From: Bacteroidales bacterium
GTDB taxonomy: Bacteria; Bacteroidota; Bacteroidia; Bacteroidales; DTGW01
Assembly (NCBI GenBank): GCA_049968755.1
Contig: JBMFQE010000005.1
Coordinates: 18,188-82,187, forward strand
Reading direction: 5' to 3'
DNA length: 64,000 nucleotides
A program made the position numbers and the translations under genes. The notes under the pieces are model-generated. The model was not told where the DNA came from. It ran no database searches and saw nothing but the letters and a program-made list of their open reading frames with translations. Of this stretch, positions 1 through 64,000 are shown piece after piece; position 1 is the stretch's first letter; every line of letters starts with the position of its first letter.

Positions 1-2
1 AT

Positions 3-236
3 ACCTATACCCCTAATACCCATGGCGTGGCACCAATCGACCGTCAGGTGGTGAACGATTATGTCAATCGTGGAAAGCGTAATCCACATAATATTTTTGG
101 CTATTTAAGGGCTAAGGAATTTTCACAGTTGCTCGATGCTTTTATCAGCCAACCCTTAGTAAGCGCGTCCAGACAGAACAGATGGCAGAGTATAATTAAA
201 GCCATCAATCCGTTTGCCAAGAGTAATGACAGGTAG
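3..236 (+). CDS. 3' end of a CDS that begins upstream of the window; product unknown
   Basis: Frame 3 is open from the first bases of the window to TAG at 234-236 (77 visible residues). The ORF-track GTG at 27 is probably internal. No motif recognised. Confidence 0.35.
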   Translation, partial: TYTPNTHGVAPIDRQVVNDYVNRGKRNPHNIFGYLRAKEFSQLLDAFISQPLVSASRQNRWQSIIKAINPFAKSNDR

Positions 237-265
237 TGTAATGGGGTACTAATTCCGACTTAGAT

Positions 266-1570
266 TTATTTTTGGCGGACAAAAATCTGAATGGGTACTC
301 CGGCAAAATTATAATGCTCCCTAAGCTTGTTTTCGAGATATCGTTTGTAGGGTTCCTTGATGTATTGGGGCAGGTTGGCAAAAAATACGAACGAAGGGTA
401 AGGCGTAGGCAGCTGGGTTACGTATTTTATTTTGATGAGTTTGCCCTTAACGGCTGGTGGAGGAAAATTTTCAATGGCCCCGAGCATCACCTCGTTGAGT
501 TGTGAGGTAGGTATCCTACGGCGCCTATTTTCGTATACCTCGAGGGCTGTTTCCAGTGCTTTGTGAATACGTTGTTTGGTAAGTGCCGAGGTAAAAAGAA
601 TAGGTACATCGCTAAAAGGCGCGATGCGTTGCTGGATTATCTTTTTATATTCTTCGGTAGTGTGCGAATTTTTTTCAACCAGATCCCATTTATTGACCAG
701 AATGACAATGCCTTTTTTGTTTTGCTGGCAAAGCCTAAAGATATTGATATCTTGTGCTTCAATACCAACGGTAGCATCAATAAGCAACAGACAAACGTCG
801 GATTTTTCAATAGCCCGGATGGAGCGCATAACTGAATAAAATTCGATATTGTCCTTTATTTTGCTTTTCTTTCGCAAGCCGGCAGTATCGACCAGATAAA
901 AATCGTGATTGTATTTATTGTAACGGGTAAAAATGGAGTCGCGGGTGGTTCCGGCGATAGGGGTAACAATATTTCTTTCTTCACCCAGCAAAGCATTTAC
1001 CAGGGACGATTTACCCACATTGGGTCTACCTACGATGGTAATTTTGGGCAAATCTTCGGGCTCGTCTACATGGTTTGCAGGCAGGGCGGCCACAATTTTG
1101 TCGAGCAGATCACCTGTACCACTGCCCGAAATAGAAGATATGGGCATTACTTCATCGAATCCCATTTGCAAAAATTCATACGATTGATGAACCAGTTCAA
1201 TGTTATCGGCTTTGTTGGCTACGAGTATGGTTTTCTTTTTTGCGCGTCGCAACAGGTCGGCAACTGCCTTATCCAGATCGGTAAGACCAGTCATTACATC
1301 GACCATAAACAGAATAAGGTCAGCAGCATCGATGGCCAGTTCGACCTGGCGATTGATTTCCTTTTCAAAAATATCGTCCGAGTCAGTTACATAACCTCCG
1401 GTATCGATAACAGAAAATTCTATACCATTCCATTCAGCCTTACCATAGTGGCGGTCGCGAGTAGTACCGCTGGTTTCGTCGACTATTGCTTCCCTTGACC
1501 CAACAAGTCTGTTAAAAAGCGTTGATTTACCCACATTGGGCCGGCCCACAATAGCTACAATATTGCTCAT
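266..1570 (-). CDS. der: ribosome-associated GTPase Der/EngA (tandem GTPase domains)
   Basis: Two P-loops (GRPNVGKST at the N-terminus and GRPNVGKSS near residue 180), two DTAG/DTGG motifs, NKxD boxes and a KH-like C-terminus. Length 434 aa is typical. Confidence 0.95.
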
Positions 1571-1590
1571 GTGTATAATATTTTGGAACG

Positions 1591-1598
1591 CAAAGTTA
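1591..1598 (-). promoter_or_regulatory. candidate Bacteroidota -7 promoter box (TAACTTTG) for der
   Basis: The reverse complement of CAAAGTTA matches TAnnTTTG. It lies 20 nt upstream of the der ATG. Confidence 0.45.
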
Positions 1599-1718
1599 AC
1601 AAATTGATACTAAATAAATGCTGATTATCCCAGTTGACGTAAATTAGTTTACGCCTGATGTTTAGTACAATGTATCATTTTTTTAGTCAAATATGCTTAA
1701 TAAATCGTTGGCAGGGTG

Positions 1719-1726
1719 TATCTTTG
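1719..1726 (+). promoter_or_regulatory. candidate -7 promoter box (TATCTTTG) for dxr
   Basis: Matches TAnnTTTG, 19 nt upstream of the ATG at 1745. This supports the shorter dxr start. Confidence 0.45.
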
Positions 1727-1744
1727 CAAACACTGATTTTAAAG

Positions 1745-2899
1745 ATGGGTACAAAGAAACATATTGCTATTTTAGGATCAACGGGTTCGATAGGCACACA
1801 GGCGCTGGAAGTAATATCCAGTCATCCCGATTTATTTGAGGTAGAAACCCTAACGGCATACAATAATGCTGATTTGCTGATACAGCAGGCCTATAGATTT
1901 GTTCCCAATCAGGTAGTCATTGTCAATGAGCAGCGGTATGAGTATGTAAAGGAGGCGCTGGCTCATTATCCCATCAAAGTGTTTACGGGGGTAAAGTCGT
2001 TGCTCGAGGTAGTGAGCATGCCATCCGTTGATGTGGTACTGGCGGCAATGGTGGGTTATGCTGGGCTGGCTCCAACAGTTGCGGCTATCCGCTCGGGCAA
2101 GACCATTGCGCTGGCCAATAAGGAAACGCTTGTGGTAGCGGGCGATCTTATTACCCGTCTGGCACAGGAACATAGGGTAAGCATTTATCCTGTCGATTCC
2201 GAACATTCGGCCATATTTCAGTGTTTAGCAGGTGAAATGCATAATCCGGTAGAAAAAATCATACTTACTGCTTCGGGTGGGCCATTTCGTGGATGGACAC
2301 GGGAAAAACTCAAAAAGGTAACCCCGGGAGAAGCTCTCAAACATCCCAATTGGTGTATGGGTAATAAAATAACCATCGACTCGGCCACGCTGATGAACAA
2401 GGGTTTCGAAGCTATTGAAGCTAAGTGGCTTTTTGGACTAGAACCTTCGCAAATAGAGGTACTGATACATCCCCAGTCGATCATTCATTCCATGGTGCAG
2501 TTTGCCGATGGGAGTATTAAGGCTCAGCTGGGTGTACCCGACATGCGGTTGCCCATCCAGTATGCATTGACCTATCCCTATCGCATAAAGTCGGATTTTC
2601 CACGGCTCAACTTTGCCGAATGTACCCAGTTAACTTTCGAGAAGCCCGATACCCGTGTATTCAGGAATCTTGCTCTGGCATACGAGGCCATGCAAAAAGG
2701 TGGCAATGTTCCCTGTGTCCTGAATGCTGCCAACGAAGTGGTTGTTCATGCCTTTTTGTGCGAGCAAATTGGCTTTCTTGAAATGTCCGAAATCATCGAA
2801 AAAACGCTTACAAAAATATCCTATAGTACGTGTAACAGCATCGAGGATTATGAAGAAACCGATCGTTGGGCGCGTGCCTACGCGAGTAGTCTAATTTAA
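1745..2899 (+). CDS. dxr: 1-deoxy-D-xylulose-5-phosphate reductoisomerase
   Basis: The N-terminus KHIAILGSTGSIGTQ is the NADPH-binding motif. Also present are DSEHSA, NKGxE and the LMNKG region. The ORF-track start at 1658 adds 29 non-homologous residues and overlaps the promoter box. Confidence 0.95.
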   Translation: MGTKKHIAILGSTGSIGTQALEVISSHPDLFEVETLTAYNNADLLIQQAYRFVPNQVVIVNEQRYEYVKEALAHYPIKVFTGVKSLLEVVSMPSVDVVLAAMVGYAGLAPTVAAIRSGKTIALANKETLVVAGDLITRLAQEHRVSIYPVDSEHSAIFQCLAGEMHNPVEKIILTASGGPFRGWTREKLKKVTPGEALKHPNWCMGNKITIDSATLMNKGFEAIEAKWLFGLEPSQIEVLIHPQSIIHSMVQFADGSIKAQLGVPDMRLPIQYALTYPYRIKSDFPRLNFAECTQLTFEKPDTRVFRNLALAYEAMQKGGNVPCVLNAANEVVVHAFLCEQIGFLEMSEIIEKTLTKISYSTCNSIEDYEETDRWARAYASSLI

Positions 2900-2911
2900 T
2901 TTTTATCAAAT

Positions 2912-4234
2912 ATGGAAGTACTAATTAAAATTGGTCAATTTCTGCTTTCGCTGTCAATTCTGATTATTTTGCACGAATTTGGACATTTCTTTTTTGCCAA
3001 AATATTTAAAACACGGGTCGAAAAGTTTTACCTATTTTTTAATCCCTGGTTTTCGCTGTTTAAGTTTAAAAAAGGCGAAACCGAGTATGGCATAGGTTGG
3101 TTACCCCTGGGAGGATATGTTAAAATTTCGGGGATGATAGATGAAAGCATGGATAAGGAACAGCTAAAACAGCCTCCCCAACCGTATGAATTTCGTTCTA
3201 AACCCTCGTGGCAACGCTTGTTAATTATGCTGGGTGGGGTACTGGTGAATTTCGTCCTTGCCCTAATCATCTACATAGGTGTGCTTTATGCCTGGGGCGA
3301 AGAATATCTTCCTACGCAGGAGGTAAAATATGGCATTGCGGTCGATTCGCTTGGTTATCAGGTGGGGTTCCGTTCGGGCGATAAAATAGTTTCCGTCGAT
3401 CATAAACCGGTCGAAAACTTCTTTAAGATTATTCCTACCATTGTTCTTGAGGAGGCTCAATCGGTTCAGGTATTACGCGATTCGCAGCTGGTGAATATTT
3501 ATTTGCCTAAAAATATTGTTCATTCCCTTATTCGTAAGCAGGAGCTGTTTACGGTACGAATCCCTTTTATTGTAGGTAAATTTACCAAAGAGTCGGTAGC
3601 TCTGCAGGCAGGTTTTCAGGTTGGCGACCGTATGCTTAAAATCAATGGACAGGAAGCCGTATTCTTCGATCAGTTCCGCAGTATCCTTGCTCAACACAAG
3701 AACGATACCATTACGGTTACGGTCGATCGTAATGGAAAGCAGGTAAATATTGTAGTAAAAGTGCCTGAGTCGGGTTTATTGGGTATATATCCCGATGGCG
3801 ATTTAACTAAGTTTTTCACCTTCCGACATGTGGATTATGGATTGCTTGAATCGATTCCAGCCGGAATAGCCAAAGGATTCAATACGTTGGGCAGTTATAT
3901 TAAGCAGTTTAAGCTGGTGTTTTCGCCTACTGCCAAGGGTTATGAGTCGCTGGGTGGCTTCATTACCATGGGCAGCATATTTCCAGGTACCTGGGATTGG
4001 CAGGCATTTTGGTCGCTTACCGCTTTCCTTTCAATCATTCTGGCCTTTATGAACATTCTTCCCATTCCAGCACTCGATGGGGGACACATTATGTTTTTGC
4101 TGTACGAGATGATTACCGGACGAAAACCCAGTGATAAATTTCTGGAAAGAGCACAAATGGTTGGTCTGGTTATTTTATTTGGCTTGCTTATTTATGCTAA
4201 CCTGAATGATATATTTCGGCTATTTTCACGATAG
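2912..4234 (+). CDS. rseP: RIP site-2 zinc metalloprotease RseP
   Basis: HEFGH in the first TM helix, central PDZ-like segments, and the C-terminal NILPIPALDGGH motif. Confidence 0.92.
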   Translation: MEVLIKIGQFLLSLSILIILHEFGHFFFAKIFKTRVEKFYLFFNPWFSLFKFKKGETEYGIGWLPLGGYVKISGMIDESMDKEQLKQPPQPYEFRSKPSWQRLLIMLGGVLVNFVLALIIYIGVLYAWGEEYLPTQEVKYGIAVDSLGYQVGFRSGDKIVSVDHKPVENFFKIIPTIVLEEAQSVQVLRDSQLVNIYLPKNIVHSLIRKQELFTVRIPFIVGKFTKESVALQAGFQVGDRMLKINGQEAVFFDQFRSILAQHKNDTITVTVDRNGKQVNIVVKVPESGLLGIYPDGDLTKFFTFRHVDYGLLESIPAGIAKGFNTLGSYIKQFKLVFSPTAKGYESLGGFITMGSIFPGTWDWQAFWSLTAFLSIILAFMNILPIPALDGGHIMFLLYEMITGRKPSDKFLERAQMVGLVILFGLLIYANLNDIFRLFSR

Positions 4235-4278
4235 TTTAAGATTTTGAAAATTTAACTTTTTCCAATATCATAAATATG

Positions 4279-4286
4279 TACCTTTG
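4279..4286 (+). promoter_or_regulatory. candidate -7 promoter box (TACCTTTG) for tatA
   Basis: Matches TAnnTTTG, 24 nt upstream of the ATG at 4310. Confidence 0.4.
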
Positions 4287-4309
4287 TTGAACACATTAAA
4301 TTTTAGGTG

Positions 4310-4522
4310 ATGATGTACCTGTTTGTAATGTTAGGGTCAATCGGTGTCACAGAGATTATTCTCATTATTCTTGCCTTGTTGTTGCTTTTTGGAGGTCGGA
4401 AGATACCTGAACTGATGCGTGGATTGGGACAGGGCCTGCACGAGTTTAAAAAAGCCAGCCAGGGAGACAATGATTCTGCTAAAAAAGAGGCTAACGATAC
4501 CCCTAAGGAATTAAAAAATTAA
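4310..4522 (+). CDS. tatA: twin-arginine translocase TatA/E family protein
   Basis: One N-terminal TM helix followed by [23 protein letters not shown], the TatA hinge/amphipathic helix signature. The start could be GTG 4307, ATG 4310 or ATG 4313. Confidence 0.85.
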
Positions 4523-4547
4523 TTTCTAACCGGAAAAAGCAACAAAC

Positions 4548-5888
4548 ATGCTTTGTCGAAGACGTTGCTTGTCGTCCTGCAAAAGGTTGGCAATGTTGTG
4601 TATGTTACTTTTTTCGATTCTTTTGCATGCCCAATCGGATGGTAGCCTACAACCAGTAGCTCATCCGAAGAAGTTTCCTGCGCTGTACTATGAATATCGT
4701 ATCGAGGAACTAAGTAAAACTACCCCCATTCGGCTCGACTATAATGCCGATGTGCAGAAGTATATAGATTTATACCTTGATACCCGGGCCGATCGGTTGT
4801 CGCGTTATCTTGCATTGAAAGATTTTTATTTTCCAGTTTTCGAAGCTGCACTCGATCGTTACGATTTACCGTTGGAGCTAAAATATTTGCCGGTTGTTGA
4901 GTCGGGGCTCGACCCTCTGGCTCGTTCCCCTTCTGGTGCTATGGGACTCTGGCAATTGTTGTATCCTTCGGCCAAATTTTTGGGTTTGAATATTACCTCG
5001 TACAAAGACGAACGTTGCGACCTTTATCTTTCGACCGATGCTGCATGTAGGTATTTAAAATATTTGTATTCGCTATTTAATGACTGGCAGTTAACGCTGG
5101 CTGCCTATAATGGAGGACCCGGTGAGGTACGTAATGCTATTGCACGCTCGGGCGGTAAAACTAATTTTTGGGAACTCCAGCCTTACCTGTCGGAACAAAC
5201 TCGCTGGTACGTGCCAGCTTTTATCGCTATTGTTTATCTGATGAATAATGCTGAGGCACATGGCATTCGCCCTGCTACTATATCATGGCCTTCGATCGAT
5301 ACGCTTAAAATTTCTCATGCTGCCGAATTTGCCCGAATTGCCGAGAAAATTAACATTCCCATCCAGCAGCTGCGAGAACTTAATCCTGCCTATCGAAAAG
5401 ATTTTATCCCTGCTTCCGATACGCCCCAGATTCTTGTTTTGCCTTCCAACAAAATTTTGCCCTTCCTTAAATATGAGTATCAAATTTATGCCCTTTCCGA
5501 TACATCCGAATATTTTAAGCACGTGCAGTCGAATGTCGATACTGCGGGCAAGGTAATGGTGCTATATACCGTAAAAACGGGCGATTTTTTGCACAAAATT
5601 GCCCTGGAGAAGGGTTGCTCGCCCGAAAGCATTAAAGCATGGAATAACTTATCTGCCGATCAGCTTAAAGTCGGACAGATATTAAAATTGTGGTTGCCTA
5701 AAACATCCGCTGTTGCTCCCCGCGAGAATTTCTTTTATTACACGGTTAAGAAAGGCGATACGCTGTATTCTATTGCCGAAAAATTTCGTTGCGATTCTAT
5801 CAACGACATCAAACTTGTGAATAATATTGCGGATGAAAAAATTAGGGTCGGGCAGGTATTAAAAATTCGGGTGGCTGTAGCTGAATGA
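4548..5888 (+). CDS. membrane-bound lytic murein transglycosylase (MltD-like) with two C-terminal LysM domains
   Basis: SLT core (VVESGLDP...AMGLWQL...AAYNGGPG) and two LysM repeats (YTVKTGDFLHKIA..., YTVKKGDTLYSIA...). The start may be 4593, which gives a signal peptide MLCMLLFSILLHAQS. Confidence 0.85.
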   Translation: MLCRRRCLSSCKRLAMLCMLLFSILLHAQSDGSLQPVAHPKKFPALYYEYRIEELSKTTPIRLDYNADVQKYIDLYLDTRADRLSRYLALKDFYFPVFEAALDRYDLPLELKYLPVVESGLDPLARSPSGAMGLWQLLYPSAKFLGLNITSYKDERCDLYLSTDAACRYLKYLYSLFNDWQLTLAAYNGGPGEVRNAIARSGGKTNFWELQPYLSEQTRWYVPAFIAIVYLMNNAEAHGIRPATISWPSIDTLKISHAAEFARIAEKINIPIQQLRELNPAYRKDFIPASDTPQILVLPSNKILPFLKYEYQIYALSDTSEYFKHVQSNVDTAGKVMVLYTVKTGDFLHKIALEKGCSPESIKAWNNLSADQLKVGQILKLWLPKTSAVAPRENFFYYTVKKGDTLYSIAEKFRCDSINDIKLVNNIADEKIRVGQVLKIRVAVAE

Positions 5889-5894
5889 TTTGCA

Positions 5895-6407
5895 TTAACG
5901 CAGTTCTCTAATAACCTTATCAACAAGATCCGACTCAAACCCTCGTTGGAAGCCAAATTGAAAAAGTTTCATATAGCGGGTATAGGGATCCAGGTTGGTA
6001 GGTAGTGTTTTGAGTTTTTTAACGAGTTCCTCGGTTAATTTTTGCACGTAAACATCCTCATCCAGTTCGTTTAGGGTTTCATCAATTAACGTTTCGCCAA
6101 TCCCTTTTTTTAAAAGACTATACTTGATTTTAAGTTTTCCCCACCCATCGAATCGGAGCTTATCGCTGGCAAAGGCTTTGGCAAATCTCTTCTCATCGAT
6201 ATACCCTTCATTCTCAAGGTATTGAACAATGGAGGCTTTTTCTTCTGCCGACAGGGGAAGTGAACTTAGTTTTTTCATCACATCACTTTTGCACCGCTCC
6301 ATTTTACTGCAATATCTAGCTATGCTGAGTCGAATGTCATCCAGCGAAAGTTCGGGTTGAGCAGTTTTTTTAGCCATGTTGCAATGGGTTATTTGGGGTA
6401 AATTCAA
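5895..6407 (-). CDS. recX: recombination regulator RecX
   Basis: A ~160-aa three-repeat helical protein with RecX-like segments (YCSKMERCKSDV, EGYIDEKRFAKAF). The alternative start at 6377 cannot be excluded. Confidence 0.75.
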   Translation of the reverse strand: MNLPQITHCNMAKKTAQPELSLDDIRLSIARYCSKMERCKSDVMKKLSSLPLSAEEKASIVQYLENEGYIDEKRFAKAFASDKLRFDGWGKLKIKYSLLKKGIGETLIDETLNELDEDVYVQKLTEELVKKLKTLPTNLDPYTRYMKLFQFGFQRGFESDLVDKVIRELR

Positions 6408-6688
6408 GATATCTTATTGTCGTTGTTGGTTTTGTTATCTACCTGCAGATTCTCTATTTCCTTACGCATTTCGTCAATGGGAGTACTGGCTTTAAGTTCC
6501 TTTTTCAAATCTTCGACCTCATTGCTAATATCTGACGAATGTTGTAAAAGTTCCTGCTTTATTTCTTCGGAGGCTTTTCTTACCTCGTTCAGTCCTTTAC
6601 CCAGACTTCGGGCCAGCTCAGGTAGCTTGTCGGCCCCAAATAGGATAAGGATTACCAGCAGGATGAGTAAAATTTCCGATCCACCCAT
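6404..6688 (-). CDS. second TatA/TatB family translocase component
   Basis: N-terminal TM helix followed by FGADKLPELARSLGKGLNEVRKA, then an acidic tail. It is a paralogue of the 4310-4522 gene. Confidence 0.8.
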   Translation of the reverse strand: MGGSEILLILLVILILFGADKLPELARSLGKGLNEVRKASEEIKQELLQHSSDISNEVEDLKKELKASTPIDEMRKEIENLQVDNKTNNDNKIS

Positions 6689-6691
6689 AGC

Positions 6692-7573
6692 CTAAATTTT
6701 ATAGCCCCACTGATTTAATATTTTTTCGTTGTTTCGCCAATCTTTTTTAACCTTGACATAAAGTTCCAGATAAACCTGTTTGCCTACCAGCGCTTCTATA
6801 TCTTTACGGGCTTCGATGCCAATTTTTTTAAGCGCTTCACCGCCTTTGCCAATGATAATTCCCTTTTGGGTTTCACGTTCCACATAAATGGTAGCCGAGA
6901 TACGGTCGAGGTTCTCAGTTTCCTTGTATGACTCTATTAATACTTCAACAGCATAGGGTACCTCTTTTTGATAGTGAAGCAGAATTTTTTCGCGGATAAT
7001 TTCGGCAACGAAAAAACGTAGATTCCGATCCGACAGGCTTTCTTTCGGATAGTAAGGGGGATGTTGGGGAAGGAGTTCAAGTATTCGTTTCTTCAATGCT
7101 TCGACGTTAAAATTATATAACGCCGATAGGGGAAATACCTCGGCCATAGGCAAGCGACCCTTCCATATTTCTACCAGCTGGGTTACTGCAGCCTGATTCG
7201 ACAAATCTACCTTGTTGATCCCAACCAGCAATGGAATGTCAAGCTGCTGTATTTCTTCAAAAATCGGAGGTAAATCTTCTTCCTTTTCCTCAACATCGGT
7301 AAGGTACAATAGTATATCGGCATCGGTAAGGGCTTCTTTTACAAAATCCATCATTTTTTCGTGTAGCTTGTATTTGGGCCTGATAATACCCGGGGTATCG
7401 GAAAATACGATTTGATAATCTTCACCATTATCAATGCCTATAATGCGGTGTCGTGTGGTTTGTGCCTTGGGGGTAATAATGGAAATTTTTTCCCCCAGCA
7501 TGGCATTCATTAGGGTTGATTTTCCAACATTGGGTCGACCCAGTATGTTAACGTAACCTGCCTTGTGTTCCAT
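6692..7573 (-). CDS. era: GTPase Era
   Basis: [10 protein letters not shown]-loop, DTPG, NKVD, and a C-terminal KH domain (IIIGKGGEALKKIG). Confidence 0.95.
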   Translation of the reverse strand: MEHKAGYVNILGRPNVGKSTLMNAMLGEKISIITPKAQTTRHRIIGIDNGEDYQIVFSDTPGIIRPKYKLHEKMMDFVKEALTDADILLYLTDVEEKEEDLPPIFEEIQQLDIPLLVGINKVDLSNQAAVTQLVEIWKGRLPMAEVFPLSALYNFNVEALKKRILELLPQHPPYYPKESLSDRNLRFFVAEIIREKILLHYQKEVPYAVEVLIESYKETENLDRISATIYVERETQKGIIIGKGGEALKKIGIEARKDIEALVGKQVYLELYVKVKKDWRNNEKILNQWGYKI

Positions 7574-7588
7574 AATTCAATTCATTGG

Positions 7589-8659
7589 TCAAAGGTAATC
7601 AATGTTTGCGATTGGTGCCCACTCTTCGTTGAAATAAAATAACAGGGTTGAATTGCTCAGCCGGCTGTTAAATTTTGGCTGGGCAGGCAAGCGGGGTGCC
7701 CTTATGCCATTTTCAAAAGTTATGTCACCCCTGAAGACACGGGCTTCATCCCATAGATTACGCTCAATAAAGCTCGATAGTACCTGACTTCCACCTTCGA
7801 TAATTACCGACTGTAGGCCGGCATGGTAGCAATATTCCATGATTTCTGCCGGCATGTCGTCGAAGGGGATGGGTACATAGCTGAGGTGGGGGCTGTTTTC
7901 GTCGGGCTTTCGAGTAAAAATTACCGTTGGAGCCTGCTGATTAAATATATGAAGCTGTCCGGTTAAACGCCGATTACGATCGAGTATCAGTCGAACAGGA
8001 TTTTTTCCGTAATAGTACCGCGCTGTAAGTTGTGGATTGTCCATTAACACAGTATTGGTTCCTACTAGTATGGCCTGTTCCTGTGTACGCCACTTGTGTA
8101 CCAGTATGCGCGCAAAGGTGTCGGTAATCCATTGCGGACGCTCAAGGACACTTCTTATTCTATCGATATATCCGTCGAACGATTCGGCCCACTTCAGTAT
8201 GATGTAAGGACGTTTTTTTTCGTGAAAGGTAAAAAAACGACGATTGATAAAACGGCTTTCGGCTTTGCGCAGGCCAACCGATACTTCTACATTCGCCTGC
8301 TGAAGCATTTTTATCCCTTTGCCTGCAACCGCCGGGAAGGGATCAATTTCGCCAATAACCACTTTTTTAATCTGTTTATCAATAATCATACGGCTACACG
8401 GCGGCGTTTTTCCATAATGACTGCAGGGCTCGAGATTTACCAGCAATGTAGCTTTTTTCAGCATCTCTTCATCTCTTACCTGATTCACTGCCTGCACCTC
8501 GGCATGGACACCACCATAATGACTGTGAAAACCTTCACCAATTATTTTACCCTCACTTATCAACATTGCCCCAACCAGTGGATTAGGTGCTACATGTCCC
8601 AGACCATTGTATGCCAGGTCAATACATCGTAAGTGATATTGCTCATCTTTTGTATCCAT
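7589..8659 (-). CDS. ribD: bifunctional riboflavin biosynthesis protein RibD (deaminase/reductase)
   Basis: Cytidine-deaminase zinc motif HAEV...PCSHYGKTPPC, followed by the RibD C-terminal reductase domain. The start was moved to the ATG at 8659 (MDTKDEQYHLRCIDLA). The ORF-track start at 8734 adds 25 aa. Confidence 0.9.
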   Translation of the reverse strand: MDTKDEQYHLRCIDLAYNGLGHVAPNPLVGAMLISEGKIIGEGFHSHYGGVHAEVQAVNQVRDEEMLKKATLLVNLEPCSHYGKTPPCSRMIIDKQIKKVVIGEIDPFPAVAGKGIKMLQQANVEVSVGLRKAESRFINRRFFTFHEKKRPYIILKWAESFDGYIDRIRSVLERPQWITDTFARILVHKWRTQEQAILVGTNTVLMDNPQLTARYYYGKNPVRLILDRNRRLTGQLHIFNQQAPTVIFTRKPDENSPHLSYVPIPFDDMPAEIMEYCYHAGLQSVIIEGGSQVLSSFIERNLWDEARVFRGDITFENGIRAPRLPAQPKFNSRLSNSTLLFYFNEEWAPIANIDYL

Positions 8660-8997
8660 AACGTACAGCTTTTCGTTTAATGCAAAAACAAATTTAGCCC
8701 AAGAATGACGAATAAAATGCATTTCTTTGTTCAAATTATTAGCGGCATTTTCCCAACAGATTATTCTTATTACAAATCAATTGGTATAAAAGAAAAGGTA
8801 GTATGGCAAGTCCGTATTAATTGGGATGTTTTATCGTAAGCTAATCGTAACGTTATTGTTTTTAGCACATAAGGTTTTAATTGGCTGAAAAAACTATGAC
8901 GACACAATAGAAAGGAAATATTTAACGTAATGAATAACATTTTCTGCATGATTTATACAAGCTATGAAAAAAAACTATATATTGTGGGGGTAAAATT

Positions 8998-9930
8998 ATG
9001 GCCGTGGACACCAATGTGATAACTTTAGGGGAAGCGTTGCAGTATTTTCAGCAAGAAGTAGGGAGTTTATATCCTGAGCCGGAATTTCGTAGCATACGGC
9101 GCATCATGTTCGAGAAGTTGGCTCATGTCAATGCGGTGGATTTTCACCTCAAGCCACAACTTGAGATACCGAGGGAAACGTTCGAAAAAATTGTCGCTAC
9201 CACCGACAGACTTAAGAATTATGAGCCATTACAGTATATCCTTGGTAATGTTGATTTTATGGGATTGTCGTTGCGTATAACCCCTGCCGTTCTAATTCCC
9301 CGACCCGAAACCGAAGAACTGGTCGATTGGATTATTAAAACTCACAAGTTTAATGAAAATCGTATTCTTGATATTGGAACTGGTTCGGGTTGCATAGCCA
9401 TTGCGCTCGATAAGCTCATGATTCACTCGCAAACCGATGGAATCGATATCTCCGACGAAGCCCTTGAACTTGCTGAGGAAAATTCGTACATGAACGAAAG
9501 TATCGTCAACTTTTTTAATTACGATATTTTAGAGGGATTGTCGGGTAAAAATGCTCATTTGTTCAAAGAGTATTACGATATCATTGTGAGTAATCCTCCC
9601 TATGTGACTGAGAGCGAAAAAGCCATGATGCATCGTAATGTATTGGATTATGAACCACACATAGCCCTATTTGTCGAGGATGCTGATCCCTTGAAATTTT
9701 ACCGCGCTATTGCCGATTTTGCCCGCATTAAACTAGAGTGGGGCGGGTTTTTGTATTTTGAAATCAATCCCCGTTTTCATAAGGAGATTATGGAGATGCT
9801 ATCGTTAAAGGGTTTCAGAAATATTCAGTTGCGTAACGATATCAATGGTAAACCCCGAATGATTCGGGCACAAATCAAACTTTTCAAAAAAGGGGATAAT
9901 CCTGAGCTTGAAAAATTCAGGCAAATTTAA
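8998..9930 (+). CDS. prmC: peptide chain release factor N5-glutamine methyltransferase
   Basis: SAM-binding ILDIGTGSGCIA and catalytic NPPY (VSNPPYV). Confidence 0.9.
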   Translation: MAVDTNVITLGEALQYFQQEVGSLYPEPEFRSIRRIMFEKLAHVNAVDFHLKPQLEIPRETFEKIVATTDRLKNYEPLQYILGNVDFMGLSLRITPAVLIPRPETEELVDWIIKTHKFNENRILDIGTGSGCIAIALDKLMIHSQTDGIDISDEALELAEENSYMNESIVNFFNYDILEGLSGKNAHLFKEYYDIIVSNPPYVTESEKAMMHRNVLDYEPHIALFVEDADPLKFYRAIADFARIKLEWGGFLYFEINPRFHKEIMEMLSLKGFRNIQLRNDINGKPRMIRAQIKLFKKGDNPELEKFRQI

Positions 9931-9993
9931 TTTCACGTTGTTAATTTTAGCGATGGATGAATGACTGAGAAGAGATAAAACGATGTCAGTTGC

Positions 9994-10509
9994 TTATTGA
10001 GGTCTTTTTTTAATCACCATATTCAGGTTTCTATCGGTAGTGGCATTATCGCCAACGGCTCTATCAACGAGCAGTATGTTGATAATATTGTTGTTGCTGC
10101 TACGGGCTGAATCGAGGGTAAAACGGGTATTAAATCCGCATTCGGGCGAAATCATTTCGATTTTTCTTTGTGCAAACACATATAGGGTATCTACAGCTAT
10201 AGAGTCGAAGTAGAAGTAAAATACAGAGGTATCGCTTAGCTGCGAAAGGGGCAGTTGAAGCTGCTTAGCCGATGCCGAATCGTACAGCAATACGCCACTG
10301 GCGGTGGCAACACTTAAGTTACTCACTACAGTGTCGCTTAAGGTTCTTCTGGGGGTATATTGCATAAAATTAAGTTTTATGCTACGATTGGCAGTATACT
10401 TGCAGTCGGTGGTATCGGTGCAGCCTATCAGCATCCACGTTATAATCCCTGCCAGAATAGTATTACACCAATAATGCCTTTGTATCATATCGCTAATTTT
10501 AATATGCAC
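9994..10509 (-). CDS. hypothetical lipoprotein
   Basis: Lipobox-like WMLIGC near the N-terminus. No other motif recognised. It overlaps the upstream peptidase stop by 11 nt if the 10509 start is used. Confidence 0.6.
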   Translation of the reverse strand: MHIKISDMIQRHYWCNTILAGIITWMLIGCTDTTDCKYTANRSIKLNFMQYTPRRTLSDTVVSNLSVATASGVLLYDSASAKQLQLPLSQLSDTSVFYFYFDSIAVDTLYVFAQRKIEMISPECGFNTRFTLDSARSSNNNIINILLVDRAVGDNATTDRNLNMVIKKRPQ

Positions 10510-11812
10510 CTATTTCTGCCCTTATGCCCTGCCAGTTGGGTTTTTTAAAGATAATTTCGGTGGCCGATTTTTTGCGTGGAATAAAGCTGCCTGTTCGGAT
10601 AAAATGTATGGCCTGCCGCAAGCATAATTCCGATGTGTCGCCAAATGTGTGTGTAAGATCATCAAATTCGGCATAGTTGACCCCAATGCCTGCATATCCC
10701 GATGATTCCCCAAGGGCATTTTTCCATTCAAACATTACTGGTACGATGATGTAGTCTGAGTTTTTGATTTCAAGGGGAATCATGCCTACAGGTTTACCAT
10801 AGGTACGGGTACCGATAAGGTATGTTACAAGGTAGGGCTGGATCCCTTTTATCAGCGCTTCACTAGCCGAAGCCGTTTGTCCGGTGGTAATAAAGAACAC
10901 ACGCGTTAGCTGCTTGATGAGGCTGTTAGGTTTTTTGGCAAGGTAAGTAGTTTTCAGCGAGTCTTCAATGTATGGGTCGAGATCTGGATTGAAGGTTTCG
11001 CGGATAAACAGTTGCTGGTTGGCCTGTCGACCAATGATAAGATTGGCCAGATGATTGGCTGTGCTCAAACTACCCCCTGTATTGTATCGCAGATCCACCA
11101 CCAGTTCGTCGATGGAATAGTAATTAAAACTGCTAAAAACATCGTCGAGCTTGCCTTCGATATCGCTGCCCAGAAAGCTTTCCAGAGCCAGATAGCCTAT
11201 TTTTTTCCCTTCAATATCGATGACTGAGCTTGCCAGAATAGGGTTGATCGTAATACGCTCTTTTTGAAGGGAAATATTTTGTACCCGTCCCTGGTTGTCG
11301 ATAAATTCAAATTGATTGGTGACTATTGCAGTGCCATCGCCCACCAGTTCATTAAGCTGATCATAGCTGTAAACGTCGTTACCATTGACTTTCTTTAGTA
11401 TCCATCCACGCTGAATCCCTGCAGCAGAGGCCCAGGTGTTTTTAAACACATATCCTACCCGAATGTTGGCATATTCATCATAGGTAAACATAATGCCATG
11501 TCCGTAGAAGATGCCATTATTGAGGTTGTTAAATTCCTGTAATGTAACAATAAAACTCCAGCGATCGAGGGCAGTATATAGCAGATTGTAGAAGAATTGT
11601 TCAGGATTTACATCGGCTGTAGTGTCGACGCTTGAGGGTATTTTGTCATTCCACAGATATGCAGCTTGCATGTCGGCATATATTTCGCCTCGGATGCGGC
11701 TGGCGGTTATCTCTGTTGAGGTTTTGCCAGGATTTGTGTTATTGTTATCAGGCTCACAGGCTGAAATTAAAAGTAGTATACCCAGAAAGTATGGCCCATG
11801 TTTCAATTGCAT
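10499..11812 (-). CDS. S41 family (C-terminal processing type) serine peptidase, lipoprotein
   Basis: S41 core with TGQTASASEALIKG (nucleophile Ser region) and a PDZ-like middle part. The start was placed at MQLKHGPYFLGILLLISAC (lipoprotein signal). The ORF track extends to 11878. Confidence 0.8.
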   Translation of the reverse strand: MQLKHGPYFLGILLLISACEPDNNNTNPGKTSTEITASRIRGEIYADMQAAYLWNDKIPSSVDTTADVNPEQFFYNLLYTALDRWSFIVTLQEFNNLNNGIFYGHGIMFTYDEYANIRVGYVFKNTWASAAGIQRGWILKKVNGNDVYSYDQLNELVGDGTAIVTNQFEFIDNQGRVQNISLQKERITINPILASSVIDIEGKKIGYLALESFLGSDIEGKLDDVFSSFNYYSIDELVVDLRYNTGGSLSTANHLANLIIGRQANQQLFIRETFNPDLDPYIEDSLKTTYLAKKPNSLIKQLTRVFFITTGQTASASEALIKGIQPYLVTYLIGTRTYGKPVGMIPLEIKNSDYIIVPVMFEWKNALGESSGYAGIGVNYAEFDDLTHTFGDTSELCLRQAIHFIRTGSFIPRKKSATEIIFKKPNWQGIRAEIGAY

Positions 11813-11997
11813 AAGGTCCGTCTTTAAATTATTAATCAAAGAATTATAGCAGAGACACTTCACTGCAGGCTGATTCAAAGATAAAGTTTTTTTGAGTTTG
11901 CGTCAAATGCAAATCAAAATAATGTCCCCCCCCTATCGAGAAAATTTGGTGCTGTAAAAATTTGAAATTGAGTCCGCATTCGATTTTCCTTTCGAAC

Positions 11998-13332
11998 TTA
12001 TTCTTCCCAGCGTATTTCGAGGATGTGCTTTGTGTTGGACGAAATTTTATAACGTTCGTCAATTCGAAGTCCAATTACCCATACAATTTCCTCGCCGTTG
12101 GCCAGAATCCATATCCTTTCCTTCTGAATTCGCGATAGCTTAAGGTCGATGAAAAAGTCGCTGATTTTTTTGAAATGTTTCATGCCCAGAGGAATAAAAT
12201 AATCGCCTTTATTCCAGCGACGTAGAAGCAGGGGAAATACTAATTTATCGGCATCGAGGGCTGCAATGTGTTTTTCGGATTTAATCCTGTATGTCGAGCT
12301 TTCAAACATCTGGAAGGATAACCGAATGGGGGAGGTTAACTGTTGGGTATAGGATTCGATGTAATATAGCTGAGGTATATCTTTGTTTTCAAGGGTTTCG
12401 ATCAATAAAAATTCTCTATCCTTTATCAAGCGATGGGTAGGGGAGAAAAACTCTTTTCCGGGTTCAGCCTCCAATACCCGGAAGATATCTGCACACGTAT
12501 CGGGTGTAAATCTAAGAGGCAGCAGCAACTCAAGCAAAGCAAGGGGAGGGGAGGGCTGTTTTTTAATTTTTTCGATTGCAATAGCCATAACGCCATCGGG
12601 TAAGTGTTGGGGCAACTTTTTTATTTCGTGGTCGATATAGTGCTGGTATATTTTAGTTGCCTGCTGAATATTGGCTATGTTCCGCAGCATGGTATTACGG
12701 AAGGCAGGATTTAAGCGCTCAAGTGCTGGTATGACGTGATGCCGAATTTGGTTACGCAGGTATTTGTCGGTAAGATTGCTTGAATCGGTTCGAAAGGGGA
12801 TATTGTTTTCGGCACAATATTGTTCTATTTCGTTACGGAAGGCAAATAGCAGAGGACGAATGATTTTTCCATGGATCGGTTTTATGCCGGTCAAGCCCTT
12901 TAAACCTGTGCCCCTAATCAGGTTAACGAAGAAAGTTTCGATGCTGTCGTCGGCTTGGTGAGCAGTTGCTATATAAATAAAGCCATGAAGTTGACGGATG
13001 TTTTCGAAATAGCTATAACGTAGTTCGCGGGCAGCTTCCTGAATGGTTAACCCATGCTTTTGGGCATAGGCGAGGGTGTCAAATTTTTTTACAAAAATGG
13101 GTATTGATTCTTGTTCAGCCAGCTGGCTCACAAATGCTTCATCTTCATCCGATTCGGACCCGCGTAGCTGAAAGTTGCAATGTACAATTGCTATAGGCTG
13201 TCTCAGGGTATGCAACAGGTGTAACAGACACATTGAATCGGGTCCACCACTTACAGCAACAAGGATGTTATCGGTGGGAGAAACATGGCATACGTTGCGT
13301 AGGTATTGCTCAAATCGCTTTATCAGGCTCAT
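11998..13332 (-). CDS. tilS: tRNA(Ile)-lysidine synthase
   Basis: PP-loop SGGPDS at residues ~28-33 and a TilS C-terminal domain. The ATG overlaps the upstream TGA (ATGA). Confidence 0.93.
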   Translation of the reverse strand: MSLIKRFEQYLRNVCHVSPTDNILVAVSGGPDSMCLLHLLHTLRQPIAIVHCNFQLRGSESDEDEAFVSQLAEQESIPIFVKKFDTLAYAQKHGLTIQEAARELRYSYFENIRQLHGFIYIATAHQADDSIETFFVNLIRGTGLKGLTGIKPIHGKIIRPLLFAFRNEIEQYCAENNIPFRTDSSNLTDKYLRNQIRHHVIPALERLNPAFRNTMLRNIANIQQATKIYQHYIDHEIKKLPQHLPDGVMAIAIEKIKKQPSPPLALLELLLPLRFTPDTCADIFRVLEAEPGKEFFSPTHRLIKDREFLLIETLENKDIPQLYYIESYTQQLTSPIRLSFQMFESSTYRIKSEKHIAALDADKLVFPLLLRRWNKGDYFIPLGMKHFKKISDFFIDLKLSRIQKERIWILANGEEIVWVIGLRIDERYKISSNTKHILEIRWEE

Positions 13333-14441
13333 GGAGCAAATTGTTTGGTCGCATAAAAGATGTTGGTTGTATTTACCGCATCGGTGTCGCTATCGACTCG
13401 CAGAATCCAGTCACCATCAGTAGGCTGGGTACTGGAACCGTCGCCATTGCTGTCGCCTTTTAGACGGTCGTCGAAAAATGAGGTAAGCTGTACACCAGGT
13501 CCATACAGGTTAAGGATTGAATTCACGCCCGATGCAAGCCATAGGGTAGCGCCTCTCATAAATTTCAACGTCACATAATTGCCCAATGTAAAATATTCAT
13601 TTTCGGGAACCTGTAAGGTTGGACTTGCTATTACCAGTGCTACCTTGCTCTCGAGCCACTGGGGAGTATGCGATACCGGCTGGGTAGCATCAATAAAAAT
13701 TGCATTGTAACGATTGCGCTGTGAGGTATCTGAGGGGTTGTAAAAACGGTTGGTATTATCGATTGAAATAGAAGTATTGATAGCAAGGGGTATCTCATTA
13801 CCATAAAAAATGGATTGACTAATACGGGTCAGATAGTTTCCCTTTCGGGCATTTAGCGCACCTGCATAGTTTTCGGGCGTGCCACCTTTATTGAATGCAA
13901 AAGTACAGTAACGAATTTCGGCACTGCTGCTATCGAGGGTGAGTACCCCATTGCCGCCGTAAAGAAATAAAGTATAACCAAAAATGCAATGTTGCTTTGC
14001 TTTGATGATAATTCCTTCCCAGTCATTCGGGCGGGGCGTTGTGGCGTTTCCATCGCCATTATTGTCGCCGCCATGAAAATCGTCGTACAGCGAGGTGAAA
14101 ACAATGGGATAATTGGTGCTACCCTGGGCAGCTATCTGTCCGCTGTCGGCAATGGTCATGCTACGCCCATTGGCAGGGTCAAACTTGATGATGGTCCCCT
14201 TTTGTATGATCAAGGTGGCATTGACCATAAAATCAGCCTTGCGGATAATGTATATGTGCGTATTGTACCAGAAGGTAGCCGAATCGATATCGGCAGTAAC
14301 TTCCTTAACCGACATTTTTTCCTCCGGTTTATCTTCCTCGCAACCCCATGATAGCATTAAAGCGACTGCAGCTATAAGATAAATACTAAATGGTGTAACA
14401 AAACAGCCCCTGACAGGGGAAAATCGATGGCATCCTTTCAT
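13329..14441 (-). CDS. hypothetical lipoprotein with two homologous beta-rich modules, each ending in an Asp/Gly-rich NGDG loop
   Basis: Lipobox LSWGC. The internal repeat is IVFTSLYDDFHGGDNNGDGNATTPRPNDWEGI versus QLTSFFDDRLKGDSNGDGSSTQPTDGDWILRV. Confidence 0.7.
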   Translation of the reverse strand: MKGCHRFSPVRGCFVTPFSIYLIAAVALMLSWGCEEDKPEEKMSVKEVTADIDSATFWYNTHIYIIRKADFMVNATLIIQKGTIIKFDPANGRSMTIADSGQIAAQGSTNYPIVFTSLYDDFHGGDNNGDGNATTPRPNDWEGIIIKAKQHCIFGYTLFLYGGNGVLTLDSSSAEIRYCTFAFNKGGTPENYAGALNARKGNYLTRISQSIFYGNEIPLAINTSISIDNTNRFYNPSDTSQRNRYNAIFIDATQPVSHTPQWLESKVALVIASPTLQVPENEYFTLGNYVTLKFMRGATLWLASGVNSILNLYGPGVQLTSFFDDRLKGDSNGDGSSTQPTDGDWILRVDSDTDAVNTTNIFYATKQFAP

Positions 14442-14444
14442 TGA

Positions 14445-14894
14445 TCAATACTTTTTCAATCGGACATCGTAAATCCCCCCGCTGATTTGCCAGCAGGTGT
14501 TCTGACATCCAATTACTTTTTTAGCTTCAAACAGCCCACCGTCGACCGCCATAATGGTATCGTTGCCATTTTTGTAATGAGCAACAACGGAATAAAATTT
14601 ATCGGTAGCCACTTTGACGGTTACTTCTCCTTCGGTAAGGGTGTCGGCAAAGACGGTATCATCGGATTGATAAGGGTTGAATTTACTGGCATACACCTGT
14701 ACGGGTACTCGTTTATTCTCGTCGTTGATGGTGAGCTTAATTTTTATGCGGTCGGAGTCGGGATGCTCGGCTATGCAATTGATACAATAAAGATATTCAT
14801 CGGTCGTATTGCTGGTACAGCGAGTTAATCCGACGCCAATCGCAAATATTGCGATCATCAGAAACGATAGGCTGTGTTTTTTTGCTACTGCCAT
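14445..14894 (-). CDS. hypothetical small lipoprotein (Cys-containing, beta-rich)
   Basis: Signal peptide plus lipobox LTRC. It has CINC and CQNTC pairs. Its start overlaps the upstream gene end by 10 nt. Confidence 0.65.
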   Translation of the reverse strand: MAVAKKHSLSFLMIAIFAIGVGLTRCTSNTTDEYLYCINCIAEHPDSDRIKIKLTINDENKRVPVQVYASKFNPYQSDDTVFADTLTEGEVTVKVATDKFYSVVAHYKNGNDTIMAVDGGLFEAKKVIGCQNTCWQISGGIYDVRLKKY

Positions 14895-16327
14895 GGTTGA
14901 TAGCGTTTGTTGTCGAAATGGATTGATTTACCCAGATAGAGATTTACCCCAAAGTTGTAATGATGTGGAGAAACACCCCTAAATCCAAAGTCAAGATATT
15001 GATATGAGAAATAAAGCTTGACATTTCGGAAAATGTAGTAGTATCCTCCGTGGATAGCCCAGGTATTCTCTGTTGATGTGGGGAAAGATGACCCCCGGTA
15101 GCTGTGGTGCGAGGATACCCAACGAGCTCCGATAAATATACCCTGCAACGTGGAATTTTGTTTGTAGCGGAGCAGAAATTTCTTGTCCAATCCGGCGTAC
15201 CATAGGTAACGGCTTTCCCAGAACTGGTAGTAGTGACCAGATTGACCGGTTGGTACCAATATGCGAGTGGGGGTTAATCGTGCGAGGAATCCCGCAGATA
15301 GCTCAACATCGTAGCGAAAGTCGCGCAGGCCAACATTGGCACCCATCATGATGTGCTGAAAATTACCCAAAAATTCAGGCCCAATGCTCATTTGTCTGAA
15401 ATCGGGCCATATGCTTTGTCGGGCGCCGTTTGAGGTCAAAATTTCGCGAAGGAAAATATCGCTGTTGAAATAATTGGCAATGGTAAGTGGGGTCTCTGTT
15501 TTTCGGATTTTTAAATTTACATCGGCGCCTTTATCAACGAGATACTGGATGAGCTTTTCATCCTGCTTTTCGAGGGCTATGGTCAGAGCCGAATGTTTTT
15601 TTCGCGAAATGTGGTTAATGTTGGCGCCGTATTCGAGCAGCAAATCCATCATCGGGTAATTAGCGTTTGCAACAGCAACCAGGAATGGTGTAACTCCATG
15701 AATATCGGGCATATCGGGCGATATTCCCCGATTAAGTATATAATGGACAAAGTAGGGTCGGTTATGCATTACAGCTACCATCAGTGGGGTAATGCCAGAA
15801 GTATCGGCCTGCGTAAGATTGGCTCCCCAGCTAAGTAGCTTTTGAAAAACTACGGTGTCGTTCTGGGCTATCGCATACATTATGGGGGTGCGTCCCTGTT
15901 CATCTCCCGCATTAACGCTGGCACCCATGTTTACAAGCATTTCGGCAAGGATTGGCCGTTGAGCTTTTATGGCTACTATCAAGGGCGTGGGGCCGAATGA
16001 GGGCCGAAAATTTACATCAGCACCCCGAGCAATTAGATAGTTACATATGTTAGGCTGTCCCCCTTGAACCGCATATATGAGTGGCGTTATACTTTCATCG
16101 ATTACTGTATTAGGATTTATCCCTTTGTCGAGCAGTTGCTGAATCATCGGTAAATCGCCTTTTAATGAGGCGATAATCAAATTGTATTCATCGTCATCGG
16201 GTTCGTATGCCAGCGTATCGCCACGTTGAAAAGCATACCCACTCCCGTAAAAAAGCGCAAGCCATACAAATAAACAAATTGATACTTTTCGGGCAAACAT
16301 TAGGGTTGTTTTGTTACAAATGTACAT
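14885..16327 (-). CDS. ankyrin-repeat protein fused to a C-terminal outer-membrane beta-barrel-like domain
   Basis: Signal peptide (probable start at 16300, MFARKVSICLFVWLALFYGSGYA). Eight ANK repeats of ~33 aa (e.g. TPLIYAVQGGQPNICNYLIARGADVN, RTPIMYAIAQNDTVVFQKLLSWGANL). The last ~170 aa show alternating aromatic/Gly-rich beta-strand patterns (YYYIFRNVKLYFSYQYLDFGF). Confidence 0.8.
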   Translation of the reverse strand: MYICNKTTLMFARKVSICLFVWLALFYGSGYAFQRGDTLAYEPDDDEYNLIIASLKGDLPMIQQLLDKGINPNTVIDESITPLIYAVQGGQPNICNYLIARGADVNFRPSFGPTPLIVAIKAQRPILAEMLVNMGASVNAGDEQGRTPIMYAIAQNDTVVFQKLLSWGANLTQADTSGITPLMVAVMHNRPYFVHYILNRGISPDMPDIHGVTPFLVAVANANYPMMDLLLEYGANINHISRKKHSALTIALEKQDEKLIQYLVDKGADVNLKIRKTETPLTIANYFNSDIFLREILTSNGARQSIWPDFRQMSIGPEFLGNFQHIMMGANVGLRDFRYDVELSAGFLARLTPTRILVPTGQSGHYYQFWESRYLWYAGLDKKFLLRYKQNSTLQGIFIGARWVSSHHSYRGSSFPTSTENTWAIHGGYYYIFRNVKLYFSYQYLDFGFRGVSPHHYNFGVNLYLGKSIHFDNKRYQPWQ

Positions 16328-16510
16328 GAAAATATTCTATTTGCAAACTGACTCAATACCGGGTAAAGACTTTTTGTAGGTAGAATAAATCAGCTATTTT
16401 TATGATTTTCAGCTACTACTGATGAAGAAAATTTTGAGAAATAAGGGATACTGCTCGAGGGTTACGTTCCAATTGTAGTTTTTTGCTGTAACTTTCCCTT
16501 CGGGATCATT

Positions 16511-16615
16511 GATTTGCTATATTCCCATGCCCGGCTGCGTGATTTCCAACCATTTATGCGTTCAACCATTACATGGCAGACTATATTCGAACCCATCGGG
16601 GTCGTATGTTAATTG
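16511..16615. repeat. single copy of a degenerate intergenic repeat family (related to 63381-63573)
   Basis: It shares the exact 16-mer CGGGGTCGTATGTTAA (16597-16612 = 63539-63554). It also shares TTTGC..ATT(C/T)CCATGCCC and a CCATTACATGG/CATGTAATGG core. Confidence 0.7.
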
Positions 16616-16697
16616 TCTTTAGGAATATTCAAAAATTCTTTTTAACGTGGTCGTTTATATTGTAAGCCTTTTTATATTTTTGCCCAAAAACAAATAT

Positions 16698-17651
16698 ATG
16701 ACAGTAGCAGAGAAATTACGTACTACGCAAAAGACCCTGTTTTCTTTTGAATTGCTTCCCCCCTTAAAGGGCAGAAGTATTGACGAAATATATCGAGCCA
16801 TTGAGCCGCTAATTGAATTTGATCCACTCAATATAAATATTACCTACCATCAACGCGAAACCGTATATTATCCTTTGCCCGATGGTACCCTTGAAAAGCG
16901 TATAGTACGTAAACGTCCGGGCAATGTTGCGCTTTCGGCAGCCATACGTTTTAGGTACAATGTTACCGTTGTACCCCACGTTATTTGCGGAGGCCACACG
17001 AAGGATGATATAGAGGATTTGCTAATAGACTTTCATTTTCTTGAAATTCATAATTTGCTGCTATTGAGGGGGGATGCTCCAAAAGGACAAAAAATATTTG
17101 TGCCCGAGAAAAATGGCCATGCTCACACGGTGGAATTGGTTCGGCAGGTAATGGACATGAATGCAGGGCGGTATCTCGATAGCAATTTAAAGGACCCTCA
17201 GCCCACCAGTTTTAGTGTTGGCGTAGCCGGATATCCCGAAAAACATGTGGAAGCTCCAAACATGGAAACCGACCTTAAGTACCTGAAAGAGAAGATAGAT
17301 GCTGGAGCTGAATACATTGTTACTCAGTTGTTTTTCGATAATCAAAAATTTTTCGATTTTGTAAAGCGATGCCGGGCCCTGGGTATACAGGTGCCTATTG
17401 TGCCGGGCATAAAACCGCTGGCTACGCTCAATGATATCAAACTCGTACCTCAGATCTTTAGCTGCGATATTCCACAAGAATTTTATAAGGAACTGGAGAA
17501 ATGTCAGACCAATCAGCAGGTAAAGGAGGTAGGCATAGAGTGGGCCATCCAGCAAGGGAAGGAACTTAAGGCATTCGGAGTTCCCGCCATTCATTTTTAC
17601 ACTTACGGCATATCCGATAATGTAAAGCGTATTGCCAAAGCCCTTTTCTGA
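16698..17651 (+). CDS. metF: 5,10-methylenetetrahydrofolate reductase
   Basis: MetF family pattern (FSFELLPP, HxxCGG, LLLRGD, ITQLFFD). The start was placed at ATG 16698. The ORF track begins at 16647. Confidence 0.9.
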   Translation: MTVAEKLRTTQKTLFSFELLPPLKGRSIDEIYRAIEPLIEFDPLNINITYHQRETVYYPLPDGTLEKRIVRKRPGNVALSAAIRFRYNVTVVPHVICGGHTKDDIEDLLIDFHFLEIHNLLLLRGDAPKGQKIFVPEKNGHAHTVELVRQVMDMNAGRYLDSNLKDPQPTSFSVGVAGYPEKHVEAPNMETDLKYLKEKIDAGAEYIVTQLFFDNQKFFDFVKRCRALGIQVPIVPGIKPLATLNDIKLVPQIFSCDIPQEFYKELEKCQTNQQVKEVGIEWAIQQGKELKAFGVPAIHFYTYGISDNVKRIAKALF

Positions 17652-17656
17652 CGATT

Positions 17657-18178
17657 CTATTTTTCTTGGTCGTACCAGCTGGCGTACATCAGATAGTTGT
17701 TGGCTATCTTGCGGATCATGTCTTCGGTGTGCGAGGCATCTACATGCTTAATAAATTTTGCGGGTACGCCTGCATAAATGCTGTTGGGCTCAACCCGACT
17801 GCCTTCGAGTACCACCGAACCAGCCGCAATGATAGAATTTTCACCAATCTCGGCAAAGTCGAGCACGATAGCCCCAATGCCTATCAGCACATGATTGTGA
17901 ATAGTGGCTCCATGAATTACAGCATTGTGCCCAATGGAAACCTCATCCCCAATGTTGATTACCGACCGCTGATAAAGGCAGTGTAGCACAGCATTGTCCT
18001 GAATATTTACCTTATTGCCAATGCGAATCGAATTGACATCGCCCCGTAATACGGTGTTAAACCATATGCTACAGTCGTCGCCAATCACTACGTCACCAAC
18101 TATTGTTGCATTATCGGCCAAATAACAATTTTTCCCAATGATGGGGGTAAATCCTCTTATACTTTTTATCAGTGCCAT
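17657..18178 (-). CDS. gamma-class carbonic anhydrase-like hexapeptide-repeat protein (YrdA/PaaY family)
   Basis: Left-handed beta-helix hexapeptide repeats and conserved His residues (LHC, GHNAVIHG). Start placed at MALIKSIRGF. Confidence 0.85.
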   Translation of the reverse strand: MALIKSIRGFTPIIGKNCYLADNATIVGDVVIGDDCSIWFNTVLRGDVNSIRIGNKVNIQDNAVLHCLYQRSVINIGDEVSIGHNAVIHGATIHNHVLIGIGAIVLDFAEIGENSIIAAGSVVLEGSRVEPNSIYAGVPAKFIKHVDASHTEDMIRKIANNYLMYASWYDQEK

Positions 18179-18293
18179 AGTTTTTATTTTTTGTTGCTGC
18201 AAAGGTAGAGTTTTATGGGTCTGTTATTTGTTTTTGGAACAGTACTATGTAAAAATTGTTTGGTTTTTTCGAAAAAAAAATCTCAATAAAATA

Positions 18294-18301
18294 TACTTTT
18301 G
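18294..18301 (+). promoter_or_regulatory. candidate -7 promoter box (TACTTTTG) for korAB
   Basis: Matches TAnnTTTG, 29 nt upstream of the ATG at 18330. Confidence 0.45.
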
Positions 18302-18329
18302 TCTTTTATTTCAGAAAAAAAAGAGGAAT

Positions 18330-20150
18330 ATGATTAGCGAAAGGGATAGCGTTGTAATAAAATTTGCGGGTGATTCGGGTGATGGGATGCAGCTCATTGG
18401 CAGCATCTTCTCGGACAATTCTGCTATTTTTGGTAATGATCTGGCTACTTTTCCCGATTATCCGGCAGAAATTAGGGCCCCACGGAATACTCTGGCTGGG
18501 GTGTCGGGTTTTCAGGTGCATATTGGAAAAAAACGAATTTACACTTTTGGCGATTTTTGTGATATTCTGGTGGTGATGAATCCAGCTTCCTTAAAGGCAA
18601 ATCTTAAATGGGCAAAAAAGGGAGCTACCATTATACTTGACGAGGATGCATTTACTCCCGAGGCCTGTGAAAAGGCAGGTTACCAGAGCAATCCTCTGAA
18701 CGATGGGACATTGGGAGCATTTCACGTTATCAAGGCCCCTATCACATTGCTTACCCGTAAAACGCTTGAAAAATTTCAGCTTGCACCCAAGGTTGCCGAC
18801 CGGTCGAAAAACATGTTTGCCCTGGGAATAATTTATTTTTTGCTTAATCGCAAGCTGGATCTGGTGTTTACCTATTTTGAGAAAAAATTTGGAAAAGATT
18901 CGGTGGCTACGGAGTCCAACAAGCTGGTGCTTGAAGCGGGATATAATTTTGCCGAAAATATTGAGGCGCTGGAGTCGAAAATTCATGTTCCTCCTGCCCA
19001 GCTGGAGAAGGGAAAGTATCGCAATATTACGGGCAATGTGGCAACTGCCTGGGGATTGTTAGCAGCAGCCGAAAAGGCTGGCTTGCAGCTTTTTTTGGGT
19101 TCGTATCCCATCACCCCAGCTTCCGATATTCTTATCGAACTTGCTAAGCTAAAATCGCTGGGTGTAAAGGTATTTCAGGCCGAGGACGAAATTGCTGCCA
19201 TCACCTCTGCACTGGGTGCATCGTTTGCTGGAGCGCTGGGGGTAACTACCACCTCAGGCCCCGGTTTTTCCCTGAAGACCGAGGCTCTTGGGTTAGCTGT
19301 GATGACCGAATTGCCGCTGGTGGTAGTCGATGTTCAGCGTGCAGGCCCTTCAACCGGTATGCCCACAAAGGCCGAGCAAAGCGACCTGTATCATGCCCTG
19401 TTTGGACGTACGGGTGAGGCCCCTATACCGATAATAGCAGCTTCATCGCCTTCTAATTGCTTCTATTACGCTTTTACCGCTGCAAAAATTGCCATAGAAC
19501 ACATGACGCCCGTTATTTTGCTTACTGATGGATTTCTGGGCAATGGTTCGCAATTGTTCCGCATACCCCGAATGGCCGATATGCCTGCCATAACACCACC
19601 TTACGCTCAACCCGGTGAGGGATACAAGCCCTATCGTCGAAATCCCGATACGCTGGTTCGCTATTGGGCTATTCCTGGCACTGAGGAAATGCGTCATCGG
19701 ATTGGGGGGCTTGAAAAAGAAGATGTTACAGGAACTGTTACTACCGATCCCCTCAATCATCAAAAAATGATAGAACTGCGCAAAAATAAGGTAATGAGGA
19801 TAGCCAACGAATTACCCTTGCAGGCAACTTTCGGAAATCAGCAGGGTGAACTGTTGGTGGTAGGTTGGGGTAGTGCCGAGGGCGTTGTCCACGCTACTGT
19901 TGAAGAACTTTTGCAGGAAGGATATCCCATCGCGCACACAAACTTTAACTATATCTTCCCACTACCCTTGAATACGGCCGATATTTTTAGCCGCTACCGA
20001 AAAATTTTAGTGTGTGAGCTCAACTCTGGCCAGTTTGCCAACTATCTTCGTATGACTTTTCCCCAGTATACCTATCTGCAATACAATAAGATACAGGGGC
20101 TTCCGTTTACGCAGCAAGAAATTAAAGAGGCTATTTTGAATAATTTGTAA
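18330..20150 (+). CDS. korA: 2-oxoglutarate:ferredoxin oxidoreductase, alpha (fused gamma/alpha) subunit
   Basis: The N-terminus IKFAGDSGDGMQLIG is typical of the two-subunit KorAB type, followed by a pyruvate-flavodoxin oxidoreductase core. The ORF-track start at 18138 adds 64 implausible residues overlapping the divergent gene. Confidence 0.9.
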   Translation: MISERDSVVIKFAGDSGDGMQLIGSIFSDNSAIFGNDLATFPDYPAEIRAPRNTLAGVSGFQVHIGKKRIYTFGDFCDILVVMNPASLKANLKWAKKGATIILDEDAFTPEACEKAGYQSNPLNDGTLGAFHVIKAPITLLTRKTLEKFQLAPKVADRSKNMFALGIIYFLLNRKLDLVFTYFEKKFGKDSVATESNKLVLEAGYNFAENIEALESKIHVPPAQLEKGKYRNITGNVATAWGLLAAAEKAGLQLFLGSYPITPASDILIELAKLKSLGVKVFQAEDEIAAITSALGASFAGALGVTTTSGPGFSLKTEALGLAVMTELPLVVVDVQRAGPSTGMPTKAEQSDLYHALFGRTGEAPIPIIAASSPSNCFYYAFTAAKIAIEHMTPVILLTDGFLGNGSQLFRIPRMADMPAITPPYAQPGEGYKPYRRNPDTLVRYWAIPGTEEMRHRIGGLEKEDVTGTVTTDPLNHQKMIELRKNKVMRIANELPLQATFGNQQGELLVVGWGSAEGVVHATVEELLQEGYPIAHTNFNYIFPLPLNTADIFSRYRKILVCELNSGQFANYLRMTFPQYTYLQYNKIQGLPFTQQEIKEAILNNL

Positions 20151-20156
20151 GCAGCA

Positions 20157-21200
20157 ATGATTATGGAACCGATTCGCAATACCATTGAACCCTCGCCAGT
20201 AGAGTTAAAAAAAGAAGATTTTGTTAGCGATCAAACCGTGAAGTGGTGCCCGGGCTGTGGTTCGCATATCATTCTTTCGGCAGTTGAAAACGTTTTTCCC
20301 CGGATTGGTTATAAAAAGGAAAATTTTGTTATCGTTTCGGGGATTGGCTGTTCCTCGCGTTTCCCCTATTACGTTAATACTTATGGTTTTCATGGCATTC
20401 ATGGTCGAGCCCATGCTATTGCAACAGGGGTAAAGCTTGCCAATCCCGGACTTAGCGTATGGGTAGCCACAGGCGATGGGGATTCACTTGCTATAGGTGG
20501 AAATCACTTTATTCATGTTATTCGCCGGAATGTCGACCTGAATATTCTACTTTTCAACAATCAAATATACGGCCTTACCAAGGGTCAGTTTTCGCCTACT
20601 ACACCGCGTGGTACTGTAACCAAAACTTCGCCCGAGGGTACTATTGAGGATAGTTTTAATGTGGGACAGCTTGTCCTGGGAGCACAGGGAACTTTTTTTG
20701 CAAGGGTGGTCGATAACTTACCCCAATTGATGTCCGATGTGCTTTACCTGGCAGCTAAGCATGATGGTACTTCAGTGGTTGAAATACTTCAGCATTGTGT
20801 TATTTTTAACGACAAAGCTTACGAACATTTGACCAATAAGGATACGCGGGATGATAATCTATTGATACTTACCCCTGACGAGCCCATGATTTTTGGCAAA
20901 AACAGGGATAAAGGGTTAGCATGGAAAGAGGGTAAACTGAGTGTTATCCAGTTGGGTAAGGATGGTAGCCTGGACGATGTGATGGTACACCAGCCCTACG
21001 AAGATAATTTTTACCTGCATATGATGCTGTGCCAGATGATGCCTCCCCAGTTCCCCCTGGCGGTTGGGGTCATTCGCATGGTTAAAAAACCTACTTTTGA
21101 TGATTTATTGATCGAACAAATTAATCATGCCAAGAAAACATCGAATATTCGATGTGTGGACGATTTGCTGAATAGTGGGTCAGTGTTTGAAATCAGCTGA
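20157..21200 (+). CDS. korB: 2-oxoglutarate:ferredoxin oxidoreductase, beta (TPP-binding) subunit
   Basis: WCPGCG N-terminal motif and TPP-binding GDGDSLAIGGNH...NNQIYGLTKGQ. Confidence 0.92.
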   Translation: MIMEPIRNTIEPSPVELKKEDFVSDQTVKWCPGCGSHIILSAVENVFPRIGYKKENFVIVSGIGCSSRFPYYVNTYGFHGIHGRAHAIATGVKLANPGLSVWVATGDGDSLAIGGNHFIHVIRRNVDLNILLFNNQIYGLTKGQFSPTTPRGTVTKTSPEGTIEDSFNVGQLVLGAQGTFFARVVDNLPQLMSDVLYLAAKHDGTSVVEILQHCVIFNDKAYEHLTNKDTRDDNLLILTPDEPMIFGKNRDKGLAWKEGKLSVIQLGKDGSLDDVMVHQPYEDNFYLHMMLCQMMPPQFPLAVGVIRMVKKPTFDDLLIEQINHAKKTSNIRCVDDLLNSGSVFEIS

Positions 21201-21233
21201 TTTTTTATTTTTGTGGTAAAAAAATATTGCGCC

Positions 21234-21638
21234 ATGCCAAGTATATTTAGCCGTATTATCAATGGGGAAATACCCTGTTACAAAGTTGCCGAGAATGAGC
21301 ATTGTTTCGCTTTTCTCGACATCAATCCATTGGTAAAGGGACATACCCTGGTGGTCCCAAAGAAGGAGATAGACTACATTTTTGATATCGATGATGCTTT
21401 ATTGAGCGAATTAATGACATTTTCGAAAAAAGTAGCACGTGCTATCGAAAATGTGGTTCCTTGTCATCGTATTGGGGTATCGGTGGTGGGACTTGAGGTA
21501 CCGCATGCACATATTCACCTTATCCCTTTGGTAACGGGCATTAATGATATGAACTTTTCAAACCCCAAGTTAAAACTAACCAAAGAAGAATTTGAAGATA
21601 TTGCTACCCGTATCCGTGAGGCATACGAAAAAGGATAG
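21234..21638 (+). CDS. HIT family nucleotide hydrolase
   Basis: Histidine triad HAHIHLIP and the N-terminus IFSRIINGEIPCYKV. Confidence 0.9.
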   Translation: MPSIFSRIINGEIPCYKVAENEHCFAFLDINPLVKGHTLVVPKKEIDYIFDIDDALLSELMTFSKKVARAIENVVPCHRIGVSVVGLEVPHAHIHLIPLVTGINDMNFSNPKLKLTKEEFEDIATRIREAYEKG

Positions 21639-21644
21639 CGTTTT

Positions 21645-23741
21645 TTAAACCCTCATTCCGATCACAAGGATATCGTCAATCTGGTCGAGTTCGCCACGCC
21701 ATTCGGTGATGGTAACGTCGAGGATCTGTTTTTGTTCCTCCATGGCTTTTTCGTGAATATCAATCAGTAGCTGTTTAAACCGCTTGGCCATAAATTTTTT
21801 ACCATTTTCGCCTCCAAATTGGTCGACATAACCATCGGAGAAAATATACAATGTGTCGCCTGGTTGTAGGGGTATTTCGGTATTGGTAAAGCTGGTGGTT
21901 TGTTTGTCGTGGAAACCAACCGGCATGCGGTCAGCAGGACCTTCTATCAGCTCATTGCCTCTTACCAGGTATAGGGGGTTAAATGCACCGGCAAACTGTA
22001 CTCGTTTCAGGTCGCTGTCGAATACGCATAAGGCCATATCCATACCATCTTTGGTTTCTTCCACCGAGCCGCTCTGATGCAACGACTTGATAACCAGCGA
22101 GCGAAGTTCGTCGAGTATCTGGGCAGCAGAAGTAACCTCCGACTTTGATGTAATCTCGTTGAGCAGTGCCATACCCAACATACTCATAAAGGCTCCCGGT
22201 ACTCCATGACCCGTACAATCGGCTGCCGTAACAATTATTTTGCTGTCCTTAGCACTAATCCAGTAAAAGTCGCCGCTAACAATATCTCGGGGTTTATACA
22301 GGATGAAGTATTGAATGTTGTAGTCCTCAAGAACTTTAGGAGAGGGCAGTACCGCTCTTTGAATTCGGCTTGCATAGTGAATACTATCGGTAATCTCTTT
22401 TTTCTGCTGGAAAATCTGGTCGCGTTGTTTCTTTATCTGTTCGTTTTGTTCGGCTAAGAGTATATTTGCCTTTTTCTTTTCTGCATACTGCTTGAAAATA
22501 ATGATGGAGAAGCCCATAACCATAAGGGCTATGAGCCCAACTGCCAATAGAAATATGCTTTTGCGTTTCGATTCGGCATCTTTCTTTGCCAGCTCAGCTT
22601 TCTGAAGTTTTATTTCATTTTCTTTCTTTTCATTTTCGTATCGAGCTTCATTTTCCTGCATCTGGCGCAGGTAATCTTCACTCAGTACCGAATCTTTCAA
22701 ATTCGAATATATCTTGTAGTATTCATAGGCTTGTTTGTAATTACCGATAGCAGAGTATACGCTGGCCATGTTTTCGTAGCTATCAAGCAATTCTTTTTTA
22801 GCATTTAGCTCTTTAAAAAGGGCAACACTTTGTTTATAGTATTGCAGGGCTGTACCATACGAGCCAGCTTTCTGATATATTTCACCCAGTTGGCGTAGAG
22901 CCTGCGCAATTAATAATTTCTCGCCCAGTGATTTATATACGTTCAGCGATTCTTCCACGTATCGAAGTGCCCGGTTGTAATCGCCCTGCTCGGCGTAGAA
23001 GGTTCCCATTTCACCATTTACCTGTGCTAATCCAGGTTTAAACCCAATTTTGGTAAAAATCTGCTGGCTTTTGCGGAAATACTCGAGTGCTTTCTCGTTT
23101 GCATTTATTTTTTTGTATGCTACCCCTGTATTCATGTACAGATAACCTACATAATTTAATTTGCCTAAACGCATGAATATATCAGTAGCTTTTTCGTAAA
23201 ATTCAATAGCTTTTGTATATAACCCGTATGAGAAATATACGTTAGCCAGGTTGTTAAGCGTTCGACCTATCAATACGCTGTCTTTGTTGGCTTCTACATA
23301 TTCGAGGTTGCGCTGAAAATACTCTATTGCCTTCAAATAGTCGCCTTGAGACTTATATAATACTCCAATGTCGTTGAGTATGTCTACCTGCATTCGACTG
23401 TTAACCTGCTTTGCCAGTTCAAGCGCTTTTAAATAGCATTGAAGCGCCTTTTCAATAACCCCCTTGCGATAATAGGCTATCCCTTGCCAGTATAAAATAC
23501 GAAATATTTCTTGAGGATAATTTACATTTTCGCCAATTTCAATGGCTTTCTGGCAATAGTGCAGGGCACTGTCCCATTCCAGCTGATTAAGATAGGTGTT
23601 GGCAATGTTACCCAGTATTTTTATTTTAATAGTGTCTTCATGAGTACTTTTCAACACCTGCTGTAAACTATCAATTTTGTTTCCCAGCAAAAAAGGTGAG
23701 ATAAAGCACATAACAACGGTTATAAACAGCTTATTTTTCAT
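21645..23741 (-). CDS. transmembrane TPR-repeat sensor fused to a PP2C/SpoIIE-type protein phosphatase
   Basis: Signal peptide, ~9-10 TPR units, a coiled coil, one TM helix (SIFLLAVGLIALMVMGFSIIIF), then a SpoIIE domain (SGDFYW, DCTGHGVPGAFMSM, SDGYVDQFG). Confidence 0.85.
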   Translation of the reverse strand: MKNKLFITVVMCFISPFLLGNKIDSLQQVLKSTHEDTIKIKILGNIANTYLNQLEWDSALHYCQKAIEIGENVNYPQEIFRILYWQGIAYYRKGVIEKALQCYLKALELAKQVNSRMQVDILNDIGVLYKSQGDYLKAIEYFQRNLEYVEANKDSVLIGRTLNNLANVYFSYGLYTKAIEFYEKATDIFMRLGKLNYVGYLYMNTGVAYKKINANEKALEYFRKSQQIFTKIGFKPGLAQVNGEMGTFYAEQGDYNRALRYVEESLNVYKSLGEKLLIAQALRQLGEIYQKAGSYGTALQYYKQSVALFKELNAKKELLDSYENMASVYSAIGNYKQAYEYYKIYSNLKDSVLSEDYLRQMQENEARYENEKKENEIKLQKAELAKKDAESKRKSIFLLAVGLIALMVMGFSIIIFKQYAEKKKANILLAEQNEQIKKQRDQIFQQKKEITDSIHYASRIQRAVLPSPKVLEDYNIQYFILYKPRDIVSGDFYWISAKDSKIIVTAADCTGHGVPGAFMSMLGMALLNEITSKSEVTSAAQILDELRSLVIKSLHQSGSVEETKDGMDMALCVFDSDLKRVQFAGAFNPLYLVRGNELIEGPADRMPVGFHDKQTTSFTNTEIPLQPGDTLYIFSDGYVDQFGGENGKKFMAKRFKQLLIDIHEKAMEEQKQILDVTITEWRGELDQIDDILVIGMRV

Positions 23742-24037
23742 GAATCTTCTTTATTTAACCTAAGTTTTCACTCGCAAAGCCCAATTTGTGGGTATATTTT
23801 ATTTCTATCTTTCCAAAAGTATAAATTATTTTAATAAAAGTCAGTGAATTGATTACAATTTTTGTATCAAACAAACAGTTTATCGTTAAGCCCAAATTCG
23901 CCATAAAATCTTATTTTACTAAACCGATTATGGCATTTTTTGTTTTATTTGCTCATGGTAGGGAATAATTTTTAACATTCCTGCCTGTTTCAATTTTCAT
24001 ACATTCAATTCTGTATGAATCAATAATAAAATTGTGT

Positions 24038-27000
24038 TTAATTTTTTTGACCTGGATGCTGCTCGGTTATATTGAGCAGTCGCATAAATCGACGTCGAGC
24101 CAAACGATTCAGTCGTAATGATTCAAAGTAAGCAATCACTTTTCGGAACAAGTCGGCATATAATATGAGCAACAGCAGCCCGGAATACAACCAGATGACG
24201 ATAAGGTTGAACCAGAAGGTGTCGATATAAAATTTACCAATCCGTTTCATGGGTGCATAAAAGTGTGCACGCCCGTTTGTAAGAACGGGTAATCGATAAA
24301 TGGCATTGCGTGTAGGAACTAATGTGTTGTTTTGCAGGTAAAACTCTGAAAATTCCTTTTCGTTAGTTACAACCTCGGCCAGTTGCTTGTTATAATATCG
24401 CTGCTTAATTTTCAGTACGTTGTCTCTATTACCAAACTTTTTAACCAGGGCTTCAAATACCGAGTCTCGTTTGGAGACGGCGTATTGATATTGGGCATTA
24501 AATTGCCTTTCGGCCCAATCAAGGAACTGACTGGCCTTTTTTACCTGATCCGGGATATTGCTTGCAGCAGGGGTAATGTTGGGTGCAGTAACGTTAAGGT
24601 ATTTTGAGATTACTGAAACCTCTGAAGCAATGATAGCCCAATCGCGTTGAAGCTGAGTAGAATCGCTCTCGTTCTCTATTCTTGTAAGTAGTGTGCGAAG
24701 ATAGGGGATAGAGCTTGAACGAAAATAGTTGGCAGTGTATTGTAACTGTTCGTAAGGATAAAAGTGTTTTTCGTAATAATTGTCTTTAAATTGGGTTACA
24801 GCCAGTGCTTCGTAGGCCCAACGCGAAGGCATCAGGTCGCCCTGCAGGGGTACTACCAGATCCGAGGCTATTTTATTGTGCATTTTGTTAAATTCCACCA
24901 CAACTCCGCTAAATAGTAATTGCGGAACAAGGATAAGCGGGATAAGAATGTAAATAGTAACCACCGAATTAAGACCGGCCGAGATATTAAGACCTATCAG
25001 ATTGGCCCAGCACGAGGTGGAAAAAAGAATTAGCCAGTAGCGCCAGGTCATTCCCTCAATTTGCAGCAGATGATTACCAATAACTACCAGAAGGAGCATC
25101 TGAATGGCCGATATGGTAAATAATATGGCCAGCTTGGAAAGCAGGTAGCTCGAACGACTTAGGTTGAGGAATTTTTCGCGCCTTAGGATTTTCCGATCCT
25201 TGAAAATCTCCTCGGCACTGATAATAGAACCAAGGAAAAGGGCTACGATTACAATCATGAAAAGGTAAGCGGGAATATTTGAATTTTCGCCAAATATGTA
25301 GACTGGTGAGCCATCTATAAATACGAAGCTTTTGCTAAAAAAAGCAATAATCAGTGCTAACAGGGGAGCCTCAATAGCCGAAAGTAACAGGTATTGCTGG
25401 TTTCGGATTTTAGCCAGTACATCGCGTTTGATAAATAGTAAAAATTGTTTGAAGCGGCTGGGAATTTTAAAATTATTTTTAGGGATGGTACCATCGTGTT
25501 CACGGTGAATTTGCCGGATATCGGGGTCGATGTTTTTCAGGTAAAGCTCATACCATTCCTGGGGCGAGATTTTTCGCTTACGCGTAGGTCGACCGTATGC
25601 ATCCACCACGCGTGCCTCAACAGTACGCAAAATCTGATCGCAGTTAATATTACCACAGCACAGACATTCGCTTTCTTCGGCATCGGCAAAATGCACTATT
25701 TTCTTGAAATAGGTAATACCGTCGATGGGGTTTCCATAGTAAATGATTCGACCTCCCTGGTCAACCACCAGTAGCTTGTCGAACATTTTAAAAATTTCGG
25801 ACGAGGGCTGGTGTATGGTGGCAATAATCAGATTTCCCTTGAACGTTTGGCGCTTGAGCAGGTTGATAACTTTTTCCGAGTCGGCTGACGACAGTCCCGA
25901 GGTGGGTTCATCAACAAACAGGATGGAGGGTTCACGAATAAGCTCCAGGGCAATATTGAGGCGTTTGCGTTGTCCGCCACTGAGGATGGTTGTAAAAGCA
26001 TCGCCAACGTTTAGGTCGCGTGCCTCTACCAGGTCGAAGTCAACCAGTGCACGTTCCACTACCTGCTGAATTTCCTCCTCGGTGTAGTCGCCAAAGCAAA
26101 GTTTGGCGTTGTAGTAAAGGTTTTGGTAAACAGTAAGCTCCTTAATCAACAAATCGTCCTGGGGCACAAATCCGATTACCCCTTTTAATTCTTCCTTGTG
26201 CTTATGGATGTCCCAGCCATTTATGGTGATGCGGCCGTGACGGGGTTTTAGGTTGCCACAGAGCAGGTTGAGCAGAGTCGATTTTCCCGAGCCGCTACCC
26301 CCAATGATCCCAATAAACCGGCCCGACTCCTCGTTAAGGCTGAAGCGTCGAACACCATTGTTGCTATTTCCATAGCGATACTCGATTTCTTCGGCTACAT
26401 AAACAAACTTTTTTTCGACATTGGCCTGTATAAACCGACCAGCCATCCGGGTGTAGTATAGCGTACCTACCTTCGAATTTTTCAGTACTGCCCCTACCGA
26501 CCAAATGTACGAACGGTATGGCTTTATGCGATGACCATTGAGTAGAAAATTAAGGTTTCCGTGATACCTGAATACGAACAGATTGGTATAGGGTAAGTGC
26601 ATTACCAGTATGCGACCCTCCATCTTGGGGTTGTGCATGTGCTTGACCTCTTCGTATTCTGGTTTTTCCTCAGCATCGATGAATAGCAGGCGCGATTTAT
26701 GAATGATCTTATCAATTTGTCCAAAGGTCAATGCACGCAGATCCTTGAATTCTTCAAGGTTGATCTTAAGATGGATAGCTATTTTGAAAACATATTTTTG
26801 TTCGCGGAAGGTAATGTTTTCGCCCCGGTTAATAAAGTCGAGCAGATAGACCATAACTATCATCTTCTGCTCCATTTCGAGTTCCTGATTAATGCGGTTG
26901 CATATTTCTTCAATCAACGACTCCAGATGGTTGTTCTGGTCTTTTGTGGCCTCTTCGCTATCAAACATCGATTCGGGATGTAGACGCCGTACCTGTTCGT

Positions 27001-27187
27001 CGAAATATTCGATGTAGGCTTGTACCAATTCCTGGCTATACTGGCGATCAAGATAATCGACCACAATATCGCGTTTGTTTTCGAAATTGCCATCCTTTCG
27101 CACATCGGCTACAATGGCAAAAAGGCGCATCAACGATTTTAATACTATTTCGTTCATCATAGCTGGAATTGTATCATACTTTGGCAT
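24038..27187 (-). CDS. large ABC protein: unassigned N-terminal domain + ABC ATPase + ABC-2-type membrane domain + C-terminal extension with a terminal TM helix
   Basis: Walker A GGSGSGKST (~aa 297), signature LSGGQRKR, Walker B ILFVDEPTSGL, H-loop ATIHQPS (ABCG-like), and six predicted TM helices at ~aa 600-800. About 290 aa precede the ATPase and about 230 aa follow the membrane domain, with no motif I recognise. Confidence 0.85.
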   Translation of the reverse strand: MPKYDTIPAMMNEIVLKSLMRLFAIVADVRKDGNFENKRDIVVDYLDRQYSQELVQAYIEYFDEQVRRLHPESMFDSEEATKDQNNHLESLIEEICNRINQELEMEQKMIVMVYLLDFINRGENITFREQKYVFKIAIHLKINLEEFKDLRALTFGQIDKIIHKSRLLFIDAEEKPEYEEVKHMHNPKMEGRILVMHLPYTNLFVFRYHGNLNFLLNGHRIKPYRSYIWSVGAVLKNSKVGTLYYTRMAGRFIQANVEKKFVYVAEEIEYRYGNSNNGVRRFSLNEESGRFIGIIGGSGSGKSTLLNLLCGNLKPRHGRITINGWDIHKHKEELKGVIGFVPQDDLLIKELTVYQNLYYNAKLCFGDYTEEEIQQVVERALVDFDLVEARDLNVGDAFTTILSGGQRKRLNIALELIREPSILFVDEPTSGLSSADSEKVINLLKRQTFKGNLIIATIHQPSSEIFKMFDKLLVVDQGGRIIYYGNPIDGITYFKKIVHFADAEESECLCCGNINCDQILRTVEARVVDAYGRPTRKRKISPQEWYELYLKNIDPDIRQIHREHDGTIPKNNFKIPSRFKQFLLFIKRDVLAKIRNQQYLLLSAIEAPLLALIIAFFSKSFVFIDGSPVYIFGENSNIPAYLFMIVIVALFLGSIISAEEIFKDRKILRREKFLNLSRSSYLLSKLAILFTISAIQMLLLVVIGNHLLQIEGMTWRYWLILFSTSCWANLIGLNISAGLNSVVTIYILIPLILVPQLLFSGVVVEFNKMHNKIASDLVVPLQGDLMPSRWAYEALAVTQFKDNYYEKHFYPYEQLQYTANYFRSSSIPYLRTLLTRIENESDSTQLQRDWAIIASEVSVISKYLNVTAPNITPAASNIPDQVKKASQFLDWAERQFNAQYQYAVSKRDSVFEALVKKFGNRDNVLKIKQRYYNKQLAEVVTNEKEFSEFYLQNNTLVPTRNAIYRLPVLTNGRAHFYAPMKRIGKFYIDTFWFNLIVIWLYSGLLLLILYADLFRKVIAYFESLRLNRLARRRFMRLLNITEQHPGQKN

Positions 27188-27425
27188 TTAATAGTACTGC
27201 TGCTAATTTAGCAGATTTTTATCAGTATGCAATCATGCCTGGCTAACGGGCTGTCTTATTTTTATTGATTCTGCAAGCTCGAGTATCTTGCCATGCGTTT
27301 GGCAGTGATGATCATTTGCACGTCACTAATAAGACAGCAAGTTACTTCTCTGCTTTAAGATTGCTGGGAGGAAACTTTTCGTTTTCTCTGACAAAATTAC
27401 TAGAAATCAAAATATGCTACAAAAT

Positions 27426-27457
27426 AAATGCCCACAATCGGCAAATTGTGGGCATTT
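27426..27457 (-). terminator. rho-independent-type terminator hairpin after the 27489-28319 gene
   Basis: Perfect 13-bp inverted repeat AAATGCCCACAAT/ATTGTGGGCATTT with a 6-nt loop. It is followed on the minus strand by TTATTTTGT. Confidence 0.7.
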
Positions 27458-27488
27458 CATTGGGAAAGTTAGTTATTATTATTAATAA

Positions 27489-28319
27489 TTATAGTACAAA
27501 TTCTTTTCTTACCTTCTCAATGGTGTTAAGCAGAATATTGTAGTCGGAAACGGTAAGTCCTTGATCAACTTTGGCAAAAACAGGTTTCAATATCGACAAT
27601 TTTTCAGACAGGTCCTTCAGCGCTTGATGGTCGGGATATTTTTCGATAAGATTCATTAGTTTTTCGTAAGAATCCTTTTGTTTGGCTATTAGGTCTACAA
27701 TTTGAGAATTATTGTAGGTGTCTTTTGAGATATGCGTAGCAATGAACATTAGCTCAACCCACATTCCCGATACCATCATGACGGCCATTTCGGGGCTATT
27801 TTTATCTTTCAAGGATGAGTAAGTGGCATAGAACGTATTAGTAATAATTTGCACCAGGGTATCTTTATTGTTGGCTTTCATTTTTACCTCGTCGGAGAAG
27901 AGAGGCGAATAGTCAATATTTACGCCCAGTGCATCAATAAGTGTTCTAACCGCCTTGAGGTAAGCCTTAATATCTTCTTCTTTATTGTAGGTGGTGGCGT
28001 AAGCCAGATCGGCCCCATAAACACCCAGGTTAACGGCCTTATCTTTTTCAGTGGCGTATTTTTCTACCTTGCTTACCGGATTGAGATTTTTGCCTACATA
28101 GGCAGCCCCAATATCATTAAGCATCTGGGTTAATTCAAAAGGTGCCGGTAAGGGATATACCACTTCTTTTACATTCTGAGCAATGGAGTCTTTGCTCAGG
28201 GTATCGGCGTTAGCTTGCTGTCCGGAAGGAGCTGAAGGGGTTTGGCAGGCATACATACCCACTATAAATGCCAATATTACCATTAGCAGATGATTTCTTA
28301 ATACTGATTTCAACAACAT
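27489..28319 (-). CDS. hypothetical lipoprotein (predominantly helical)
   Basis: Signal peptide plus lipobox-like VGMYAC. No catalytic motif recognised. Confidence 0.65.
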   Translation of the reverse strand: MLLKSVLRNHLLMVILAFIVGMYACQTPSAPSGQQANADTLSKDSIAQNVKEVVYPLPAPFELTQMLNDIGAAYVGKNLNPVSKVEKYATEKDKAVNLGVYGADLAYATTYNKEEDIKAYLKAVRTLIDALGVNIDYSPLFSDEVKMKANNKDTLVQIITNTFYATYSSLKDKNSPEMAVMMVSGMWVELMFIATHISKDTYNNSQIVDLIAKQKDSYEKLMNLIEKYPDHQALKDLSEKLSILKPVFAKVDQGLTVSDYNILLNTIEKVRKEFVL

Positions 28320-28422
28320 ACGCTATAAATTTTTAAGTTTTCACTATGGTTTACAAAATTTTATCAGTCACAAATGTAATGGTTTTTTGTAACCTCAAAA
28401 AGGTTTTTAGCAATTTGTATGC

Positions 28423-29136
28423 CTAAAGTGCATAATGTTTGGTCTGGATGGTATCCGACTCAATCATTCCGTCGCGAAGTCGAATGATACGTTGGGCATG
28501 GCGAGCTATATCCTCTTCGTGGGTGACCAGGATGATGGTATTTCCGCGTTCGTGAATTTCGTCAAAAAGCTGCATTATTTCGTTGGAGGTTTTGCTGTCG
28601 AGGTTTCCGGTAGGCTCATCGGCCAGGATGATTGAGGGGTTATTGATAAGCGCCCGGGCAATAGCTACGCGTTGACGTTGTCCGCCCGAAAGCTCATTGG
28701 GCTTGTGATGCATACGTTCTTTCAGACCAACACTTTTTATAACTTCCAGAGCACGTTGCTGTCGTTCCTTTTTTTCATATCCAGCATACACCAGCGGCAG
28801 CATAACATTCTCAAGAACATTGAAGCGGGGCAACAGGTTAAAGGTTTGAAATACAAAGCCAATTTCCTTATTCCTGATTTCAGCCAGTTTGTCATCGTTT
28901 AGCGTATTTACCTGCATGCCATTGAGCATGTAGGTACCCTGGGTAGGCGTGTCGAGACAGCCAATTATGTTCATCAGCGTCGATTTTCCCGAGCCCGAAG
29001 GTCCCATAATGGCTACGTACTCTCCTTTATTGATTTGCAGACTAATAGATCGAATGGCGGGGACTATAATTTTGCCTACATAATAATGTTTTATCAGGTT
29101 TGTTAGCTGGATAACAGTTTGGCCATCAGTGCTCAT
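28423..29136 (-). CDS. ABC transporter ATP-binding protein (LolD/MacB/FtsE-like subfamily)
   Basis: Walker [11 protein letters not shown]-loop, signature [15 protein letters not shown], Walker [13 protein letters not shown]-loop. No permease gene is adjacent. Confidence 0.9.
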
Positions 29137-29431
29137 GCTTTGAGTATTTTTTTATCTTCTCGTCAATAGTAACGGGGGCAGCAGCCGAACTCTGGATTTT
29201 GAGGTTGCAAATCATATCGATAGCTCCAGCTTCGTAACAGGCCTGATGTATCTCTTCGACCAACTGCATGATTCGCTGATAATCCCCTTCGACCACCGTT
29301 TCAAAAGGGGTGACTATATATTTAAGCCCCGACTTTTTGATAACCTCTATGGCCGCATCTATTATTTCGTAAGGATGTCGGGTTATTGATCGAGGTATGA
29401 CTTGTATGGCTGCGTTTATTTGCGAATGCAT
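29126..29431 (-). CDS. MTH1187/YkoF-like (UPF0045, thiamine-binding-protein fold) small protein
   Basis: About 100 aa with the family-typical N-terminus AAIQVIP and [10 protein letters not shown]. This assignment is from memory of the family pattern, not a search. Confidence 0.6.
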
Positions 29432-29450
29432 CGATTATTTTTTTGGAATA

Positions 29451-30182
29451 TTAAACTGTTTTTTCGTGTTGAGCAATAATATTACTGATATCGCCGGCCG
29501 AGAGTATACGAACGTTTGTAATGATGCATTTTTCGTGCATAAAATTCCCGTATTGATTGATTTCCTGGAGTGCCTTTTCAAGGATTTCGGTAACCGACGC
29601 AAATAGCGGGAACAACGCTACCAACGTTACGTAATTGCCTGCAAAATTTATCTGCTCTATAATTATATCCTGATTTTTGAAGATATATGTCAGCTCGTCG
29701 CGGATGATTTTTTCCTGAAAAGGAGTATATTCCTTGTAGCTACGATGAAAAAGTACGATGAAATAGCGTAATTTCCCTTCCTTGCCCCCAAGTCCTGTCG
29801 AAATAAGCAGTTGCGGTTGGTCAAGAAGCTTCGATTGCAAAAGCAGTCGCGACTCCTGAATAGCCAGCCTTGTCCAGTCTTTCAACCCCTCATCGGCTTG
29901 CTCATAGTATTTTTCCAGAAAACGGTAGGCTTTCACATCCTCCAGCGAAGCAAGGCGGACAATCAATGCTTTCTTGTCTTTTATTTCAACATTGGGGTCA
30001 TAGAGTTGTTGGGCATGCGATTCCCAATCTTCCAGCGGTGCATGATCCTTGAGCCGTTTCGATTCCTCAAAATATTCCATTTGTACATCGACATCTACTA
30101 TTCCTTCCAAAATATTGATGTCGCCCTGAAAGGATTCCAGAAACTGTTGAAAATTTTCGAATATTTCTTCAGAATATTTCAA
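29451..30182 (-). CDS. hypothetical cytoplasmic protein
   Basis: A 243-aa ORF with no signal peptide and no recognised motif. It is co-directional with, and 19 nt from, the UPF0045 gene. Confidence 0.6.
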   Translation of the reverse strand: MKYSEEIFENFQQFLESFQGDINILEGIVDVDVQMEYFEESKRLKDHAPLEDWESHAQQLYDPNVEIKDKKALIVRLASLEDVKAYRFLEKYYEQADEGLKDWTRLAIQESRLLLQSKLLDQPQLLISTGLGGKEGKLRYFIVLFHRSYKEYTPFQEKIIRDELTYIFKNQDIIIEQINFAGNYVTLVALFPLFASVTEILEKALQEINQYGNFMHEKCIITNVRILSAGDISNIIAQHEKTV

Positions 30183-30309
30183 GGCAATTGAATTTTGTTG
30201 GTTGTTACAAAGTTAGTACCTTTTTTTTAATCGGGCTTGCGCTGGAAACGGTTATATTTTTTTTAACAATACTCAGGTACCGAATCCTCGATACCTGAGT
30301 TTAAAAAGG

Positions 30310-31746
30310 TTAGATACCAAAGGCATAGTATGCTATCACCCCATTGGGATAAACACCTTCAATATATACCCCTCCGCGGGTATTATTGAGAATTTTTTTC
30401 AGCTCGGCAATTGAGGTTACTGGTTTATTGTTCATTCGTGTAATGATGAAACCTTCCTCAATCCCAGCCCGACTAAATTTTCCCGGAGCAAGCTCAACAA
30501 TTTTTACTCCGTATCTAATACCCAGATTCCTCTTGTCCTCTTCGGTGATTTCGGCAAACTTTGCGCCAAAGATTACTGTTTCGGAAATATCCGTATTTTT
30601 AACAACTTTTGTTTCTCCCTGCAAGTTTCTCAATACAACGTCAAAAGTTTTTTCTTTATTGTCGCGCAATACGGTAACTTTTACTTTGTCGCCTGGACGG
30701 TACTTGCTGAGTTGTTCCTGAAGTTCAGCTGTATTCTGGACGGGTACGTCGTTAATTTTTGTTACTACATCGCCTTTTTTAATTCCTGCTTCTTTGGCAG
30801 CCCCTGTTTCGCGAACATCGCTTACATATACACCCATGGTGGTAGCAATATCGTTTTGTTTAGCAATCTCGGCGTTCATATCGGTGGGAGTGATACCCAG
30901 GAAGGCTCGCTGTACCACACCGTATTCGCGAAGATCGTCAACAACCTTTTTTACTATGGTCACCGGGATAGCAAAGGAGTTGCCCGCATAGCTACCCGAT
31001 GGAGAAAGTATAGCCGTGTTAATCCCCACCAGTTCGCCACGGGTGTTGACCAGTGCACCACCGCTATTGCCGGGATTAAGTGCGGCATCGGTCTGTATAA
31101 ACGATTCGAGCCGGTAGGTATCGTTGATAATATTAAGATTACGTGCTTTTGCACTTACAATACCAGCGGTTACTGTCGAGGTCAAATTGTAAGGATTACC
31201 AACGGCAAGCACCCATTCCCCTACACGCAGGGCATCGGAATTTCCGTAGGGAATGTATGGAAAATTATTTCCATCGATCTTGAGTAGAGCCAGATCGGTG
31301 CTGGGATCGCTGCCAATTAGTTTGGCATCAAACTCGCGATTGTCATTCAACTTAACTACAATTTCTTCGGCCCCCTTGATAACGTGGTGGTTGGTTACAA
31401 TGTAGCCGTCGGGACTGATAATAACCCCCGACCCAAACCCAACTACAGGTTGTTCGCGGGTGATAGTACCATCACCGTAAAAAAATTCGTAAATAGGATT
31501 ACGGTAGGTAGTTTCAACCTTTGACTTTGTCCGCACATGTACCACAGCATGAATGGTTTGCTCGGCTGCATAGGTGAAATCGATGGGTTGTTGGCCAGTA
31601 TCGGAATACGATACCTGACGGGCATAATTGGGATAATTATACACTACCTGGGGCTTATGGTAAAAATGATGGTAGGCTGCTACCGATATAAGTGCGCTGA
31701 ATATTGCTATCAACGCTGTCTCGAAATAATATCTTCTTGTTCTCAT
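30310..31746 (-). CDS. htrA: periplasmic serine endoprotease HtrA/DegQ family with two PDZ domains
   Basis: Catalytic triad context (TNHHV, DLALLK, GNSGGALV) and two C-terminal PDZ segments. Confidence 0.92.
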   Translation of the reverse strand: MRTRRYYFETALIAIFSALISVAAYHHFYHKPQVVYNYPNYARQVSYSDTGQQPIDFTYAAEQTIHAVVHVRTKSKVETTYRNPIYEFFYGDGTITREQPVVGFGSGVIISPDGYIVTNHHVIKGAEEIVVKLNDNREFDAKLIGSDPSTDLALLKIDGNNFPYIPYGNSDALRVGEWVLAVGNPYNLTSTVTAGIVSAKARNLNIINDTYRLESFIQTDAALNPGNSGGALVNTRGELVGINTAILSPSGSYAGNSFAIPVTIVKKVVDDLREYGVVQRAFLGITPTDMNAEIAKQNDIATTMGVYVSDVRETGAAKEAGIKKGDVVTKINDVPVQNTAELQEQLSKYRPGDKVKVTVLRDNKEKTFDVVLRNLQGETKVVKNTDISETVIFGAKFAEITEEDKRNLGIRYGVKIVELAPGKFSRAGIEEGFIITRMNNKPVTSIAELKKILNNTRGGVYIEGVYPNGVIAYYAFGI

Positions 31747-32111
31747 AATATTTTGATTTTTTGTTGATTAATGATTGATTTCTTTTTTTCAAAGTTGGTC
31801 AAAATTTATACCGCTGACAAATTGTCGTTGTTAAGGGATGTTAAGGAGGATTGTTAAAAAAAGTAAAGTGAAATTAATTTCTAAAAGAAATCGGGATAAA
31901 AAGCTCAGAATATTTGCAAATTGGGATATAATAAAACGGTCCTTGTATCCTCGAATGCGGCATAGTAATAGCATTTTACCAAAAAATAACCCTTCATCCC
32001 GTTGGAAGGAATGACAGATATCTTTCTTACCTGATTAGTTGTGGCAAAAGTCAATTTCCAGGGATAATCCTGATAGTATGGGCTAAAATTTTTTTTACCC
32101 AGCGAGATTCG

Positions 32112-32119
32112 TAACTTTG
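32112..32119 (+). promoter_or_regulatory. candidate -7 promoter box (TAACTTTG) for purL
   Basis: Matches TAnnTTTG. It overlaps the ORF-track TTG start at 32117, which argues for the ATG at 32132 or 32141. Confidence 0.45.
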
Positions 32120-32131
32120 CAAAGCAAAAAA

Positions 32132-35100
32132 ATGCTTAACATGATTTATTATTTTCAGACCGAGAATTCATACATTGTTGTTGATAGTATTCGTGAGCTT
32201 GGTGGTGTTGATATTGAGAAACTAAATTGGTTGCTTTCGGGCAAACGAATTGAAGTAGAGGTCATTGAGGGATATTTTGTAGGCCCACGCCGGGAAATGA
32301 TAACTCCCTGGAGTACCAATGCGGTGGAAATAACCCGGAATATGGGTATCGAAGGAATCGTGCGGATGGAAGAGTTTTTTCCGGTCGCCTCGGCCGATTC
32401 TACCTACGATCGGATGCTTCAGGCGTTATATCACAAACTTACGCCAGAAATCTTTCATATCGATAGGCAACCTGAACCTATCCGCTTTATTGAAGATTTA
32501 GAGAGTTACAATCAGCAAGAGGGGCTTGCCCTGAATACGGATGAAATAGTCTACCTAAAACAGCTGAGTCGGAAACTTGGGAGGCTTCTAACAGATAGCG
32601 AAATTTTTGGTTTTTCTCAGGTCAATTCAGAACATTGCCGTCATAAGATATTCAACGGCACATTTATTATTGATGGTAAAGAGCAAAGCAGCACGCTTTT
32701 TCAGCTCATTAAGAAAACCACGCAGCAAAATCCCAACCGGGTGGTGTCGGCCTATCGCGATAACTGTGCTTTCATACAGGGGCCAGTGGTAGAACAATTT
32801 GCGCCCCAACGTGCCGATGTGCCTTCCATTTTCGTTACCCGGCCCATGGAAACGGTGATATCGCTAAAAGCCGAAACCCATAATTTCCCTACCACTGTCG
32901 AGCCGTTCAATGGCGCTGCTACGGGCACTGGTGGCGAAATACGCGACCGTATGGCTGGGGGCAAGGGGGCATTTCCCATTGCTGGTACTGCCGTGTACAT
33001 GACGCCATATCCACGAAACGATCAGCGACCCTGGGAACTGGCCATCCCTCCCCGAAAGTGGTTGTATCAAACCCCCGAGGATATTCTGATAAAAGCCTCC
33101 AATGGTGCCAGTGATTTTGGAAATAAGTATGGTCAACCCCTTATTTGTGGTAGCGTACTTACTTTCGAGCATTCCGAAAAAGATCAGCTTTACAGCTACG
33201 ATAAGGTGATTATGCTTGCCGGGGGAGTAGGGTATGGGCTTAAAAAAGACAGCCAGAAAGGTAGCCCCGAAAAAGATGATCGGATAGTAATGATGGGTGG
33301 CGATAACTACCGCATAGGCATGGGGGGAGGAGCTGTGTCGTCGGTAGCTACTGGTGAATACAATGACACCATAGAACTGAATGCTGTCCAGCGATCGAAC
33401 CCCGAAATGCAAAAACGGGTATTTAACGTAATCCGAGGATTAGCCGAGATGGACAATAATCCTATCATATCCATCCACGACCATGGGGCAGGAGGTCACC
33501 TCAATTGCTTTTCAGAATTAGTTGAACCCGAAGGCGGTGAAATTGATATTGCCCGGCTACCCATTGGCGATCCCACCCTGTCGGCCAAAGAAATTATTGG
33601 CAACGAATCACAGGAACGCATGGGGCTTCTGCTGAAAAATGACGATATCCAACTGGTCAGGCGCATTGCCGAACGCGAAAGGGCTCCCATGTATGAGGTT
33701 GGAAAAATTACGGGCGATGGGAATTTTAGTTTTGTTGATTCACGCACGGGAGAAAAACCATTGAACCTTCAGCTGGTTGATATGTTTGGTAATCCTCCCA
33801 GGAGTGTTTTAATCGATTCCACGCATTTAAAGACATACGAAGAACCTACCTACGAGAATGAAAAGATTCAAGAATACTTGGCCTGGGTATTACAGCTTGA
33901 GGGGGTCGGGTGTAAAGACTGGCTTACCAATAAGGTCGACAGGTCGGTTACGGGTCGTGTAGCCCAGCAGCAGACGGTGGGCGAGTTGCAACTTCCCCTA
34001 AGTAATGTAGCAGTTGTTGCACTCGATTATCTGGGCCAGCGGGGTATTGCTACGGCCATTGGACATGCACCCATTGTCGGGTTGGTCAACGAACAGCATG
34101 GATCGATACTTTCCATTGCTGAGGCACTAACCAACATTATGTGGGCACCTATTGAAGGAGGACTGAGGGGGGTATCTTTGAGTGCCAACTGGATGTGGCC
34201 AGCCAAACAACCCGGCGAGGATGCCCGGCTCTATCGTGCTGTGGAAGCCGCCAGTAACTTTGCCCTACAGTTGGGAATTAATATTCCTACTGGCAAAGAC
34301 TCCCTGTCGATGACCCAAAAATATCCCGACGGAAGGATGGTGTATGCCCCGGGAACCCTTATTGTATCGGCGGCTGCTGAAGTTACCTATATTCGCAAGG
34401 TGGTTAACCCTGCCCTTGTACCTGATATCGATACTATTCTTGTTTATATCGATATGTCGCAGGCTCCATTTGCTTTGGGTGGAAGTGCTCTTGGACAGGT
34501 GCTTAACAAAATTGGCGGAAGTACACCTACCGTTAAAGATCCAGCCTATTTTGCCAGCGTATTTAATGCGATTCAACTGCTTATCCAGGAAGAAAAAATA
34601 CTGGCAGGCCACGATATCTCTTCGGGTGGACTCATTACAGCTCTGCTTGAAATGAATTTTCCTAACACCCGTGGGGGTATGAACATTGACCTTAACACGC
34701 TGGCCGAGAAAGATTGGATCAAAATACTTTTCAGTGAAAATCCAGGGATTATCGTTCAGATTTCCAATGAGGATAAAGAGCCAGTTGCCAACTTTTTGAA
34801 GGGGAAGGGTATCACTTTTCATTTGATAGGTAAGGTTACACCTGAACGGAAGATACTCATCAAAAAGGGCAACCAGGTACTCTCTGTGGATATAGATGCG
34901 ATGCGCGATATTTGGTATCGCCCCTCGTACCTGCTCGATCGTCGGCAAAGTGGGGAAACACCTGCTCTTGAACGATATCAAAATTATAAAAGGTTACCCC
35001 TCCAGTATACATTCTCCGAAAAATTTACTGGTCAGCTAAGTCAGTATGGCTTAACCCTCCGTCGCAACTCACCGTCGGGCATAAGGGCAGCCATTGTTCG

Positions 35101-35830
35101 TGAACAAGGTTCGAATGGCGACAGGGAAATGGCATGGGCTCTGTATCTGGCTGGATTTGATGTCAAGGATGTTCACATGACCGATATCATTACAGGACGC
35201 GAAACACTCGACGATGTGCATTTCGTTGTTTTTGTCGGTGGTTTTGCCAACTCCGACGTATTGGGTTCGGCAAGGGGATGGGCAGGCGCATTTCTATACA
35301 ACCTACAGGCAAAACAAACGCTCGATCGTTTTTATGCACGTCACGATACCCTGAGCCTGGGAGTATGTAATGGTTGTCAGCTGATGACAGAGCTAAATCT
35401 TATCTATCCGGAGCATCAGCAGCATCCCCGGATGAAACACAATAGAACACATAAGTTCGAATCGCATTTTGTTAATGTAACCATACTTGAAAACAATTCT
35501 ATAATGCTTAAGTCGCTTCGGGGAAGCAGACTTGGAATTTGGGTAGCTCATGGAGAGGGACGTTTTCATTTGCCCATGGCGGAAGAAAACTATCATATTC
35601 CAATGAAATATAGCTACAGCGATTTTCCGGGTAATCCCAACGGGAGCGATTACGATGCAGCGGCAATATGCTCGGTCGACGGACGACATCTGGCTATGAT
35701 GCCTCACCTTGAACGTTCTATTTATCCATGGAATTGGGCTTATTATCCCCATCAACGGAAAAACGATGAGGTAAGCCCCTGGATTGAGGCCTTTGTGAAT
35801 GCAAGGGAATGGATTAAGCAATCACGATAA
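32132..35830 (+). CDS. purL: phosphoribosylformylglycinamidine synthase (large single-chain PurL)
   Basis: A ~1230-aa protein with an FGAM synthase core (SEHCRHKIF, AETHNFPT, GAATGTGGEIRD) and a C-terminal glutamine amidotransferase (GVCNGCQ, HGEGR). The start is ambiguous (32132 or 32141). Confidence 0.95.
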   Translation: MLNMIYYFQTENSYIVVDSIRELGGVDIEKLNWLLSGKRIEVEVIEGYFVGPRREMITPWSTNAVEITRNMGIEGIVRMEEFFPVASADSTYDRMLQALYHKLTPEIFHIDRQPEPIRFIEDLESYNQQEGLALNTDEIVYLKQLSRKLGRLLTDSEIFGFSQVNSEHCRHKIFNGTFIIDGKEQSSTLFQLIKKTTQQNPNRVVSAYRDNCAFIQGPVVEQFAPQRADVPSIFVTRPMETVISLKAETHNFPTTVEPFNGAATGTGGEIRDRMAGGKGAFPIAGTAVYMTPYPRNDQRPWELAIPPRKWLYQTPEDILIKASNGASDFGNKYGQPLICGSVLTFEHSEKDQLYSYDKVIMLAGGVGYGLKKDSQKGSPEKDDRIVMMGGDNYRIGMGGGAVSSVATGEYNDTIELNAVQRSNPEMQKRVFNVIRGLAEMDNNPIISIHDHGAGGHLNCFSELVEPEGGEIDIARLPIGDPTLSAKEIIGNESQERMGLLLKNDDIQLVRRIAERERAPMYEVGKITGDGNFSFVDSRTGEKPLNLQLVDMFGNPPRSVLIDSTHLKTYEEPTYENEKIQEYLAWVLQLEGVGCKDWLTNKVDRSVTGRVAQQQTVGELQLPLSNVAVVALDYLGQRGIATAIGHAPIVGLVNEQHGSILSIAEALTNIMWAPIEGGLRGVSLSANWMWPAKQPGEDARLYRAVEAASNFALQLGINIPTGKDSLSMTQKYPDGRMVYAPGTLIVSAAAEVTYIRKVVNPALVPDIDTILVYIDMSQAPFALGGSALGQVLNKIGGSTPTVKDPAYFASVFNAIQLLIQEEKILAGHDISSGGLITALLEMNFPNTRGGMNIDLNTLAEKDWIKILFSENPGIIVQISNEDKEPVANFLKGKGITFHLIGKVTPERKILIKKGNQVLSVDIDAMRDIWYRPSYLLDRRQSGETPALERYQNYKRLPLQYTFSEKFTGQLSQYGLTLRRNSPSGIRAAIVREQGSNGDREMAWALYLAGFDVKDVHMTDIITGRETLDDVHFVVFVGGFANSDVLGSARGWAGAFLYNLQAKQTLDRFYARHDTLSLGVCNGCQLMTELNLIYPEHQQHPRMKHNRTHKFESHFVNVTILENNSIMLKSLRGSRLGIWVAHGEGRFHLPMAEENYHIPMKYSYSDFPGNPNGSDYDAAAICSVDGRHLAMMPHLERSIYPWNWAYYPHQRKNDEVSPWIEAFVNAREWIKQSR

Positions 35831-35863
35831 ATATTTATTTATGTCAAACCTAAAAAATGACTG

Positions 35864-35967
35864 ATGAAACACCCATGTTTCTGCGAACGCAAACACAATA
35901 GTGATAAAATTGCGAACATGGGTGTTCCATCATACCTTTAAAAATTAATTTTATTATGATGAAAAAA
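35864..35967 (+). repeat. copy A of a ~100-bp duplicated leader cassette (hairpin 35868-35926) ending in the fabD start codon
   Basis: Near-identical to 41065-41167, with 2 substitutions, a net 3-nt indel and a 1-nt indel. Confidence 0.9.
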
Positions 35968-36837
35968 GCATACGTATTTCCAGGACAGGGCTCACAGTTT
36001 GTGGGTATGGGAAAAGACCTGTACGAAAGTTCACCAGTTGCGCGGGAATTGTTTGAAAAGGCGAACGATATTCTGGGCTTCCGAATTACCGACCTGATGT
36101 TCTCGGGTACGGATGAAGACTTAAAGCAAACCCGTGTAACTCAACCTGCTATTTTTTTACATTCGGTTATTGTTGCAATTGTAGCAGGCGATACATTCAA
36201 GCCCGATATGGTTGCTGGGCATTCGCTGGGAGAATTTTCGGCTCTGGTAGCGAGCCGTGCACTGAGCTTTGAAGATGGATTGGTGCTGGTTTCGAAGCGG
36301 GCAATGGCCATGCAAAAGGCCTGCGACCTTCAGCCTTCTACAATGGCTGCAATTTTAGGACTTGACGATGAGGTGGTAGAAGAGGTTTGTAAATCTATCC
36401 CTGACATTGTAGTGCCTGCTAACTACAATAGTCCTGGTCAGCTGGTAATTTCGGGTAGTATCAGCGGCATCGAAAAAGCCATTGATCTACTCACTGCGAA
36501 AGGCGCTAAACGAGCTTTAAAGCTGCCCGTCGGAGGAGCTTTTCATTCACCTTTGATGGAACCTGCCCGGCAGGAGCTGGCCGAAGCTATTGAAGGTACC
36601 CATTTTAATGCACCCATTTGTCCCATTTATCAAAATGTAATAGCAGCTGCTGAAACCAATCCTTTGACTATCAAAGAAAATCTGATTAAACAGCTTACTG
36701 CGCCTGTCAAGTGGACGCAATCTGTCCAGGCCATGGTAGCCGATGGTGCTACCGAATTTTATGAGGTAGGTCCTGGTAAGGTGCTTCAGGGATTAATTAA
36801 AAAAATTTACAAGGACGCCATAGTGGCCAGTTTATAA
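35956..36837 (+). CDS. fabD: malonyl-CoA:ACP transacylase
   Basis: FPGQGSQ and active-site GHSLGE motifs. Length 293 aa. Confidence 0.95.
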   Translation: MMKKAYVFPGQGSQFVGMGKDLYESSPVARELFEKANDILGFRITDLMFSGTDEDLKQTRVTQPAIFLHSVIVAIVAGDTFKPDMVAGHSLGEFSALVASRALSFEDGLVLVSKRAMAMQKACDLQPSTMAAILGLDDEVVEEVCKSIPDIVVPANYNSPGQLVISGSISGIEKAIDLLTAKGAKRALKLPVGGAFHSPLMEPARQELAEAIEGTHFNAPICPIYQNVIAAAETNPLTIKENLIKQLTAPVKWTQSVQAMVADGATEFYEVGPGKVLQGLIKKIYKDAIVASL

Positions 36838-36843
36838 AAATTA

Positions 36844-36872
36844 GGGGCGATTTTTTTTCGCCCCTTTTTTTT
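36844..36872. terminator. bidirectional terminator between convergent fabD and mdh
   Basis: GGGGCG-A-T8-CGCCCC hairpin followed by a T8 run. A-rich sequence on the other side gives a U-tract for the minus strand. Confidence 0.75.
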
Positions 36873-37809
36873 ATCCGAAGATTTTTAATCCTTCCAATGC
36901 ATCCATAAGCGATTTTACCGCCTGAACGGAGTTGTCGAATAGCGTACGTTCGTCGGCATTTAGTTCAATTTCAATGATCTGTTCGATACCTTTTTTTCCC
37001 AGTTTTACAGGTACACCTACAAATAGTCCCTTGTAACCATATTCACCATTTAGATGTGCGCAGCATGGGAAGATGCGTTTTTGATCCCGAATAATGGCTT
37101 CAACCATTTGTGCGGCGGCAGCTCCCGGTGCATACCAGGCCGAAGTACCTAACAGACTTACAATTTCACCTCCTCCGTTTTGGGTACGTTTGATAATATT
37201 ATCCAGCTGCTCCTTACCTATAAGCTGCGTTACGGGTATACCGGCCACCGTAGTATATCGAGGCAATGGCACCATGGTGTCGCCATGTCCTCCCAACAGC
37301 AGTGCCTGAATATCTTTTGGACTACAATTAAGGGCTTCGGCCAGAAAAGCCTTGTATCGTGCCGTATCCAGTATACCTGCCATACCCATCACCCGATTGG
37401 CCTCGAAACCTGATGCACGATAGGCTACATACGTCATCACATCAAGGGGGTTCGATACAACAACAATTTTGGCATCGGGCGATGTTTTTACCACTTTTTC
37501 AGTAACCTCCTTAACGATACCCGCATTAATAGAAATTAGATCGTCCCTACTCATCCCCGGTTTACGCGGCACCCCCGAGGTGATTACAACCACATCCGAG
37601 TTTTTAGTTGCCTGATAATCATCCGTAACCCCAATAATCCGACTGTCGTAATAATTAATGGGAGCCGTTTGCCACATATCCAGCGATTTACCCTCGGCAA
37701 CGCCCTGCTTAATATCCACCAGTACTATCTGTTCGGCAACTTCTCTTGCAGCCAATACCTGAGCTACTGTAGCTCCTACATTTCCTGCTCCTATTACACT
37801 TACTTTCAT
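36871..37809 (-). CDS. mdh: malate dehydrogenase (LDH-like family)
   Basis: MKVSVIGAGNVG Rossmann motif, a substrate-binding Arg region (GVPRKPGMSRDDL) and catalytic GGHGD. Confidence 0.93.
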   Translation of the reverse strand: MKVSVIGAGNVGATVAQVLAAREVAEQIVLVDIKQGVAEGKSLDMWQTAPINYYDSRIIGVTDDYQATKNSDVVVITSGVPRKPGMSRDDLISINAGIVKEVTEKVVKTSPDAKIVVVSNPLDVMTYVAYRASGFEANRVMGMAGILDTARYKAFLAEALNCSPKDIQALLLGGHGDTMVPLPRYTTVAGIPVTQLIGKEQLDNIIKRTQNGGGEIVSLLGTSAWYAPGAAAAQMVEAIIRDQKRIFPCCAHLNGEYGYKGLFVGVPVKLGKKGIEQIIEIELNADERTLFDNSVQAVKSLMDALEGLKIFG

Positions 37810-37834
37810 TTTGCGTTAATTTACATTTAGTATT

Positions 37835-37842
37835 CAAATATA
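37835..37842 (-). promoter_or_regulatory. candidate -7 promoter box (TATATTTG) for mdh
   Basis: The reverse complement of CAAATATA matches TAnnTTTG, 25 nt upstream of the mdh ATG. Confidence 0.4.
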
Positions 37843-37918
37843 TAATTTGTAATGAAAATTTCAAGGAATACAAAAGCGTGGATAATTGATGTATTCGTTC
37901 ATAATAACAAGATTTACT

Positions 37919-37926
37919 TAACTTTG
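37919..37926 (+). promoter_or_regulatory. candidate -7 promoter box (TAACTTTG) for yggS
   Basis: Matches TAnnTTTG, 21 nt upstream of the ATG at 37947. Confidence 0.4.
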
Positions 37927-37946
37927 TTGCAAAATTGAAGAACGGC

Positions 37947-38630
37947 ATGATAGCAGAAAATTTCAACAGTATAATTAAAACTCTTCCCCAGCATGTTCGT
38001 ATTGTGGCTGTGTCCAAAACACATTCACCCGAAAAAATATTGGAACTGTACCAGCTGGGGCATCGGCTGTTCGGAGAAAATAAGGTTCAGGAGCTTGTAT
38101 CGAAGTATCAGGTACTGCCAAAGGATATCCAGTGGCATATGATTGGTCATTTACAGACCAATAAGGTTAAATATATTGCCCCATTCATTGCTATGATTCA
38201 TTCGGTCGACTCGGTTAAGCTACTCGACGTAATTGAAAAAGAAGCGGCAAAAAACAATCGTTCAATTCCCTGTTTGCTTCAGGTGCATATTGCACGTGAG
38301 GAAACAAAATTTGGTTTTTCCGAAGAAGAACTTTTACAACTCCTATCAAATGGTCAATGGCACAAATATCAGCATATCATTTTTGCCGGATTGATGGGAA
38401 TGGCTACCTATACCGACGATACCGACCAGATCAGAAGCGAATTTCGTTCATTATCCAAACTTTTTCATCGCATAAAAGAAGAATATTTTCCTCAAAATGA
38501 ATCTTTTAACACGTTATCCATGGGTATGTCAAACGATTATCAGATAGCCATTGAGGAGGGATCGAATATGATTCGGGTAGGCAGTTTGATTTTTGGGGAA
38601 AGAAATTATGGTAATAAATCGGTAGGATAA
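37947..38630 (+). CDS. yggS: YggS family pyridoxal-phosphate homeostasis protein
   Basis: VAVSKT (PLP lysine), FGENKVQE, WHMIGHLQTNK and MGMSNDY motifs. Confidence 0.9.
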   Translation: MIAENFNSIIKTLPQHVRIVAVSKTHSPEKILELYQLGHRLFGENKVQELVSKYQVLPKDIQWHMIGHLQTNKVKYIAPFIAMIHSVDSVKLLDVIEKEAAKNNRSIPCLLQVHIAREETKFGFSEEELLQLLSNGQWHKYQHIIFAGLMGMATYTDDTDQIRSEFRSLSKLFHRIKEEYFPQNESFNTLSMGMSNDYQIAIEEGSNMIRVGSLIFGERNYGNKSVG

Positions 38631-38654
38631 GCGTAAACTTTTATTAATAATTTA

Positions 38655-38662
38655 TAAATTTG
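38655..38662 (+). promoter_or_regulatory. candidate -7 promoter box (TAAATTTG) for prs
   Basis: Matches TAnnTTTG, 31 nt upstream of the ATG at 38693. Confidence 0.4.
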
Positions 38663-38692
38663 CGTGCCAAAAATTAAGAGCACTTATCATTG

Positions 38693-39631
38693 ATGGAACA
38701 AAATTCACCCATTAAAATTTTTTCTGGAACTGCTTCGGTATATTTAGCAGAAAAAATAGCCAGGAGTTTTGGTACGCAACTTGGAAGCACGCAGCTACTA
38801 CGATTCAGTGATGGAGAATTTCAGCCTTCTTATCTGGAGTCGGTTCGGGGATGTACAGTATTTATCGTTCAATCGACTTTTCCACCTGCAGAAAATTTGC
38901 TGGAGCTTTTATTGATGATAGATGCAGCCAAGCGTGCTTCGGCTAAGACAGTAGTGGCGGTAATTCCTTATTTTGGGTTTGCACGTCAGGACCGCAAGGA
39001 TCGTCCACGTTCTTCGATTGGTGCCAAGCTGGTAGCTAATTTGCTTACAGCAGCCGGTGTCGATAGGGTTATGACCATGGATCTACATGCCGACCAGCTG
39101 CAGGGCTTTTTTGACGTTCCTGTCGATCATCTTTATGCTTCGTCCATTTTTGTCCCCTATATCAATTCTCTCCAGCTCGACGATTTGGTGATTGCCGCAC
39201 CCGATATGGGCGGAAGTAAACGTGCTAATGCCTATTCACGATTCTTAAAAACCGAAATGGTTATCTGCTACAAGCTCCGCAAAAAAGCTAACAGCATTGC
39301 CGAGTTTAAGGTTATTGGCGACGTTAAGGACAAGAATATTGTCATTGTTGACGACATGATTGATACTGCAGGTACTATCACCATCGCGGCCAATATGATG
39401 ATGGAAGAGGGCGCCAGAAGTGTCAGGGTACTGGCTACGCATCCGGTATTGTCGGGTCCAGCTTACGAACGTATTGAGAAATCTCAGATTACGGAAGTTA
39501 TCGTTACCGATACTATTCCTCTCAAGCAACAGTCGCCCAAAATTAAGGTTTTAACCATCGCCGATCTGTTTGCAGATACAATTAATAAAGTATATAATTA
39601 TCAATCGATTAGCGGTAATTTTATCTTCTAA
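38693..39631 (+). CDS. prs: ribose-phosphate pyrophosphokinase
   Basis: PRPP synthase motifs (YFGFARQDRK, DLHADQLQGFF, VDDMIDTAGT). Confidence 0.95.
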   Translation: MEQNSPIKIFSGTASVYLAEKIARSFGTQLGSTQLLRFSDGEFQPSYLESVRGCTVFIVQSTFPPAENLLELLLMIDAAKRASAKTVVAVIPYFGFARQDRKDRPRSSIGAKLVANLLTAAGVDRVMTMDLHADQLQGFFDVPVDHLYASSIFVPYINSLQLDDLVIAAPDMGGSKRANAYSRFLKTEMVICYKLRKKANSIAEFKVIGDVKDKNIVIVDDMIDTAGTITIAANMMMEEGARSVRVLATHPVLSGPAYERIEKSQITEVIVTDTIPLKQQSPKIKVLTIADLFADTINKVYNYQSISGNFIF

Positions 39632-39746
39632 AAACTGTTTTGTATATTTGCATCCCCTTTTATGGATAGCGCAAGCATTCGTGTAATGGGGAATTAACCA
39701 TAAAAATATAGTTAATTCTGAGTAGCACAATTTAAATGAAAAAAGA

Positions 39747-40325
39747 ATGAAAACATTTGAACTTAAAGGAAATCTCCGGACCGATCTGGGTAAGAAGGCA
39801 TCTGAGGAACTACGAAAAAAAGAGCTGGTACCCTGCGAATTGTATGGTGCAGGCGAAAACGTACATTTTTACACCAGCGTATTGGCGTTAAGGGATCTGG
39901 TATATACGCCCCATGTATATATCGTAAATCTCGATATCGAAGGGAAAAAATATCAGGCTGTAATGCGCGAGATTCAGTTTCATCCGGTTACCGACCGAAT
40001 TTTGCATATCGACTTCCTGCAAATTTCCGATGATAAACCTGTAGTAATAGACATTCCTGTCAAAATAGTCGGTAATTCAGTTGGGGTTAAAAAAGGGGGA
40101 AAGCTGAAAGTTGCAAAGCGCTACCTGAAAGTTAAAGCATTGCCAAAGTATTTACCCGATGTGCTGGAAATTAATATTGAAGATCTTGATGTAGGTCAAC
40201 ACATACGAGTAAACAAATTAAATTTCGAAAATCTTACCATCATTAACAAACCCAACGAATTGGTTGTTAGCGTACTAACTTCGCGACTGGTGAAGGAAGG
40301 GGCAGCAGCTGAAGCGGGGAAATAA
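39747..40325 (+). CDS. rplY: 50S ribosomal protein L25 / general stress protein Ctc form
   Basis: Long-form L25 of 192 aa (RTDLGKKASEELRK, HPVTDRILHIDF). It sits in the conserved prs-ctc-pth gene order. Confidence 0.9.
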   Translation: MKTFELKGNLRTDLGKKASEELRKKELVPCELYGAGENVHFYTSVLALRDLVYTPHVYIVNLDIEGKKYQAVMREIQFHPVTDRILHIDFLQISDDKPVVIDIPVKIVGNSVGVKKGGKLKVAKRYLKVKALPKYLPDVLEINIEDLDVGQHIRVNKLNFENLTIINKPNELVVSVLTSRLVKEGAAAEAGK

Positions 40326-40366
40326 TTTAAAAGTCTCAGCTCTTCGTCAGAAGCAATATTTGATGC

Positions 40367-40930
40367 ATGAAGTACCTTGTAGCGGGGTTGGGTAATATAG
40401 GTGATGAATATGCTCACACCCGTCACAATATAGGATTTGACATATTGGATGCCTATGCACGGGCATCCAATATTGCTTTTGAGGATAAGCGTTACGCCTT
40501 TGTTGCAAACTGTTCGCTGAAGGGGCGCAACATCGTTCTAATCAAGCCGACTACATTCATGAACCTTAGTGGCAAGGCTGTAAATTATTGGTTGCAAAAA
40601 GAAAAAATCCCCATTGAAAATCTTCTTGTCATTGTCGACGACATTGCCCTGCCTGTGGGTACCATCCGCATCCGGCCCAAAGGGAGTGATGGTGGTCATA
40701 ACGGGTTGGCACACATTACCGAAACGTTGGGACATTCCAATTATGCTCGATTACGTTTTGGTATAGGCAATAATTTTCCCAAAGGAGCTCAGATCGATTA
40801 TGTTTTGGGCAAATGGCCCGAGGAGGATTGGAAACTAATTCAACCCCGCATTGCCCTTGCCGGCGAAGTAATCAACAGTTTTGTGCTTTCAGGCCTCGAG
40901 CGCACCATGTCGGCATACAACAATAAATAG
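40367..40930 (+). CDS. pth: peptidyl-tRNA hydrolase
   Basis: [18 protein letters not shown], the MNLSG region and GGHNGL motifs. Confidence 0.95.
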
Positions 40931-41064
40931 CTTTTTATTTGCTTTTCTTCTGCTTTTTCTTAATCTTTACATTCTTCTCAGTAAGAGGATTTCAACAATT
41001 AAAGGAAAGAAAGCATTTAATTAAGCAATTCAACAAAGATAACTTGTGCAATAAACACTCACCT

Positions 41065-41167
41065 ATGAAATACCCATGTTCCTGCGAACGCAAACACAAT
41101 AGAAAAATTGCGAACATGGGTGTTCCATCATACCTTATAAAAATTAATTTTATTATGATGAAAAAAA
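41065..41167 (+). repeat. copy B of the duplicated leader cassette (hairpin 41069-41124) ending in the cotH-like start codon
   Basis: See copy A. Same arms, same A/T-rich linker and the same ATGATGAAAAAA start context. Confidence 0.9.
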
Positions 41168-43293
41168 TTGTATTGCTCTTTTGCATGTTGGGGTCAATAG
41201 GAGCTGGTGCCCAGGTTCCGTTTATTTCGCTTAACTCGGATACTACTCGTACAAAACGGGGATTTTCGTACTGGCTGGGTAATCAGGCACCTGCTGAAGA
41301 TTGGAAAAATCCAGCCTTTGATGACTCGCTATGGACAAAAGTAAACGTTCCTGCAGTGATAGGGTATGGCTGGCCGGTTATGCCTAAGGATTGTACTATT
41401 GTCATATCAAAAACCCCCAGCCTTTTTTTGCGCATCAAATTCAATGTTGATAACGTGTGGGATTGGGGTGATTTAAGTTTTTGGTCCGATTACGACGATG
41501 GATATATTGCATACTTGAACGGGCAGGAGATAATTCGGGTGAACCTGGGCAAGCAGGGAAGTGCGGTTGCATTCAACCAGCCCACCGACCGGTCGCACGA
41601 ATCGCATGTTTATAGACGATACGATGCACCCGTGGATGCATATTATATCGATTCTACGACGGTTCGATCGCTTATCCACCCGGGTGAAAATGTTTTTGCT
41701 ATTGAGGTGCATAACGATAGTGTTGCCAATGATTTATCTTTTGTCTGCGCGGTTTATAATTTGAAGAATAATGGTTGGTATAATATTTACAATCCGGTTT
41801 TTCGGTATTACCGTCAGGTGCCGCTCGATAGCTCAAAATTTCCTATTGTAGCTATCGAAACAGATGAAATGGGCATTCCCTATCTGCATACCCGGGTTCG
41901 GGCCCGGATGAAAATTATCGATAAGCCTGGTATAAAGCGACCTACCGATTGGCCTGTATACGATGGTTATATTTCCATTGAACGTAAAGGCGAGTCGTCG
42001 GCCTGGTTCCCGAAAATGTCGTTCAATGTTGAGACGCAAAACCCCGATGGTACCAATAACAACATTGCCCTACTGGGCATGCCTGCCGAAAATGATTGGG
42101 TACTTTTCAGCAGTTTTGCTGATAAAAGCCTGATAAAAACAGAACTGGTTTACATGCTGGGTCGTAAAATGGGCCATTATGAACCTCGTACGCAATATTG
42201 CGAGCTGATATACAATGGTGAGTACATGGGGTTGTATTATTTCATGGAAAAAATAAAAAGGGATAAAAACCGTGTAAACGTGGCCAAACGCGACTCTATT
42301 TTTCCCGAAAATGGAGGTTACGTTTTTAAATACGATAAGCCTAATAGAAAGGTAGTTCAATTCATTTACCCCGATGACGATGAAATTACAGAGGCTGAGA
42401 AAAATTATTTGATCAATTTTATTAAAAGTTTTGAAGCAACGCTAAAATCTCCCAGGTTTCTCGATCCGGTAGAGGGTTACCGACGTTACGTCAATCCCTA
42501 TTCCCTCATCGACTATGTTATCATTAACGAGCTTACGAAAAATTGTGACGCATATCTTTATAGCACCTATTTTTACAAGGATAGTCGTGGGGTAATAAAC
42601 TATGGACCCTTGTGGGATTACGATCTGGCATTTGGTGGTGCCAGCTGGCAGGAGGGTACGCTCACGTACAAATGGCAGTATGAGTTTAATACCGACCTTA
42701 ACATAAAGCTGATGCTGCGCGATACGGTATTAAAAAACAGGCTTGCAGCACGTTGGTGGGAGTTACGAGGAAGTTTTCTTTCCAACGATAGCCTGTTCTA
42801 CTACATAGATTCGCTATATCAGCATACCCACGATTCTCGGTTGCTCAACTATAGCGTGTGGCCTATAGAGGATAAGTACCTGTTTGGTCCCGATCATTAC
42901 GTGGCCTCTGCCGATGAGGAGGTTGCCTTCATCAAGGATTGGTTGCAAAAGCGACTTGCCTGGATTGATGCCAATATCGATAAAATATATTATCCGCTCG
43001 ACGTGAATTCGCCTACTTTTGCGTATAGCAAAACGGCCATTGAAGTGTATCCCAATCCGTTTATCGATCGACTGAGGGTGCGGCTACTGGGTGAAGCGGG
43101 GAACTATACTTTCATGCTTCAAACGCTCAATGGGCAAAGGGTGTACCAGCAAACTTTCTATGCTGCTGATGGTGAGATAAATACTTTTGAAATACCAGGT
43201 GTAGCCATTAATTCGCTCGGACGGGGCATGTACATACTAACGGTTTCGGTTAATGGTGCAGTAGTGCAGGCCGAGAAGGTTATCAAGCAATAG
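41155..43293 (+). CDS. secreted CotH-family (atypical kinase fold) protein with T9SS C-terminal sorting domain
   Basis: Signal peptide MMKKIVLLFCMLGSIGAGAQ. The central region has CotH-like segments (YCELIYNGEYMGLYYFMEKIKRD, WDYDLAFG). The last 85 aa are a Por-secretion tail. The ORF-track start at 40939 reads through the upstream repeat. Confidence 0.8.
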   Translation: MMKKIVLLFCMLGSIGAGAQVPFISLNSDTTRTKRGFSYWLGNQAPAEDWKNPAFDDSLWTKVNVPAVIGYGWPVMPKDCTIVISKTPSLFLRIKFNVDNVWDWGDLSFWSDYDDGYIAYLNGQEIIRVNLGKQGSAVAFNQPTDRSHESHVYRRYDAPVDAYYIDSTTVRSLIHPGENVFAIEVHNDSVANDLSFVCAVYNLKNNGWYNIYNPVFRYYRQVPLDSSKFPIVAIETDEMGIPYLHTRVRARMKIIDKPGIKRPTDWPVYDGYISIERKGESSAWFPKMSFNVETQNPDGTNNNIALLGMPAENDWVLFSSFADKSLIKTELVYMLGRKMGHYEPRTQYCELIYNGEYMGLYYFMEKIKRDKNRVNVAKRDSIFPENGGYVFKYDKPNRKVVQFIYPDDDEITEAEKNYLINFIKSFEATLKSPRFLDPVEGYRRYVNPYSLIDYVIINELTKNCDAYLYSTYFYKDSRGVINYGPLWDYDLAFGGASWQEGTLTYKWQYEFNTDLNIKLMLRDTVLKNRLAARWWELRGSFLSNDSLFYYIDSLYQHTHDSRLLNYSVWPIEDKYLFGPDHYVASADEEVAFIKDWLQKRLAWIDANIDKIYYPLDVNSPTFAYSKTAIEVYPNPFIDRLRVRLLGEAGNYTFMLQTLNGQRVYQQTFYAADGEINTFEIPGVAINSLGRGMYILTVSVNGAVVQAEKVIKQ
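43036..43290 (+). other. T9SS type A C-terminal sorting domain of the CotH-like protein
   Basis: VYPNPF...beta-sandwich pattern...GMYILTV...V(I/V)K at the extreme C-terminus, typical of Por_Secre_tail domains. Confidence 0.8.
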
Positions 43294-43373
43294 TAAGAAA
43301 GCCGCCGGAAATAATCCCGTGCGGCTCTCTCACCAAACTAACCAATTATTAACCACTCAAACCATGAAAAAAG

Positions 43374-43751
43374 CTACACCGCTGCTTCAATCAATGAGAG
43401 TCTTTCTTCTAAAAGCTTTTTATATTCAGTTGGGGTTTTACCCGTAAAATTTTTAAATATCCTGTGAAAGCTTGCTTTTGAGTTGAAGCCGCTTTCATAC
43501 GCCAAAACCACTATATTAAACCGATTGTAATATGGATTCTGTAATTTCTCAATCACTGCCCGCACGCGATAGCGGTTCAAAAAATCGCAAAAGCTGGTGT
43601 TGAAATATATGTTGAGTACATGCGAAAGCATTGAGGACGATATGCCAATTTTTTTAGCCAACCCCTGCAAGTTGAGTTGAGGATTAAGATATACTTTTTC
43701 CTCCTCCATGGCCCAATAAAGCTTACTTTCAATTTCTCTTATTCTTTCCAT
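43374..43751 (-). CDS. stand-alone AraC/XylS-type helix-turn-helix domain protein (125 aa)
   Basis: It carries the two HTH units of the AraC family (LAKKIGISSSMLSHVL; GFNSKASFHRIFKNFTGKTPTEYKK). There is no sensor or TM domain. Confidence 0.8.
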   Translation of the reverse strand: MERIREIESKLYWAMEEEKVYLNPQLNLQGLAKKIGISSSMLSHVLNIYFNTSFCDFLNRYRVRAVIEKLQNPYYNRFNIVVLAYESGFNSKASFHRIFKNFTGKTPTEYKKLLEERLSLIEAAV

Positions 43752-44208
43752 GACATTATTAATTTTTCATTCATTAATGTTGGAAAAGGGAAAAAGGTAA
43801 CCCTATGACGATTGATGGTTTGAAAAGTTACAGGGGATGGTGCAATGGGGTGCCCTTTAGTGTTGGGCTTAGACAATTGAGCTTTGAATTATTTTTTGTA
43901 AATTTTAAAAATATTGCAGCAACACATTGTTTCTTTGGCCTGGCCTACTACATTTGCCATGATTAAAAATAGCTCACGGATAACACTGATAGTAAGGTTA
44001 ATTACTGAACATATCCGTGTAAGGTATTGTCCGTATTATCTGTGAGCAATTGAAATATTCAAGAATTTTAGTTATTATTTCGCTGCTACTTTTTCCAAAA
44101 AGTTATAAAGCCATTAATTTTTGTGATAAAAAAATTGAATTCCGGAGAACAATGGAAGGGTACATTTGCTGTTATCAAAATAAATTTTCTTCCAGCCGCC
44201 GGTTTTTT

Positions 44209-46305
44209 TTACTCGTCAACTTTTACTCCCAATGATTTGAGGAAAGCCTGCTGGTTTGGCTCACGACCCAGGAAATTACGGATAATTACATTTTCATCCT
44301 CAGTTGAACCTTTGCTCAGAATTTCTTTTTTGAAACGTAGTCCTGTCTGGGGATTCATGACACCTTCTTTCTCAAACACCGAGAAGAGGTCTTCGGCATA
44401 CACTTTCGACCACATGTACCCATAATATCCTGCGGCGTAGCCTACCAGATGATCGAACGAGGCTTGCATGTGCGTACCCGGGGTATATTTAAATACGCCA
44501 ATCTGATTTTGAAGCTTTGCCAATGCGTCGGTAGTAGACTCTTTACCTTCGGGGTTGAATTTGTCGTGATAGGTCATATCGAGCATGCCGTAAAATATTT
44601 GCTTATTGGCGTCGATGCCGGAGCAAACGTTGCGGGCAGCATACATTCTGTCGTATAGCTCTTTGGGTAGCACCTCGCCCGTTTTGTAATGGCGGGCAAA
44701 AATCGAAAGGGCTTCGTAGTTCCATGCCCAGTTTTCGAAAAATTGCGACGGCACTTCTACAAACTCGTGTACGTTGGAAATACCCGATTGCGAAGAAAGT
44801 TCGGACCGACTAAAGACAAAATGCATCATATGACCAAACTCGTGAAAGAAAGTCACTACATCGTCGTGGGTGAGTAACCCTGGCGTGGTGTCGGTAGGTC
44901 GGGGAAAATTGCATACCAGGGCGGCTGTGGGAATCTGATAAACATCGCCAATTTTTACCCCGTTGTACAAGCCAAAGCAGGCGAAATGTTTGTATTTATC
45001 ATCCCGGGGATAAAGATCGAGGTATATGCGGGCTACTACCTCACCATTGCTTTTCATTTCAAACAATTTCACATCGCTGTGCCATACAGGGGCATTGGGT
45101 ATTTCTTCGAAGGTAACCCCATAGAGGCGTTTGCATATTTCCAGAATACCATTGATTACATTATTGACCTCGAAATATTCCCGGATTTTCTGGTTGTCGA
45201 CTTCATATTTTTCCTTAAGCAACTTATTCAGGTAAAATTGGTATTCCCATTCATTGATAACACTGACCGACGCATCGCCGGTATATTTTCTTTTGATTTC
45301 GAGCAGTTCGTTGTAATCGGCCTCTACCTTGGGTTTAATTTTTTCGAGCAGATTATTTTCAAATTCCCATACTTTTTGTGGTTTTACGGCCATGTTGTCG
45401 GCAAGGAAATATTCAGCAGCAGTTTTAAAGCCCAGCAGGTTGGCAGCTTTTTTACGCTGTTCCAACAGACGGTTGAGCAGATCAAGATTTTTGTCGGCTG
45501 CCCGGTTGAGATACAGCATAAACAATTTTTTTCGTGCATTTTCATTGGTTGCCAGCTGAAAGAAGGGCACTACCGAAGGGTACGATAGATCAATAGCATA
45601 TTTCCCATTTTCGGTGCGATGCTGATCCTTATACTCCTGGGGTAGTCCATCCATTTCGGCCTCGTCGAGTTCCAACACATCTTTTACAGCAGCAATGTTC
45701 GACGAAAATTCCAACCCCAGCGTGGTCATACTGTCGAGTATGGCCTTCAGCATTTCGCGTTTTTCGCGGGGAAGGTTAAAGCCGTTGAGAGCATAAAAAC
45801 GCATCCGGTCGCTGAGATATTTCTTTTTGAAACCGGTAAGTTGCTTGGCTTCCTTCGTTTGAGAGTATTCGTGGGTAGCTTTGTACAAATCCTCATTAAG
45901 CGCAATCTCGTTATCGAAACGACTTAGTACGTCAACCGATGCCTGACACTGGTTTCTTATTGCCGAATCGGGATGCGTGTATGCCATCAGATACAGCGTG
46001 TTGAATACACTGGAGAACCGATGATAGGCAAGATCAAATGCCCGCATCGTATTGTCGAAGTTGCGCGATGATGCAGGTATCTTGCTTATCGTTTCAATGG
46101 CTTCACGCGTTTGACGTATAATTTCATCGGTGGTAAATTTTATAAATTCGGGGTGAAGCTCGTTAAACTTTACCACTTCGTTGGTCTCAAACATTAGCGG
46201 ATTCCGCGGTACAGCGCTTACATCATTCGTTCTCATCATTCCCATTAATATCAATCCTATCAACAAATATTTTAAAGCGTTCATAACTTTTGTTAAATTA
46301 AACAA
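44209..46305 (-). CDS. M3 family zinc metallopeptidase (oligopeptidase / peptidyl-dipeptidase Dcp-like), secreted
   Basis: HEFGH zinc motif (FFHEFGHMMH) with a downstream E (HEFVEVPSQ), an N-terminal signal peptide, and ~700 aa. Confidence 0.9.
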   Translation of the reverse strand: MFNLTKVMNALKYLLIGLILMGMMRTNDVSAVPRNPLMFETNEVVKFNELHPEFIKFTTDEIIRQTREAIETISKIPASSRNFDNTMRAFDLAYHRFSSVFNTLYLMAYTHPDSAIRNQCQASVDVLSRFDNEIALNEDLYKATHEYSQTKEAKQLTGFKKKYLSDRMRFYALNGFNLPREKREMLKAILDSMTTLGLEFSSNIAAVKDVLELDEAEMDGLPQEYKDQHRTENGKYAIDLSYPSVVPFFQLATNENARKKLFMLYLNRAADKNLDLLNRLLEQRKKAANLLGFKTAAEYFLADNMAVKPQKVWEFENNLLEKIKPKVEADYNELLEIKRKYTGDASVSVINEWEYQFYLNKLLKEKYEVDNQKIREYFEVNNVINGILEICKRLYGVTFEEIPNAPVWHSDVKLFEMKSNGEVVARIYLDLYPRDDKYKHFACFGLYNGVKIGDVYQIPTAALVCNFPRPTDTTPGLLTHDDVVTFFHEFGHMMHFVFSRSELSSQSGISNVHEFVEVPSQFFENWAWNYEALSIFARHYKTGEVLPKELYDRMYAARNVCSGIDANKQIFYGMLDMTYHDKFNPEGKESTTDALAKLQNQIGVFKYTPGTHMQASFDHLVGYAAGYYGYMWSKVYAEDLFSVFEKEGVMNPQTGLRFKKEILSKGSTEDENVIIRNFLGREPNQQAFLKSLGVKVDE

Positions 46306-46489
46306 ATTTTACCATCCTTGGTTTGTTTAAAAAAAAATCGGCTGGACAAAAATAAATGTATTTTTTAGGATTTATTGACCCGAATAGCTGTTTTATAACA
46401 TTTTCCAAGAAAATGAGACAGGTATGAATGTTTTGTTTCGACTTTGTTTTTTGCTAAAATTGATGCATTATTGCTGAAAAAAGGCACGG

Positions 46490-47221
46490 ATGAATTTAAT
46501 CCTCGATATTGGAAATACGCGTACCAAGATTGCCATTTTTGATGGAGAGCTACTTATATCGTATGCAGCTTTTACTGAAATTTCTATTCAGCAGGTAAAA
46601 GATTGGGTGGAAAAGGAAGGTAGTGTGCAACAGGTAATTGTATCGGTTACTGGCAGTTTTGCGGATGAATTGAAGGAATGGTTGCAATCGAATTTTTCGT
46701 GCTTTGTTCAAATGAGCGCAGAGCTTGATTTTCCTTTTCATATTAGGTATAGCACAAAAAGTACTCTCGGCAACGATCGTATAGCGGGTATTGCAGGTGC
46801 ACAGTCTTTATTTCCCGGTCACGATTGCCTGGTAATTGATGCGGGAACTGCCATTACCTACGATTTTATTGACCACGAGGGAATTTATTGGGGGGGCAAT
46901 ATTTCGCCTGGAATTTCCATGCGATTTCAGGCGCTGCATACTTTTACCCGAAAACTTCCGTTAATTCAGCAGGCAGGTGAAATACCGACCATGGGATTCT
47001 CGACCGAGACGGCCATACGAAGTGGGGTAGTGCTGGGGGTGATATATGAAATTGACCAATATATCAGAGAGTTTACCAGCCGTTATGAGAAATTGCAGGT
47101 ACTGCTCACAGGGGGTGATGCGGTTTTTTTGGCCGATAAAATAAATTACCCCATCTTTGTGGACGAGTTTTTGGTATTGAAAGGTTTAAACAGAATTTTA
47201 GAATACAATGCGCACGCTTAA
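46490..47221 (+). CDS. coaX: type III pantothenate kinase
   Basis: LDIGNTRTK N-terminus, GNDR and IDAGTAITYD motifs. Confidence 0.93.
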   Translation: MNLILDIGNTRTKIAIFDGELLISYAAFTEISIQQVKDWVEKEGSVQQVIVSVTGSFADELKEWLQSNFSCFVQMSAELDFPFHIRYSTKSTLGNDRIAGIAGAQSLFPGHDCLVIDAGTAITYDFIDHEGIYWGGNISPGISMRFQALHTFTRKLPLIQQAGEIPTMGFSTETAIRSGVVLGVIYEIDQYIREFTSRYEKLQVLLTGGDAVFLADKINYPIFVDEFLVLKGLNRILEYNAHA

Positions 47222-48470
47222 CCGATTATTGATTGCTCTGCTGTTAATTTGTCCTGTAAACTTTTCCACAATTTTTTCTCAGTACACCATGAATTCGCCC
47301 TATTCGCGTTTTGGTTTGGGCGACATGGAGTTTCAAGGTTTTACGCAAAACCGTTCGATGGGAGGCATAGGGATTGGCTTACGTATACCCAATCAGTTGA
47401 ATATTTTAAATCCGGCAGCAGCCACCGCCCAGGATAGCCTGTCGTTTTTATGGGATGTGGGTATGAAAGGGGCTTTTACCACTTACAGTACCTCGTTGTC
47501 GCAGGTTAACCAGAAAAATTTTAATTTCGATCATCTGGCCTTTTCGGCTGCCGTAAGCAGCAGGCTGGCTATTGGGGCTGGTCTGGTACCCTTTAGCAAA
47601 ACGGGCTATTATTACAAGGAAATATATACTTTTCCTGACAACGAAAGGCTGGGTACAGAATATTCGGGCAATGGGAATATTAACCGTTTCTACGTGGGGG
47701 CAGGCTATGCTTTTTTTAAGAAGAAAATAAGCCTGGGGTATCAGCTGTCGTACCTTTTCGGTTCCATTACCCATTATACCTACTCGGCCATGATTAACGC
47801 TTCGAATAAATACTATGGATACTACACCCAAAATTTTAATGATTTTTCAATGACCGGCTTAATGCATACCTTGGGTATGCAGGCGAAATTACCATTTTCG
47901 TCGCAGAATAGTTTGATTTTTGGCTTGATATATGAACCACCGGCACGTCTAAACAGTGACCGCACCATAACCCTGCAGCGTGGGAAAGATACACTGAGCT
48001 ATTCTGGCGATACTGGCTACTTTAAAATTCCGGCGCGAATCGGCGTAGGTTTGGGTGTTGTTATGGGTTCAAAACTCACTATGGGCATTGATTATACCAT
48101 GCAAGACTGGAGTAAGGCTACCCTCTTCAATCGTGGTGATTCTCTTCAACGATACTATCGCATTAGCGGCGGGGCCGAGTATGTATACGACAAAGAGTCA
48201 TACACCAGCTATCTGGCCAAAATTCGTTTTAGGGTGGGTGCTCATTACGAAAATACCTATTTGAAATTATATCAACAGCGTATCATCGATTATGGTGTAT
48301 CGTTGGGAGTAGCTTTTCCTATGCGCCGTTCCAATACATTTTTGCAGCTGGGTTTTGAATTGGGACGCCGAGGTACGACCAGCCATTATCTTGTCGAGGA
48401 CAATTACAAAAGGGTATTCATTAGCCTGTCCTTGTACGACCTTTGGTTTTTTAAGCGGAAGTACGATTAG
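47208..48470 (+). CDS. uncharacterised outer-membrane beta-barrel (porin-like) protein
   Basis: Signal peptide, an N-terminal NSPYSRFGLGD motif, alternating beta-strand pattern throughout, and an aromatic-rich C-terminus. It overlaps coaX by 14 nt. Confidence 0.7.
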   Translation: MRTLNRLLIALLLICPVNFSTIFSQYTMNSPYSRFGLGDMEFQGFTQNRSMGGIGIGLRIPNQLNILNPAAATAQDSLSFLWDVGMKGAFTTYSTSLSQVNQKNFNFDHLAFSAAVSSRLAIGAGLVPFSKTGYYYKEIYTFPDNERLGTEYSGNGNINRFYVGAGYAFFKKKISLGYQLSYLFGSITHYTYSAMINASNKYYGYYTQNFNDFSMTGLMHTLGMQAKLPFSSQNSLIFGLIYEPPARLNSDRTITLQRGKDTLSYSGDTGYFKIPARIGVGLGVVMGSKLTMGIDYTMQDWSKATLFNRGDSLQRYYRISGGAEYVYDKESYTSYLAKIRFRVGAHYENTYLKLYQQRIIDYGVSLGVAFPMRRSNTFLQLGFELGRRGTTSHYLVEDNYKRVFISLSLYDLWFFKRKYD

Positions 48471-48506
48471 TTTTTTTTTGCAATCAACAAGCGGATATAG
48501 CTAAAT

Positions 48507-49088
48507 TTGTATAAAAAATTGGGTAAGTTGACTCGAATACATCCATTATTGCTGTTATTGATATTGAGCATAGCGTCCTGCGAAAATAATATTGAGGTGG
48601 TGAAAAATCTGGGCGAACTGAAAGAGGCCCCTGTGGTTTCGGCGCAGGAAGTGGAAATTTTGTATAGCGATTCGGCCAGGCTCAGGCTACGTATTACTGC
48701 CCCTGAAATTAATCGTTACAACCGACCCGATAAACAATATACTGAATTTCCTCGGGGAATTAAGGTAGAACAGTTTGATTCCACCCTGAAGGTTGTGGCT
48801 GTTATTGAAGCGCGTTATGCCATTTATTATGAAGAAAAAAAACTGTGGGAAGCACGTAACAATGTAATTGCCAGAAATTTAGTCAAAAACGAAGAACTAT
48901 ACTCAGAGGAATTGTTTTGGGATCAGGCACAAGGTAAAATATATTCCTACAAATTTTCCCGAATTTCCAATGAAGACGGAGTATTTTATGGTGAAGGAGG
49001 ATTTGAGGCTAAGGAAGACCTATCGCAATGGCATATGCTGGGCATTAAAGGTAAGGTAAATATTAAGGAAAACTTTGATGAAAAGTAA
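48507..49088 (+). CDS. lptC: LPS export periplasmic component LptC (lipoprotein form)
   Basis: Lipobox SIASC and an OstA/LptC-like beta-jellyroll pattern (YSDSARLRLRITAPEINRY...YTEFPRGIKVEQFD...YAIYYE...EELFWDQ). It occupies the Bacteroidota position after coaX. Confidence 0.75.
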   Translation: MYKKLGKLTRIHPLLLLLILSIASCENNIEVVKNLGELKEAPVVSAQEVEILYSDSARLRLRITAPEINRYNRPDKQYTEFPRGIKVEQFDSTLKVVAVIEARYAIYYEEKKLWEARNNVIARNLVKNEELYSEELFWDQAQGKIYSYKFSRISNEDGVFYGEGGFEAKEDLSQWHMLGIKGKVNIKENFDEK

Positions 49089-49263
49089 ATTACGAGCATT
49101 TTTTTGGCTTGCTATTGCGCTAATATGCCTTGTTGCCGGGGTTCATCAGACTTATAGCAGAGGTATAGTCGAAAGCTATGTGTTTTTTCTTTTTACTATC
49201 TTTGCCCTATTCTTTTTCCTGTACCATCGCAACAGGTTTAAGAACGATTCCAGCAATACCTGA
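49075..49263 (+). CDS. small two-TM membrane protein (hypothetical)
   Basis: A 62-aa ORF with two hydrophobic helices. It overlaps the lptC end by 14 nt and ends 6 nt before the next gene. Confidence 0.5.
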   Translation: MMKSKLRAFFWLAIALICLVAGVHQTYSRGIVESYVFFLFTIFALFFFLYHRNRFKNDSSNT

Positions 49264-49269
49264 AAAGCC

Positions 49270-50529
49270 ATGTCGGATCTAATACAGCTGATTATCTGTC
49301 TTGGTCTTTCGGCCTTTTTTTCGGGTATGGAGATAGCCTTTCTCTCAGCCAACCGTTTACGCATTGAACTTGACCGGCGACAGGGGAATTTTTCAGCCTA
49401 TCTGGTATCGTTTTTTATCAAAAAACCTGAACATTTTCTGGCTACCATTTTAATTGGTAACAATACTGTGCTGGTAGTGTATGGCTTGATCATGGCTCGC
49501 ATGCTGGGCGGAAGCCTTGGCACATTCGTCCCCAACCCTATTGTGTTGCTGATTTTACAAACAACGTTTGCTACCCTGCTTATTTTAATCACCGCTGAGT
49601 TTCTGCCCAAAATGATTTTTCGATTGGCACCCAACTTTTTTCTCAATTATTTTACTTGGCCAGTTTTTATTGTATATGTCGCACTCTATCCTGTTGTTCG
49701 CTTTATATTATGGATGACCGAAATATTTATTGCAGGCACAAAAGGAGAAGCTCATTCCCATGACAAACATATTTTTGGACGCATCGACCTGGAACATTTG
49801 ATGAATGAGCAGTCGGGCAACCGTCAGGATGTGGATACCCCGCACGAGGTAAGGATATTTCGTAATGCCCTTGATTTTTCAAAAATTCGTTTACGCGATT
49901 GCATGGTTCCACGTACGGATCTGGCGGCCATCGCCGATAATGTATCGCTTGACTCGGTTCGGGAAAAGTTTATTGAAACCGGCTTTTCCAAAATTCTTGT
50001 ATATCACCAAAGTATCGACAATATAATAGGTTATCTCAATATTAAGGATCTTTTTAAAATTTCGGAACACTGGCAGTCAAAAATCATTAAGGCTCCGTTT
50101 GCCCCAGAAACGATGCTGGCCAGTAAGATGCTGCGTATCCTTATGCAGGAACACAAAAGCCTGGCAGTGGTAGTTGATGAATTTGGTGGTACTGCAGGTA
50201 TTGTTACAATAGAAGATTTGATGGAGGAAATTTTTGGGGAGATTCAGGACGAGCACGATACCGATGAAATGGTGGAAAAAGTTTTGTCAGAAGTAAGTTT
50301 TGTATTTTCAGGTCGTTTGGATATAACTACGCTCAATGAGAAGTATAATCTGAATATTCCACTTTCGGACGAATACGAAACATTGGCTGGCTATATCATG
50401 CATCGTATTGGAAAAATACCGATCAACAATGAGATATTCCACTTTGATGGTTTTTCGGTTAAAATTTTAAAAACCTCACACAACCGTATTGATCTGGTAT
50501 ATTTGAAAAAAGAAGACGAGGAAAAATAA
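49270..50529 (+). CDS. CNNM/hemolysin-family membrane protein (DUF21-CBS pair-CorC/HlyC; GldE-like)
   Basis: Four N-terminal TM helices, a tandem CBS region and a C-terminal transporter-associated domain. Confidence 0.85.
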   Translation: MSDLIQLIICLGLSAFFSGMEIAFLSANRLRIELDRRQGNFSAYLVSFFIKKPEHFLATILIGNNTVLVVYGLIMARMLGGSLGTFVPNPIVLLILQTTFATLLILITAEFLPKMIFRLAPNFFLNYFTWPVFIVYVALYPVVRFILWMTEIFIAGTKGEAHSHDKHIFGRIDLEHLMNEQSGNRQDVDTPHEVRIFRNALDFSKIRLRDCMVPRTDLAAIADNVSLDSVREKFIETGFSKILVYHQSIDNIIGYLNIKDLFKISEHWQSKIIKAPFAPETMLASKMLRILMQEHKSLAVVVDEFGGTAGIVTIEDLMEEIFGEIQDEHDTDEMVEKVLSEVSFVFSGRLDITTLNEKYNLNIPLSDEYETLAGYIMHRIGKIPINNEIFHFDGFSVKILKTSHNRIDLVYLKKEDEEK

Positions 50530-50531
50530 AA

Positions 50532-50564
50532 CAAGGGGGAGTGGCACAATGACACTCCCCCTTG
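50532..50564. terminator. bidirectional terminator between the convergent CNNM gene and qNOR gene
   Basis: Perfect 12-bp GC-rich inverted repeat CAAGGGGGAGTG/CACTCCCCCTTG with a 9-nt loop. Confidence 0.75.
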
Positions 50565-50574
50565 TGCGTGAATT

Positions 50575-52773
50575 TTATTTTTTAATACTCCATCCGCCTT
50601 TAAGACCAAAGATAAACCAGGTGAGAGCAATTGCCCCTACCCCAAAAATGGTATCGCCAATGATGCGTAACCATTTAAATACGTTGATGTAGGGTTGTTG
50701 CATGAATTCGGCTGAACGGGCATACCACAATCCTTCTTTAACGCTTGCCACTGTTTGAGCCAGTCCAATTGGAAGTAAGCTAAGTAGCACCATAGCAATA
50801 AGCCCAATGTTGATGCTCCAGAAAGCAAATTTGAGCCATTTATCGTTCCATTCGGCCTGTAAATCCATATCGCGCAGCACAAAGAGCATAAGTCCAATAC
50901 CCAACATTCCGTATACCCCAAAGAGAGCTGTGTGTCCGTGAACGGGTGTGGTATTTAGTCCCTGCATATAGTATAGGGCAATGGGAGGGTTGATGAGAAA
51001 CCCAAAAATACCTGCACCCACCAGGTTCCAGAAGGCAACGGCCACGAAACAGTAGATGGGCCATTTGTATTTTCGCACCCAGTCGGTGCTCTGGGTCAGT
51101 TTCAGGTTATCGTAGGCCTCAAATCCCATAAGCGTAAGGGGTACTACCTCCAGCGCACTGAATGTTGCCCCAAGTGCCATTATAGAAGTTGGCGTACCTG
51201 TAAAATATAGGTGATGGAAAGTTCCAATTATCCCGCCCGATAGAAAGATGATAGTAGAAAAGAGAACGGCAGTAGTTGCGGTGGTCACTTTTATCAGTCC
51301 CAATCGCACAAACAGAAAAGCAGTAACTACAGCAGCGAATACTTCAAAGAATCCTTCCACCCACAGGTGAACTACCCACCAACGCCAATATTCTACAATA
51401 GCCAGATGAGTTTGTCTTCCCCACATGAGTCCAGCTCCGTAAAAAGCTGCAATGGCAATAGCCGAGATAAGAAATAATACTAAAAGGTTTTTGTTCTCCG
51501 TTTTTTGCTTGATAGCTGGCCATATGGCACGTCCCATTAATATAAGCCAAACCAACAGCCCCACGAATAGTAGCAGCTGCCAGAAACGTCCCAGGTCGAT
51601 GTATTCGTAGCCCTGATGGCCCAACCAAAAGTTTTCGATCAACCCCAGCTTTTGCATAACCCCCAGCCACTGACCGACAAGTGATCCCACTACGACAATG
51701 AGAAGAGCAATAAACAGGAAGTTTACGCCCAGCCGTTGGTACTTTGGTTCGTGACCCGAGATTACCGGTGCATAGTAGAGACCTGTTGCCAGCCACGAGG
51801 TTGCTATCCAGAAGATAGCCAGCTGAACATGCCAGGTTCGTGAGATAGAGTAGGGGAGTATATTGGCCAGGGGTATTCCATAGAGTCCCTGCCCCTCTAC
51901 ACCGTAGTGGGCAGTGATTACGCCCATGACAACCTGTACCAGGATAAGCAGGGTAACTATCCAGAAATATTTGAGTGTTGCCTTTTGTGAGGGAGTATTA
52001 GCCGTTGTTCCCAGCGGAAATTCTGCAGCAATACCCTCAAATGGTTCATCGCGTTTTCGAGCGTAATACCACACCATAAGGCCAATGCCTGCAATAAGCA
52101 TAATGACGCTAAACCCTGTCCAAAGTAGCAGTGCACCCGAGGGTGCATTCCCTACCAGTGCCTCGGCTGGCCAATTGTTGGTATAACTTATGTCTTGCCC
52201 TGGTCGATTGGTTACACATGCCCAGGCTGTCCAGAAAAAGAATGCGGTGAGTTTGCGAATTTTCTCTTTGTCGGTCAGCGTATTGGTTTTTATTGCATAT
52301 TGTTCTCTTAACCGGGCAAAAGCAGGATCGTCTGTAAACAGTTTTTCGTAATATTGGATGTTATTGGCAATTGCCTCCGCCCTGATGTCTGATATTACAA
52401 TGCTTTTTTGTGTAGCATCGTAGGTGTTCTTTCGAATGTCTTTTTGTAATAGCGCCTTTAAATATGCCTGCTTTTCTGTGGGAAGACTGTCGAACGAGGT
52501 TTGATATTCGCTCCGTGCCAGCTTTTCCAACATGAATACTGCTTCCCGATGAAGCCATTCAGCACTCCAATCAGGTGCCACGTACGAGCCGTGTCCCCAG
52601 ATGGTTCCCAGTTCATGCCCACCAATGCTTTGCCATACATTCTGCCCTTCACGGATGTCGGTACCTGTAAACAATACGGTTCCATCTGCTTTGACTACTT
52701 GTTCAGGTATCGGCGGTGCTTGATGATAAATTTCTCGCCCAAAAATGAGCAACACTGCAAAAGATACCGTCAA
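50575..52773 (-). CDS. norB: quinol-dependent nitric oxide reductase (qNOR; NorB/NorZ, heme-copper oxidase family); N-terminus interrupted by an in-frame TAA
   Basis: An N-terminal ~250-aa qNOR-specific periplasmic extension (GHELGTIWGHGSYVAPDWSAEWLH), then 12+ TM helices with His ligands (HHLYFTG, HGHTALFGVYGM). See the finding on 52789-52812. Confidence 0.9.
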   Translation of the reverse strand: MTVSFAVLLIFGREIYHQAPPIPEQVVKADGTVLFTGTDIREGQNVWQSIGGHELGTIWGHGSYVAPDWSAEWLHREAVFMLEKLARSEYQTSFDSLPTEKQAYLKALLQKDIRKNTYDATQKSIVISDIRAEAIANNIQYYEKLFTDDPAFARLREQYAIKTNTLTDKEKIRKLTAFFFWTAWACVTNRPGQDISYTNNWPAEALVGNAPSGALLLWTGFSVIMLIAGIGLMVWYYARKRDEPFEGIAAEFPLGTTANTPSQKATLKYFWIVTLLILVQVVMGVITAHYGVEGQGLYGIPLANILPYSISRTWHVQLAIFWIATSWLATGLYYAPVISGHEPKYQRLGVNFLFIALLIVVVGSLVGQWLGVMQKLGLIENFWLGHQGYEYIDLGRFWQLLLFVGLLVWLILMGRAIWPAIKQKTENKNLLVLFLISAIAIAAFYGAGLMWGRQTHLAIVEYWRWWVVHLWVEGFFEVFAAVVTAFLFVRLGLIKVTTATTAVLFSTIIFLSGGIIGTFHHLYFTGTPTSIMALGATFSALEVVPLTLMGFEAYDNLKLTQSTDWVRKYKWPIYCFVAVAFWNLVGAGIFGFLINPPIALYYMQGLNTTPVHGHTALFGVYGMLGIGLMLFVLRDMDLQAEWNDKWLKFAFWSINIGLIAMVLLSLLPIGLAQTVASVKEGLWYARSAEFMQQPYINVFKWLRIIGDTIFGVGAIALTWFIFGLKGGWSIKK

Positions 52774-52836
52774 TACGGCTAGGAAAATTTACCATAATCT
52801 TCTTGTTCTCATGATATTTGGTTTTAGTTATACCGA

Positions 52837-52874
52837 AAAAAATATTTAAGTACAAAAATACTTAAATATTTTTT
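52837..52874. promoter_or_regulatory. perfect 16-bp inverted repeat in the norB / polyferredoxin divergent promoter region (candidate operator)
   Basis: AAAAAATATTTAAGTA-caaaaa-TACTTAAATATTTTTT. It lies 25 nt from the upstream ATG of norB (52812) and 121 nt from the ATG at 52995. Confidence 0.5.
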
Positions 52875-52994
52875 ATTTTATTAAATTTACCAGAAATTTT
52901 AATTGAAAAATGATAGGTTTATTTTTAGACCTTATATAGAAATAAGGTCTGAAAATTAGACAAATAGTAATCATTTAGAATAAACATAAGAAGT

Positions 52995-53972
52995 ATGAAA
53001 TCACGAAATGGATATCTAGCATTGAGCATTTTTGTGTTTGTGTCGATCTTATTGAGCATAGTACAGCATAGGGAAATGGATCGGCCGCTGCTACTGATGG
53101 AGCGATTTTTTAGACATGGTGGATGGATAGAGATTTTGCTGATTGCCAGCTATGGGGCTTTTTTAGGATATCAGATGTCCGATCCTGCACGTGTTCCCAG
53201 GTATCGACGATTATCGTGGTTTATGTTTTGTTTGGTGTTTTTTTCGCAGTTTATATTGGGCTTATTGGTAGATACAATTTTTCTGATGACAGGCAAGTTG
53301 CATCTACCCATACCCATGATGGTGCTGGCGGGTCCCATTTACCGGGGGCAGCTATCGGTAATGTCAGTATTGTTTTTGAGCACAATAGTTCTTACCGGAC
53401 CTGCATGGTGTAGTCAGTATTGCTATTTTGGTGCAATGGATGGGATAGCATCGGGCAGGCAAAAAAGGCCACGATCCTGGAAGAAAGGGCATGCTTTCAA
53501 GTGGACACTCTTTTTTCTTGTCGTGTTGGTGGCCTGGCTGTGTCGTATGCTGGGAGTTAATCATCTGATAACTACCCTTATAGCAATACTTTTTGGGTTA
53601 GTTGGCATTACCATCATTGTGTTAGTATCGCGCAGATATGGAACTATGATGCACTGTGTATATTATTGTCCATTGGGAACATTGGTTAATTTGCTCAAGT
53701 GGGTTAATCCTTTTAGGATGGTTATTATCGATAGTTGCACGCTCTGCATGCGCTGCACCACACATTGCCGATACGATGCATTAAATCCGGAAAATATCAA
53801 AAATCATAAGCCTGGGTATACCTGTACCTTGTGCGGCGATTGTTTACCTTCCTGTCATCATCAATCGATACAATACAAGTTTTTATGGTTAAATCCTACG
53901 GTAGCCCGCAATCTTTATTTATTTCTGACGGTGTCGTTGCATGCAGTATTTCTGGCATTGGCCCGTATTTAA
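52995..53972 (+). CDS. NapH/MauN-like integral-membrane polyferredoxin (4Fe-4S binding)
   Basis: Multiple TM helices, CX3C(P) motifs (WCSQYCY, HCVYYCP), and two CxxCxxCxxxC ferredoxin motifs (CTLCMRCTTHC, CTLCGDCLPSC). Confidence 0.8.
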   Translation: MKSRNGYLALSIFVFVSILLSIVQHREMDRPLLLMERFFRHGGWIEILLIASYGAFLGYQMSDPARVPRYRRLSWFMFCLVFFSQFILGLLVDTIFLMTGKLHLPIPMMVLAGPIYRGQLSVMSVLFLSTIVLTGPAWCSQYCYFGAMDGIASGRQKRPRSWKKGHAFKWTLFFLVVLVAWLCRMLGVNHLITTLIAILFGLVGITIIVLVSRRYGTMMHCVYYCPLGTLVNLLKWVNPFRMVIIDSCTLCMRCTTHCRYDALNPENIKNHKPGYTCTLCGDCLPSCHHQSIQYKFLWLNPTVARNLYLFLTVSLHAVFLALARI

Positions 53973-54199
53973 TTATTTGAAAACGGATGAAATGGCAAGT
54001 GATGATGTTGAGATTGTGTTTACTGTCTGCTCAAATTTTACATGAATATTGTTTTTGCAACGAATGCCAAAATTGTTTCTTTTCTTCAATAATTTTCTCT
54101 TCTGATAGTTTCAATTTATTGGCTTATCAGAGGATCAACCAGTTAAAATTGGGTTTTAGGCAAGTCCAATAAAAATTTATGTAACATAAAAAAAATGTT

Positions 54200-54207
54200 T
54201 AATTTTG
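54200..54207 (+). promoter_or_regulatory. candidate -7 promoter box (TAATTTTG) driving the riboswitch-btuB transcript
   Basis: Matches TAnnTTTG immediately upstream of riboswitch helix P1. Confidence 0.45.
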
Positions 54208-54392
54208 CGCTGTATTGGTTCCCGCAAGGGATTAAAAGGGAATCCGGTGTGAAACCGGAGCTGTCCCCGCAGCTGTAATCCTGTTCCTGTGTATCAGGAA
54301 TGTGCTTTTAACACCTCTGCCACTGTCCCGCAAGTAAGGGATGGGAAGGCGTTAAAAGTCAGGAAAGCCAGAAGACCTGCCAGTACAGCATT
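54205..54392 (+). promoter_or_regulatory. cobalamin (B12) riboswitch
   Basis: Conserved core GGTTCCCGCAAGGGATTAAAAGGGAATCCGGTGTGAAACCGGAGCTGTCCCCGCAGCTGTAA and B12-box region GCCACTGTCCCGCAAGTAAGGGATGGGAAGGCG. P1 pairs CTGTATTGGT (54210-54219) with GCCAGTACAG (54379-54388). It lies upstream of a TonB-dependent receptor. Confidence 0.92.
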
Positions 54393-54420
54393 TCGTAGCT
54401 TTCGGGTGAAAAGCAAAGAA

Positions 54421-54458
54421 TAGAACTTCCTGTTGATTTCAGTTCTATTTTACTTTTT
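54421..54458 (+). terminator. possible riboswitch expression-platform hairpin / attenuator
   Basis: TAGAACT...AGTTCTA 7-bp stem followed by TTTTACTTTTT, between the aptamer and the btuB-like ATG. The stem is weak and AT-rich. Confidence 0.35.
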
Positions 54459-54498
54459 GCCGAAATGTTACGAATGATTGCACTAATCATTTGTAACA

Positions 54499-56412
54499 AT
54501 GCGGTATTTTTATTTGGTTATATTATTGTTCAATCTATCTGGCATAACAGCTCTGTCTGCTGGTGCCGACAGCATTATTATCAATATTGATGCGGTGGAG
54601 GTATCGCGTCCCCGCTACGAGGTATTGTCGATAGGGGCTACGGTTCAGTCTGTCGATACTTTTTTACACAAAATAAGCCGTAATCTTTCTCTACCCGATT
54701 TGCTAAGTTTTGCGGGATTGAATATAAACAACTATGGCCCGGGTGGACTATCAACCCTGGCTGTCAGGGGGATGTCGGCTTCGCATACTGCCATTGTATG
54801 GGACGAGGTGAATCTTCAGAGTCCTATGAATGGTCAGGTAAATCTGTCGGTAATACCTTCCTGTTTTTTCGACCGTGCCAGCATACAGTATGGTGGTTCA
54901 GGGGTTAACTATGGAAGTGGTTCTATGACCGGCATTGTACATTTGGGCACTGCCAATATTTTTCAACAATCAAACCAGCTATGGATTTCGCCAGCTTTGG
55001 GTAGCTTTGGAAATAGAAGTATGGGTATGGGATATAAGCTGGGTAATCATCGGCTTGCCACTTCACTCAAAGCCTTTCTTCAGCAATCCGATAACGATTT
55101 TCCCTATAAAAACACGGCCGACTTCTACCAGCGTACTGTCCGGCAAACCAATGCTGGTTTAAAACAATATGGTATTTTTCCCCAGCTGGCGGTACAGACC
55201 TCTGAACGTTCGTTGCTGAAAGCCTCGTGCTGGATACAGCAATACAACAAGGATATTCAAACCATGATGACCAGCACTACGCCTAATCAATCGCACCAGG
55301 ACGATAGGAACATCTGGTTAAATGTGCAGTGGAAATATGTCGACTCAGCCTATGTGCTCTCGCTGAGAAATGCCTACCTGTACAATCAGGTACTTTATAC
55401 CGATGCTCAGCAAACGACAACCGATAACCATTCGCAATCGTACATTACCGAGCTGGAATCGAGGGTGTGGGTTCGCAAGAACCAATGGTTGCAGGCTGGG
55501 CTTAATTATACTTATGATAAAGCTTTTTCGGGTGGATACAGTAAAAGCCCAACCCGCCAGCGGACATCCCTGTTTATGCAGTACCGCATCGAAAATATTG
55601 TCCAAAGGTTAAATATGGTGGTGGGTTGCCGGCAGGAATATGTGTCTTCTTTTCTTCCATTGGTATACAGTTCGGGACTTGAATATAAACTCAATTCTCA
55701 TTGGCGGGTAACGACCAATATTTCCAGAAATTACCGAATCCCTACCCTTAATGATCTTTACTGGAAGGAGGATGCGTTTGCACGCGGTAACCCGTCCCTC
55801 AAACCCGAGTGGGGCTGGTCAGCTGAGGTGGGTCTGCATCAACAGCAAATCTGGGGTAATATGCGGGTTGAAGCCTCGCAAATGTATTTCTATAACCACA
55901 TTTACAACTGGATTGTATGGCAACCTGATGCCATAACCGGCAAGTGGCAACCTGTAAATAAGTTGCAGGGAAAATCGGAGGGACTCGATTTAAGGTTTAA
56001 AACCTCTTACGAATCTGTCAGATTGCGCTGGATGGTAGCAGCCTCTTACCAATACACCTATGCACGTATGATGCAATCCAATGGGCAGTGGAGCAACTAT
56101 CCCCCCGATTATGTGCCAGCTCATCGGGCAAGCATCAACCAGATGTTTTCCTACAAAAATATTTCGGTGGGTTATATCCACAATTACACAGGCCCAAGAT
56201 ATTCGCTGGGTAGCCGTTTACCATCCTATCAGGTTGCCGACCTGTTCTGGCAATATTTGCTTTATAAAAATCAACTTAGGGTAACCCTTCAGTTTCGTAT
56301 CAACAATGTGTGGAATGAATTTTACCAGGTGCGACAGTATTATGCTATGCCGCTTCGCAACTATTTGTTCATCCTGATACTTGAATTATCAGCCAAACCA
56401 AATATTTATTAA
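54499..56412 (+). CDS. btuB: TonB-dependent outer-membrane receptor, BtuB-like (vitamin B12/corrinoid uptake)
   Basis: Signal peptide, plug domain (LAVRGMSASHTAIVWDEVNLQSPMNG) and a 22-strand barrel-length C-terminus. It is controlled by the upstream cobalamin riboswitch. Confidence 0.85.
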   Translation: MRYFYLVILLFNLSGITALSAGADSIIINIDAVEVSRPRYEVLSIGATVQSVDTFLHKISRNLSLPDLLSFAGLNINNYGPGGLSTLAVRGMSASHTAIVWDEVNLQSPMNGQVNLSVIPSCFFDRASIQYGGSGVNYGSGSMTGIVHLGTANIFQQSNQLWISPALGSFGNRSMGMGYKLGNHRLATSLKAFLQQSDNDFPYKNTADFYQRTVRQTNAGLKQYGIFPQLAVQTSERSLLKASCWIQQYNKDIQTMMTSTTPNQSHQDDRNIWLNVQWKYVDSAYVLSLRNAYLYNQVLYTDAQQTTTDNHSQSYITELESRVWVRKNQWLQAGLNYTYDKAFSGGYSKSPTRQRTSLFMQYRIENIVQRLNMVVGCRQEYVSSFLPLVYSSGLEYKLNSHWRVTTNISRNYRIPTLNDLYWKEDAFARGNPSLKPEWGWSAEVGLHQQQIWGNMRVEASQMYFYNHIYNWIVWQPDAITGKWQPVNKLQGKSEGLDLRFKTSYESVRLRWMVAASYQYTYARMMQSNGQWSNYPPDYVPAHRASINQMFSYKNISVGYIHNYTGPRYSLGSRLPSYQVADLFWQYLLYKNQLRVTLQFRINNVWNEFYQVRQYYAMPLRNYLFILILELSAKPNIY

Positions 56413-56432
56413 AACTTAAAAAATGATTATCT

Positions 56433-57494
56433 ATGAAAAAGACTAAACTCTTGTTTTACCTTATCCTGGGTACTTTTGCCTTTGTGGCCTGTAATGATGA
56501 TGACAACGATGGTCCCGCAGGTTTATACTCAAATGGAGCTTTTATATTGCACGAGGGTAATTTTGGGCGCTCAAATGCCACGGTCGGATTTTTGAGTTTT
56601 ACCACCGATAGTTTCAAGGAGGACATTTTTAGCGCCACCAATAACCGTCCGCTTGGTGATGTGCTACAGTCGATGACTATATACCAGGGAAAGGGTTATC
56701 TTGTGGTCAACAATTCGAATAAGATCGAGGTTGTCAACATTGCTGATTTCAAGCAGGCAGGTGTTGTTGAGAATTTGAGCAGTCCCCGTTTTGTGACATT
56801 TTATCAGAATAAGGGCTATGTAACACAATGGGGCGATGGTTTTAACGGAAGTCTGGCTATATTTGATATAGCAAAACTTGCGGTTGATACGGTTATTGCC
56901 ATTGGTTCAGGCCCCGAGGGCATTGCCGAGATTAACCAGAAGCTTTGGATTGCCAACGGTGGAGGTTGGGGTACCGACTCAACTCTTGTGGTATTTGATC
57001 CGGCAACGCTTAAAATAGAAAAAAGAATTGTAGTGGGTTACAATCCCCAGCATTTTGTTGTCGATCAGCAGGGTTACCTGTGGGTATTGTGCTCGGGGGC
57101 TGCCGATTGGAATAACAGCGAAAACGATAAGCCCTCATCGCTCGTAAAGGTTGATGTAAAATCCTATACCGTTGTGGCTACGGTAACTATTGGAAAAAAT
57201 GACCACCCTGCGGCTATAGCCTGCAACAAGGACAAAAACGTAATCTATTATGGGGCAGGTTACGGATTCAATGGCATCTGGAAAGTTGGTATCAATGCTA
57301 CCACCACCGAAACAGCCCCCTTTATTGAAGGGTATTTCTATGGATTTTCAGTTAATTCTACCAATGGCGAAATATATGCTTTCGATGCAAAGGATTATGC
57401 TTCAAAAGGCGAAATGATTCGTTACTCTACTACTGGCAGCAAAATTAAATCATACACAGTAGGCATTATTCCTAAGGCTGCTGTGTTTAACTAA
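56433..57494 (+). CDS. surface-type beta-propeller lipoprotein (YncE-like fold), putative corrinoid-binding accessory protein
   Basis: Lipobox FVAC followed by an Asp-rich stretch NDDDNDG. It has repeated blade-like segments (YLVVNNSNKIEVVN, LWIANGG...LVVFD, LWVLCSG...LVKVD). It starts 20 nt after the btuB-like gene. Confidence 0.7.
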   Translation: MKKTKLLFYLILGTFAFVACNDDDNDGPAGLYSNGAFILHEGNFGRSNATVGFLSFTTDSFKEDIFSATNNRPLGDVLQSMTIYQGKGYLVVNNSNKIEVVNIADFKQAGVVENLSSPRFVTFYQNKGYVTQWGDGFNGSLAIFDIAKLAVDTVIAIGSGPEGIAEINQKLWIANGGGWGTDSTLVVFDPATLKIEKRIVVGYNPQHFVVDQQGYLWVLCSGAADWNNSENDKPSSLVKVDVKSYTVVATVTIGKNDHPAAIACNKDKNVIYYGAGYGFNGIWKVGINATTTETAPFIEGYFYGFSVNSTNGEIYAFDAKDYASKGEMIRYSTTGSKIKSYTVGIIPKAAVFN

Positions 57495-57565
57495 GCGATT
57501 GTTACCCTCTCTATTTTTCTCCGAAAGTCCCGTATCAACGATCATGGCAAAAAAATACGGGACTT

Positions 57566-58405
57566 TCATTTTCGTGCATTGGGATTTATATTAGGCCAGA
57601 AACGCCATAATCCATCTTTGAATTTAAATCCGTCGTACGAGGCATCGGGACCGTAGTATTTGTAGTTGTTGGTGTATAACGGGCTCGAGGATGCCAGATG
57701 ATCGAAGACAATCATATCGAGCTTCTTATTGTAATGGATCGACATTTGCGCCATGATAGTATATTCAAAAATTATCCTCGATTGCACTTTCAACCCATAG
57801 TCGAATAATGGATAGCCAAACACAGGCTGCTGGTCGTCGGTAAACCAGAGGGTTTCGATGATTTTTTTGTTGGTAAAAAGGCTATTATTCAGGCAAGAAC
57901 CCAGCAGTATGTATACTTTTCGATCTTTGGCTTTTCGGGGGATTATTTCGTAATAAAGAGCTCCGTACCAGCGCTCGGGGGTGAATTGTTCGAAAACGGG
58001 ACGTTTATCGTACTGACGTGATACATCGTTTAGCGTAATTACCCGGCACTGTCGGTTTTTAGGAGGAAACTGGATAACCCCTGCAAACTGATGAGTACCA
58101 TCGGTGAGCGGGATATTGAAGGTAAACAGGTTGAACTGTTTATCGGGCGAATTAATTCTTCCAATATGTTTGGGTCGGGTATTTACATAAAAGGTAGTAT
58201 CGGCTTTCAACCATTCGGTAAGTAATTGCGTAATTTCACGTCCTAGATTTATACGATCCGTATCGGAGGGGAGATACAGCATCCGTCCCTGTAAGTCATT
58301 GATCTGCTGAATGTATCTACCCGTTTGACCAAACATGGTTCCACACCACAAAACTAAGGCCAGGATTCTCATATTTCTCATCATAAGCTTTTTTTCATTG
58401 TGCAA
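57566..58405 (-). CDS. hypothetical secreted protein
   Basis: Signal peptide (MRILALVLWCGTMFGQ). No motif recognised. Confidence 0.6.
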   Translation of the reverse strand: MHNEKKLMMRNMRILALVLWCGTMFGQTGRYIQQINDLQGRMLYLPSDTDRINLGREITQLLTEWLKADTTFYVNTRPKHIGRINSPDKQFNLFTFNIPLTDGTHQFAGVIQFPPKNRQCRVITLNDVSRQYDKRPVFEQFTPERWYGALYYEIIPRKAKDRKVYILLGSCLNNSLFTNKKIIETLWFTDDQQPVFGYPLFDYGLKVQSRIIFEYTIMAQMSIHYNKKLDMIVFDHLASSSPLYTNNYKYYGPDASYDGFKFKDGLWRFWPNINPNARK

Positions 58406-58507
58406 AATAAATCAATAACCTTAAGTTTGTCTCAATTTTTATTTCATAAGGATATACGTTTTATCGTACTCCATGGACAAAACTGTTTCATAATGTTGAA
58501 TATTGTA

Positions 58508-58515
58508 TATTTTTG
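58508..58515 (+). promoter_or_regulatory. candidate -7 promoter box (TATTTTTG) for gcvT
   Basis: Matches TAnnTTTG, 19 nt upstream of the ATG at 58534. Confidence 0.4.
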
Positions 58516-58533
58516 CAACTTTAAAGAAGATAA

Positions 58534-59661
58534 ATGGAAGAGCGTAATCAAGAATCATTAAAATTAACGCCTTTTAGCGAAATCCATCGTTTATTAGGGG
58601 CGCGGATGATGCCATTTGCAGGTTTTTTGATGCCAGTTGAATATTCGGGTATTACCGATGAGCACATTACCATACGTCGGGGAGTGGGAATTTTTGATGT
58701 ATCACACATGGGAGAAATATGGGTAAATGGACCGCATGCGCTCGAATTTTTACAGTATATCACTACCAACGATGTTTCGAAATTGTACGATGGTAGAGTT
58801 CAATATTCCTGCTTACCCAATGGTAAAGGGGGTATTGTAGACGATATTCTGGTTTATCGTTTTTCGGCCGAAAAATACCTGCTGGTAGTTAATGCTTCGA
58901 ATATTGAAAAAGATTGGCAGTGGCTCAACCAGCACAATAGGGTAGGGGTGGTGCTTGAGAATGTTTCGGATTCCATTGCCCAGCTTGCCATTCAGGGTCC
59001 CCTGGCTTCTAGGGTATTGCAGGAGCTTACCCCAGTTAAGCTGGACCAAATATCCTACTATCATTTTGAAGTAGGAACTTTTGCTGGTATTCCCGATGTA
59101 ATTATTTCGGCTACTGGTTATACGGGTGCTGGGGGGTTCGAGTTGTATTTCGATAAGCAGCATGCTGTTTCAATTTGGGAGGCTATTTTTAGGGCAGGAG
59201 AACCCTATGGCATCAAGCCTGCTGGGTTGGGTGCACGAGATACCCTTCGTCTCGAAATGGGCTACTGTCTTTATGGCAACGATATCGACGATACTACCTC
59301 CCCCATTGAGGCTAATCTTTCATGGATAGTCAAGTTTGCACCATACAAAAATTTTATCGATAAAGAGCTGTTGCAGAGTCAACAAATGAATGGAGTTAGC
59401 CGTCAGAGGGTAGGATTTAAGCTGATGGATAAAGGTATTCCACGGCATGGCTATATCGTAAAAAATGATGCAGGAGACACAATAGGGTTTGTCACCAGTG
59501 GAACCATGTCGCCCATCCTGAAGGAAGGCATTGGCATGGGGTATGTAGCATCAGCTTTTGCCCGACCGGGGCAGGAGATTTTTATTGAAATTCGTGGCAG
59601 GATGCTCAGGGCACAGATAGTGACAATGCCTTTTGTAGCATCGGGAGTGATGTTTAAGTAA
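58534..59661 (+). CDS. gcvT: glycine cleavage system aminomethyltransferase T
   Basis: GcvT family segments ([41 protein letters not shown]). Confidence 0.95.
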
Positions 59662-59672
59662 AAAATAATAAA

Positions 59673-60446
59673 ATGCCCGGTAAACAGCCAATAGAAGTAT
59701 GCTTTTCCCCGGCCATGTACCATCGTTTTCATAATGATGAGGCCATTGTGGTGATTGTGGATATTCTTAGGGCTACCTCGGCTATTTGTACAGCCTTTAT
59801 GAATGGAGCTCTTCAGATTATCCCGGTACAGACGGTTGAAGAGGCGCGTCGATATAAGCAGAAGGGTTATCTGGTAGCTGCCGAGCGCGATGGCATCAAA
59901 TGCGATTTTGCAGATTTTGGAAACTCGCCGTTTAACTTTACAGAGGAAGTAGTAAGCAATAAAATTATTGTTTACAGCACCACCAATGGTACGCAAGCTG
60001 TACACATGGCCGAAAAATCGTATAAGGTAGTTGTGGGTTCTTTTCTAAATCTCAGCGCACTTACCGATTTTTTAGTGTATCATCGTCGGCCGGTTGTTAT
60101 TTTTTGTGCCGGATGGAAAGACCGTTTCAGTCTTGAGGATACAATTTTTGCTGGAGCATTGGTTGAAAAGTTAGTGCAGACAGGAAATTACCATACCATA
60201 TGCGATAGTGCTATTGCCTCCCTTGACTTGTGGTCGCTTGCAAAGCTCGATGTGTTAGCTTATATCGAAAAAGCTGCCCAGCGCCATCGCCTAAGGAAGA
60301 ACGGTCTTGACGATGTCCTCGAGTATTGCTTTACCCCCGACCTTATCCCGTTGGTGCCCGAATTTGCAAACAATGTGCTGGTAGTTGAAAAATATTGTGA
60401 AAATATTAACAATTTTTCCCAAAATGAAAATAAAATACGTAATTAA
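59673..60446 (+). CDS. comB: ComB-family (2-phosphosulfolactate phosphatase-like) Mg-dependent phosphatase
   Basis: Family pattern VVIVDILRATSAI, AAERDG...FGNSP, YSTTNGT and CAGWKDRFSLEDTIFAGAL. Confidence 0.8.
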   Translation: MPGKQPIEVCFSPAMYHRFHNDEAIVVIVDILRATSAICTAFMNGALQIIPVQTVEEARRYKQKGYLVAAERDGIKCDFADFGNSPFNFTEEVVSNKIIVYSTTNGTQAVHMAEKSYKVVVGSFLNLSALTDFLVYHRRPVVIFCAGWKDRFSLEDTIFAGALVEKLVQTGNYHTICDSAIASLDLWSLAKLDVLAYIEKAAQRHRLRKNGLDDVLEYCFTPDLIPLVPEFANNVLVVEKYCENINNFSQNENKIRN

Positions 60447-60450
60447 TCAT

Positions 60451-60458
60451 TACTTTTG
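60451..60458 (+). promoter_or_regulatory. candidate -7 promoter box (TACTTTTG) for serC-serA
   Basis: Matches TAnnTTTG, 50 nt upstream of the ATG at 60508. Confidence 0.35.
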
Positions 60459-60507
60459 GGGCAAAATTCGAATGATTAATCAAATAAGGAAAACAAAATA
60501 GATTTTT

Positions 60508-61578
60508 ATGAGAAAGCACAATTTTAATCCGGGTCCATCAATTTTACCGGAGTACACATTGGAACAAACGTCAAAGGCAGTTTTGGATTTGAATGGGATT
60601 GGGATGTCTATCCTTGAGATTTCGCATCGTAGCAAAGAGTTTGAAGCAATTTTGACTGAAACTCAACAATTATTTAAAGAATTATTAGGTATACCATCGG
60701 GCTATTCTATTCTGTTTTTAGGAGGAGGGGCAAGTTTACAATTTGCCATGATTCCTTATAACTTTCTGAATACAAAGGCAGCTTATTTAAATTCGGGTTC
60801 TTGGGCTAGCAAAGCCATGAAAGAAGCTAAATATTTTGGTGAAGTAATTGAAGTGGCTTCCTCAAAAGCCGATAATTATACCTACATTCCCAAAAACTAT
60901 GTTGTTCCCGACGACGTTGATTATTTTCACATTACCACCAACAACACGATATATGGCACAGAGCTTAAGAAAGATCCCGATGTGAAGGTTCCACTTTTTG
61001 CCGATGCATCGTCGGATATTCTGAGCCGTCCAATGGATGTATCGAAGTATGGGATTATTTATGGGGGGGCTCAGAAAAATCTGGGTCCTGCAGGGGTGGC
61101 CTTTGTGATTATAAAAAATGATTTACTTGCAAACATTAAACGTTCTATTCCGGCCATGCTCGATTATCGTCTGCATGTCGAAAACAATTCGCTCTACAAT
61201 ACACCACCTGTATTTGCCATCTTTGCCTGTCTTCAAACGCTTAAGTGGCTCAAATCGATTGGTGGGGTAGAGGCTATTCATAAGATTAACGTCGAAAAAG
61301 CACAGATGCTTTACGAGGAAATCGACCGTAACAAGCTATTCCGTTGTCCGGTGCGCGATGTTGAGGATCGCTCATTGATGAACGTATGTTTTGTGATGAA
61401 CGAGGAGTACAAAGAACTGGAAGCACCCTTCCTTGAATTTACGAAAACAAAGGGAATTGTTGGCATTAAAGGACATCGTTCAGTGGGCGGATTCAGGGCT
61501 TCTATTTACAATGCACTACCAAAAGAAAGCGTGGTTGCATTGATTGACGCAATGAAGGAATTTGAAGCAAAAAATTGA
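60508..61578 (+). CDS. serC: 3-phosphoserine/phosphohydroxythreonine aminotransferase
   Basis: NFNPGPS N-terminus, GGGASLQF, the PLP-lysine region [12 protein letters not shown], and C-terminal [15 protein letters not shown]. Confidence 0.95.
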
Positions 61579-61592
61579 AAAATGTAAGGGAT

Positions 61593-62519
61593 ATGAAAAC
61601 GGTTCTGGTAGCCACGGAAAAGCCTTTTGCCAGGGGGGCTGTGGAAAGTATTAAAAAAATTATCACGGACGCCGGTTTTCGGTTTCAACTGCTCGAAAAA
61701 TATACCTCGAAAGAGGATTTACTCAAAGCAGTAGCAGAGGTCAATGCCTTAATTATCAGGAGTGATATTGTGGATAAGGATGTTGTAGCCGCAGCGCCGA
61801 ATCTCGAGATTGTGGTTCGCGCCGGTGCCGGTTACGATAATATTGATCTGGCTGCCTGTTCCGAAAGAAAGATTGTGGCCATGAATACACCTGGCCAAAA
61901 TGCCAATGCTGTAGCCGAGCTTGTGTTTGGTATGCTGATCTACAAAATACGTAATCAGTTTGACGGATCTACGGGCACCGAACTGCGAGGGAAAACTTTA
62001 GGGATTTATGGTTATGGTTACATTGGTCGTTTGGTAGCCCAAATTGCCAACGGCTTTGGCATGCAAGTTTCAGCTTACGACCCCTTCGTGGATAAGGCTC
62101 TGATGGAAAAAGATGGTGTTAAAGCAGTGGATTCGGTTAAGGAACTATTTTCGGGTAATCAATATGTTACCTTGCACATCCCAGCTACCGAACAAACCAA
62201 ACGTTCGGTGGGTTTTGAGCTGTTTTCGCTGATGCCACAGGGGGCCTGCGTGGTCAATACCGCTCGCAAAGAGGTGATTGATGAAGATGGGTTGCTACAA
62301 GCTTTTGAAAAAAGAAACGATTTTATTTACTTGGCCGATGTTGCCCCCGATAATGCTTCAACTATTGCTGAAAAATATGCCGGTCGCTTCTTCTTTACCC
62401 CGAAAAAATGTGGTGCTCAGACCCATGAGGCAAATAATAATGCAGGTTTAGCTGCAGCCCGGCAAATTGTGGCCTTTTTCCAGCATGGGGATAGAACATT
62501 TCAGGTCAACAAATTCTGA
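61593..62519 (+). CDS. serA: D-3-phosphoglycerate dehydrogenase (short form, 2-hydroxyacid dehydrogenase family)
   Basis: NAD-binding GIYGYGYIGRLVA and catalytic-domain motifs. It is adjacent to serC. The ATG at 61593 is preferred over the TTG at 61575. Confidence 0.85.
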   Translation: MKTVLVATEKPFARGAVESIKKIITDAGFRFQLLEKYTSKEDLLKAVAEVNALIIRSDIVDKDVVAAAPNLEIVVRAGAGYDNIDLAACSERKIVAMNTPGQNANAVAELVFGMLIYKIRNQFDGSTGTELRGKTLGIYGYGYIGRLVAQIANGFGMQVSAYDPFVDKALMEKDGVKAVDSVKELFSGNQYVTLHIPATEQTKRSVGFELFSLMPQGACVVNTARKEVIDEDGLLQAFEKRNDFIYLADVAPDNASTIAEKYAGRFFFTPKKCGAQTHEANNNAGLAAARQIVAFFQHGDRTFQVNKF

Positions 62520-62547
62520 AATTGTTTTAAACTAATAAAATCAAGCC

Positions 62548-63003
62548 ATGGGACTCTTTGAAACCATTAACGACGACATCAAGGCTGCTATGCTGGCCAA
62601 AGAAAAAGAGAAACTCGAAGCCCTGAGAGCCATTAAAGCTGCTCTGCTGCTGGCTAAGACTGAAAAAGGGGCCTCTCACGATTTGACCCTCGAAACGGAA
62701 ATAAAAGTGCTGCAGCGAATGGTAAAGCAGCGTAAAGAATCGGCAGAGATTTACCATTCACAAAATCGCCCCGATCTGGCCGAAAAAGAACTCTTTGAAG
62801 CTTCGGTTATCGAACAGTATCTACCCGCTCAAATGTCGGCTGAAGAGTTAGAACAAGCCATTCGTGATATCGTCGGGCGTGTGGGCGCAAAATCTCCCGC
62901 TGATATGGGAAAGGTTATGGGTGTGGCCACTAAAGAACTGGCTGGAAAGGCCGAAGGAAAAACTATTGCAGAAACGGTAAAAAAAGTGCTGGCTTCGTTG
63001 TAA
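62548..63003 (+). CDS. yqeY: GatB/YqeY domain protein
   Basis: A ~150-aa protein with the typical N-terminus INDDIKAAMLAKEKEKLEALRAIKAA and the C-terminal KDMGKVMG-like segment. Confidence 0.85.
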   Translation: MGLFETINDDIKAAMLAKEKEKLEALRAIKAALLLAKTEKGASHDLTLETEIKVLQRMVKQRKESAEIYHSQNRPDLAEKELFEASVIEQYLPAQMSAEELEQAIRDIVGRVGAKSPADMGKVMGVATKELAGKAEGKTIAETVKKVLASL

Positions 63004-63010
63004 ATCAATG

Positions 63011-63223
63011 CTAACTATTGTTGGCTATGCTTTCAAGATACCTGATACCAAAGTAAATGTAAGTAGCCGAAAGCATTTCATCATCTTCCCCTTCTATCAC
63101 ATAATTTACTATCCCATGCCGCTTGTCCAATACCTGAACGGCATGGTTTTTTTCATCATATCGCAGCTGATAGGCCCCTTTGGTTATATTCAGCTTCGAT
63201 GCTTCTATAAGTTCCCGAAACAT
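63011..63223 (-). CDS. hypothetical small protein (70 aa)
   Basis: Of the two overlapping opposite-strand ORFs here, the minus-strand one has a balanced, charged composition. The plus-strand one is Phe/Ile/Tyr-rich, as expected for an AT-rich antisense frame. No motif recognised. Confidence 0.35.
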   Translation of the reverse strand: MFRELIEASKLNITKGAYQLRYDEKNHAVQVLDKRHGIVNYVIEGEDDEMLSATYIYFGIRYLESIANNS

Positions 63224-63380
63224 TTTTAAATCCTTTTACCCGAACTAAGTCGGCTCATGGTTGAGTTTGAGTAAAGGTAGGGATTATTTTAGTTTGACCT
63301 ATGCTGTTTGTCAAATTTTTGTCAACAGTTTTATTTTTGTTTTTCAACAAATAAAATCACACATTTCTAAGAAATAAGGG

Positions 63381-63573
63381 CTACTACCCTATGGATTCGT
63401 ACAAGAAAACATCCAATCATGTAATGGTTATCTACTAATATTCGACTCCTACGGGGTCGTTGGTTTGCGAATTTTCCATGCCCATTCATTGCATGGCATC
63501 CAATCATGTAATGGTTAGTTACAAAAATACTACCCCTACGGGGTCGTATGTTAAGTGGCCATGAAAAGGCATG
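63381..63573. repeat. tandem intergenic repeat (two good 88-bp-period units plus a degenerate leading unit)
   Basis: CATCCAATCATGTAATGGTTA occurs at 63410 and 63498. CCTACGGGGTCGT occurs at 63448 and 63535. A degenerate CTACCCTATGGATTCGT lies at 63384. The family member at 16511-16615 shares an exact 16-mer. Confidence 0.8.
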
Positions 63574-63690
63574 CCAACAACCCCAAATACCAACCCTATC
63601 CGAAATTGACTAAATCTGCCTTAGCATAGGATAAATGCGGCATATTTATCCTAACATTCGCATCAATTTAAAAATTACGATTGAATTGGC

Positions 63691-64000
63691 TTATTTGCCG
63701 ATGCAAAAGTTTTTAAAGATGTTACCCAATATCTCGTCTGTTGTGATGCTTCCTGAGATTGTTCCCATGTGATAGAGTACCTGTCTGAGTTCTTCGGCCA
63801 AAAGATCATTAGGTAGGCCCCTGTTAAGACCCTCGAGCATGCGCTTGGCAGCTTCTTGCGCATGGAGAAGTGCCTCATAATGTCGAACATTGGCTATGAT
63901 AGTACCCGACTCGATATGCTTCATGGATTTAATGCAGCTGAGCAGATAATCATGGATGCCAGCGATGTTGAGCTTATTTTTTGCTGAAATTGCAATCACC
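63691..64000 (-). CDS. mnmE: tRNA modification GTPase MnmE (TrmE), C-terminal part; gene continues beyond the window
   Basis: The C-terminal helical domain ends in the family-diagnostic ...ILGNIFKNFCIGK. The ORF is open to the window edge. Confidence 0.85.
   Translation of the reverse strand, partial: VIAISAKNKLNIAGIHDYLLSCIKSMKHIESGTIIANVRHYEALLHAQEAAKRMLEGLNRGLPNDLLAEELRQVLYHMGTISGSITTDEILGNIFKNFCIGK

Follow-up and report, generated by a model that had tools for sequence, protein, structure and literature searches.

Most of what is known of bacterial ankyrin repeats concerns secreted effectors. AnkB of Pseudomonas aeruginosa is reportedly a small, barrel-less periplasmic ankyrin protein that is encoded beside katB and is a partner of the catalase KatB. 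Outer-membrane proteins of the OmpA type, such as Escherichia coli OmpA and the OmpA-like proteins of Bacteroidota, combine an eight-stranded barrel with a globular periplasmic domain, and the barrel is an anchor, not a channel. Classical autotransporter barrels have 12 strands in about 250 to 300 aa, with a helical linker running through the pore. The envelope biology of Bacteroidota is still under revision, notably with regard to its distinct BAM complex and to how lipoproteins are exported to the surface. In the lipoprotein export signal of Bacteroidota (K-(D/E)2, SDDDD, or SDDFE), acidic residues lie at about positions +3 to +5 after the lipidated cysteine (Lauber et al. 2016, PMC5080379).

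The locus described here lies in a window of 64,000 nt, which is the whole stretch of Bacteroidales contig JBMFQE010000005.1 that was analyzed (positions 18,188 to 82,187, forward strand). It consists of three genes for proteins with export signals, here called A, B, and C, followed by tilS (Table 1). A previous sequence-only reading suggested that the three proteins might form a constitutively made envelope complex.

Organization and transcription of the locus

The four genes are co-directional and tightly packed, as the sequence-only reading had claimed, and this was confirmed by the ORFs and by the junctions read from the sequence. The A/B junction is ccATGgcagTAG, B and C are separated by 3 nt (TGAtcaATG), and the start of tilS overlaps the stop of C (ccATGAgc). 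The fourth gene had been named tilS, and this identity was borne out by matches to TIGR02432 (E 2e-56; 190.9 bits against a cutoff of 93.6), TIGR02433 (34.8 bits; cutoff 20.2), PF01171 (E 5e-54), and PF11734, with both the N-terminal PP-loop ATPase domain and the TilS C-terminal domain present. The ORF of gene A does extend to 16327, which had been taken as its start, but the gene most likely begins at the ATG at 16300, matching the NCBI call; protein P0018, also of 471 aa, is 100% identical to A, and the ATG at 16327 abuts a promoter motif.

At least six other Bacteroidales loci, which differ in their flanks (L001, L002/L008, L005, L006, L007, L092/L093, and the P0011 contig), have the same A-B-C-tilS order; they are referred to below as the clade loci. 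Conservation of the order in divergent Bacteroidales, together with an even G+C content of 0.42 to 0.47 throughout the block, agrees with the earlier view that the block is not a recently acquired island.

The motif in front of gene A fits the Bacteroidetes -33/-7 promoter consensus, which is said to go back to Bayley et al. in 2000, and its position predicts a transcription start near 16310. L005, the closest relative, has the same -7 element and a -33 TTTG at the corresponding position. A motif scan found the next full -33/-7 motif only after tilS, where the unit probably ends on its 3' side, and a single -7-only match (13905) between the two. Terminator-like sites in the block occur at chance rate, and no Rfam elements were found in it. 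Co-directional genes, full promoter motifs at both ends only, chance-level terminators, and conserved order all fit an operon, and A, B, C, and tilS are probably cotranscribed as a tightly packed single unit. We infer constitutive expression of A-B-C because tilS has no recognizable separate promoter here. Some relatives may have one, as L001 carries a full promoter motif within C, 147 nt before tilS.

Table 1. Genes and features of the A-B-C-tilS locus (positions in the window)
Feature	Position	Strand	Description
Promoter motif, Bacteroidetes type	16317..16347	minus	-33 TTTG at 16347-16344, 19-nt spacer, -7 TACATTTG at 16324-16317; pattern match
Gene A	14885..16300	minus	471 aa from ATG 16300 (most likely start); ORF open to 16327
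Signal peptide of A	16232..16300	minus	aa 1-23, MFARKVSICLFVWLALFYGSGYA, signal-peptidase-I type; from sequence
Eight ankyrin repeats of A	15431..16192	minus	aa 37-290; Pfam and model
Predicted C-terminal barrel domain of A	14888..15409	minus	aa 298-471, ~170 aa; DSSP of AlphaFold model
A/B overlap	14885..14894	minus	10 nt; ATG of B within Pro-Trp codons of A (CC-ATG-G)
Gene B	14445..14894	minus	149 aa, small probable lipoprotein
Gene C	13329..14441	minus	370 aa, lipoprotein with predicted right-handed beta-helix-like fold
C motif, copy 1	14019..14099	minus	aa 115-141, FTSxxDDxxGGDxNxDGxxTxPxxDW; invariant alignment columns
C motif, copy 2	13407..13484	minus	aa 320-345, FTSxxDDxxGGDxNxDGxxTxPxxDW; invariant alignment columns
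tilS	11998..13332	minus	444 aa, tRNA(Ile)-lysidine synthetase
Next full -33/-7 motif	11876..11906	minus	TATCTTTG at 11883-11876; precedes S41 peptidase gene; pattern match

Gene A, an ankyrin protein with a predicted barrel

The signal peptide of A has its cleavage site between MFARKVSICLFVWLALFYGSGYA and FQ; the AlphaFold model of A (pLDDT 88.2) places a helix at residues 2 to 19 followed by a low-confidence linker, and a hydrophobic N terminus is present in all 29 aligned homologs. The next region matches Pfam Ank_2 (PF12796) at E 1.2e-59 and 199 bits (cutoff 27.3) and is modeled as eight helix pairs with a 33-residue spacing. Foldseek matched A to DARPins and ankyrin at E 1e-17, and A belongs to the ankyrin repeat proteins (PF12796/PF00023).

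In the model, the C-terminal domain, a predicted barrel, has strands at residues 301-312, 317-327, 332-350, 357-380, 384-401, 410-424, 427-435, and 446-456, the count of eight being that of nine DSSP elements with 332-341 and 345-350 merged into one. The strands are 9 to 24 residues long, turns of 2 to 4 residues lie on the side of the termini, and a short C-terminal helix is present. All eight strands show a family-averaged alternating hydrophobic pattern: throughout the family, hydrophobic or aromatic residues occupy one face, and small or polar ones (Gly, Ser, Asn, and Gln) occupy the other. Phe, Tyr, and Trp together account for 19% of the residues and Gly for 9%, and an aromatic C-terminal tail (Y-x-P-W) and four charged residues (R341, E362, R364, and K373) are conserved. 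The confident AlphaFold model, the alternating hydrophobicity, and the 19% aromatic content indicate that this domain is a putative eight-stranded outer-membrane barrel, and the predicted model resembles barrels of the OmpA/OmpX/OmpW kind in its strands, faces, and aromatic residues. By sequence, it falls outside the described barrel families such as Pfam OMP_b-brl, which just a single family member out of 19 hits (E 0.02); the domain itself has no Pfam match, its profile retrieved nothing from PDB sequences at E values up to 10, and the Foldseek list for A was swamped by ankyrin matches. The barrel family comprises 202 clusters at 50% identity, and all 10 relatives sampled are ankyrin fusions.

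Since the strand number is even and the short turns lie on the side of the termini, we infer that the ankyrin repeats are periplasmic. Two other readings of the domain would change this picture. If the eight-stranded barrel were soluble and lipocalin-like, A would be an ankyrin protein dissolved in the periplasm, and a domain of ~170 aa that has eight strands and a short C-terminal helix is indeed of lipocalin size. The long two-faced strands throughout the family, the aromatic content, and the conserved Y-x-P-W tail form the pattern of a membrane barrel and not that of a hydrophobic core, and we give this reading hardly any credence. Alternatively, the barrel could export the ankyrin array to the surface as an adhesin or interaction module, given that type Va autotransporters likewise have an N-terminal functional domain (the passenger) and a C-terminal outer-membrane barrel and that ankyrin repeats are classic binding modules. 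However, A has only eight strand elements in its ~170-aa barrel, no helical linker before it, and no match to Pfam autotransporter or other barrel families, and the four conserved charged residues are candidate lumen-filling residues of the kind seen in solved eight-stranded barrels. A does not qualify as a type V autotransporter by these features, and we consider such an export role very unlikely. The outer-membrane barrel with periplasmic repeats is retained below.

Gene B and its pairing with gene A

The hydrophobic stretch at the N terminus of B ends at Cys26, a lipidation candidate that is invariant in eight homologs. Cys37, Cys130, and Cys134 are also invariant, and a fourth cysteine (Cys40 here) occurs in all eight homologs at variable position. 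All three proteins had been said to carry export signals, and these are present by sequence, although the lipobox of B (LTRC) is atypical at position -1, where several members have R or Q. B is probably a lipoprotein, less certainly than C because of these residues. Its acidic residues lie farther from the cysteine than in the Bacteroidota export signal, so that export-signal-like acidity is weak, and the AlphaFold model has an N-terminal helix at the hydrophobic stretch. B had no match in Pfam, NCBIfam, or the PDB.

B comes after A in all clade loci, as well as in five of the six testable distant loci without C and tilS (L085/L086, L088, L089, L090, and L091); the distant A homolog of L087 has no B homolog after it. 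B shares 32% identity (E 1e-21) with the neighbor gene in L085, and a B HMM matched the neighbors of distant A homologs at E values from 3e-41 to 3e-35. The P0058 contig also has a 150-aa gene after A, a B candidate by size and position. L001, L002, L005, L007, and L092/L093 have the same CCATGG junction, where the genes overlap by 7 or 10 nt, and the start of B inside the Pro-Trp codons of A implies translational coupling of the two genes.

Gene C, a widespread predicted beta-helix-like lipoprotein

C has a hydrophobic helix at residues 12 to 31 and a cysteine (Cys34) followed by EEDKPEE, and the cysteine column is kept in nearly all homologs; signal peptide, lipobox, and cysteine together mark C as a bacterial lipoprotein. 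Homologs in other Bacteroidota have lipoprotein N termini with C-KK(D/E)(D/E), in agreement with the published K-(D/E)2 / SDDDD signal; Chitinophagales relatives show it as C-KKDED, C-KKDDN, and C-KKEDD. Because its acidic N terminus resembles the Bacteroidota lipoprotein export signal, C is probably a surface-displayed lipoprotein.

The AlphaFold model of C is all-beta and beta-helix-like (pLDDT 90.1). The Foldseek matches are weak and are all beta-helix proteins (best E 0.087; TM-scores 0.2 to 0.3). C scores 15.5 bits against Pfam Beta_helix (PF13229), below the cutoff of 25.9, which a longer homolog (L018) passes with 32.4 bits. PF28492 is precomputed for four C homologs, and the single contig listing that gives it a rating calls it faint. 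An internal repeat (E 7e-8) corresponds to the motif listed in Table 1, which occurs twice in most family members, and its DxNxDG-type loops are calcium-binding candidates. No catalytic signature was identified in C. None of A, B, and C matched a known pathway in Pfam, NCBIfam, or the PDB, in keeping with the earlier statement that their functions could not be assigned.

C-like proteins occur in at least 80 GTDB species of many phyla without A, B, or tilS nearby, and these stand-alone homologs have unrelated housekeeping genes as neighbors in many orders and phyla. C shares 40 to 75% identity with the proteins of the clade loci and 40 to 43% with homologs of other phyla, which are as similar as in-clade orthologs.

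Evolutionary relationships among A-B, C, and tilS

Judged from these distributions, the conserved core of the block is the A-B pair, because C is found alone elsewhere and A-B is found without C or tilS; by the same comparison, C and tilS have joined A-B in only one Bacteroidales lineage. The sequence-only reading, by which A, B, and C would be subunits of one envelope complex, in which A-B might hold or handle C as a surface lipoprotein, draws support from the A-B-C order in every clade locus examined, with C down to 40% identity and the flanks changing, from the close B/C spacing (3 nt here and 7 nt in L092), and from the export signals of all three proteins. It is countered by the C family, whose members stand alone in other orders of Bacteroidota as well as in many phyla, by A-B without C in six distant loci, by B-to-C gaps of 95 to 257 nt in L001, L002, and the P0011 contig, and by the in-clade level of identity between C and its homologs of other phyla, which suggests an unchanged independent function. 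Independent occurrence, which the earlier reading had named as evidence against itself, is thus seen in part: the neighborhood is kept within the clade, whereas C and A-B each occur separately elsewhere. The three genes are not an inseparable locus, and we regard a single complex as rather unlikely. Nonetheless, C has kept its place between B and tilS even where its identity is down to 40%, which could point to a genuine functional tie and not to inertia.

Close packing in an operon with a housekeeping gene is not in itself proof of a shared function. Co-regulation of the envelope proteins and lysidine synthesis for a shared purpose would fit the position of tilS directly after C in every clade locus and the ATGA or 7-nt junctions here and in L001 and L092. 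However, A-B and C are each found without tilS elsewhere, other clade members have C-to-tilS gaps of 64 to 248 nt, L001 has a possible internal promoter upstream of tilS, and TilS is a cytoplasmic tRNA-modifying enzyme for which we know of no envelope role. Such a functional link is highly improbable, and tilS is most likely a passenger. Taken together, it is fairly probable that the block is one transcription unit assembled from three evolutionarily independent parts, A-B, C, and tilS.

Proposed roles of the gene products

A-B would be an old, obligately paired module. The predicted barrel would anchor A in the outer membrane, with the eight ankyrin repeats forming a protein-binding platform in the periplasm. 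B, probably stabilized by disulfides among its four conserved cysteines, is most likely the stoichiometric partner of A, since its translation appears to be coupled to that of A; it is predicted to bind A and may do so at the ankyrin groove or at the long external hairpins of the barrel. C may cooperate with A-B in this lineage and act independently of it elsewhere. TilS would be a cytoplasmic housekeeping passenger on the A-B-C promoter, and sharing this promoter implies that A-B-C would be transcribed whenever tilS is needed.

Our best guess at function is an outer-membrane-anchored periplasmic ankyrin scaffold with B as its partner. It is a more speculative and, in our view, unlikely proposal that A-B is an undescribed Bacteroidota envelope module, consisting of a barrel that occurs only as an ankyrin fusion and a dedicated Cys-rich lipoprotein made together with it, that holds or handles the surface lipoprotein C in this lineage. 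If A-B does hold or handle C, it would be a new kind of periplasmic scaffold that is anchored in the outer membrane and tied to the biology of surface lipoproteins.

Comparison with known systems

The barrel domain, B, and C lie outside the coverage of Pfam and NCBIfam families, so that three unannotated families are defined here, together with which of them belong together. In its predicted all-beta model, C recalls right-handed beta-helix proteins (the pectate-lyase superfamily, PL6 alginate lyases, the AlgG epimerase, and phage tailspikes) but differs from them in two DxNxDG loops specific to its family, and no structural match fell below E 0.08. Like the surface lipoproteins with an export signal (PMC5080379), C and its homologs have a cysteine followed by K/S/E and an acidic run (C-EEDK here); C, however, lies outside a Sus-like locus and has no adjacent TonB-dependent transporter. 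A resembles AnkB in being a bacterial ankyrin protein that would work in the cell envelope and not as a secreted effector, whereas no catalase gene lies near A in the window or in the loci of its relatives. The OmpA-type proteins have the combination, predicted also for A, of a small eight-stranded barrel and a globular periplasmic part. However, A has the opposite domain order, its barrel lies at the C terminus and has no sequence match to any barrel family, and its predicted periplasmic part consists of eight ankyrin repeats instead of the peptidoglycan-binding OmpA_C domain. If this reading is correct, a family of ankyrin arrays that are held permanently beneath the outer membrane by a barrel of their own, always with a partner lipoprotein, would represent a new design of periplasmic protein-binding platform.

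Organization and predicted expression signals of the four-gene block

The four minus-strand ORFs A, B, C, and tilS are present as the sequence-only reading had described them, and the junctions that it claimed were confirmed by reading the sequence. Protein A ends in ...Q-P-W-Q-stop, and the ATG of B lies within the Pro-Trp codons (ccATGgcagTAG), which gives an overlap of 10 nt. The TGA of B is followed by tca and the ATG of C (a gap of 3 nt), and the stop codon of C and the start codon of tilS together form ATGA. The G+C content is even over the block and its neighbors. The last gene encodes a clear TilS (TIGR02432, 190.9 bits; PF01171, E value of 5e-54), with TilS_C present.

Coordinates of the block, the associated sequence signals, and the flanking features
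Feature	Position	Strand	Remarks
A	14885-16300	-	ORF open to 16327; signal peptide, ankyrin repeats, predicted C-terminal barrel
B	14445-14894	-	small probable lipoprotein
C	13329-14441	-	lipoprotein with a predicted beta-helix-like fold
tilS	11998-13332	-	
Promoter motif 1	TTTG 16347-16344, 19-nt spacer, TACATTTG 16324-16317	-	pattern match, directly upstream of A
-7-only match	13905	-	
Promoter motif 2	TATCTTTG 11883-11876 plus -33 TTTG	-	pattern match, upstream of the post-tilS S41 peptidase gene
Hairpin with T-rich tail	14419-14407	-	G+C-rich (CCCCTGTCAGGGG), 22 nt into C
S41 peptidase and DUF6452 lipoprotein genes	9994-11878	-	downstream of tilS
A-metF intergenic region	16301-16646		~350 bp
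metF	16647-17651	+	

Searching for generic sigma-70 promoters and terminators was uninformative, with counts at chance level (22 sites found and 16 expected for promoters, 7 and 7.4 for terminators). The Bacteroidetes promoter consensus is reported (Bayley et al. 2000) to consist of a -33 TTTG and a -7 TAnnTTTG. A scan of the minus strand from 9800 to 16800 with this consensus, which yields pattern matches only, found exactly two full -33/-7 motifs, with a single -7-only match between them. TACATTTG and a -33 TTTG also occur at the position equivalent to motif 1 in L005, the locus of the closest relative. Since motif 1 abuts the ATG at 16327, the start of A is most likely ATG 16300, which would give a 471-aa product; the NCBI-annotated product (P0018, 100% identical) is also 471 aa long. 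No Rfam elements were found in 9800-17000. We infer from these ORFs and signals that the four genes would be cotranscribed. The hairpin, which falls within the signal-peptide codons of C, is probably a chance occurrence rather than a terminator, because terminator-like sites in the region are as frequent as in shuffled sequence and the residues that it encodes lack conservation.

Upstream of the block, metF is divergently transcribed, and the intergenic region has no Rfam match; the listed metF ORF begins with a GTG that lies far upstream of a likely ATG (MTVAEK...). Downstream of tilS, an S41 peptidase gene (GFO_1087 family; 230 bits to NCBIfam NF058627, under the cut-off) and a DUF6452 lipoprotein gene overlap by 11 nt and are preceded by promoter motif 2. 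They are a probable second envelope gene pair and are not kept beside tilS in related loci.

Protein A, an ankyrin array with a predicted barrel

Protein A carries a signal peptide (MFARKVSICLFVWLALFYGSGYA|FQ) and eight ankyrin repeats at aa 37 to 290 (Ank_2, E value of 1e-59). Its structure model, built from 29 homologues, has a pLDDT of 88.2 and contains nine DSSP strand elements after the repeats (residues 301 to 456), which would amount to an eight-stranded barrel if 332-341 and 345-350 form one kinked strand. In the model, turns at the end of the barrel where the N and C termini lie span 2 to 4 residues (328-331, 381-383, and 425-426), and at the opposite end three loops out of four are longer, with 6 to 10 residues (351-356, 402-409, and 436-445). 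In the average of 19 family members, hydrophobic positions alternate with small or polar ones along every barrel strand, and the domain contains 19% F+Y+W and 9% Gly. This sequence pattern is the signature of a putative integral outer-membrane barrel and not of a soluble lipocalin. Because the strand number is even, we infer that the N-terminal ankyrin array would be periplasmic. It is unlikely that the barrel displays the ankyrin domain in the manner of an autotransporter, since the modeled barrel is small, with eight strands, and has no linker helix.

The barrel had no family match in Pfam, with only scattered noise when all alignment members were scanned at E values up to 10, and its profile retrieved nothing usable from PDB sequences. 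Foldseek matches to the whole model were all to ankyrin or DARPin structures, and a word-index search with the C-terminal 185 aa alone gave no matches. When 1.84 billion representatives were searched exhaustively with phmmer, the barrel domain was recovered in 202 clusters at E values up to 1e-3, nearly all of them with proteins of 450 to 500 aa and the domain at the C terminus. Ankyrin repeats preceded the barrel in all 10 clusters sampled, shorter and longer ones included. No description of an ankyrin-barrel fusion was found in the searchable literature.

Two other readings of the block were rejected. Matches to NCBIfam MzaA and Legionella Ank, which would suggest a defense system, are ankyrin-repeat matches far below the cut-offs, and A, B, and C are all exported. 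A role as T9SS cargo was dismissed since A, B, and C contain no Por_Secre_tail domain.

Proteins B and C

Protein B (149 aa) has a hydrophobic N terminus up to an invariant Cys26. Cys37, Cys130, and Cys134 are also invariant among eight homologues, and all eight contain a further cysteine at a variable position, Cys40 in the protein of the window. The cysteine pattern fits a putative disulfide-bonded exported lipoprotein. No match to B was found in Pfam, NCBIfam, or the PDB, where a profile search of PDB sequences produced no usable match and a Pfam scan of all alignment members (E values up to 10) picked up scattered noise. A relationship with the neighboring DUF6452 lipoprotein was rejected (hhalign probability of 0.3%).

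In protein C (370 aa), a hydrophobic helix precedes Cys34, which is followed by EEDKPEE. Its model is all-beta (pLDDT of 90.1), and Foldseek searches of the PDB and viral models gave only weak matches (best E value of 0.087; TM-scores of 0.2 to 0.3), nearly all of them right-handed beta-helices, including fucoidan and alginate lyases, AlgG, pectate lyases, and tailspikes. The motif FTSxxDDxxG(G)DxNxDGxxTxPxxDW is present in two copies, and its DxNxDG-type loop may bind calcium. NCBI record MGC8824342.1, on a contig that also encodes A and B with 100% identity, gives C a length of 328 aa, with a start at Met43 that would leave out both the signal peptide and Cys34, the lipidated residue. In favor of the 370-aa start are the N terminus and the cysteine, both conserved in homologues, and another NCBI record with 370 aa. 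The barrel, B, and C lie outside Pfam and NCBIfam coverage and represent real, conserved families that lack annotation.

Conservation of the A-B-C-tilS order in one Bacteroidales clade

The close family of C is small, with 17 clusters among 5.8 billion proteins. The A-B-C-tilS order was found in loci L001, L002/L008, L005, L006, L007, and L092/L093 and in the P0011 contig, with identities to the window of 40 to 75% for C, 47 to 64% for tilS, and 29 to 78% for the barrel domain. The block is flanked by metF and the S41 peptidase gene in the window, and the flanks elsewhere in the clade vary (SAM hydroxide adenosyltransferase and IMS-family polymerase; PAS kinase and SAICAR synthase), which indicates that the arrangement outlasted extensive rearrangement around it. 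Throughout the clade, the A/B junction is CC-ATG-G, with an overlap of 7 or 10 nt, and the start codon of B is built into the conserved C-terminal Pro-Trp codons of A.

In three clade members, L002 (874-5635), L092 (1683-5547), and the P0011 contig, the place that metF has in the window is taken by opposite-strand genes upstream of A, which encode a ~338-aa protein ending in a T9SS sorting domain (Por_Secre_tail) and a large sensor kinase/response regulator with a PAS domain.

The A-B pair and C outside the clade

Evidence for the co-occurrence of A and B comes from seven distant loci and the clade loci. The distant A homologues share 25 to 32% identity, with length and architecture unchanged. 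A B homologue follows A after 3 to 22 nt in L085/L086, L088, L089, and L090; in L091 it also follows, but the gap as called is longer. The neighbor in L085 matches B by BLASTP (E value of 1e-21), and the HMM of the B alignment matches those in L089, L090, and L091 (E values of 3e-41 to 3e-35). A 150-aa gene occupies the B position in the P0058 contig, assigned by position only, and genes other than B follow A in the exception, L087. Neither C nor tilS occurs in these distant A-B loci, and no neighbor is common to all of them. Distant pairs lacking C and tilS, together with the CC-ATG-G junction retained within the clade, indicate that the A-B pair is a conserved module with conserved predicted translational coupling. 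A functional tie of A-B-C to tilS has no support beyond their adjacency. In L085 (5933-6946) and the P0058 contig, a gene for a ~337-aa PD40/Tricorn-like beta-propeller lies directly upstream of A-B and co-directional with it; its product could be an alternative third partner.

In a survey of one genome per GTDB species, at least 80 species, spread over many phyla, carried C-like genes; among them are Chitinophagales, Saprospirales, Chlorobiota, Kapaibacteria, and Cloacimonadota as well as Thermodesulfobacteriota, Nitrospirota, Planctomycetota, and Chloroflexota. Within 7 kb of the out-of-clade genes, no A, B, or tilS was found; their neighbors are unrelated housekeeping genes (for example, DEAD helicase, fatty-acid hydroxylase, LysR, and biotin carboxylase) with no conserved partner among them. 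The out-of-clade homologues are ~370-aa lipoproteins in which the motif is likewise present twice. In Bacteroidota homologues, the cysteine is followed by KKDED, KKDDN, or KKEDD, which at the sequence level matches the K-(D/E)2 lipoprotein export signal (Lauber et al., PMC5080379). The wide stand-alone distribution and the lipoprotein N termini indicate that C is an orthologue of a widespread stand-alone lipoprotein, probably surface exposed.

In alignment A1 (loci L009-L029), C is 40 to 43% identical to homologues from Chlorobiota, Saprospirales, and Thermodesulfobacteriota, about the same as to in-clade orthologues, and has 35 invariant residues; to be conserved this strongly is unusual for a predicted surface lipoprotein. 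The most distant match in the first C-homologue search (P0017, 33% identity; L004, 1577-2497, a Spirochaetia MAG) has AbiEii-like toxin genes on one side and a GH94 phosphorylase gene on the other. A, B, and tilS are absent from its surroundings, and the product as annotated has no N-terminal signal.

A probable mosaic operon and its relation to known systems

The sequence-only reading tentatively took A, B, and C as three subunits of one envelope complex. The gene neighborhoods agree with it within the clade, where the order upstream of tilS is kept, and depart from it beyond, where C stands alone in many phyla and A-B occurs without C or tilS; weakened by this independent distribution of C, a single three-subunit complex is rather improbable. 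The best-supported reading is that the block is a mosaic operon. A would be an outer-membrane barrel bearing a periplasmic ankyrin scaffold, B a stoichiometric lipoprotein partner made with A, C a widely conserved surface lipoprotein captured beside A-B in one Bacteroidales lineage, and tilS a passenger on the same promoter. Small barrels joined to a periplasmic domain are familiar as a general design from OmpA-type proteins, and AnkB is a precedent for an exported ankyrin protein.

Follow-up and report, generated by a model that had tools for sequence, protein, structure and literature searches.

A gene pair on the minus strand of the 64,000-nt stretch of Bacteroidales DNA analysed here (the window) probably encodes a two-gene outer-membrane module, a reading to which we assign a probability of about two in three. 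One product would be an ankyrin docking platform that is anchored in the outer membrane and faces the periplasm, and the other its lipoprotein partner. The analysis itself establishes which domains are present, the folds predicted for them, their fixed architecture and the obligate pairing of the two genes. In every locus examined, a lipoprotein gene directly follows that of the ankyrin-barrel protein, with an overlap or without a gap, so that the pair is probably a two-part module of the envelope that has not been described before. Envelope proteins of bacteria seldom carry ankyrin repeats, and the known examples are soluble; if the reading is correct, a barrel-anchored ankyrin solenoid with an obligate lipoprotein would be a new way to fix a site for protein docking beneath the outer membrane.

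Organization of the gene pair and predicted export

The features of the two genes are collected in Table 1. The NCBI version of the ankyrin-barrel protein (MGC8824344.1, 471 aa) is 100% identical to the product of the ORF and begins at Met10, an alternative start located at nt 16300. As proposed in an earlier sequence-only reading of this DNA, the N-terminus resembles a signal peptide: a basic n-region (R13, K14) is followed by a hydrophobic h-region (aa 15–27) and by G-Y-A at positions −3/−1 of the predicted cleavage site A32|F33, no lipobox Cys is present, and the same layout is found in the homologues. In the AF2 model, this region forms a single helix (aa 7–28), followed by a disordered stretch (aa 30–37, pLDDT < 50).

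Table 1. Features of the ankyrin-barrel gene and the partner lipoprotein gene; nucleotide positions refer to the window, residues to the 480-aa product.
Feature	Residues (aa)	Position (nt)	Strand	Basis or remarks
Ankyrin-barrel ORF		14885..16327	minus	480 aa; stop codon 14885–14887
Predicted Sec-type (SPase I) signal peptide	1–32	16232..16327	minus	Read from sequence
Eight ankyrin repeats, predicted periplasmic	46–300	15428..16192	minus	Pfam, AF2, Foldseek
Short conserved linker N-G-A-R-Q-S-I-W-P, ankyrin array to barrel	301–309	15401..15427	minus	Conservation
Predicted eight-stranded OmpA-like outer-membrane beta-barrel	310–466	14930..15400	minus	AF2, Foldseek, conservation
C-terminal tail with conserved K-x-I-x-W-x motif	467–480	14888..14929	minus	Conservation, AF2
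Partner lipoprotein gene, four conserved Cys		14445..14894	minus	149 aa; sequence, homologues

Ankyrin repeat array

The region that follows the signal peptide belongs to the ankyrin repeat superfamily (Pfam Ank clan). Pfam matches were obtained to Ank_2 (E-value, 1.2 × 10−59; score, 199 bits; cut-off, 27.3) and Ank (E-value, 2.8 × 10−36), and Ank, Ank_3, Ank_4 and Ank_5 likewise exceeded their gathering thresholds. AF2 predicted eight helix pairs with a 33-residue period (pLDDT > 90), in agreement with the eight regular repeats of about 33 aa postulated earlier, and the span given for them at that time (nt 15413–16195) is close to the one taken from the model. The N-terminal cap repeat begins at aa 46, and repeats 2–8 are exactly 33 residues apart, with helix starts at aa 82, 115, 148, 181, 214, 247 and 280. 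When the full-length model was used as a Foldseek query, DARPins and ankyrin-R/B were matched at E-values of about 10−17. The precomputed domain PF28177 of the identical protein P0001 is also present in many unrelated ankyrin proteins that have no barrel, and was therefore taken to map to the ankyrin region.

Positions of the ankyrin binding groove are more variable within the family than those of the framework (entropy, 3.14 versus 2.21). Thus, the groove is poorly conserved and gives no sign of one invariant ligand.

C-terminal domain: predicted fold

Because this full-length query retrieved ankyrin and DARPin structures only, the barrel domain was modelled separately. Modelled alone, it was predicted as an all-beta barrel with a pLDDT of 89.6 and a pTM of 0.80, and the pLDDT ranged from 89.6 to 90.8 over two independent AF2 runs. 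All 17 Foldseek matches to PDB entries at E ≤ 10−3 were integral outer-membrane barrels, nearly all of them small and eight-stranded (OmpA, OmpX, Ail, NspA, OprF-N, PagP, OmpW), and no soluble fold was found among the matches within this threshold. OmpA was matched with an E-value of 5.2 × 10−6 (1bxw) and a TMt of 0.64 (1qjp), OprF-N with a TMt of 0.62 and NspA with a TMt of 0.58. The similarity is moderate: TMt values to OmpA, OprF-N and NspA were within 0.53–0.64, those to known barrels overall reached only about 0.5–0.64, and the rmsd was 6–8 Å.

DSSP divided the barrel model into nine beta segments, two of which (aa 341–350 and 354–359) were counted as a single kinked strand, given that the best structural matches are eight-stranded; the count of eight is thus a reading of the DSSP string together with these matches. 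At the end of the barrel where the chain begins and ends, the turns are short (2–4 residues), and the opposite loops are longer (4–10 residues), which matches the usual asymmetry between periplasmic turns and external loops. As predicted, the fold would be a closed antiparallel barrel and would place the domain in the class of small eight-stranded outer-membrane barrels (OmpA/OmpX/OmpW). A small outer-membrane beta-barrel of about 170 aa at the C-terminus is also what the sequence-only reading had suggested, and the three peptides quoted there correspond to strands 2–3, 6–7 and 8 of the predicted barrel. A soluble or non-barrel C-terminal region, named there as the contrary outcome, is not what AF2, Foldseek and family-wide conservation returned.

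C-terminal domain: sequence conservation

In sequence searches, the C-terminal domain of about 170 aa had no significant match in Pfam, NCBIfam or PDB. A PDB profile search of the barrel gave 0 matches, and the Pfam models OmpA_membrane, OMP_b-brl, OMP_b-brl_2 and OmpW did not match the ankyrin-barrel protein at E ≤ 1. When 30 members of the barrel family were compared with Pfam at E ≤ 10, one matched OMP_b-brl (E-value, 0.018) and another BBP2_2 (E-value, 0.032).

The alternating pattern on which the earlier suggestion was based is not due to chance, as it is kept in 182 homologues with a median identity of about 28%. Across these 182 members, the strands alternate strictly between a conserved polar/Gly face and a variable hydrophobic face. 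The former consists of Gly/Ser/Asn together with Q368 and the invariant charged residues D/E336, R350, E371, R373 and K382 (protein numbering), whereas the latter varies freely among I/L/V/F, a combination that fits the lipid-facing exterior of a membrane barrel. Tyr, Phe and Trp are enriched at the strand ends. Judged by this pattern, the domain has the hydrophobic exterior and polar interior that are characteristic of small outer-membrane barrels; the predicted signal peptide needed for export is also present and conserved.

The same data bear on a reading in which the C-terminal domain is soluble and periplasmic, a beta-barrel or sandwich of the lipocalin or YceI kind, and lies near outer-membrane proteins only by an accident of AF2 and Foldseek. 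The failure of the barrel to match any outer-membrane protein family at the sequence level would agree with it, as would the moderate TM-scores, the large rmsd and the atypical C-terminus described below. On the other hand, a soluble barrel would be expected to keep a conserved hydrophobic core, and the conserved polar/Gly face with a drifting I/L/V/F face is the reverse of this; considering also the Foldseek results, the aromatic residues at the strand ends and the weak OMP_b-brl and BBP2_2 matches in 2 of the 30 members, we regard a soluble domain as extremely unlikely.

The linker that connects the array to the barrel is conserved in its Gly (81%), Ala (73%) and Pro (91%) residues among the 182 members, and no pore-spanning helical segment was predicted by AF2 within its 9–10 residues. 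At the other end of the barrel, the last strand (N-F-G-V-N-L-Y-L) resembles a beta-signal, but 14 further residues form a tail behind it, and the protein lacks the aromatic residue with which such barrels classically end. Trp479, the penultimate residue, is kept in 95% of the 182 members. The tail reached a pLDDT of about 85 in the full-length model, compared to 51–57 in the barrel-only model, suggesting that it may pack against the ankyrin domain.

The order of a signal peptide, a passenger-like domain and a C-terminal barrel is that of type Va autotransporters, and bacterial ankyrin proteins are often effectors; NCBIfam yielded partial matches to Legionella Ank effectors, although far under the cut-off. 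The N-terminal ankyrin passenger could then cross the outer membrane via the barrel and act at the cell surface as an adhesin or a host/prey factor. The features of the barrel and linker make this display very improbable: the domain matches eight-stranded anchors, while the autotransporter barrels EstA and EspP were matched only at E-values of about 10−2 (TMq, 0.26–0.33), the lumen positions are filled with conserved polar and charged residues, and the short linker provides no helix to span a pore. Moreover, there is no T9SS C-terminal domain, and the rapid and stable folding of ankyrin repeats does not favour threading. A type Va autotransporter in the strict sense, with its 12-stranded barrel and helical linker, was rejected on the basis of the eight-stranded best matches and the lack of a match to the Autotransporter family of Pfam.

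Two further candidates were rejected. For a T9SS cargo protein, no Por_Secre_tail/TIGR match was obtained, and the barrel is 157 residues long versus about 80 residues for the CTD sandwich. A PorP/SprF-type reading of the barrel was considered as well and not retained.

Family of ankyrin-barrel proteins

The ankyrin-barrel protein is not a one-off; by sequence, it is a member of a family whose architecture is fixed and which comprises about 200 clusters. The clusters of the barrel domain were defined at 50% identity, and an exhaustive HMMER search with the barrel retrieved 196 representatives. A word-indexed search with the barrel by itself returned no match despite the presence of a 100% identical protein in the database, which reflects the sensitivity limit of such a search and not absence. 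Of the members that have the barrel and a length of at least 420 aa, all 150 also carry ankyrin repeats. Stand-alone barrels with a signal peptide of their own also exist (P0185 and P0234), and support the autonomy of the barrel. Within the reference genomes, a single-protein scan revealed one close relative (L005, 78% identity).

Every named member of the barrel family originates from a metagenome-assembled genome of Bacteroidales, Bacteroidota or Chlorobi; as these are uncultured, functional work would need heterologous expression. The sequence-only reading knew of no characterised protein that combines ankyrin repeats with an outer-membrane barrel. In line with this, no characterised family with this architecture was found in Pfam, NCBIfam, PDB sequences or the full-text literature, and the literature searches uncovered no published description of it.

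Partner lipoprotein

The start of the lipoprotein gene overlaps the stop of the ankyrin-barrel gene by 10 nt (ATGGCAGTAG), as read from the sequence. In 11 out of 11 loci, a homologous lipoprotein gene (~150 aa) lies immediately 3′ of the ankyrin-barrel gene and either overlaps or abuts it; the pairing was tested from both directions, in loci at 25–80% identity. The lipoprotein gene, missed in the earlier reading, is therefore an obligate partner gene.

The lipoprotein family comprises 239 clusters, all named "hypothetical protein", and the partner itself matched no sequence in Pfam, NCBIfam or PDB. The lipobox Cys and three others (C40, C130 and C134) are invariant in 127 members, and C37 is present in 122 of the 127. 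At least two acidic residues occur at positions +2 to +6 after the lipobox Cys in 109 out of 126 partners (consensus, C-E-P/T-E-D-W), while the strict export-signal motif, K-(D/E)2 or Q-A-(D/E)2, was found in none of the 126. In the partner from the window, the lipobox Cys is followed by TSNTTDEY, with a distal D-E only.

All neighbours other than the lipoprotein gene vary among the 11 loci. They are housekeeping genes, with different ones in different clades (TilS, SUI1, acetyl-CoA carboxylase, Tex), and the TilS or SUI1 synteny kept within clades points to vertical inheritance. In the window, the pair is present in a single copy.

These neighbourhoods make it very improbable that the protein is an outer-membrane-tethered immunity protein whose periplasmic ankyrin array neutralises a toxin or lytic enzyme acting in the periplasm. 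Such a role has precedents in the periplasmic ankyrin protein Bd3460 (PMC4686830) and in Imm-ank of polymorphic toxin systems (PMC3482391), and a variable ankyrin groove would suit an arms race. However, no gene for a toxin, a peptidoglycan hydrolase, T6SS or Rhs was found beside the pair in any of the 11 loci, the sole constant neighbour is a small lipoprotein without an enzyme signature, and single-copy occurrence, housekeeping neighbours that change from clade to clade and indications of vertical inheritance all argue against this role.

Proposed module and comparison with known systems

Our preferred reading remains the outer-membrane module. We infer its localisation, the formation of a complex and the scaffolding role as follows. 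The product of the first gene would be exported by Sec, and its C-terminal ~157 residues would form an OmpA-like barrel of eight strands that is inserted in the outer membrane and serves as the anchor. In bacterial outer-membrane barrels with an even number of strands, the N- and C-termini both face the periplasm, and the ankyrin array is therefore expected there. Suspended below the outer membrane, the eight-repeat solenoid would offer a platform for the binding of proteins; the conserved linker, together with the first periplasmic turn and the Trp-containing tail at the C-terminus, would probably hold it rigid against the base of the barrel. Accordingly, the envelope scaffold envisaged in the sequence-only reading is supported by the models as far as the envelope is concerned, with the refinement that it is predicted to lie on the periplasmic side and not at the cell surface.

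The second gene is presumably coupled translationally to the first, and its product would be a small lipoprotein, stabilised by disulfides or metal, in the same membrane. Both proteins probably work together in a complex. In one option, the periplasmic ankyrin array binds the lipoprotein, as the periplasmic domain of OmpA binds RcsF; in the other, the lipoprotein would reach the cell surface by flipping and rest there on the conserved outer loops of the barrel, an arrangement like that of the complexes between barrels and surface lipoproteins that are typical of Bacteroidota.

OmpA and OprF join a small eight-stranded outer-membrane barrel anchor to a folded periplasmic domain, as is predicted for the ankyrin-barrel protein. 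The order is reversed here, with the periplasmic domain at the N-terminus, a presumably protein-binding ankyrin solenoid takes the place of the peptidoglycan-binding OmpA_C, and the barrel is not homologous in sequence to OmpA_membrane. Four Cys are conserved in RcsF, and the obligate small four-Cys lipoprotein partner described here parallels it, although the partner gene adjoins and overlaps the ankyrin-barrel gene, while rcsF does not adjoin or overlap ompA. The binding of RcsF, a small outer-membrane lipoprotein, by the periplasmic domain of OmpA has been reported (PMC7553776).

In Bacteroidota, the predicted eight-stranded barrel Bt1926 adjoins the S-layer surface lipoprotein Bt1927 (bioRxiv 10.1101/2025.01.31.636011). 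The pair studied here shares with such complexes the phylum and the adjacency of a small barrel gene and a lipoprotein gene. Most partners are acidic right after the lipidated Cys, which resembles an export signal, but the strict motif is absent and the acidic stretch is weak in the copy from the window. The known complexes lack an ankyrin array like the one predicted here for the periplasm, and the lipoprotein of the pair is tiny (about 125 aa when mature) and rich in Cys.

Slam proteins also carry N-terminal periplasmic alpha-solenoid repeats followed by a C-terminal outer-membrane barrel. They are proteobacterial, however, with TPR repeats and a 14-stranded barrel that has a presumed role in translocation, whereas ankyrin repeats and a predicted barrel with eight strands and a filled lumen are found here. 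Membership of Slam/DUF560 was rejected, as no DUF560 or TPR match was obtained, the predicted barrel is eight-stranded, and only the adjacency of a lipoprotein gene is common to both; in Slam loci, such adjacency is seen in about 52% of cases (PMC5449769).

Bd3460 of Bdellovibrio, a protein binder directed against DD-endopeptidases (PMC4686830), and similar soluble periplasmic ankyrin proteins resemble the ankyrin-barrel protein in the (here predicted) periplasmic location of the repeats. They differ in being unanchored, in having fewer repeats and in the position of their genes beside the inhibited enzyme, a neighbour that the pair lacks.

A more far-reaching and, in our opinion, unlikely version of the module is a trans-outer-membrane device of uncultured Bacteroidota, in which a small, Cys-rich lipoprotein at the surface would be coupled via the barrel to the rigid ankyrin platform, and the latter would recruit a periplasmic or inner-membrane partner. 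Such a device, specific to these bacteria, might sense envelope stress or surface contact, following the logic by which RcsF works with OmpA and IgaA. It might instead handle lipoproteins in the manner of Slam and be dedicated to its substrate.

Two protein families that have no Pfam or NCBIfam model are added by this analysis: that of the barrel, with ~200 clusters, and that of the lipoprotein, with ~240. Being compact and strictly co-inherited, the pair could be a tractable model for questions of barrel/lipoprotein pairing and surface delivery in Bacteroidota.

Expression signals

Upstream of the first ATG of the ankyrin-barrel ORF, only a near match (TCAGTTTG) to TAnnTTTG, the −7 promoter motif of Bacteroidota, was found. 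A sigma-70 promoter scan says little here, the sigma-70 model being uninformative for this phylum. No terminator was detected between the ankyrin-barrel and lipoprotein genes. A terminator-like hairpin at 14407–14419 is located inside the next ORF; such matches occur at the level expected by chance (5 found versus 4.8 expected).

Domain architecture of the ankyrin-barrel protein

The ankyrin-barrel protein is 100% identical to NCBI entry MGC8824344.1 ('MAG: ankyrin repeat domain-containing protein [Bacteroidales bacterium]'), in which Met10 is taken as the start, giving 471 aa. Pfam ankyrin matches span approximately aa 50–290 (Ank_2; E-value, 1.2e-59), and the NCBIfam matches, to models that contain ankyrin, were all partial and below threshold. 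The full-length AlphaFold2 model, built from 38 family sequences (mean pLDDT, 90.8; pTM, 0.79), begins with a single helix that corresponds to the signal peptide, continues through a disordered segment into helix pairs and ends in an all-beta domain at aa 310–466. The helix pairs number eight (aa 46–300) with a period of exactly 33 residues, so that the eight ankyrin repeats proposed by the sequence-only reading are borne out by the model. The Pfam scan upheld the ankyrin part of that reading and gave no match in the final ~180 residues, where a barrel had been proposed.

The signal peptide of that reading is likewise supported: a basic n-region, a hydrophobic core of 13 residues and G-Y-A can be read at the N-terminus, a layout common to homologues. 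Signal peptidase I is likely to cleave between A32 and F33, and no lipobox was found in the N-terminus. Just past this site lies a D-T/S motif, the Asp of which is kept in 80% of the 143 full-length sequences that were aligned; the segment is disordered in the AlphaFold2 model. The canonical binding-groove positions of the ankyrin repeats have a mean entropy of 3.14 bits, against 2.21 bits for the framework; this higher variability argues against a single invariant ligand and is compatible with a partner that co-evolves.

Coordinates of the ankyrin-barrel locus and other features of the window
Feature	Position	Strand	Details
Ankyrin-barrel ORF	14885–16327	minus	480 aa
D-T/S motif	16216–16221		aa 37–38 of the ankyrin-barrel protein
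Partner lipoprotein ORF	14445–14894	minus	149 aa; start overlaps ankyrin-barrel stop by 10 nt (ATGGCAGTAG)
370-aa ORF	13329–14441	minus	starts 4 nt past the partner lipoprotein gene; overlaps tilS by 4 nt
tilS (tRNA-Ile lysidine synthetase), S41 peptidase, DUF6452 protein	9994–13332	minus	same tightly packed gene string
TPR-SpoIIE phosphatase	21645–23741	minus	698 aa
CotH kinase-family protein	40939–43293	plus	784 aa
NorB-like nitric oxide reductase, fused cytochrome c-like domain	50575–52773	minus	732 aa
Cobalamin riboswitch	54199–54398	plus	Rfam RF00174, 112 bits
TonB-dependent receptor	54499–56412	plus	downstream of the riboswitch
DUF5074 protein	56433–57494	plus	follows the TonB-dependent receptor

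The predicted C-terminal barrel and its family

Because a Foldseek search of the PDB with the full-length model matched DARPins and ankyrins only, the C-terminal 181 residues were modelled separately with 30 family sequences (pLDDT, 89.6; pTM, 0.80). All 17 PDB matches of this model at E ≤ 1e-3 are integral outer-membrane barrels, with no soluble barrel among them, which supports the outer-membrane-type barrel predicted earlier from sequence. They include the OmpA transmembrane domain (1bxw, E-value 5.2e-6; 1qjp, TMt 0.64), the OprF N-domain (TMt 0.62), NspA (TMt 0.58), OmpX, Ail, PagP and OmpW, as well as an engineered minimal OmpA-type barrel and a Legionella T4SS porin. Barrels of ten to sixteen strands and autotransporter domains scored no better than E ~1e-2, and their TM-scores were low. 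DSSP assigns nine beta segments to the domain; we read aa 341–350 and 354–359 as one kinked strand, giving eight strands, in agreement with the best matches. On this reading, the barrel end that bears the chain termini has turns of 2–4 residues and the other end loops of 4–10, the usual asymmetry of periplasmic turns and external loops.

Pfam, NCBIfam and PDB sequence models gave no match to the barrel domain. An exhaustive HMMER search with it yielded 196 representatives at E ≤ 1e-3 (clusters at 50% identity), nearly all of 450–500 aa and matching at the C-terminus. In a domain census with home-built HMMs, 184 of the fetched proteins carry the barrel; ankyrin repeats are present in all 150 of those of at least 420 aa, and the shorter ones are for the most part fragments. 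Two homologues, P0185 (positions 1821–2414 of locus L014) and P0234, are stand-alone barrels of 193–197 aa that lack ankyrin repeats and have a signal peptide of their own, which makes the barrel an autonomous exported domain. P0185 adjoins an unrelated Eco57I-type methylase on a short contig.

In column statistics of 182 barrels, every strand alternates strictly with a period of two residues. One face, 85–99% hydrophobic, exchanges I, L, V and F freely; the other is rich in Gly/Ser/Asn and holds the near-invariant residues, which in protein numbering are D/E336 (98%), R350 (96%), Q368 (97%), E371 (96%), R373 (94%) and K382 (90%). Conservation of the polar interior combined with variation of the hydrophobic exterior is the pattern of a membrane barrel, the reverse of a soluble one. 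Every named member of the family derives from a metagenome-assembled genome, and experimental work will therefore require heterologous expression.

Predicted topology

Both termini are periplasmic in all known bacterial outer-membrane barrels of even strand number, which should place the N-terminal ankyrin array in the periplasm. Autotransporter-style export is argued against by the shortness of the linker between the two domains (9–10 residues; conservation of Gly 81%, of Ala 73% and of Pro 91%), by its lack of a pore-spanning helix in the AlphaFold2 models and by the lumen face, which is occupied by conserved polar residues. The C-terminal tail ends in a conserved Trp (95%) and has a pLDDT of ~85 when the ankyrin domain is modelled with it vs 51–57 without, and the first periplasmic turn (D/E-x-K/R-Y) is 87–98% conserved. 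These features hint that tail, turn and linker hold the ankyrin solenoid in place against the base of the barrel.

The partner lipoprotein

At six loci of divergent homologues (25–40% identity), the ankyrin-barrel gene is followed by an overlapping or abutting same-strand gene of 139–155 aa. These small genes are without Pfam match and homologous to each other, and the remaining neighbours all differ. A search from the small protein returned 239 clusters (~130–163 aa), every one a 'hypothetical protein' from Bacteroidales/Bacteroidota metagenome-assembled genomes. All four members on long contigs have, directly upstream and overlapping, a 458–481-aa ankyrin protein with the barrel domain (E-values, 1e-43 to 1e-47). 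Checked from both directions, the pairing is present in 11 of 11 loci, and the window holds one copy.

All 127/127 partner sequences carry the lipobox Cys, the usual form being F-[TSM]-[AGS]-C, and this identifies the partner as a lipoprotein. Four further cysteines form CxxC...CxxxC (C40, C130 and C134 invariant; C37 in 122/127), an arrangement that suits either two disulfides or a metal site. Acidic residues stand right behind the lipidated Cys in 109/126 partners (consensus C-E-P/T-E-D-W). This stretch resembles the lipoprotein export signals of Bacteroidetes (C-X-K-(D/E)2-X, SDDDD, SDDFE; PMC5080379), although the strict motif is not matched; the window copy, C-TSNTTDEY, is a weak case.

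A proposed two-gene outer-membrane module

Computation shows which domains the protein has, how they are predicted to fold, that their architecture is fixed and that the pairing of the two genes is obligate; the best-supported reading is a two-gene outer-membrane module. [quoted passage not shown] A role as immunity protein, like that of Bd3460 (PMC4686830), is disfavoured, since a toxin or lytic-enzyme gene lies beside the pair in none of the loci examined and the neighbours are housekeeping genes that change from one clade to another, TilS being found in the window and at loci L001 and L008, and SUI1 at L007 and L010–L013.

Neisseria Slam has a larger, 14-stranded barrel that is not homologous to that of the ankyrin-barrel protein. 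It is an architectural analogue of the module, combining an alpha-solenoid in the periplasm, a barrel at the C-terminus and an adjoining lipoprotein gene (PMC5449769). Precedent for a barrel-anchored periplasmic domain acting with a small lipoprotein is provided by OmpA, an 8-stranded-barrel protein whose periplasmic domain binds RcsF (PMC7553776). Stable complexes of a surface lipoprotein and a barrel are a hallmark of Bacteroidota, and a second precedent is Bt1926, a predicted 8-stranded barrel that may anchor the surface lipoprotein Bt1927, its neighbour, or serve as its secretion partner (bioRxiv 10.1101/2025.01.31.636011). As both component folds are known, the protein is not categorically new. 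Full-text literature searches gave no description of an ankyrin/outer-membrane-barrel fusion, in line with the earlier remark that no characterised example was known, and a Bacteroidota BAM preprint does not mention ankyrin.

Neighbouring genes and other features of the window

The 370-aa ORF has a lipobox-like SWGC followed by acidic EEDKPEE, similar to the export signal of lipoproteins, and it weakly matches a right-handed beta-helix (Pfam Beta_helix; E-value, 0.014). A homologue (43% identical) occupies the same position in locus L001 and is absent from more distant loci, which makes it a clade-specific neighbour outside the core pair. The tilS gene is likewise downstream of the pair in L001 and L008. 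In one clade (L007, L010, L011, L012 and L013), a 114-aa SUI1/YciH-like translation factor gene lies directly upstream of the ankyrin-barrel gene, overlapping its start in four of the five loci (L012 has a 55-nt gap), and a C39-peptidase ABC transporter is close by. No tRNA genes were found across the entire 64-kb window. The cobalamin riboswitch, TonB-dependent receptor and DUF5074 protein together look like a typical B12 uptake locus.

Follow-up and report, generated by a model that had tools for sequence, protein, structure and literature searches.

How does nearly the same folded sequence of about 100 nt come to stand in front of two unrelated genes? In the window, by which we mean the whole 64,000-nt stretch of Bacteroidales DNA analysed here, one copy (copy A) lies between purL and fabD and a second (copy B) between pth and cotH, 5.2 kb away on the same strand. 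These gene calls, made in the original prediction, are right, and the CotH-like protein also has a weak match to a T9SS sorting-domain family, under the Pfam cut-off. Is the cassette a leader that brings fabD and cotH under common control? Does it terminate one transcript and promote the next? Or is it a small mobile element? Judged by presence and absence in related genomes and by copy patterns, both cassettes are probably copies of a small, non-autonomous mobile DNA element of a large Bacteroidota family, with integration specific to ATGAAA.

Two copies and their empty sites

The duplication itself is not in doubt. Copies A (35864-35964) and B (41065-41163) are about 95% identical in a pairwise alignment, and of two 29-30-mers taken from the unit the window contains exactly two instances each, whereas 100 dinucleotide shuffles contain none. 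When 35864-35967 is aligned with 41065-41167 there are four differences in all: C/T at 35870 (A) versus 41071 (B), T/C at 35881 (A) versus 41081 (B), TGAT versus A in the loop, and one additional A in the tail of copy B. The 12-13-bp inverted repeat that had been described for each copy is present in both (Table 1). The alignment also agrees with the earlier description of the changes within it, both substitutions being C/T changes in the 5' arm opposite a G and the net 3-nt indel falling in the loop, so that each copy has one C-G pair and one U.G pair at the substituted positions. The fold energies are -29.5 and -26.5 kcal/mol, and 0 of 200 shuffles fold as well. A covariance model of the family, R1, was built from 49 sequences with the window copies included, and its scan of the window found just copies A and B. 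The R1 unit of copy A is 101 nt, the upstream ATGAAA and the 95 nt inserted after it. Both units start and finish with ATGAAA. The start context common to the two copies, ATGATGAAAAAA, arises because the element ends in TATG and is followed by a regenerated ATGAAA, one member of a 6-nt direct repeat around the insertion.

FabD homologues were used to reach related genomes. A second MAG of the same species (L008, GCA_049968955.1) has copy A base for base. The purL|fabD site is empty in L002-L007 (FabD 94%, DNA about 80% identical) and in L009 (FabD 91%). In L002-L007 the purL-fabD spacer is 32 bp, reads ...ATGAAAAAAGC and lacks the element, and in L009 it is likewise short; blastn of the window against L002 gives two segments whose subject ranges share ATGAAA and no more. 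The pth|cotH site is empty in the sister species L001 (FabD 96%, DNA about 88% identical), where it reads ...CCTATGAAAAGAATC; here CACTCACCTATGAAAAGAATC corresponds to ATGAAA, 87 nt and ATGAAA in the window. By comparison with these empty sites, the window copies are insertions with clean ends, 95 and 93 nt long, each made at the ATGAAA of the gene itself. Both insertions are flanked by an ATGAAA direct repeat, which makes the boundaries of copy A movable by up to 6 nt. The proposal of a leader shared for the co-regulation of fabD and cotH is not supported, since the sister species lacks the cotH copy and six more distant relatives lack the fabD copy.

The fabD site of L001 holds a different insert that folds poorly (z = -0.4) and has a similar tail; it is a decayed family member. 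L001 also has about 680 additional nt (5207-6029) between its HtrA-like gene and purL that the window lacks. At 5798-5938, on the minus strand, there is a decayed family copy, ATGAAACGGGCAGG...GGTTCCCTCCGAT, with an nhmmer E of about 1e-3 to the L001 fabD insert.

The two insertions differ in what they do to the old reading frame. The old start of copy A leads into a frame of 25 codons, closed by TAA. Copy B keeps the frame: the one that opens at 41065, or at TTG 40939, is continuous with cotH, giving an ORF of 40939-43293. This longest CotH ORF, begun at TTG 40939 or ATG 41065, would add at least 31 residues ahead of the signal peptide, and the true cotH start is likely ATG 41155/41158. The CotH N-terminus could therefore be over-extended by gene callers. 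The additional CotH peptide that copy B would encode had no match in a protein-universe search.

Table 1. Positions of the element's features in the window (copies A and B) and of other filled fabD starts
Feature	Position	Strand	Evidence or detail
Copy A, upstream ATGAAA: original fabD start and Lys codon, now 5' member of the repeat	35864-35869	+	Empty site GTTGAAAAATGAAAAAAGCATATG in L002-L007; blastn overlap exactly ATGAAA
Copy A, inserted 95 nt	35870-35964	+	R1 91.7 bits, E = 2e-12 over 35864-35964; absent from L002-L007 and L009; identical in L008
Copy A, hairpin H1	35867-35930	+	z = -6.0; inverted repeat; family covariation at columns 9/67 and 11/64
Copy A, inverted repeat	35868-35879 / 35915-35926		AACACCCATGTT / AACATGGGTGTT
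Copy A, inner helix of H1	35888-35892 / 35910-35914		CGCAA / TTGCG
Copy A, CA-rich loop motif	35889-35898		GCAAACACAA
Copy A, conserved guide-like segment GTTCCATCATA	35924-35934	+	GTTCCAT invariant in the family alignment; helix 2 covaries
Copy A, TATGATGAAA, with 3' member of the ATGAAA repeat	35955-35964	+	fabD ORF 35956-36837; helix 2 columns 72-78 / 102-108
Copy A, 3' strand of helix 2, within TATGATGAAA	35955-35961		TATGATG
Copy A, closing ATGAAA	35959-35964		Regenerated fabD start ATG 35959; additional in-frame ATG 35956
Copy B, upstream ATGAAA: original cotH start	41065-41070	+	Empty site CACTCACCTATGAAAAGAATC in sister species L001
Copy B, inserted 93 nt	41071-41163	+	R1 83.2 bits, E = 7e-11 over 41065-41163; absent from L001; z = -5.7
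Copy B, inverted repeat (hairpin arms)	41069-41081 / 41112-41124		
Copy B, GTTCCAT	41122-41128		
Copy B, helix 2	41126-41132 / 41154-41160		CATCATA / TATGATG
Copy B, closing ATGAAA	41158-41163		Regenerated cotH start; additional ATG 41155
Filled fabD starts	L001 9876-10006; L038 6912-7006; L078 4707-4759; window 35864-35964		

A family of folded repeats in the Bacteroidota

The cassettes belong to a widespread Bacteroidota family of small folded repeats that is apparently undescribed. Its unit consists of (G)ATGAAAC, then a hairpin whose loop is CA-rich, then GTTCCATC, a tail rich in A/T and finally NNNGATGAAA. The element is about 90-105 nt long with a GC of 0.25-0.38 (about 30%). The hairpin arms vary by subfamily (CCCACATGT/ACATGTGG, CGAGCATGT/ACATGCGA, CACCCATGT/ACATGGGT and others), and the loop motif ACACAAACAC is conserved across subfamilies with differing stems.

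Eighty fabD loci from named genomes were examined by nhmmer and a motif scan, and the same architecture was found ahead of fabD in a Tangfeifania MAG (L038) and in SZUA-471 (L078). A search pattern derived from these two, GTTCCATYNKAYN{1,4}TTAAAAN{10,35}ATGAAA, identified at least 120 loci in JGI metagenome contigs, mostly full units. Among the metagenome matches listed, R1 supports at least about 110 copies at E<1e-5. It also supports copies in Sphingobacterium, the Tangfeifania MAG and Prolixibacteraceae; the fabD loci, 1.54 Mb in all, contain 10 copies, with Sphingobacterium and Prolixibacteraceae represented among them. The window copies have all the parts by which R1 defines the family (ATGAAAC, H1, GTTCCATC, tail and NNNGATGAAA, with H1 and helix 2 paired). 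As they are inside its training set, the independent support for their membership is the family pattern together with the match to L105/L190, the nearest relative among the matches listed. Their own subfamily is rare: exact 20-24-mers were found 0 times in 185,579 species genomes, the JGI metagenomes and IMG/VR, the last searched with a two-arm pattern. Plasmids and phages gave only chance matches by blastn. Two IMG/VR contigs, L214 (7498-7598) and L216 (6287-6387), hold an identical full-length copy (102 bits); they are the sole real R1 matches in 2.9 million viral contigs and may be prophage or misclassified host DNA.

Members of other lengths were also seen. Eight longer ones of 127-143 nt (L095, L121, L155, L204, L145, L116, L123 and L208) have an additional G+C-rich hairpin in the H1 loop, e.g. 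CCGAGCTTGCGAGCTCAGCGAAGC. Short deletion derivatives of 53-72 nt (L078, L151, L195 and L196) keep ATGAAAC...GTTCCAT and the tail.

The literature searched holds no description of the element; papers outside the searched library could hold one. The original prediction had not recognised the hairpin as a named RNA family, and Rfam 15 indeed has no match at either copy that reaches a gathering threshold. Its sole match in the window is a cobalamin riboswitch (RF00174, 112 bits) at 54199-54398 (+), directly upstream of a TonB-dependent receptor gene (54499-56412), an ordinary arrangement. A permissive Rfam scan of 35780-36020 gave only noise from eukaryotic miRNA and snoRNA models, with E = 3-10.

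The distribution of the copies carries several signs of movement. Among the matches listed, the downstream flanks differ in every copy, and identity within a contig has a median of 0.88 versus 0.71 between contigs. ATGAAA is present at both ends, including in copies that were not chosen by the search pattern. The 5' flank of the upstream ATGAAA is an ordinary A/T-rich start context, with G at -1 in 30%. Head-to-tail tandems with one common ATGAAA occur in L091, L136, L161 and L200, and a further tandem, in L203, joins two different subfamily members, which indicates a second insertion and not slippage. Twelve contigs have two copies, and in 4 of these the copies lie in opposite orientation within a few kb. 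Of the three roles in the original prediction only the third, that of small mobile intergenic element, is supported, by the empty sites in relatives, by more than 100 copies before unrelated genes and by the tandems. It had also been considered that dozens of copies unrelated to gene starts would argue against a leader. The many copies exist, but about 70% of them, among the matches listed, are sense-oriented and coincide exactly with a gene start. An in-frame ORF of at least 60 codons follows 47 of the 68 unique copies versus 29% of control ATGAAA sites, and about 15 copies lie in plain intergenic DNA with no gene after them, both counts again being among the matches listed.

A family member occupies the fabD start in no fewer than three, and possibly four, separate lineages of the roughly 85 sampled (Table 1). 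Since fabD begins with ATGAAA in most sampled Bacteroidota, it is a standing target. Enrichment at fabD is not clear, with 3-4 of 85 fabD starts filled versus 5 other copies in the same loci, the normaliser of about 150 ATGAAA starts being a rough estimate. An old leader specific to fabD was considered and rejected, as the metagenome scan shows the unit before many unrelated genes.

In two Sphingobacterium species, copies in L062 (515-610) and L068 (915-1007) occupy the same place ahead of a trkA-like gene (MKYIVLGLGHFG...). One is intact (61 bits) and the other decayed (30 bits), and the pair includes a compensatory variant, ATGAAAT/ATTCCAT. Comparison of the two points to old copies, vertically inherited. 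Together with the fabD site filled in both the window and L001, this suggests that some copies have long been tolerated, which would also fit a useful RNA.

Pairing within the element and a model for its insertion

A two-helix model was scored on a structure-blind MAFFT alignment of 49 copies. In it 85.9% of cells are paired, and the covariation score is 0.259 versus 0.085 +/- 0.009 for shuffled alignments, 0 of 500 of which reach 0.259; with the partners slid it is at most 0.061. Helix 2 is formed by CATCNNN, just after the hairpin, and NNNGATG, ending in the working start codon. Its complementarities were not constrained by the search pattern, and its columns include AU 27 / CG 11 / UA 9 and GC 34 / UA 13. 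RNAalifold on the same alignment independently predicts helix 2 and recovers helix 2 only; it misses H1 because the arms are misaligned by indels and contain tandem G.A. The main extraction step partly selected for pairing in H1, and in an unselected test the arms had at most one mismatch in 30 of 117 cases versus 1-2 in controls.

In copy A the 5' arm of H1, AAACACCCATGTT, pairs with the 3' arm given in Table 1, and the outer pairing ATG(A)AAC / GTT(C)CAT contains a conserved A.C mismatch. GTTCCAT is invariant in the 49-copy alignment, and in L062, L079 and L109 the pair ATGAAAC/GTTCCAT has become ATGAAAT/ATTCCAT (C-G to U-A). About a quarter of copies have tandem G.A/A.G in H1, which is favourable on the plus strand alone; G.U over A.C (32 vs 19) is a mild excess only. 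The earlier claim of a plus-strand structure under selection is supported at the level of the family, through two covarying helices and the plus-strand tandem G.A. Its assignment to RNA does not follow, as RNA and single-stranded DNA are not separated by these data.

The segment GTTCCATC is complementary to both junctions, with GATGAAAC as its left-hand partner and NNNGATG as its right-hand one. In copy A the guide-like segment is GTTCCATCATA, and its complements are GATGAAAC at the 5' junction and, at the 3' end, TATGATG. When RNA ensembles are computed, the partner of the CAU in GUUCCAU is either the 3' AUG (mean 0.54) or the 5' AUG (0.32); the 3' AUG is mostly paired, with a median unpaired probability of 0.04. 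For the window copies the ensembles favour the upstream pairing in copy A and the downstream pairing in copy B.

What the insertion does is shown by the junctions. It leaves ATGAAA on both sides, and the element supplies C, H1, GTTCCATC, the A/T-rich tail and NNNG. With a Met-Lys start as the target, the downstream ATGAAA keeps an intact reading frame behind a new A/U-rich leader, and the old start codon stays upstream at the foot of the hairpin. In the model proposed for how it is made, H1 and the guide-like GTTCCATC(NNN) would be recognised by a trans-acting enzyme on the folded sense strand, much as HUH/Y1 enzymes recognise hairpin and guide in IS200/IS605 and in REP elements. The junctions would be explained equally well by a site-specific recombinase with a common ATGAAA core as its substrate. 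By analogy, single-strand transposition of the HUH/Y1 type is the closest working model, and we have low confidence in any particular enzyme mechanism. The GC skew is positive across the window plus strand, which would make the strand that folds, in both copies, the template of the lagging strand, as with IS608; the opposite-orientation pairs in 4 of the 12 two-copy contigs speak against any strict rule of this kind. Pfam searches of all large ORFs found no transposase or integrase in the 64-kb window. When 1,350 ORFs from the 120 loci listed were clustered, no gene family recurred beside the copies, the families being housekeeping only.

Genes would survive insertion only when their own start codon was the target, and insertions inside genes would be lost. 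Such a filter would explain why about 70% of copies are on sense gene starts. As the start codon is rebuilt, the element could enter essential genes, fabD among them. Within the mRNA the old AUG would be hidden in H1 by the same pairings, or the new AUG in helix 2, and on this model the element probably dampens fabD and cotH translation, or makes it conditional, as a by-product. Tentatively, these features may define a previously unrecognised class of start-codon-homing elements, in which one hairpin and a guide-like segment that pairs with both junctions direct integration at ATGAAA, rebuild the start and install an AUG-pairing leader, making the element a mobile translational control module. 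The enzyme that moves such an element would then be either a new activity or a known one newly used.

Other readings and known systems

Could the regulatory effect be primary and the spread secondary? The cassette would then be a cis-regulatory mRNA leader first of all, a portable translational switch, thermometer or protein-binding module. Helix 2 would hide the start, the upstream AUGAAAC would compete for CCAUC and so free the start, and the CA-rich loop would bind a factor. We regard this reading as unlikely. It accounts well for a helix 2 that covaries and pairs with the functional AUG, as a translational control RNA would, and for the low unpaired probability of the 3' AUG in the RNA ensembles. 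Conservation of the loop motif where stems differ, the variable hairpins within the loop (L095, L121 and L145), which are as in structured RNAs, the placement of most copies sense at gene starts and the long retention of some copies are also in its favour. However, the downstream genes have nothing in common, and at the genes concerned the element is missing from close relatives. Tandems and the copies without a following gene make no regulatory sense, the upstream reading frame is unconserved in length or frame, and Rfam has no matching family. Helix 2 is just 6-7 A/U-rich pairs around a loop of about 20-25 nt, and as free RNA it is presumably marginal by nearest-neighbour rules. Two more specific candidates were rejected. 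A hammerhead ribozyme, suggested by CUGAUGA...GAAAC, has no stem II and no Rfam match, and CUGAUGA is not universal in the family. A conserved leader peptide is contradicted by an upstream frame that is 4-53 codons long and variable in frame.

It is very unlikely that the duplication was a one-off local event, in which template switching during replication, or gene conversion, used ATGAAA microhomologies to make the cotH copy from the fabD leader and no dedicated mobility system took part. Two copies on the same strand, 5.2 kb apart, 95% identical and bounded by 6-9 nt of microhomology are what such an event would leave, and replication could stall at the hairpin. But the same architecture with ATGAAA junctions occurs more than 100 times on unrelated contigs and in unrelated taxa, heterologous tandems included, and the fabD copy is itself inserted relative to L002-L007 and L009.

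Hardly credible is a junction cassette that terminates purL or pth and promotes the downstream gene, or an invertible promoter with inverted repeats: a strong hairpin does lie between gene ends and gene starts, but the stem has no U-tract and is followed by CCATCATACC, neither hairpin appears in a terminator scan, many family copies have no preceding gene end and there is no consistent position after genes, a promoter scan gives no site inside either unit on the gene (+) strand, the sole overlapping one (35982-35953, at the copy A 3' end) is on the minus strand, the regional count of such sites equals the shuffle expectation, the Bacteroidota -7 motif TAnnTTTG is not seen in the unit, and the arms are just 30-35 nt apart, known invertible promoters being segments of roughly 150-300 bp.

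If the cassette is a mobile element, as we think probable, which known elements does it resemble? MITEs, REP/REPIN, PATEs, attC sites, terminators and Rfam families were each considered, and in each case the element lacks a defining feature or, for Rfam, a model match. By analogy it would work most like a PATE or a REPIN. PATEs, derived from IS200/IS605, are likewise non-autonomous, without terminal inverted repeats and with hairpins near their ends, and the junctions are compatible with insertion directly 3' of a fixed short target. The internal segment complementary to the junctions is like the pairing of guide and cleavage site in IS608. Unlike PATEs, the element has a 6-nt target, ATGAAA, in place of 4-5 nt, and it ends in the target hexamer; its two helices, H1 and helix 2, are dissimilar, its guide-like segment is 3' of the hairpin, and its copies occur in both orientations within a few kb. 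PATEs insert without duplicating the target; the junctions here fit both an insertion 3' of ATGAAA by an element ending in GATGAAA and a 6-bp duplication. No cognate tnpA/tnpB or full-length relative was found in 2.3 Mb of loci.

Like REPs and REPINs, the element is a short interspersed hairpin repeat with genome-specific subfamilies, and by analogy it may be moved in trans; H1 resembles a REPIN in having two inverted arms around a spacer. In contrast to REPs, which are palindromes of 20-40 nt, it lacks the GT[AG]G foot, having ATGAAAC/GTTCCAT instead, is A/T-rich where REPs are G+C-rich, has an additional asymmetric tail, and is fixed at gene starts rather than in 3' intergenic regions. No RAYT gene was found in the 64-kb window or beside the 120 loci listed. 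The REPs of the Bacteroidetes RAYT subclass 2.6 are short G+C-rich hairpins (PMC6006769), and the element's signature 7-mers are in none of the REPs tabulated there.

MITEs such as Correia/NEMIS and ERIC share with the element a non-autonomous unit of about 100 nt and presence/absence polymorphism between strains. MITEs are co-transcribed with their neighbours and can alter their expression, which by analogy may hold here. The ends of the element are direct (ATGAAAC... / ...GATGAAA), not inverted, and the inverted arms, 35867-35880 / 35915-35930 in copy A, leave a tail of about 34 nt outside. Its flanking repeat is always ATGAAA and not, as in MITEs derived from DDE transposases, an arbitrary sequence of fixed length, and its orientation is tied to the invaded gene. 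The Rickettsia palindromic elements (RPE) are small palindromic repeats that enter genes without destroying them, and copy B is in frame. Whereas RPEs sit within coding regions and are translated as an additional peptide, the element is at the start codon, its frame is unconserved and it has no sequence relationship to them. Finally, H1 read on the minus strand, ATGGAAC...GTTTCAT, has the attC form xxxxAAC...GTTxxxx with about 60 nt and a variable loop, and crossover at G|TTTCAT would give a 6-nt repeat. The attC consensus RYYYAAC/GTTRRRY (R''/R') is not matched beyond AAC/GTT, however, and the element has no unpaired central spacer, conserved extrahelical base, cassette array or intI; its copies are in conserved housekeeping synteny (fabD, cotH, the trkA-like gene and others).

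If this reading is right, a common small Bacteroidota element, absent from Rfam 15 and from the papers searched, rewrites 5' ends in ordinary genes and in essential ones, and the genes survive it. With ATG duplicated and copy B in frame, annotation errors such as over-extended N-termini and spurious small ORFs are easily made. Bacteroidota initiate translation without Shine-Dalgarno pairing, and the element would be a natural experiment on start choice under these conditions, in which one complementary segment is contested by two identical AUGAAA sites. That the target is an exact hexamer, apparently read through a short complementary segment, would be relevant to HUH enzymes and to programmable DNA insertion. 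R1 and the simple pattern offer a direct route to a census in any genome.

Two further repeats were noted in the window. One is a second, unrelated small repeat family, CATCCAATCATGTAATGGTTA ... CCCCTACGGGGTCGTATGTTAA, with two copies 87 nt apart (63410-63465 and 63497-63552) and a third, partial, 47 kb off (16560-16615); it has a short G+C hairpin, CCCC-TAC-GGGG, and may be REP-like. The other is a 29-mer, 90% identical between 31731-31759 and 52797-52825, that spans the starts of two unrelated minus-strand genes, both of which begin ATGAGAACAAGAAGAT (MRTRR). The ATG of the first site, at 31746, is the start of the HtrA-like gene. From the second ATG, at 52812, translation gives MRTRRLW and then TAA, after which the frame is open into a NorB-like ORF (50575-52773). 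A further start cassette common to two genes, a pseudogene or an error in sequencing could each explain this.
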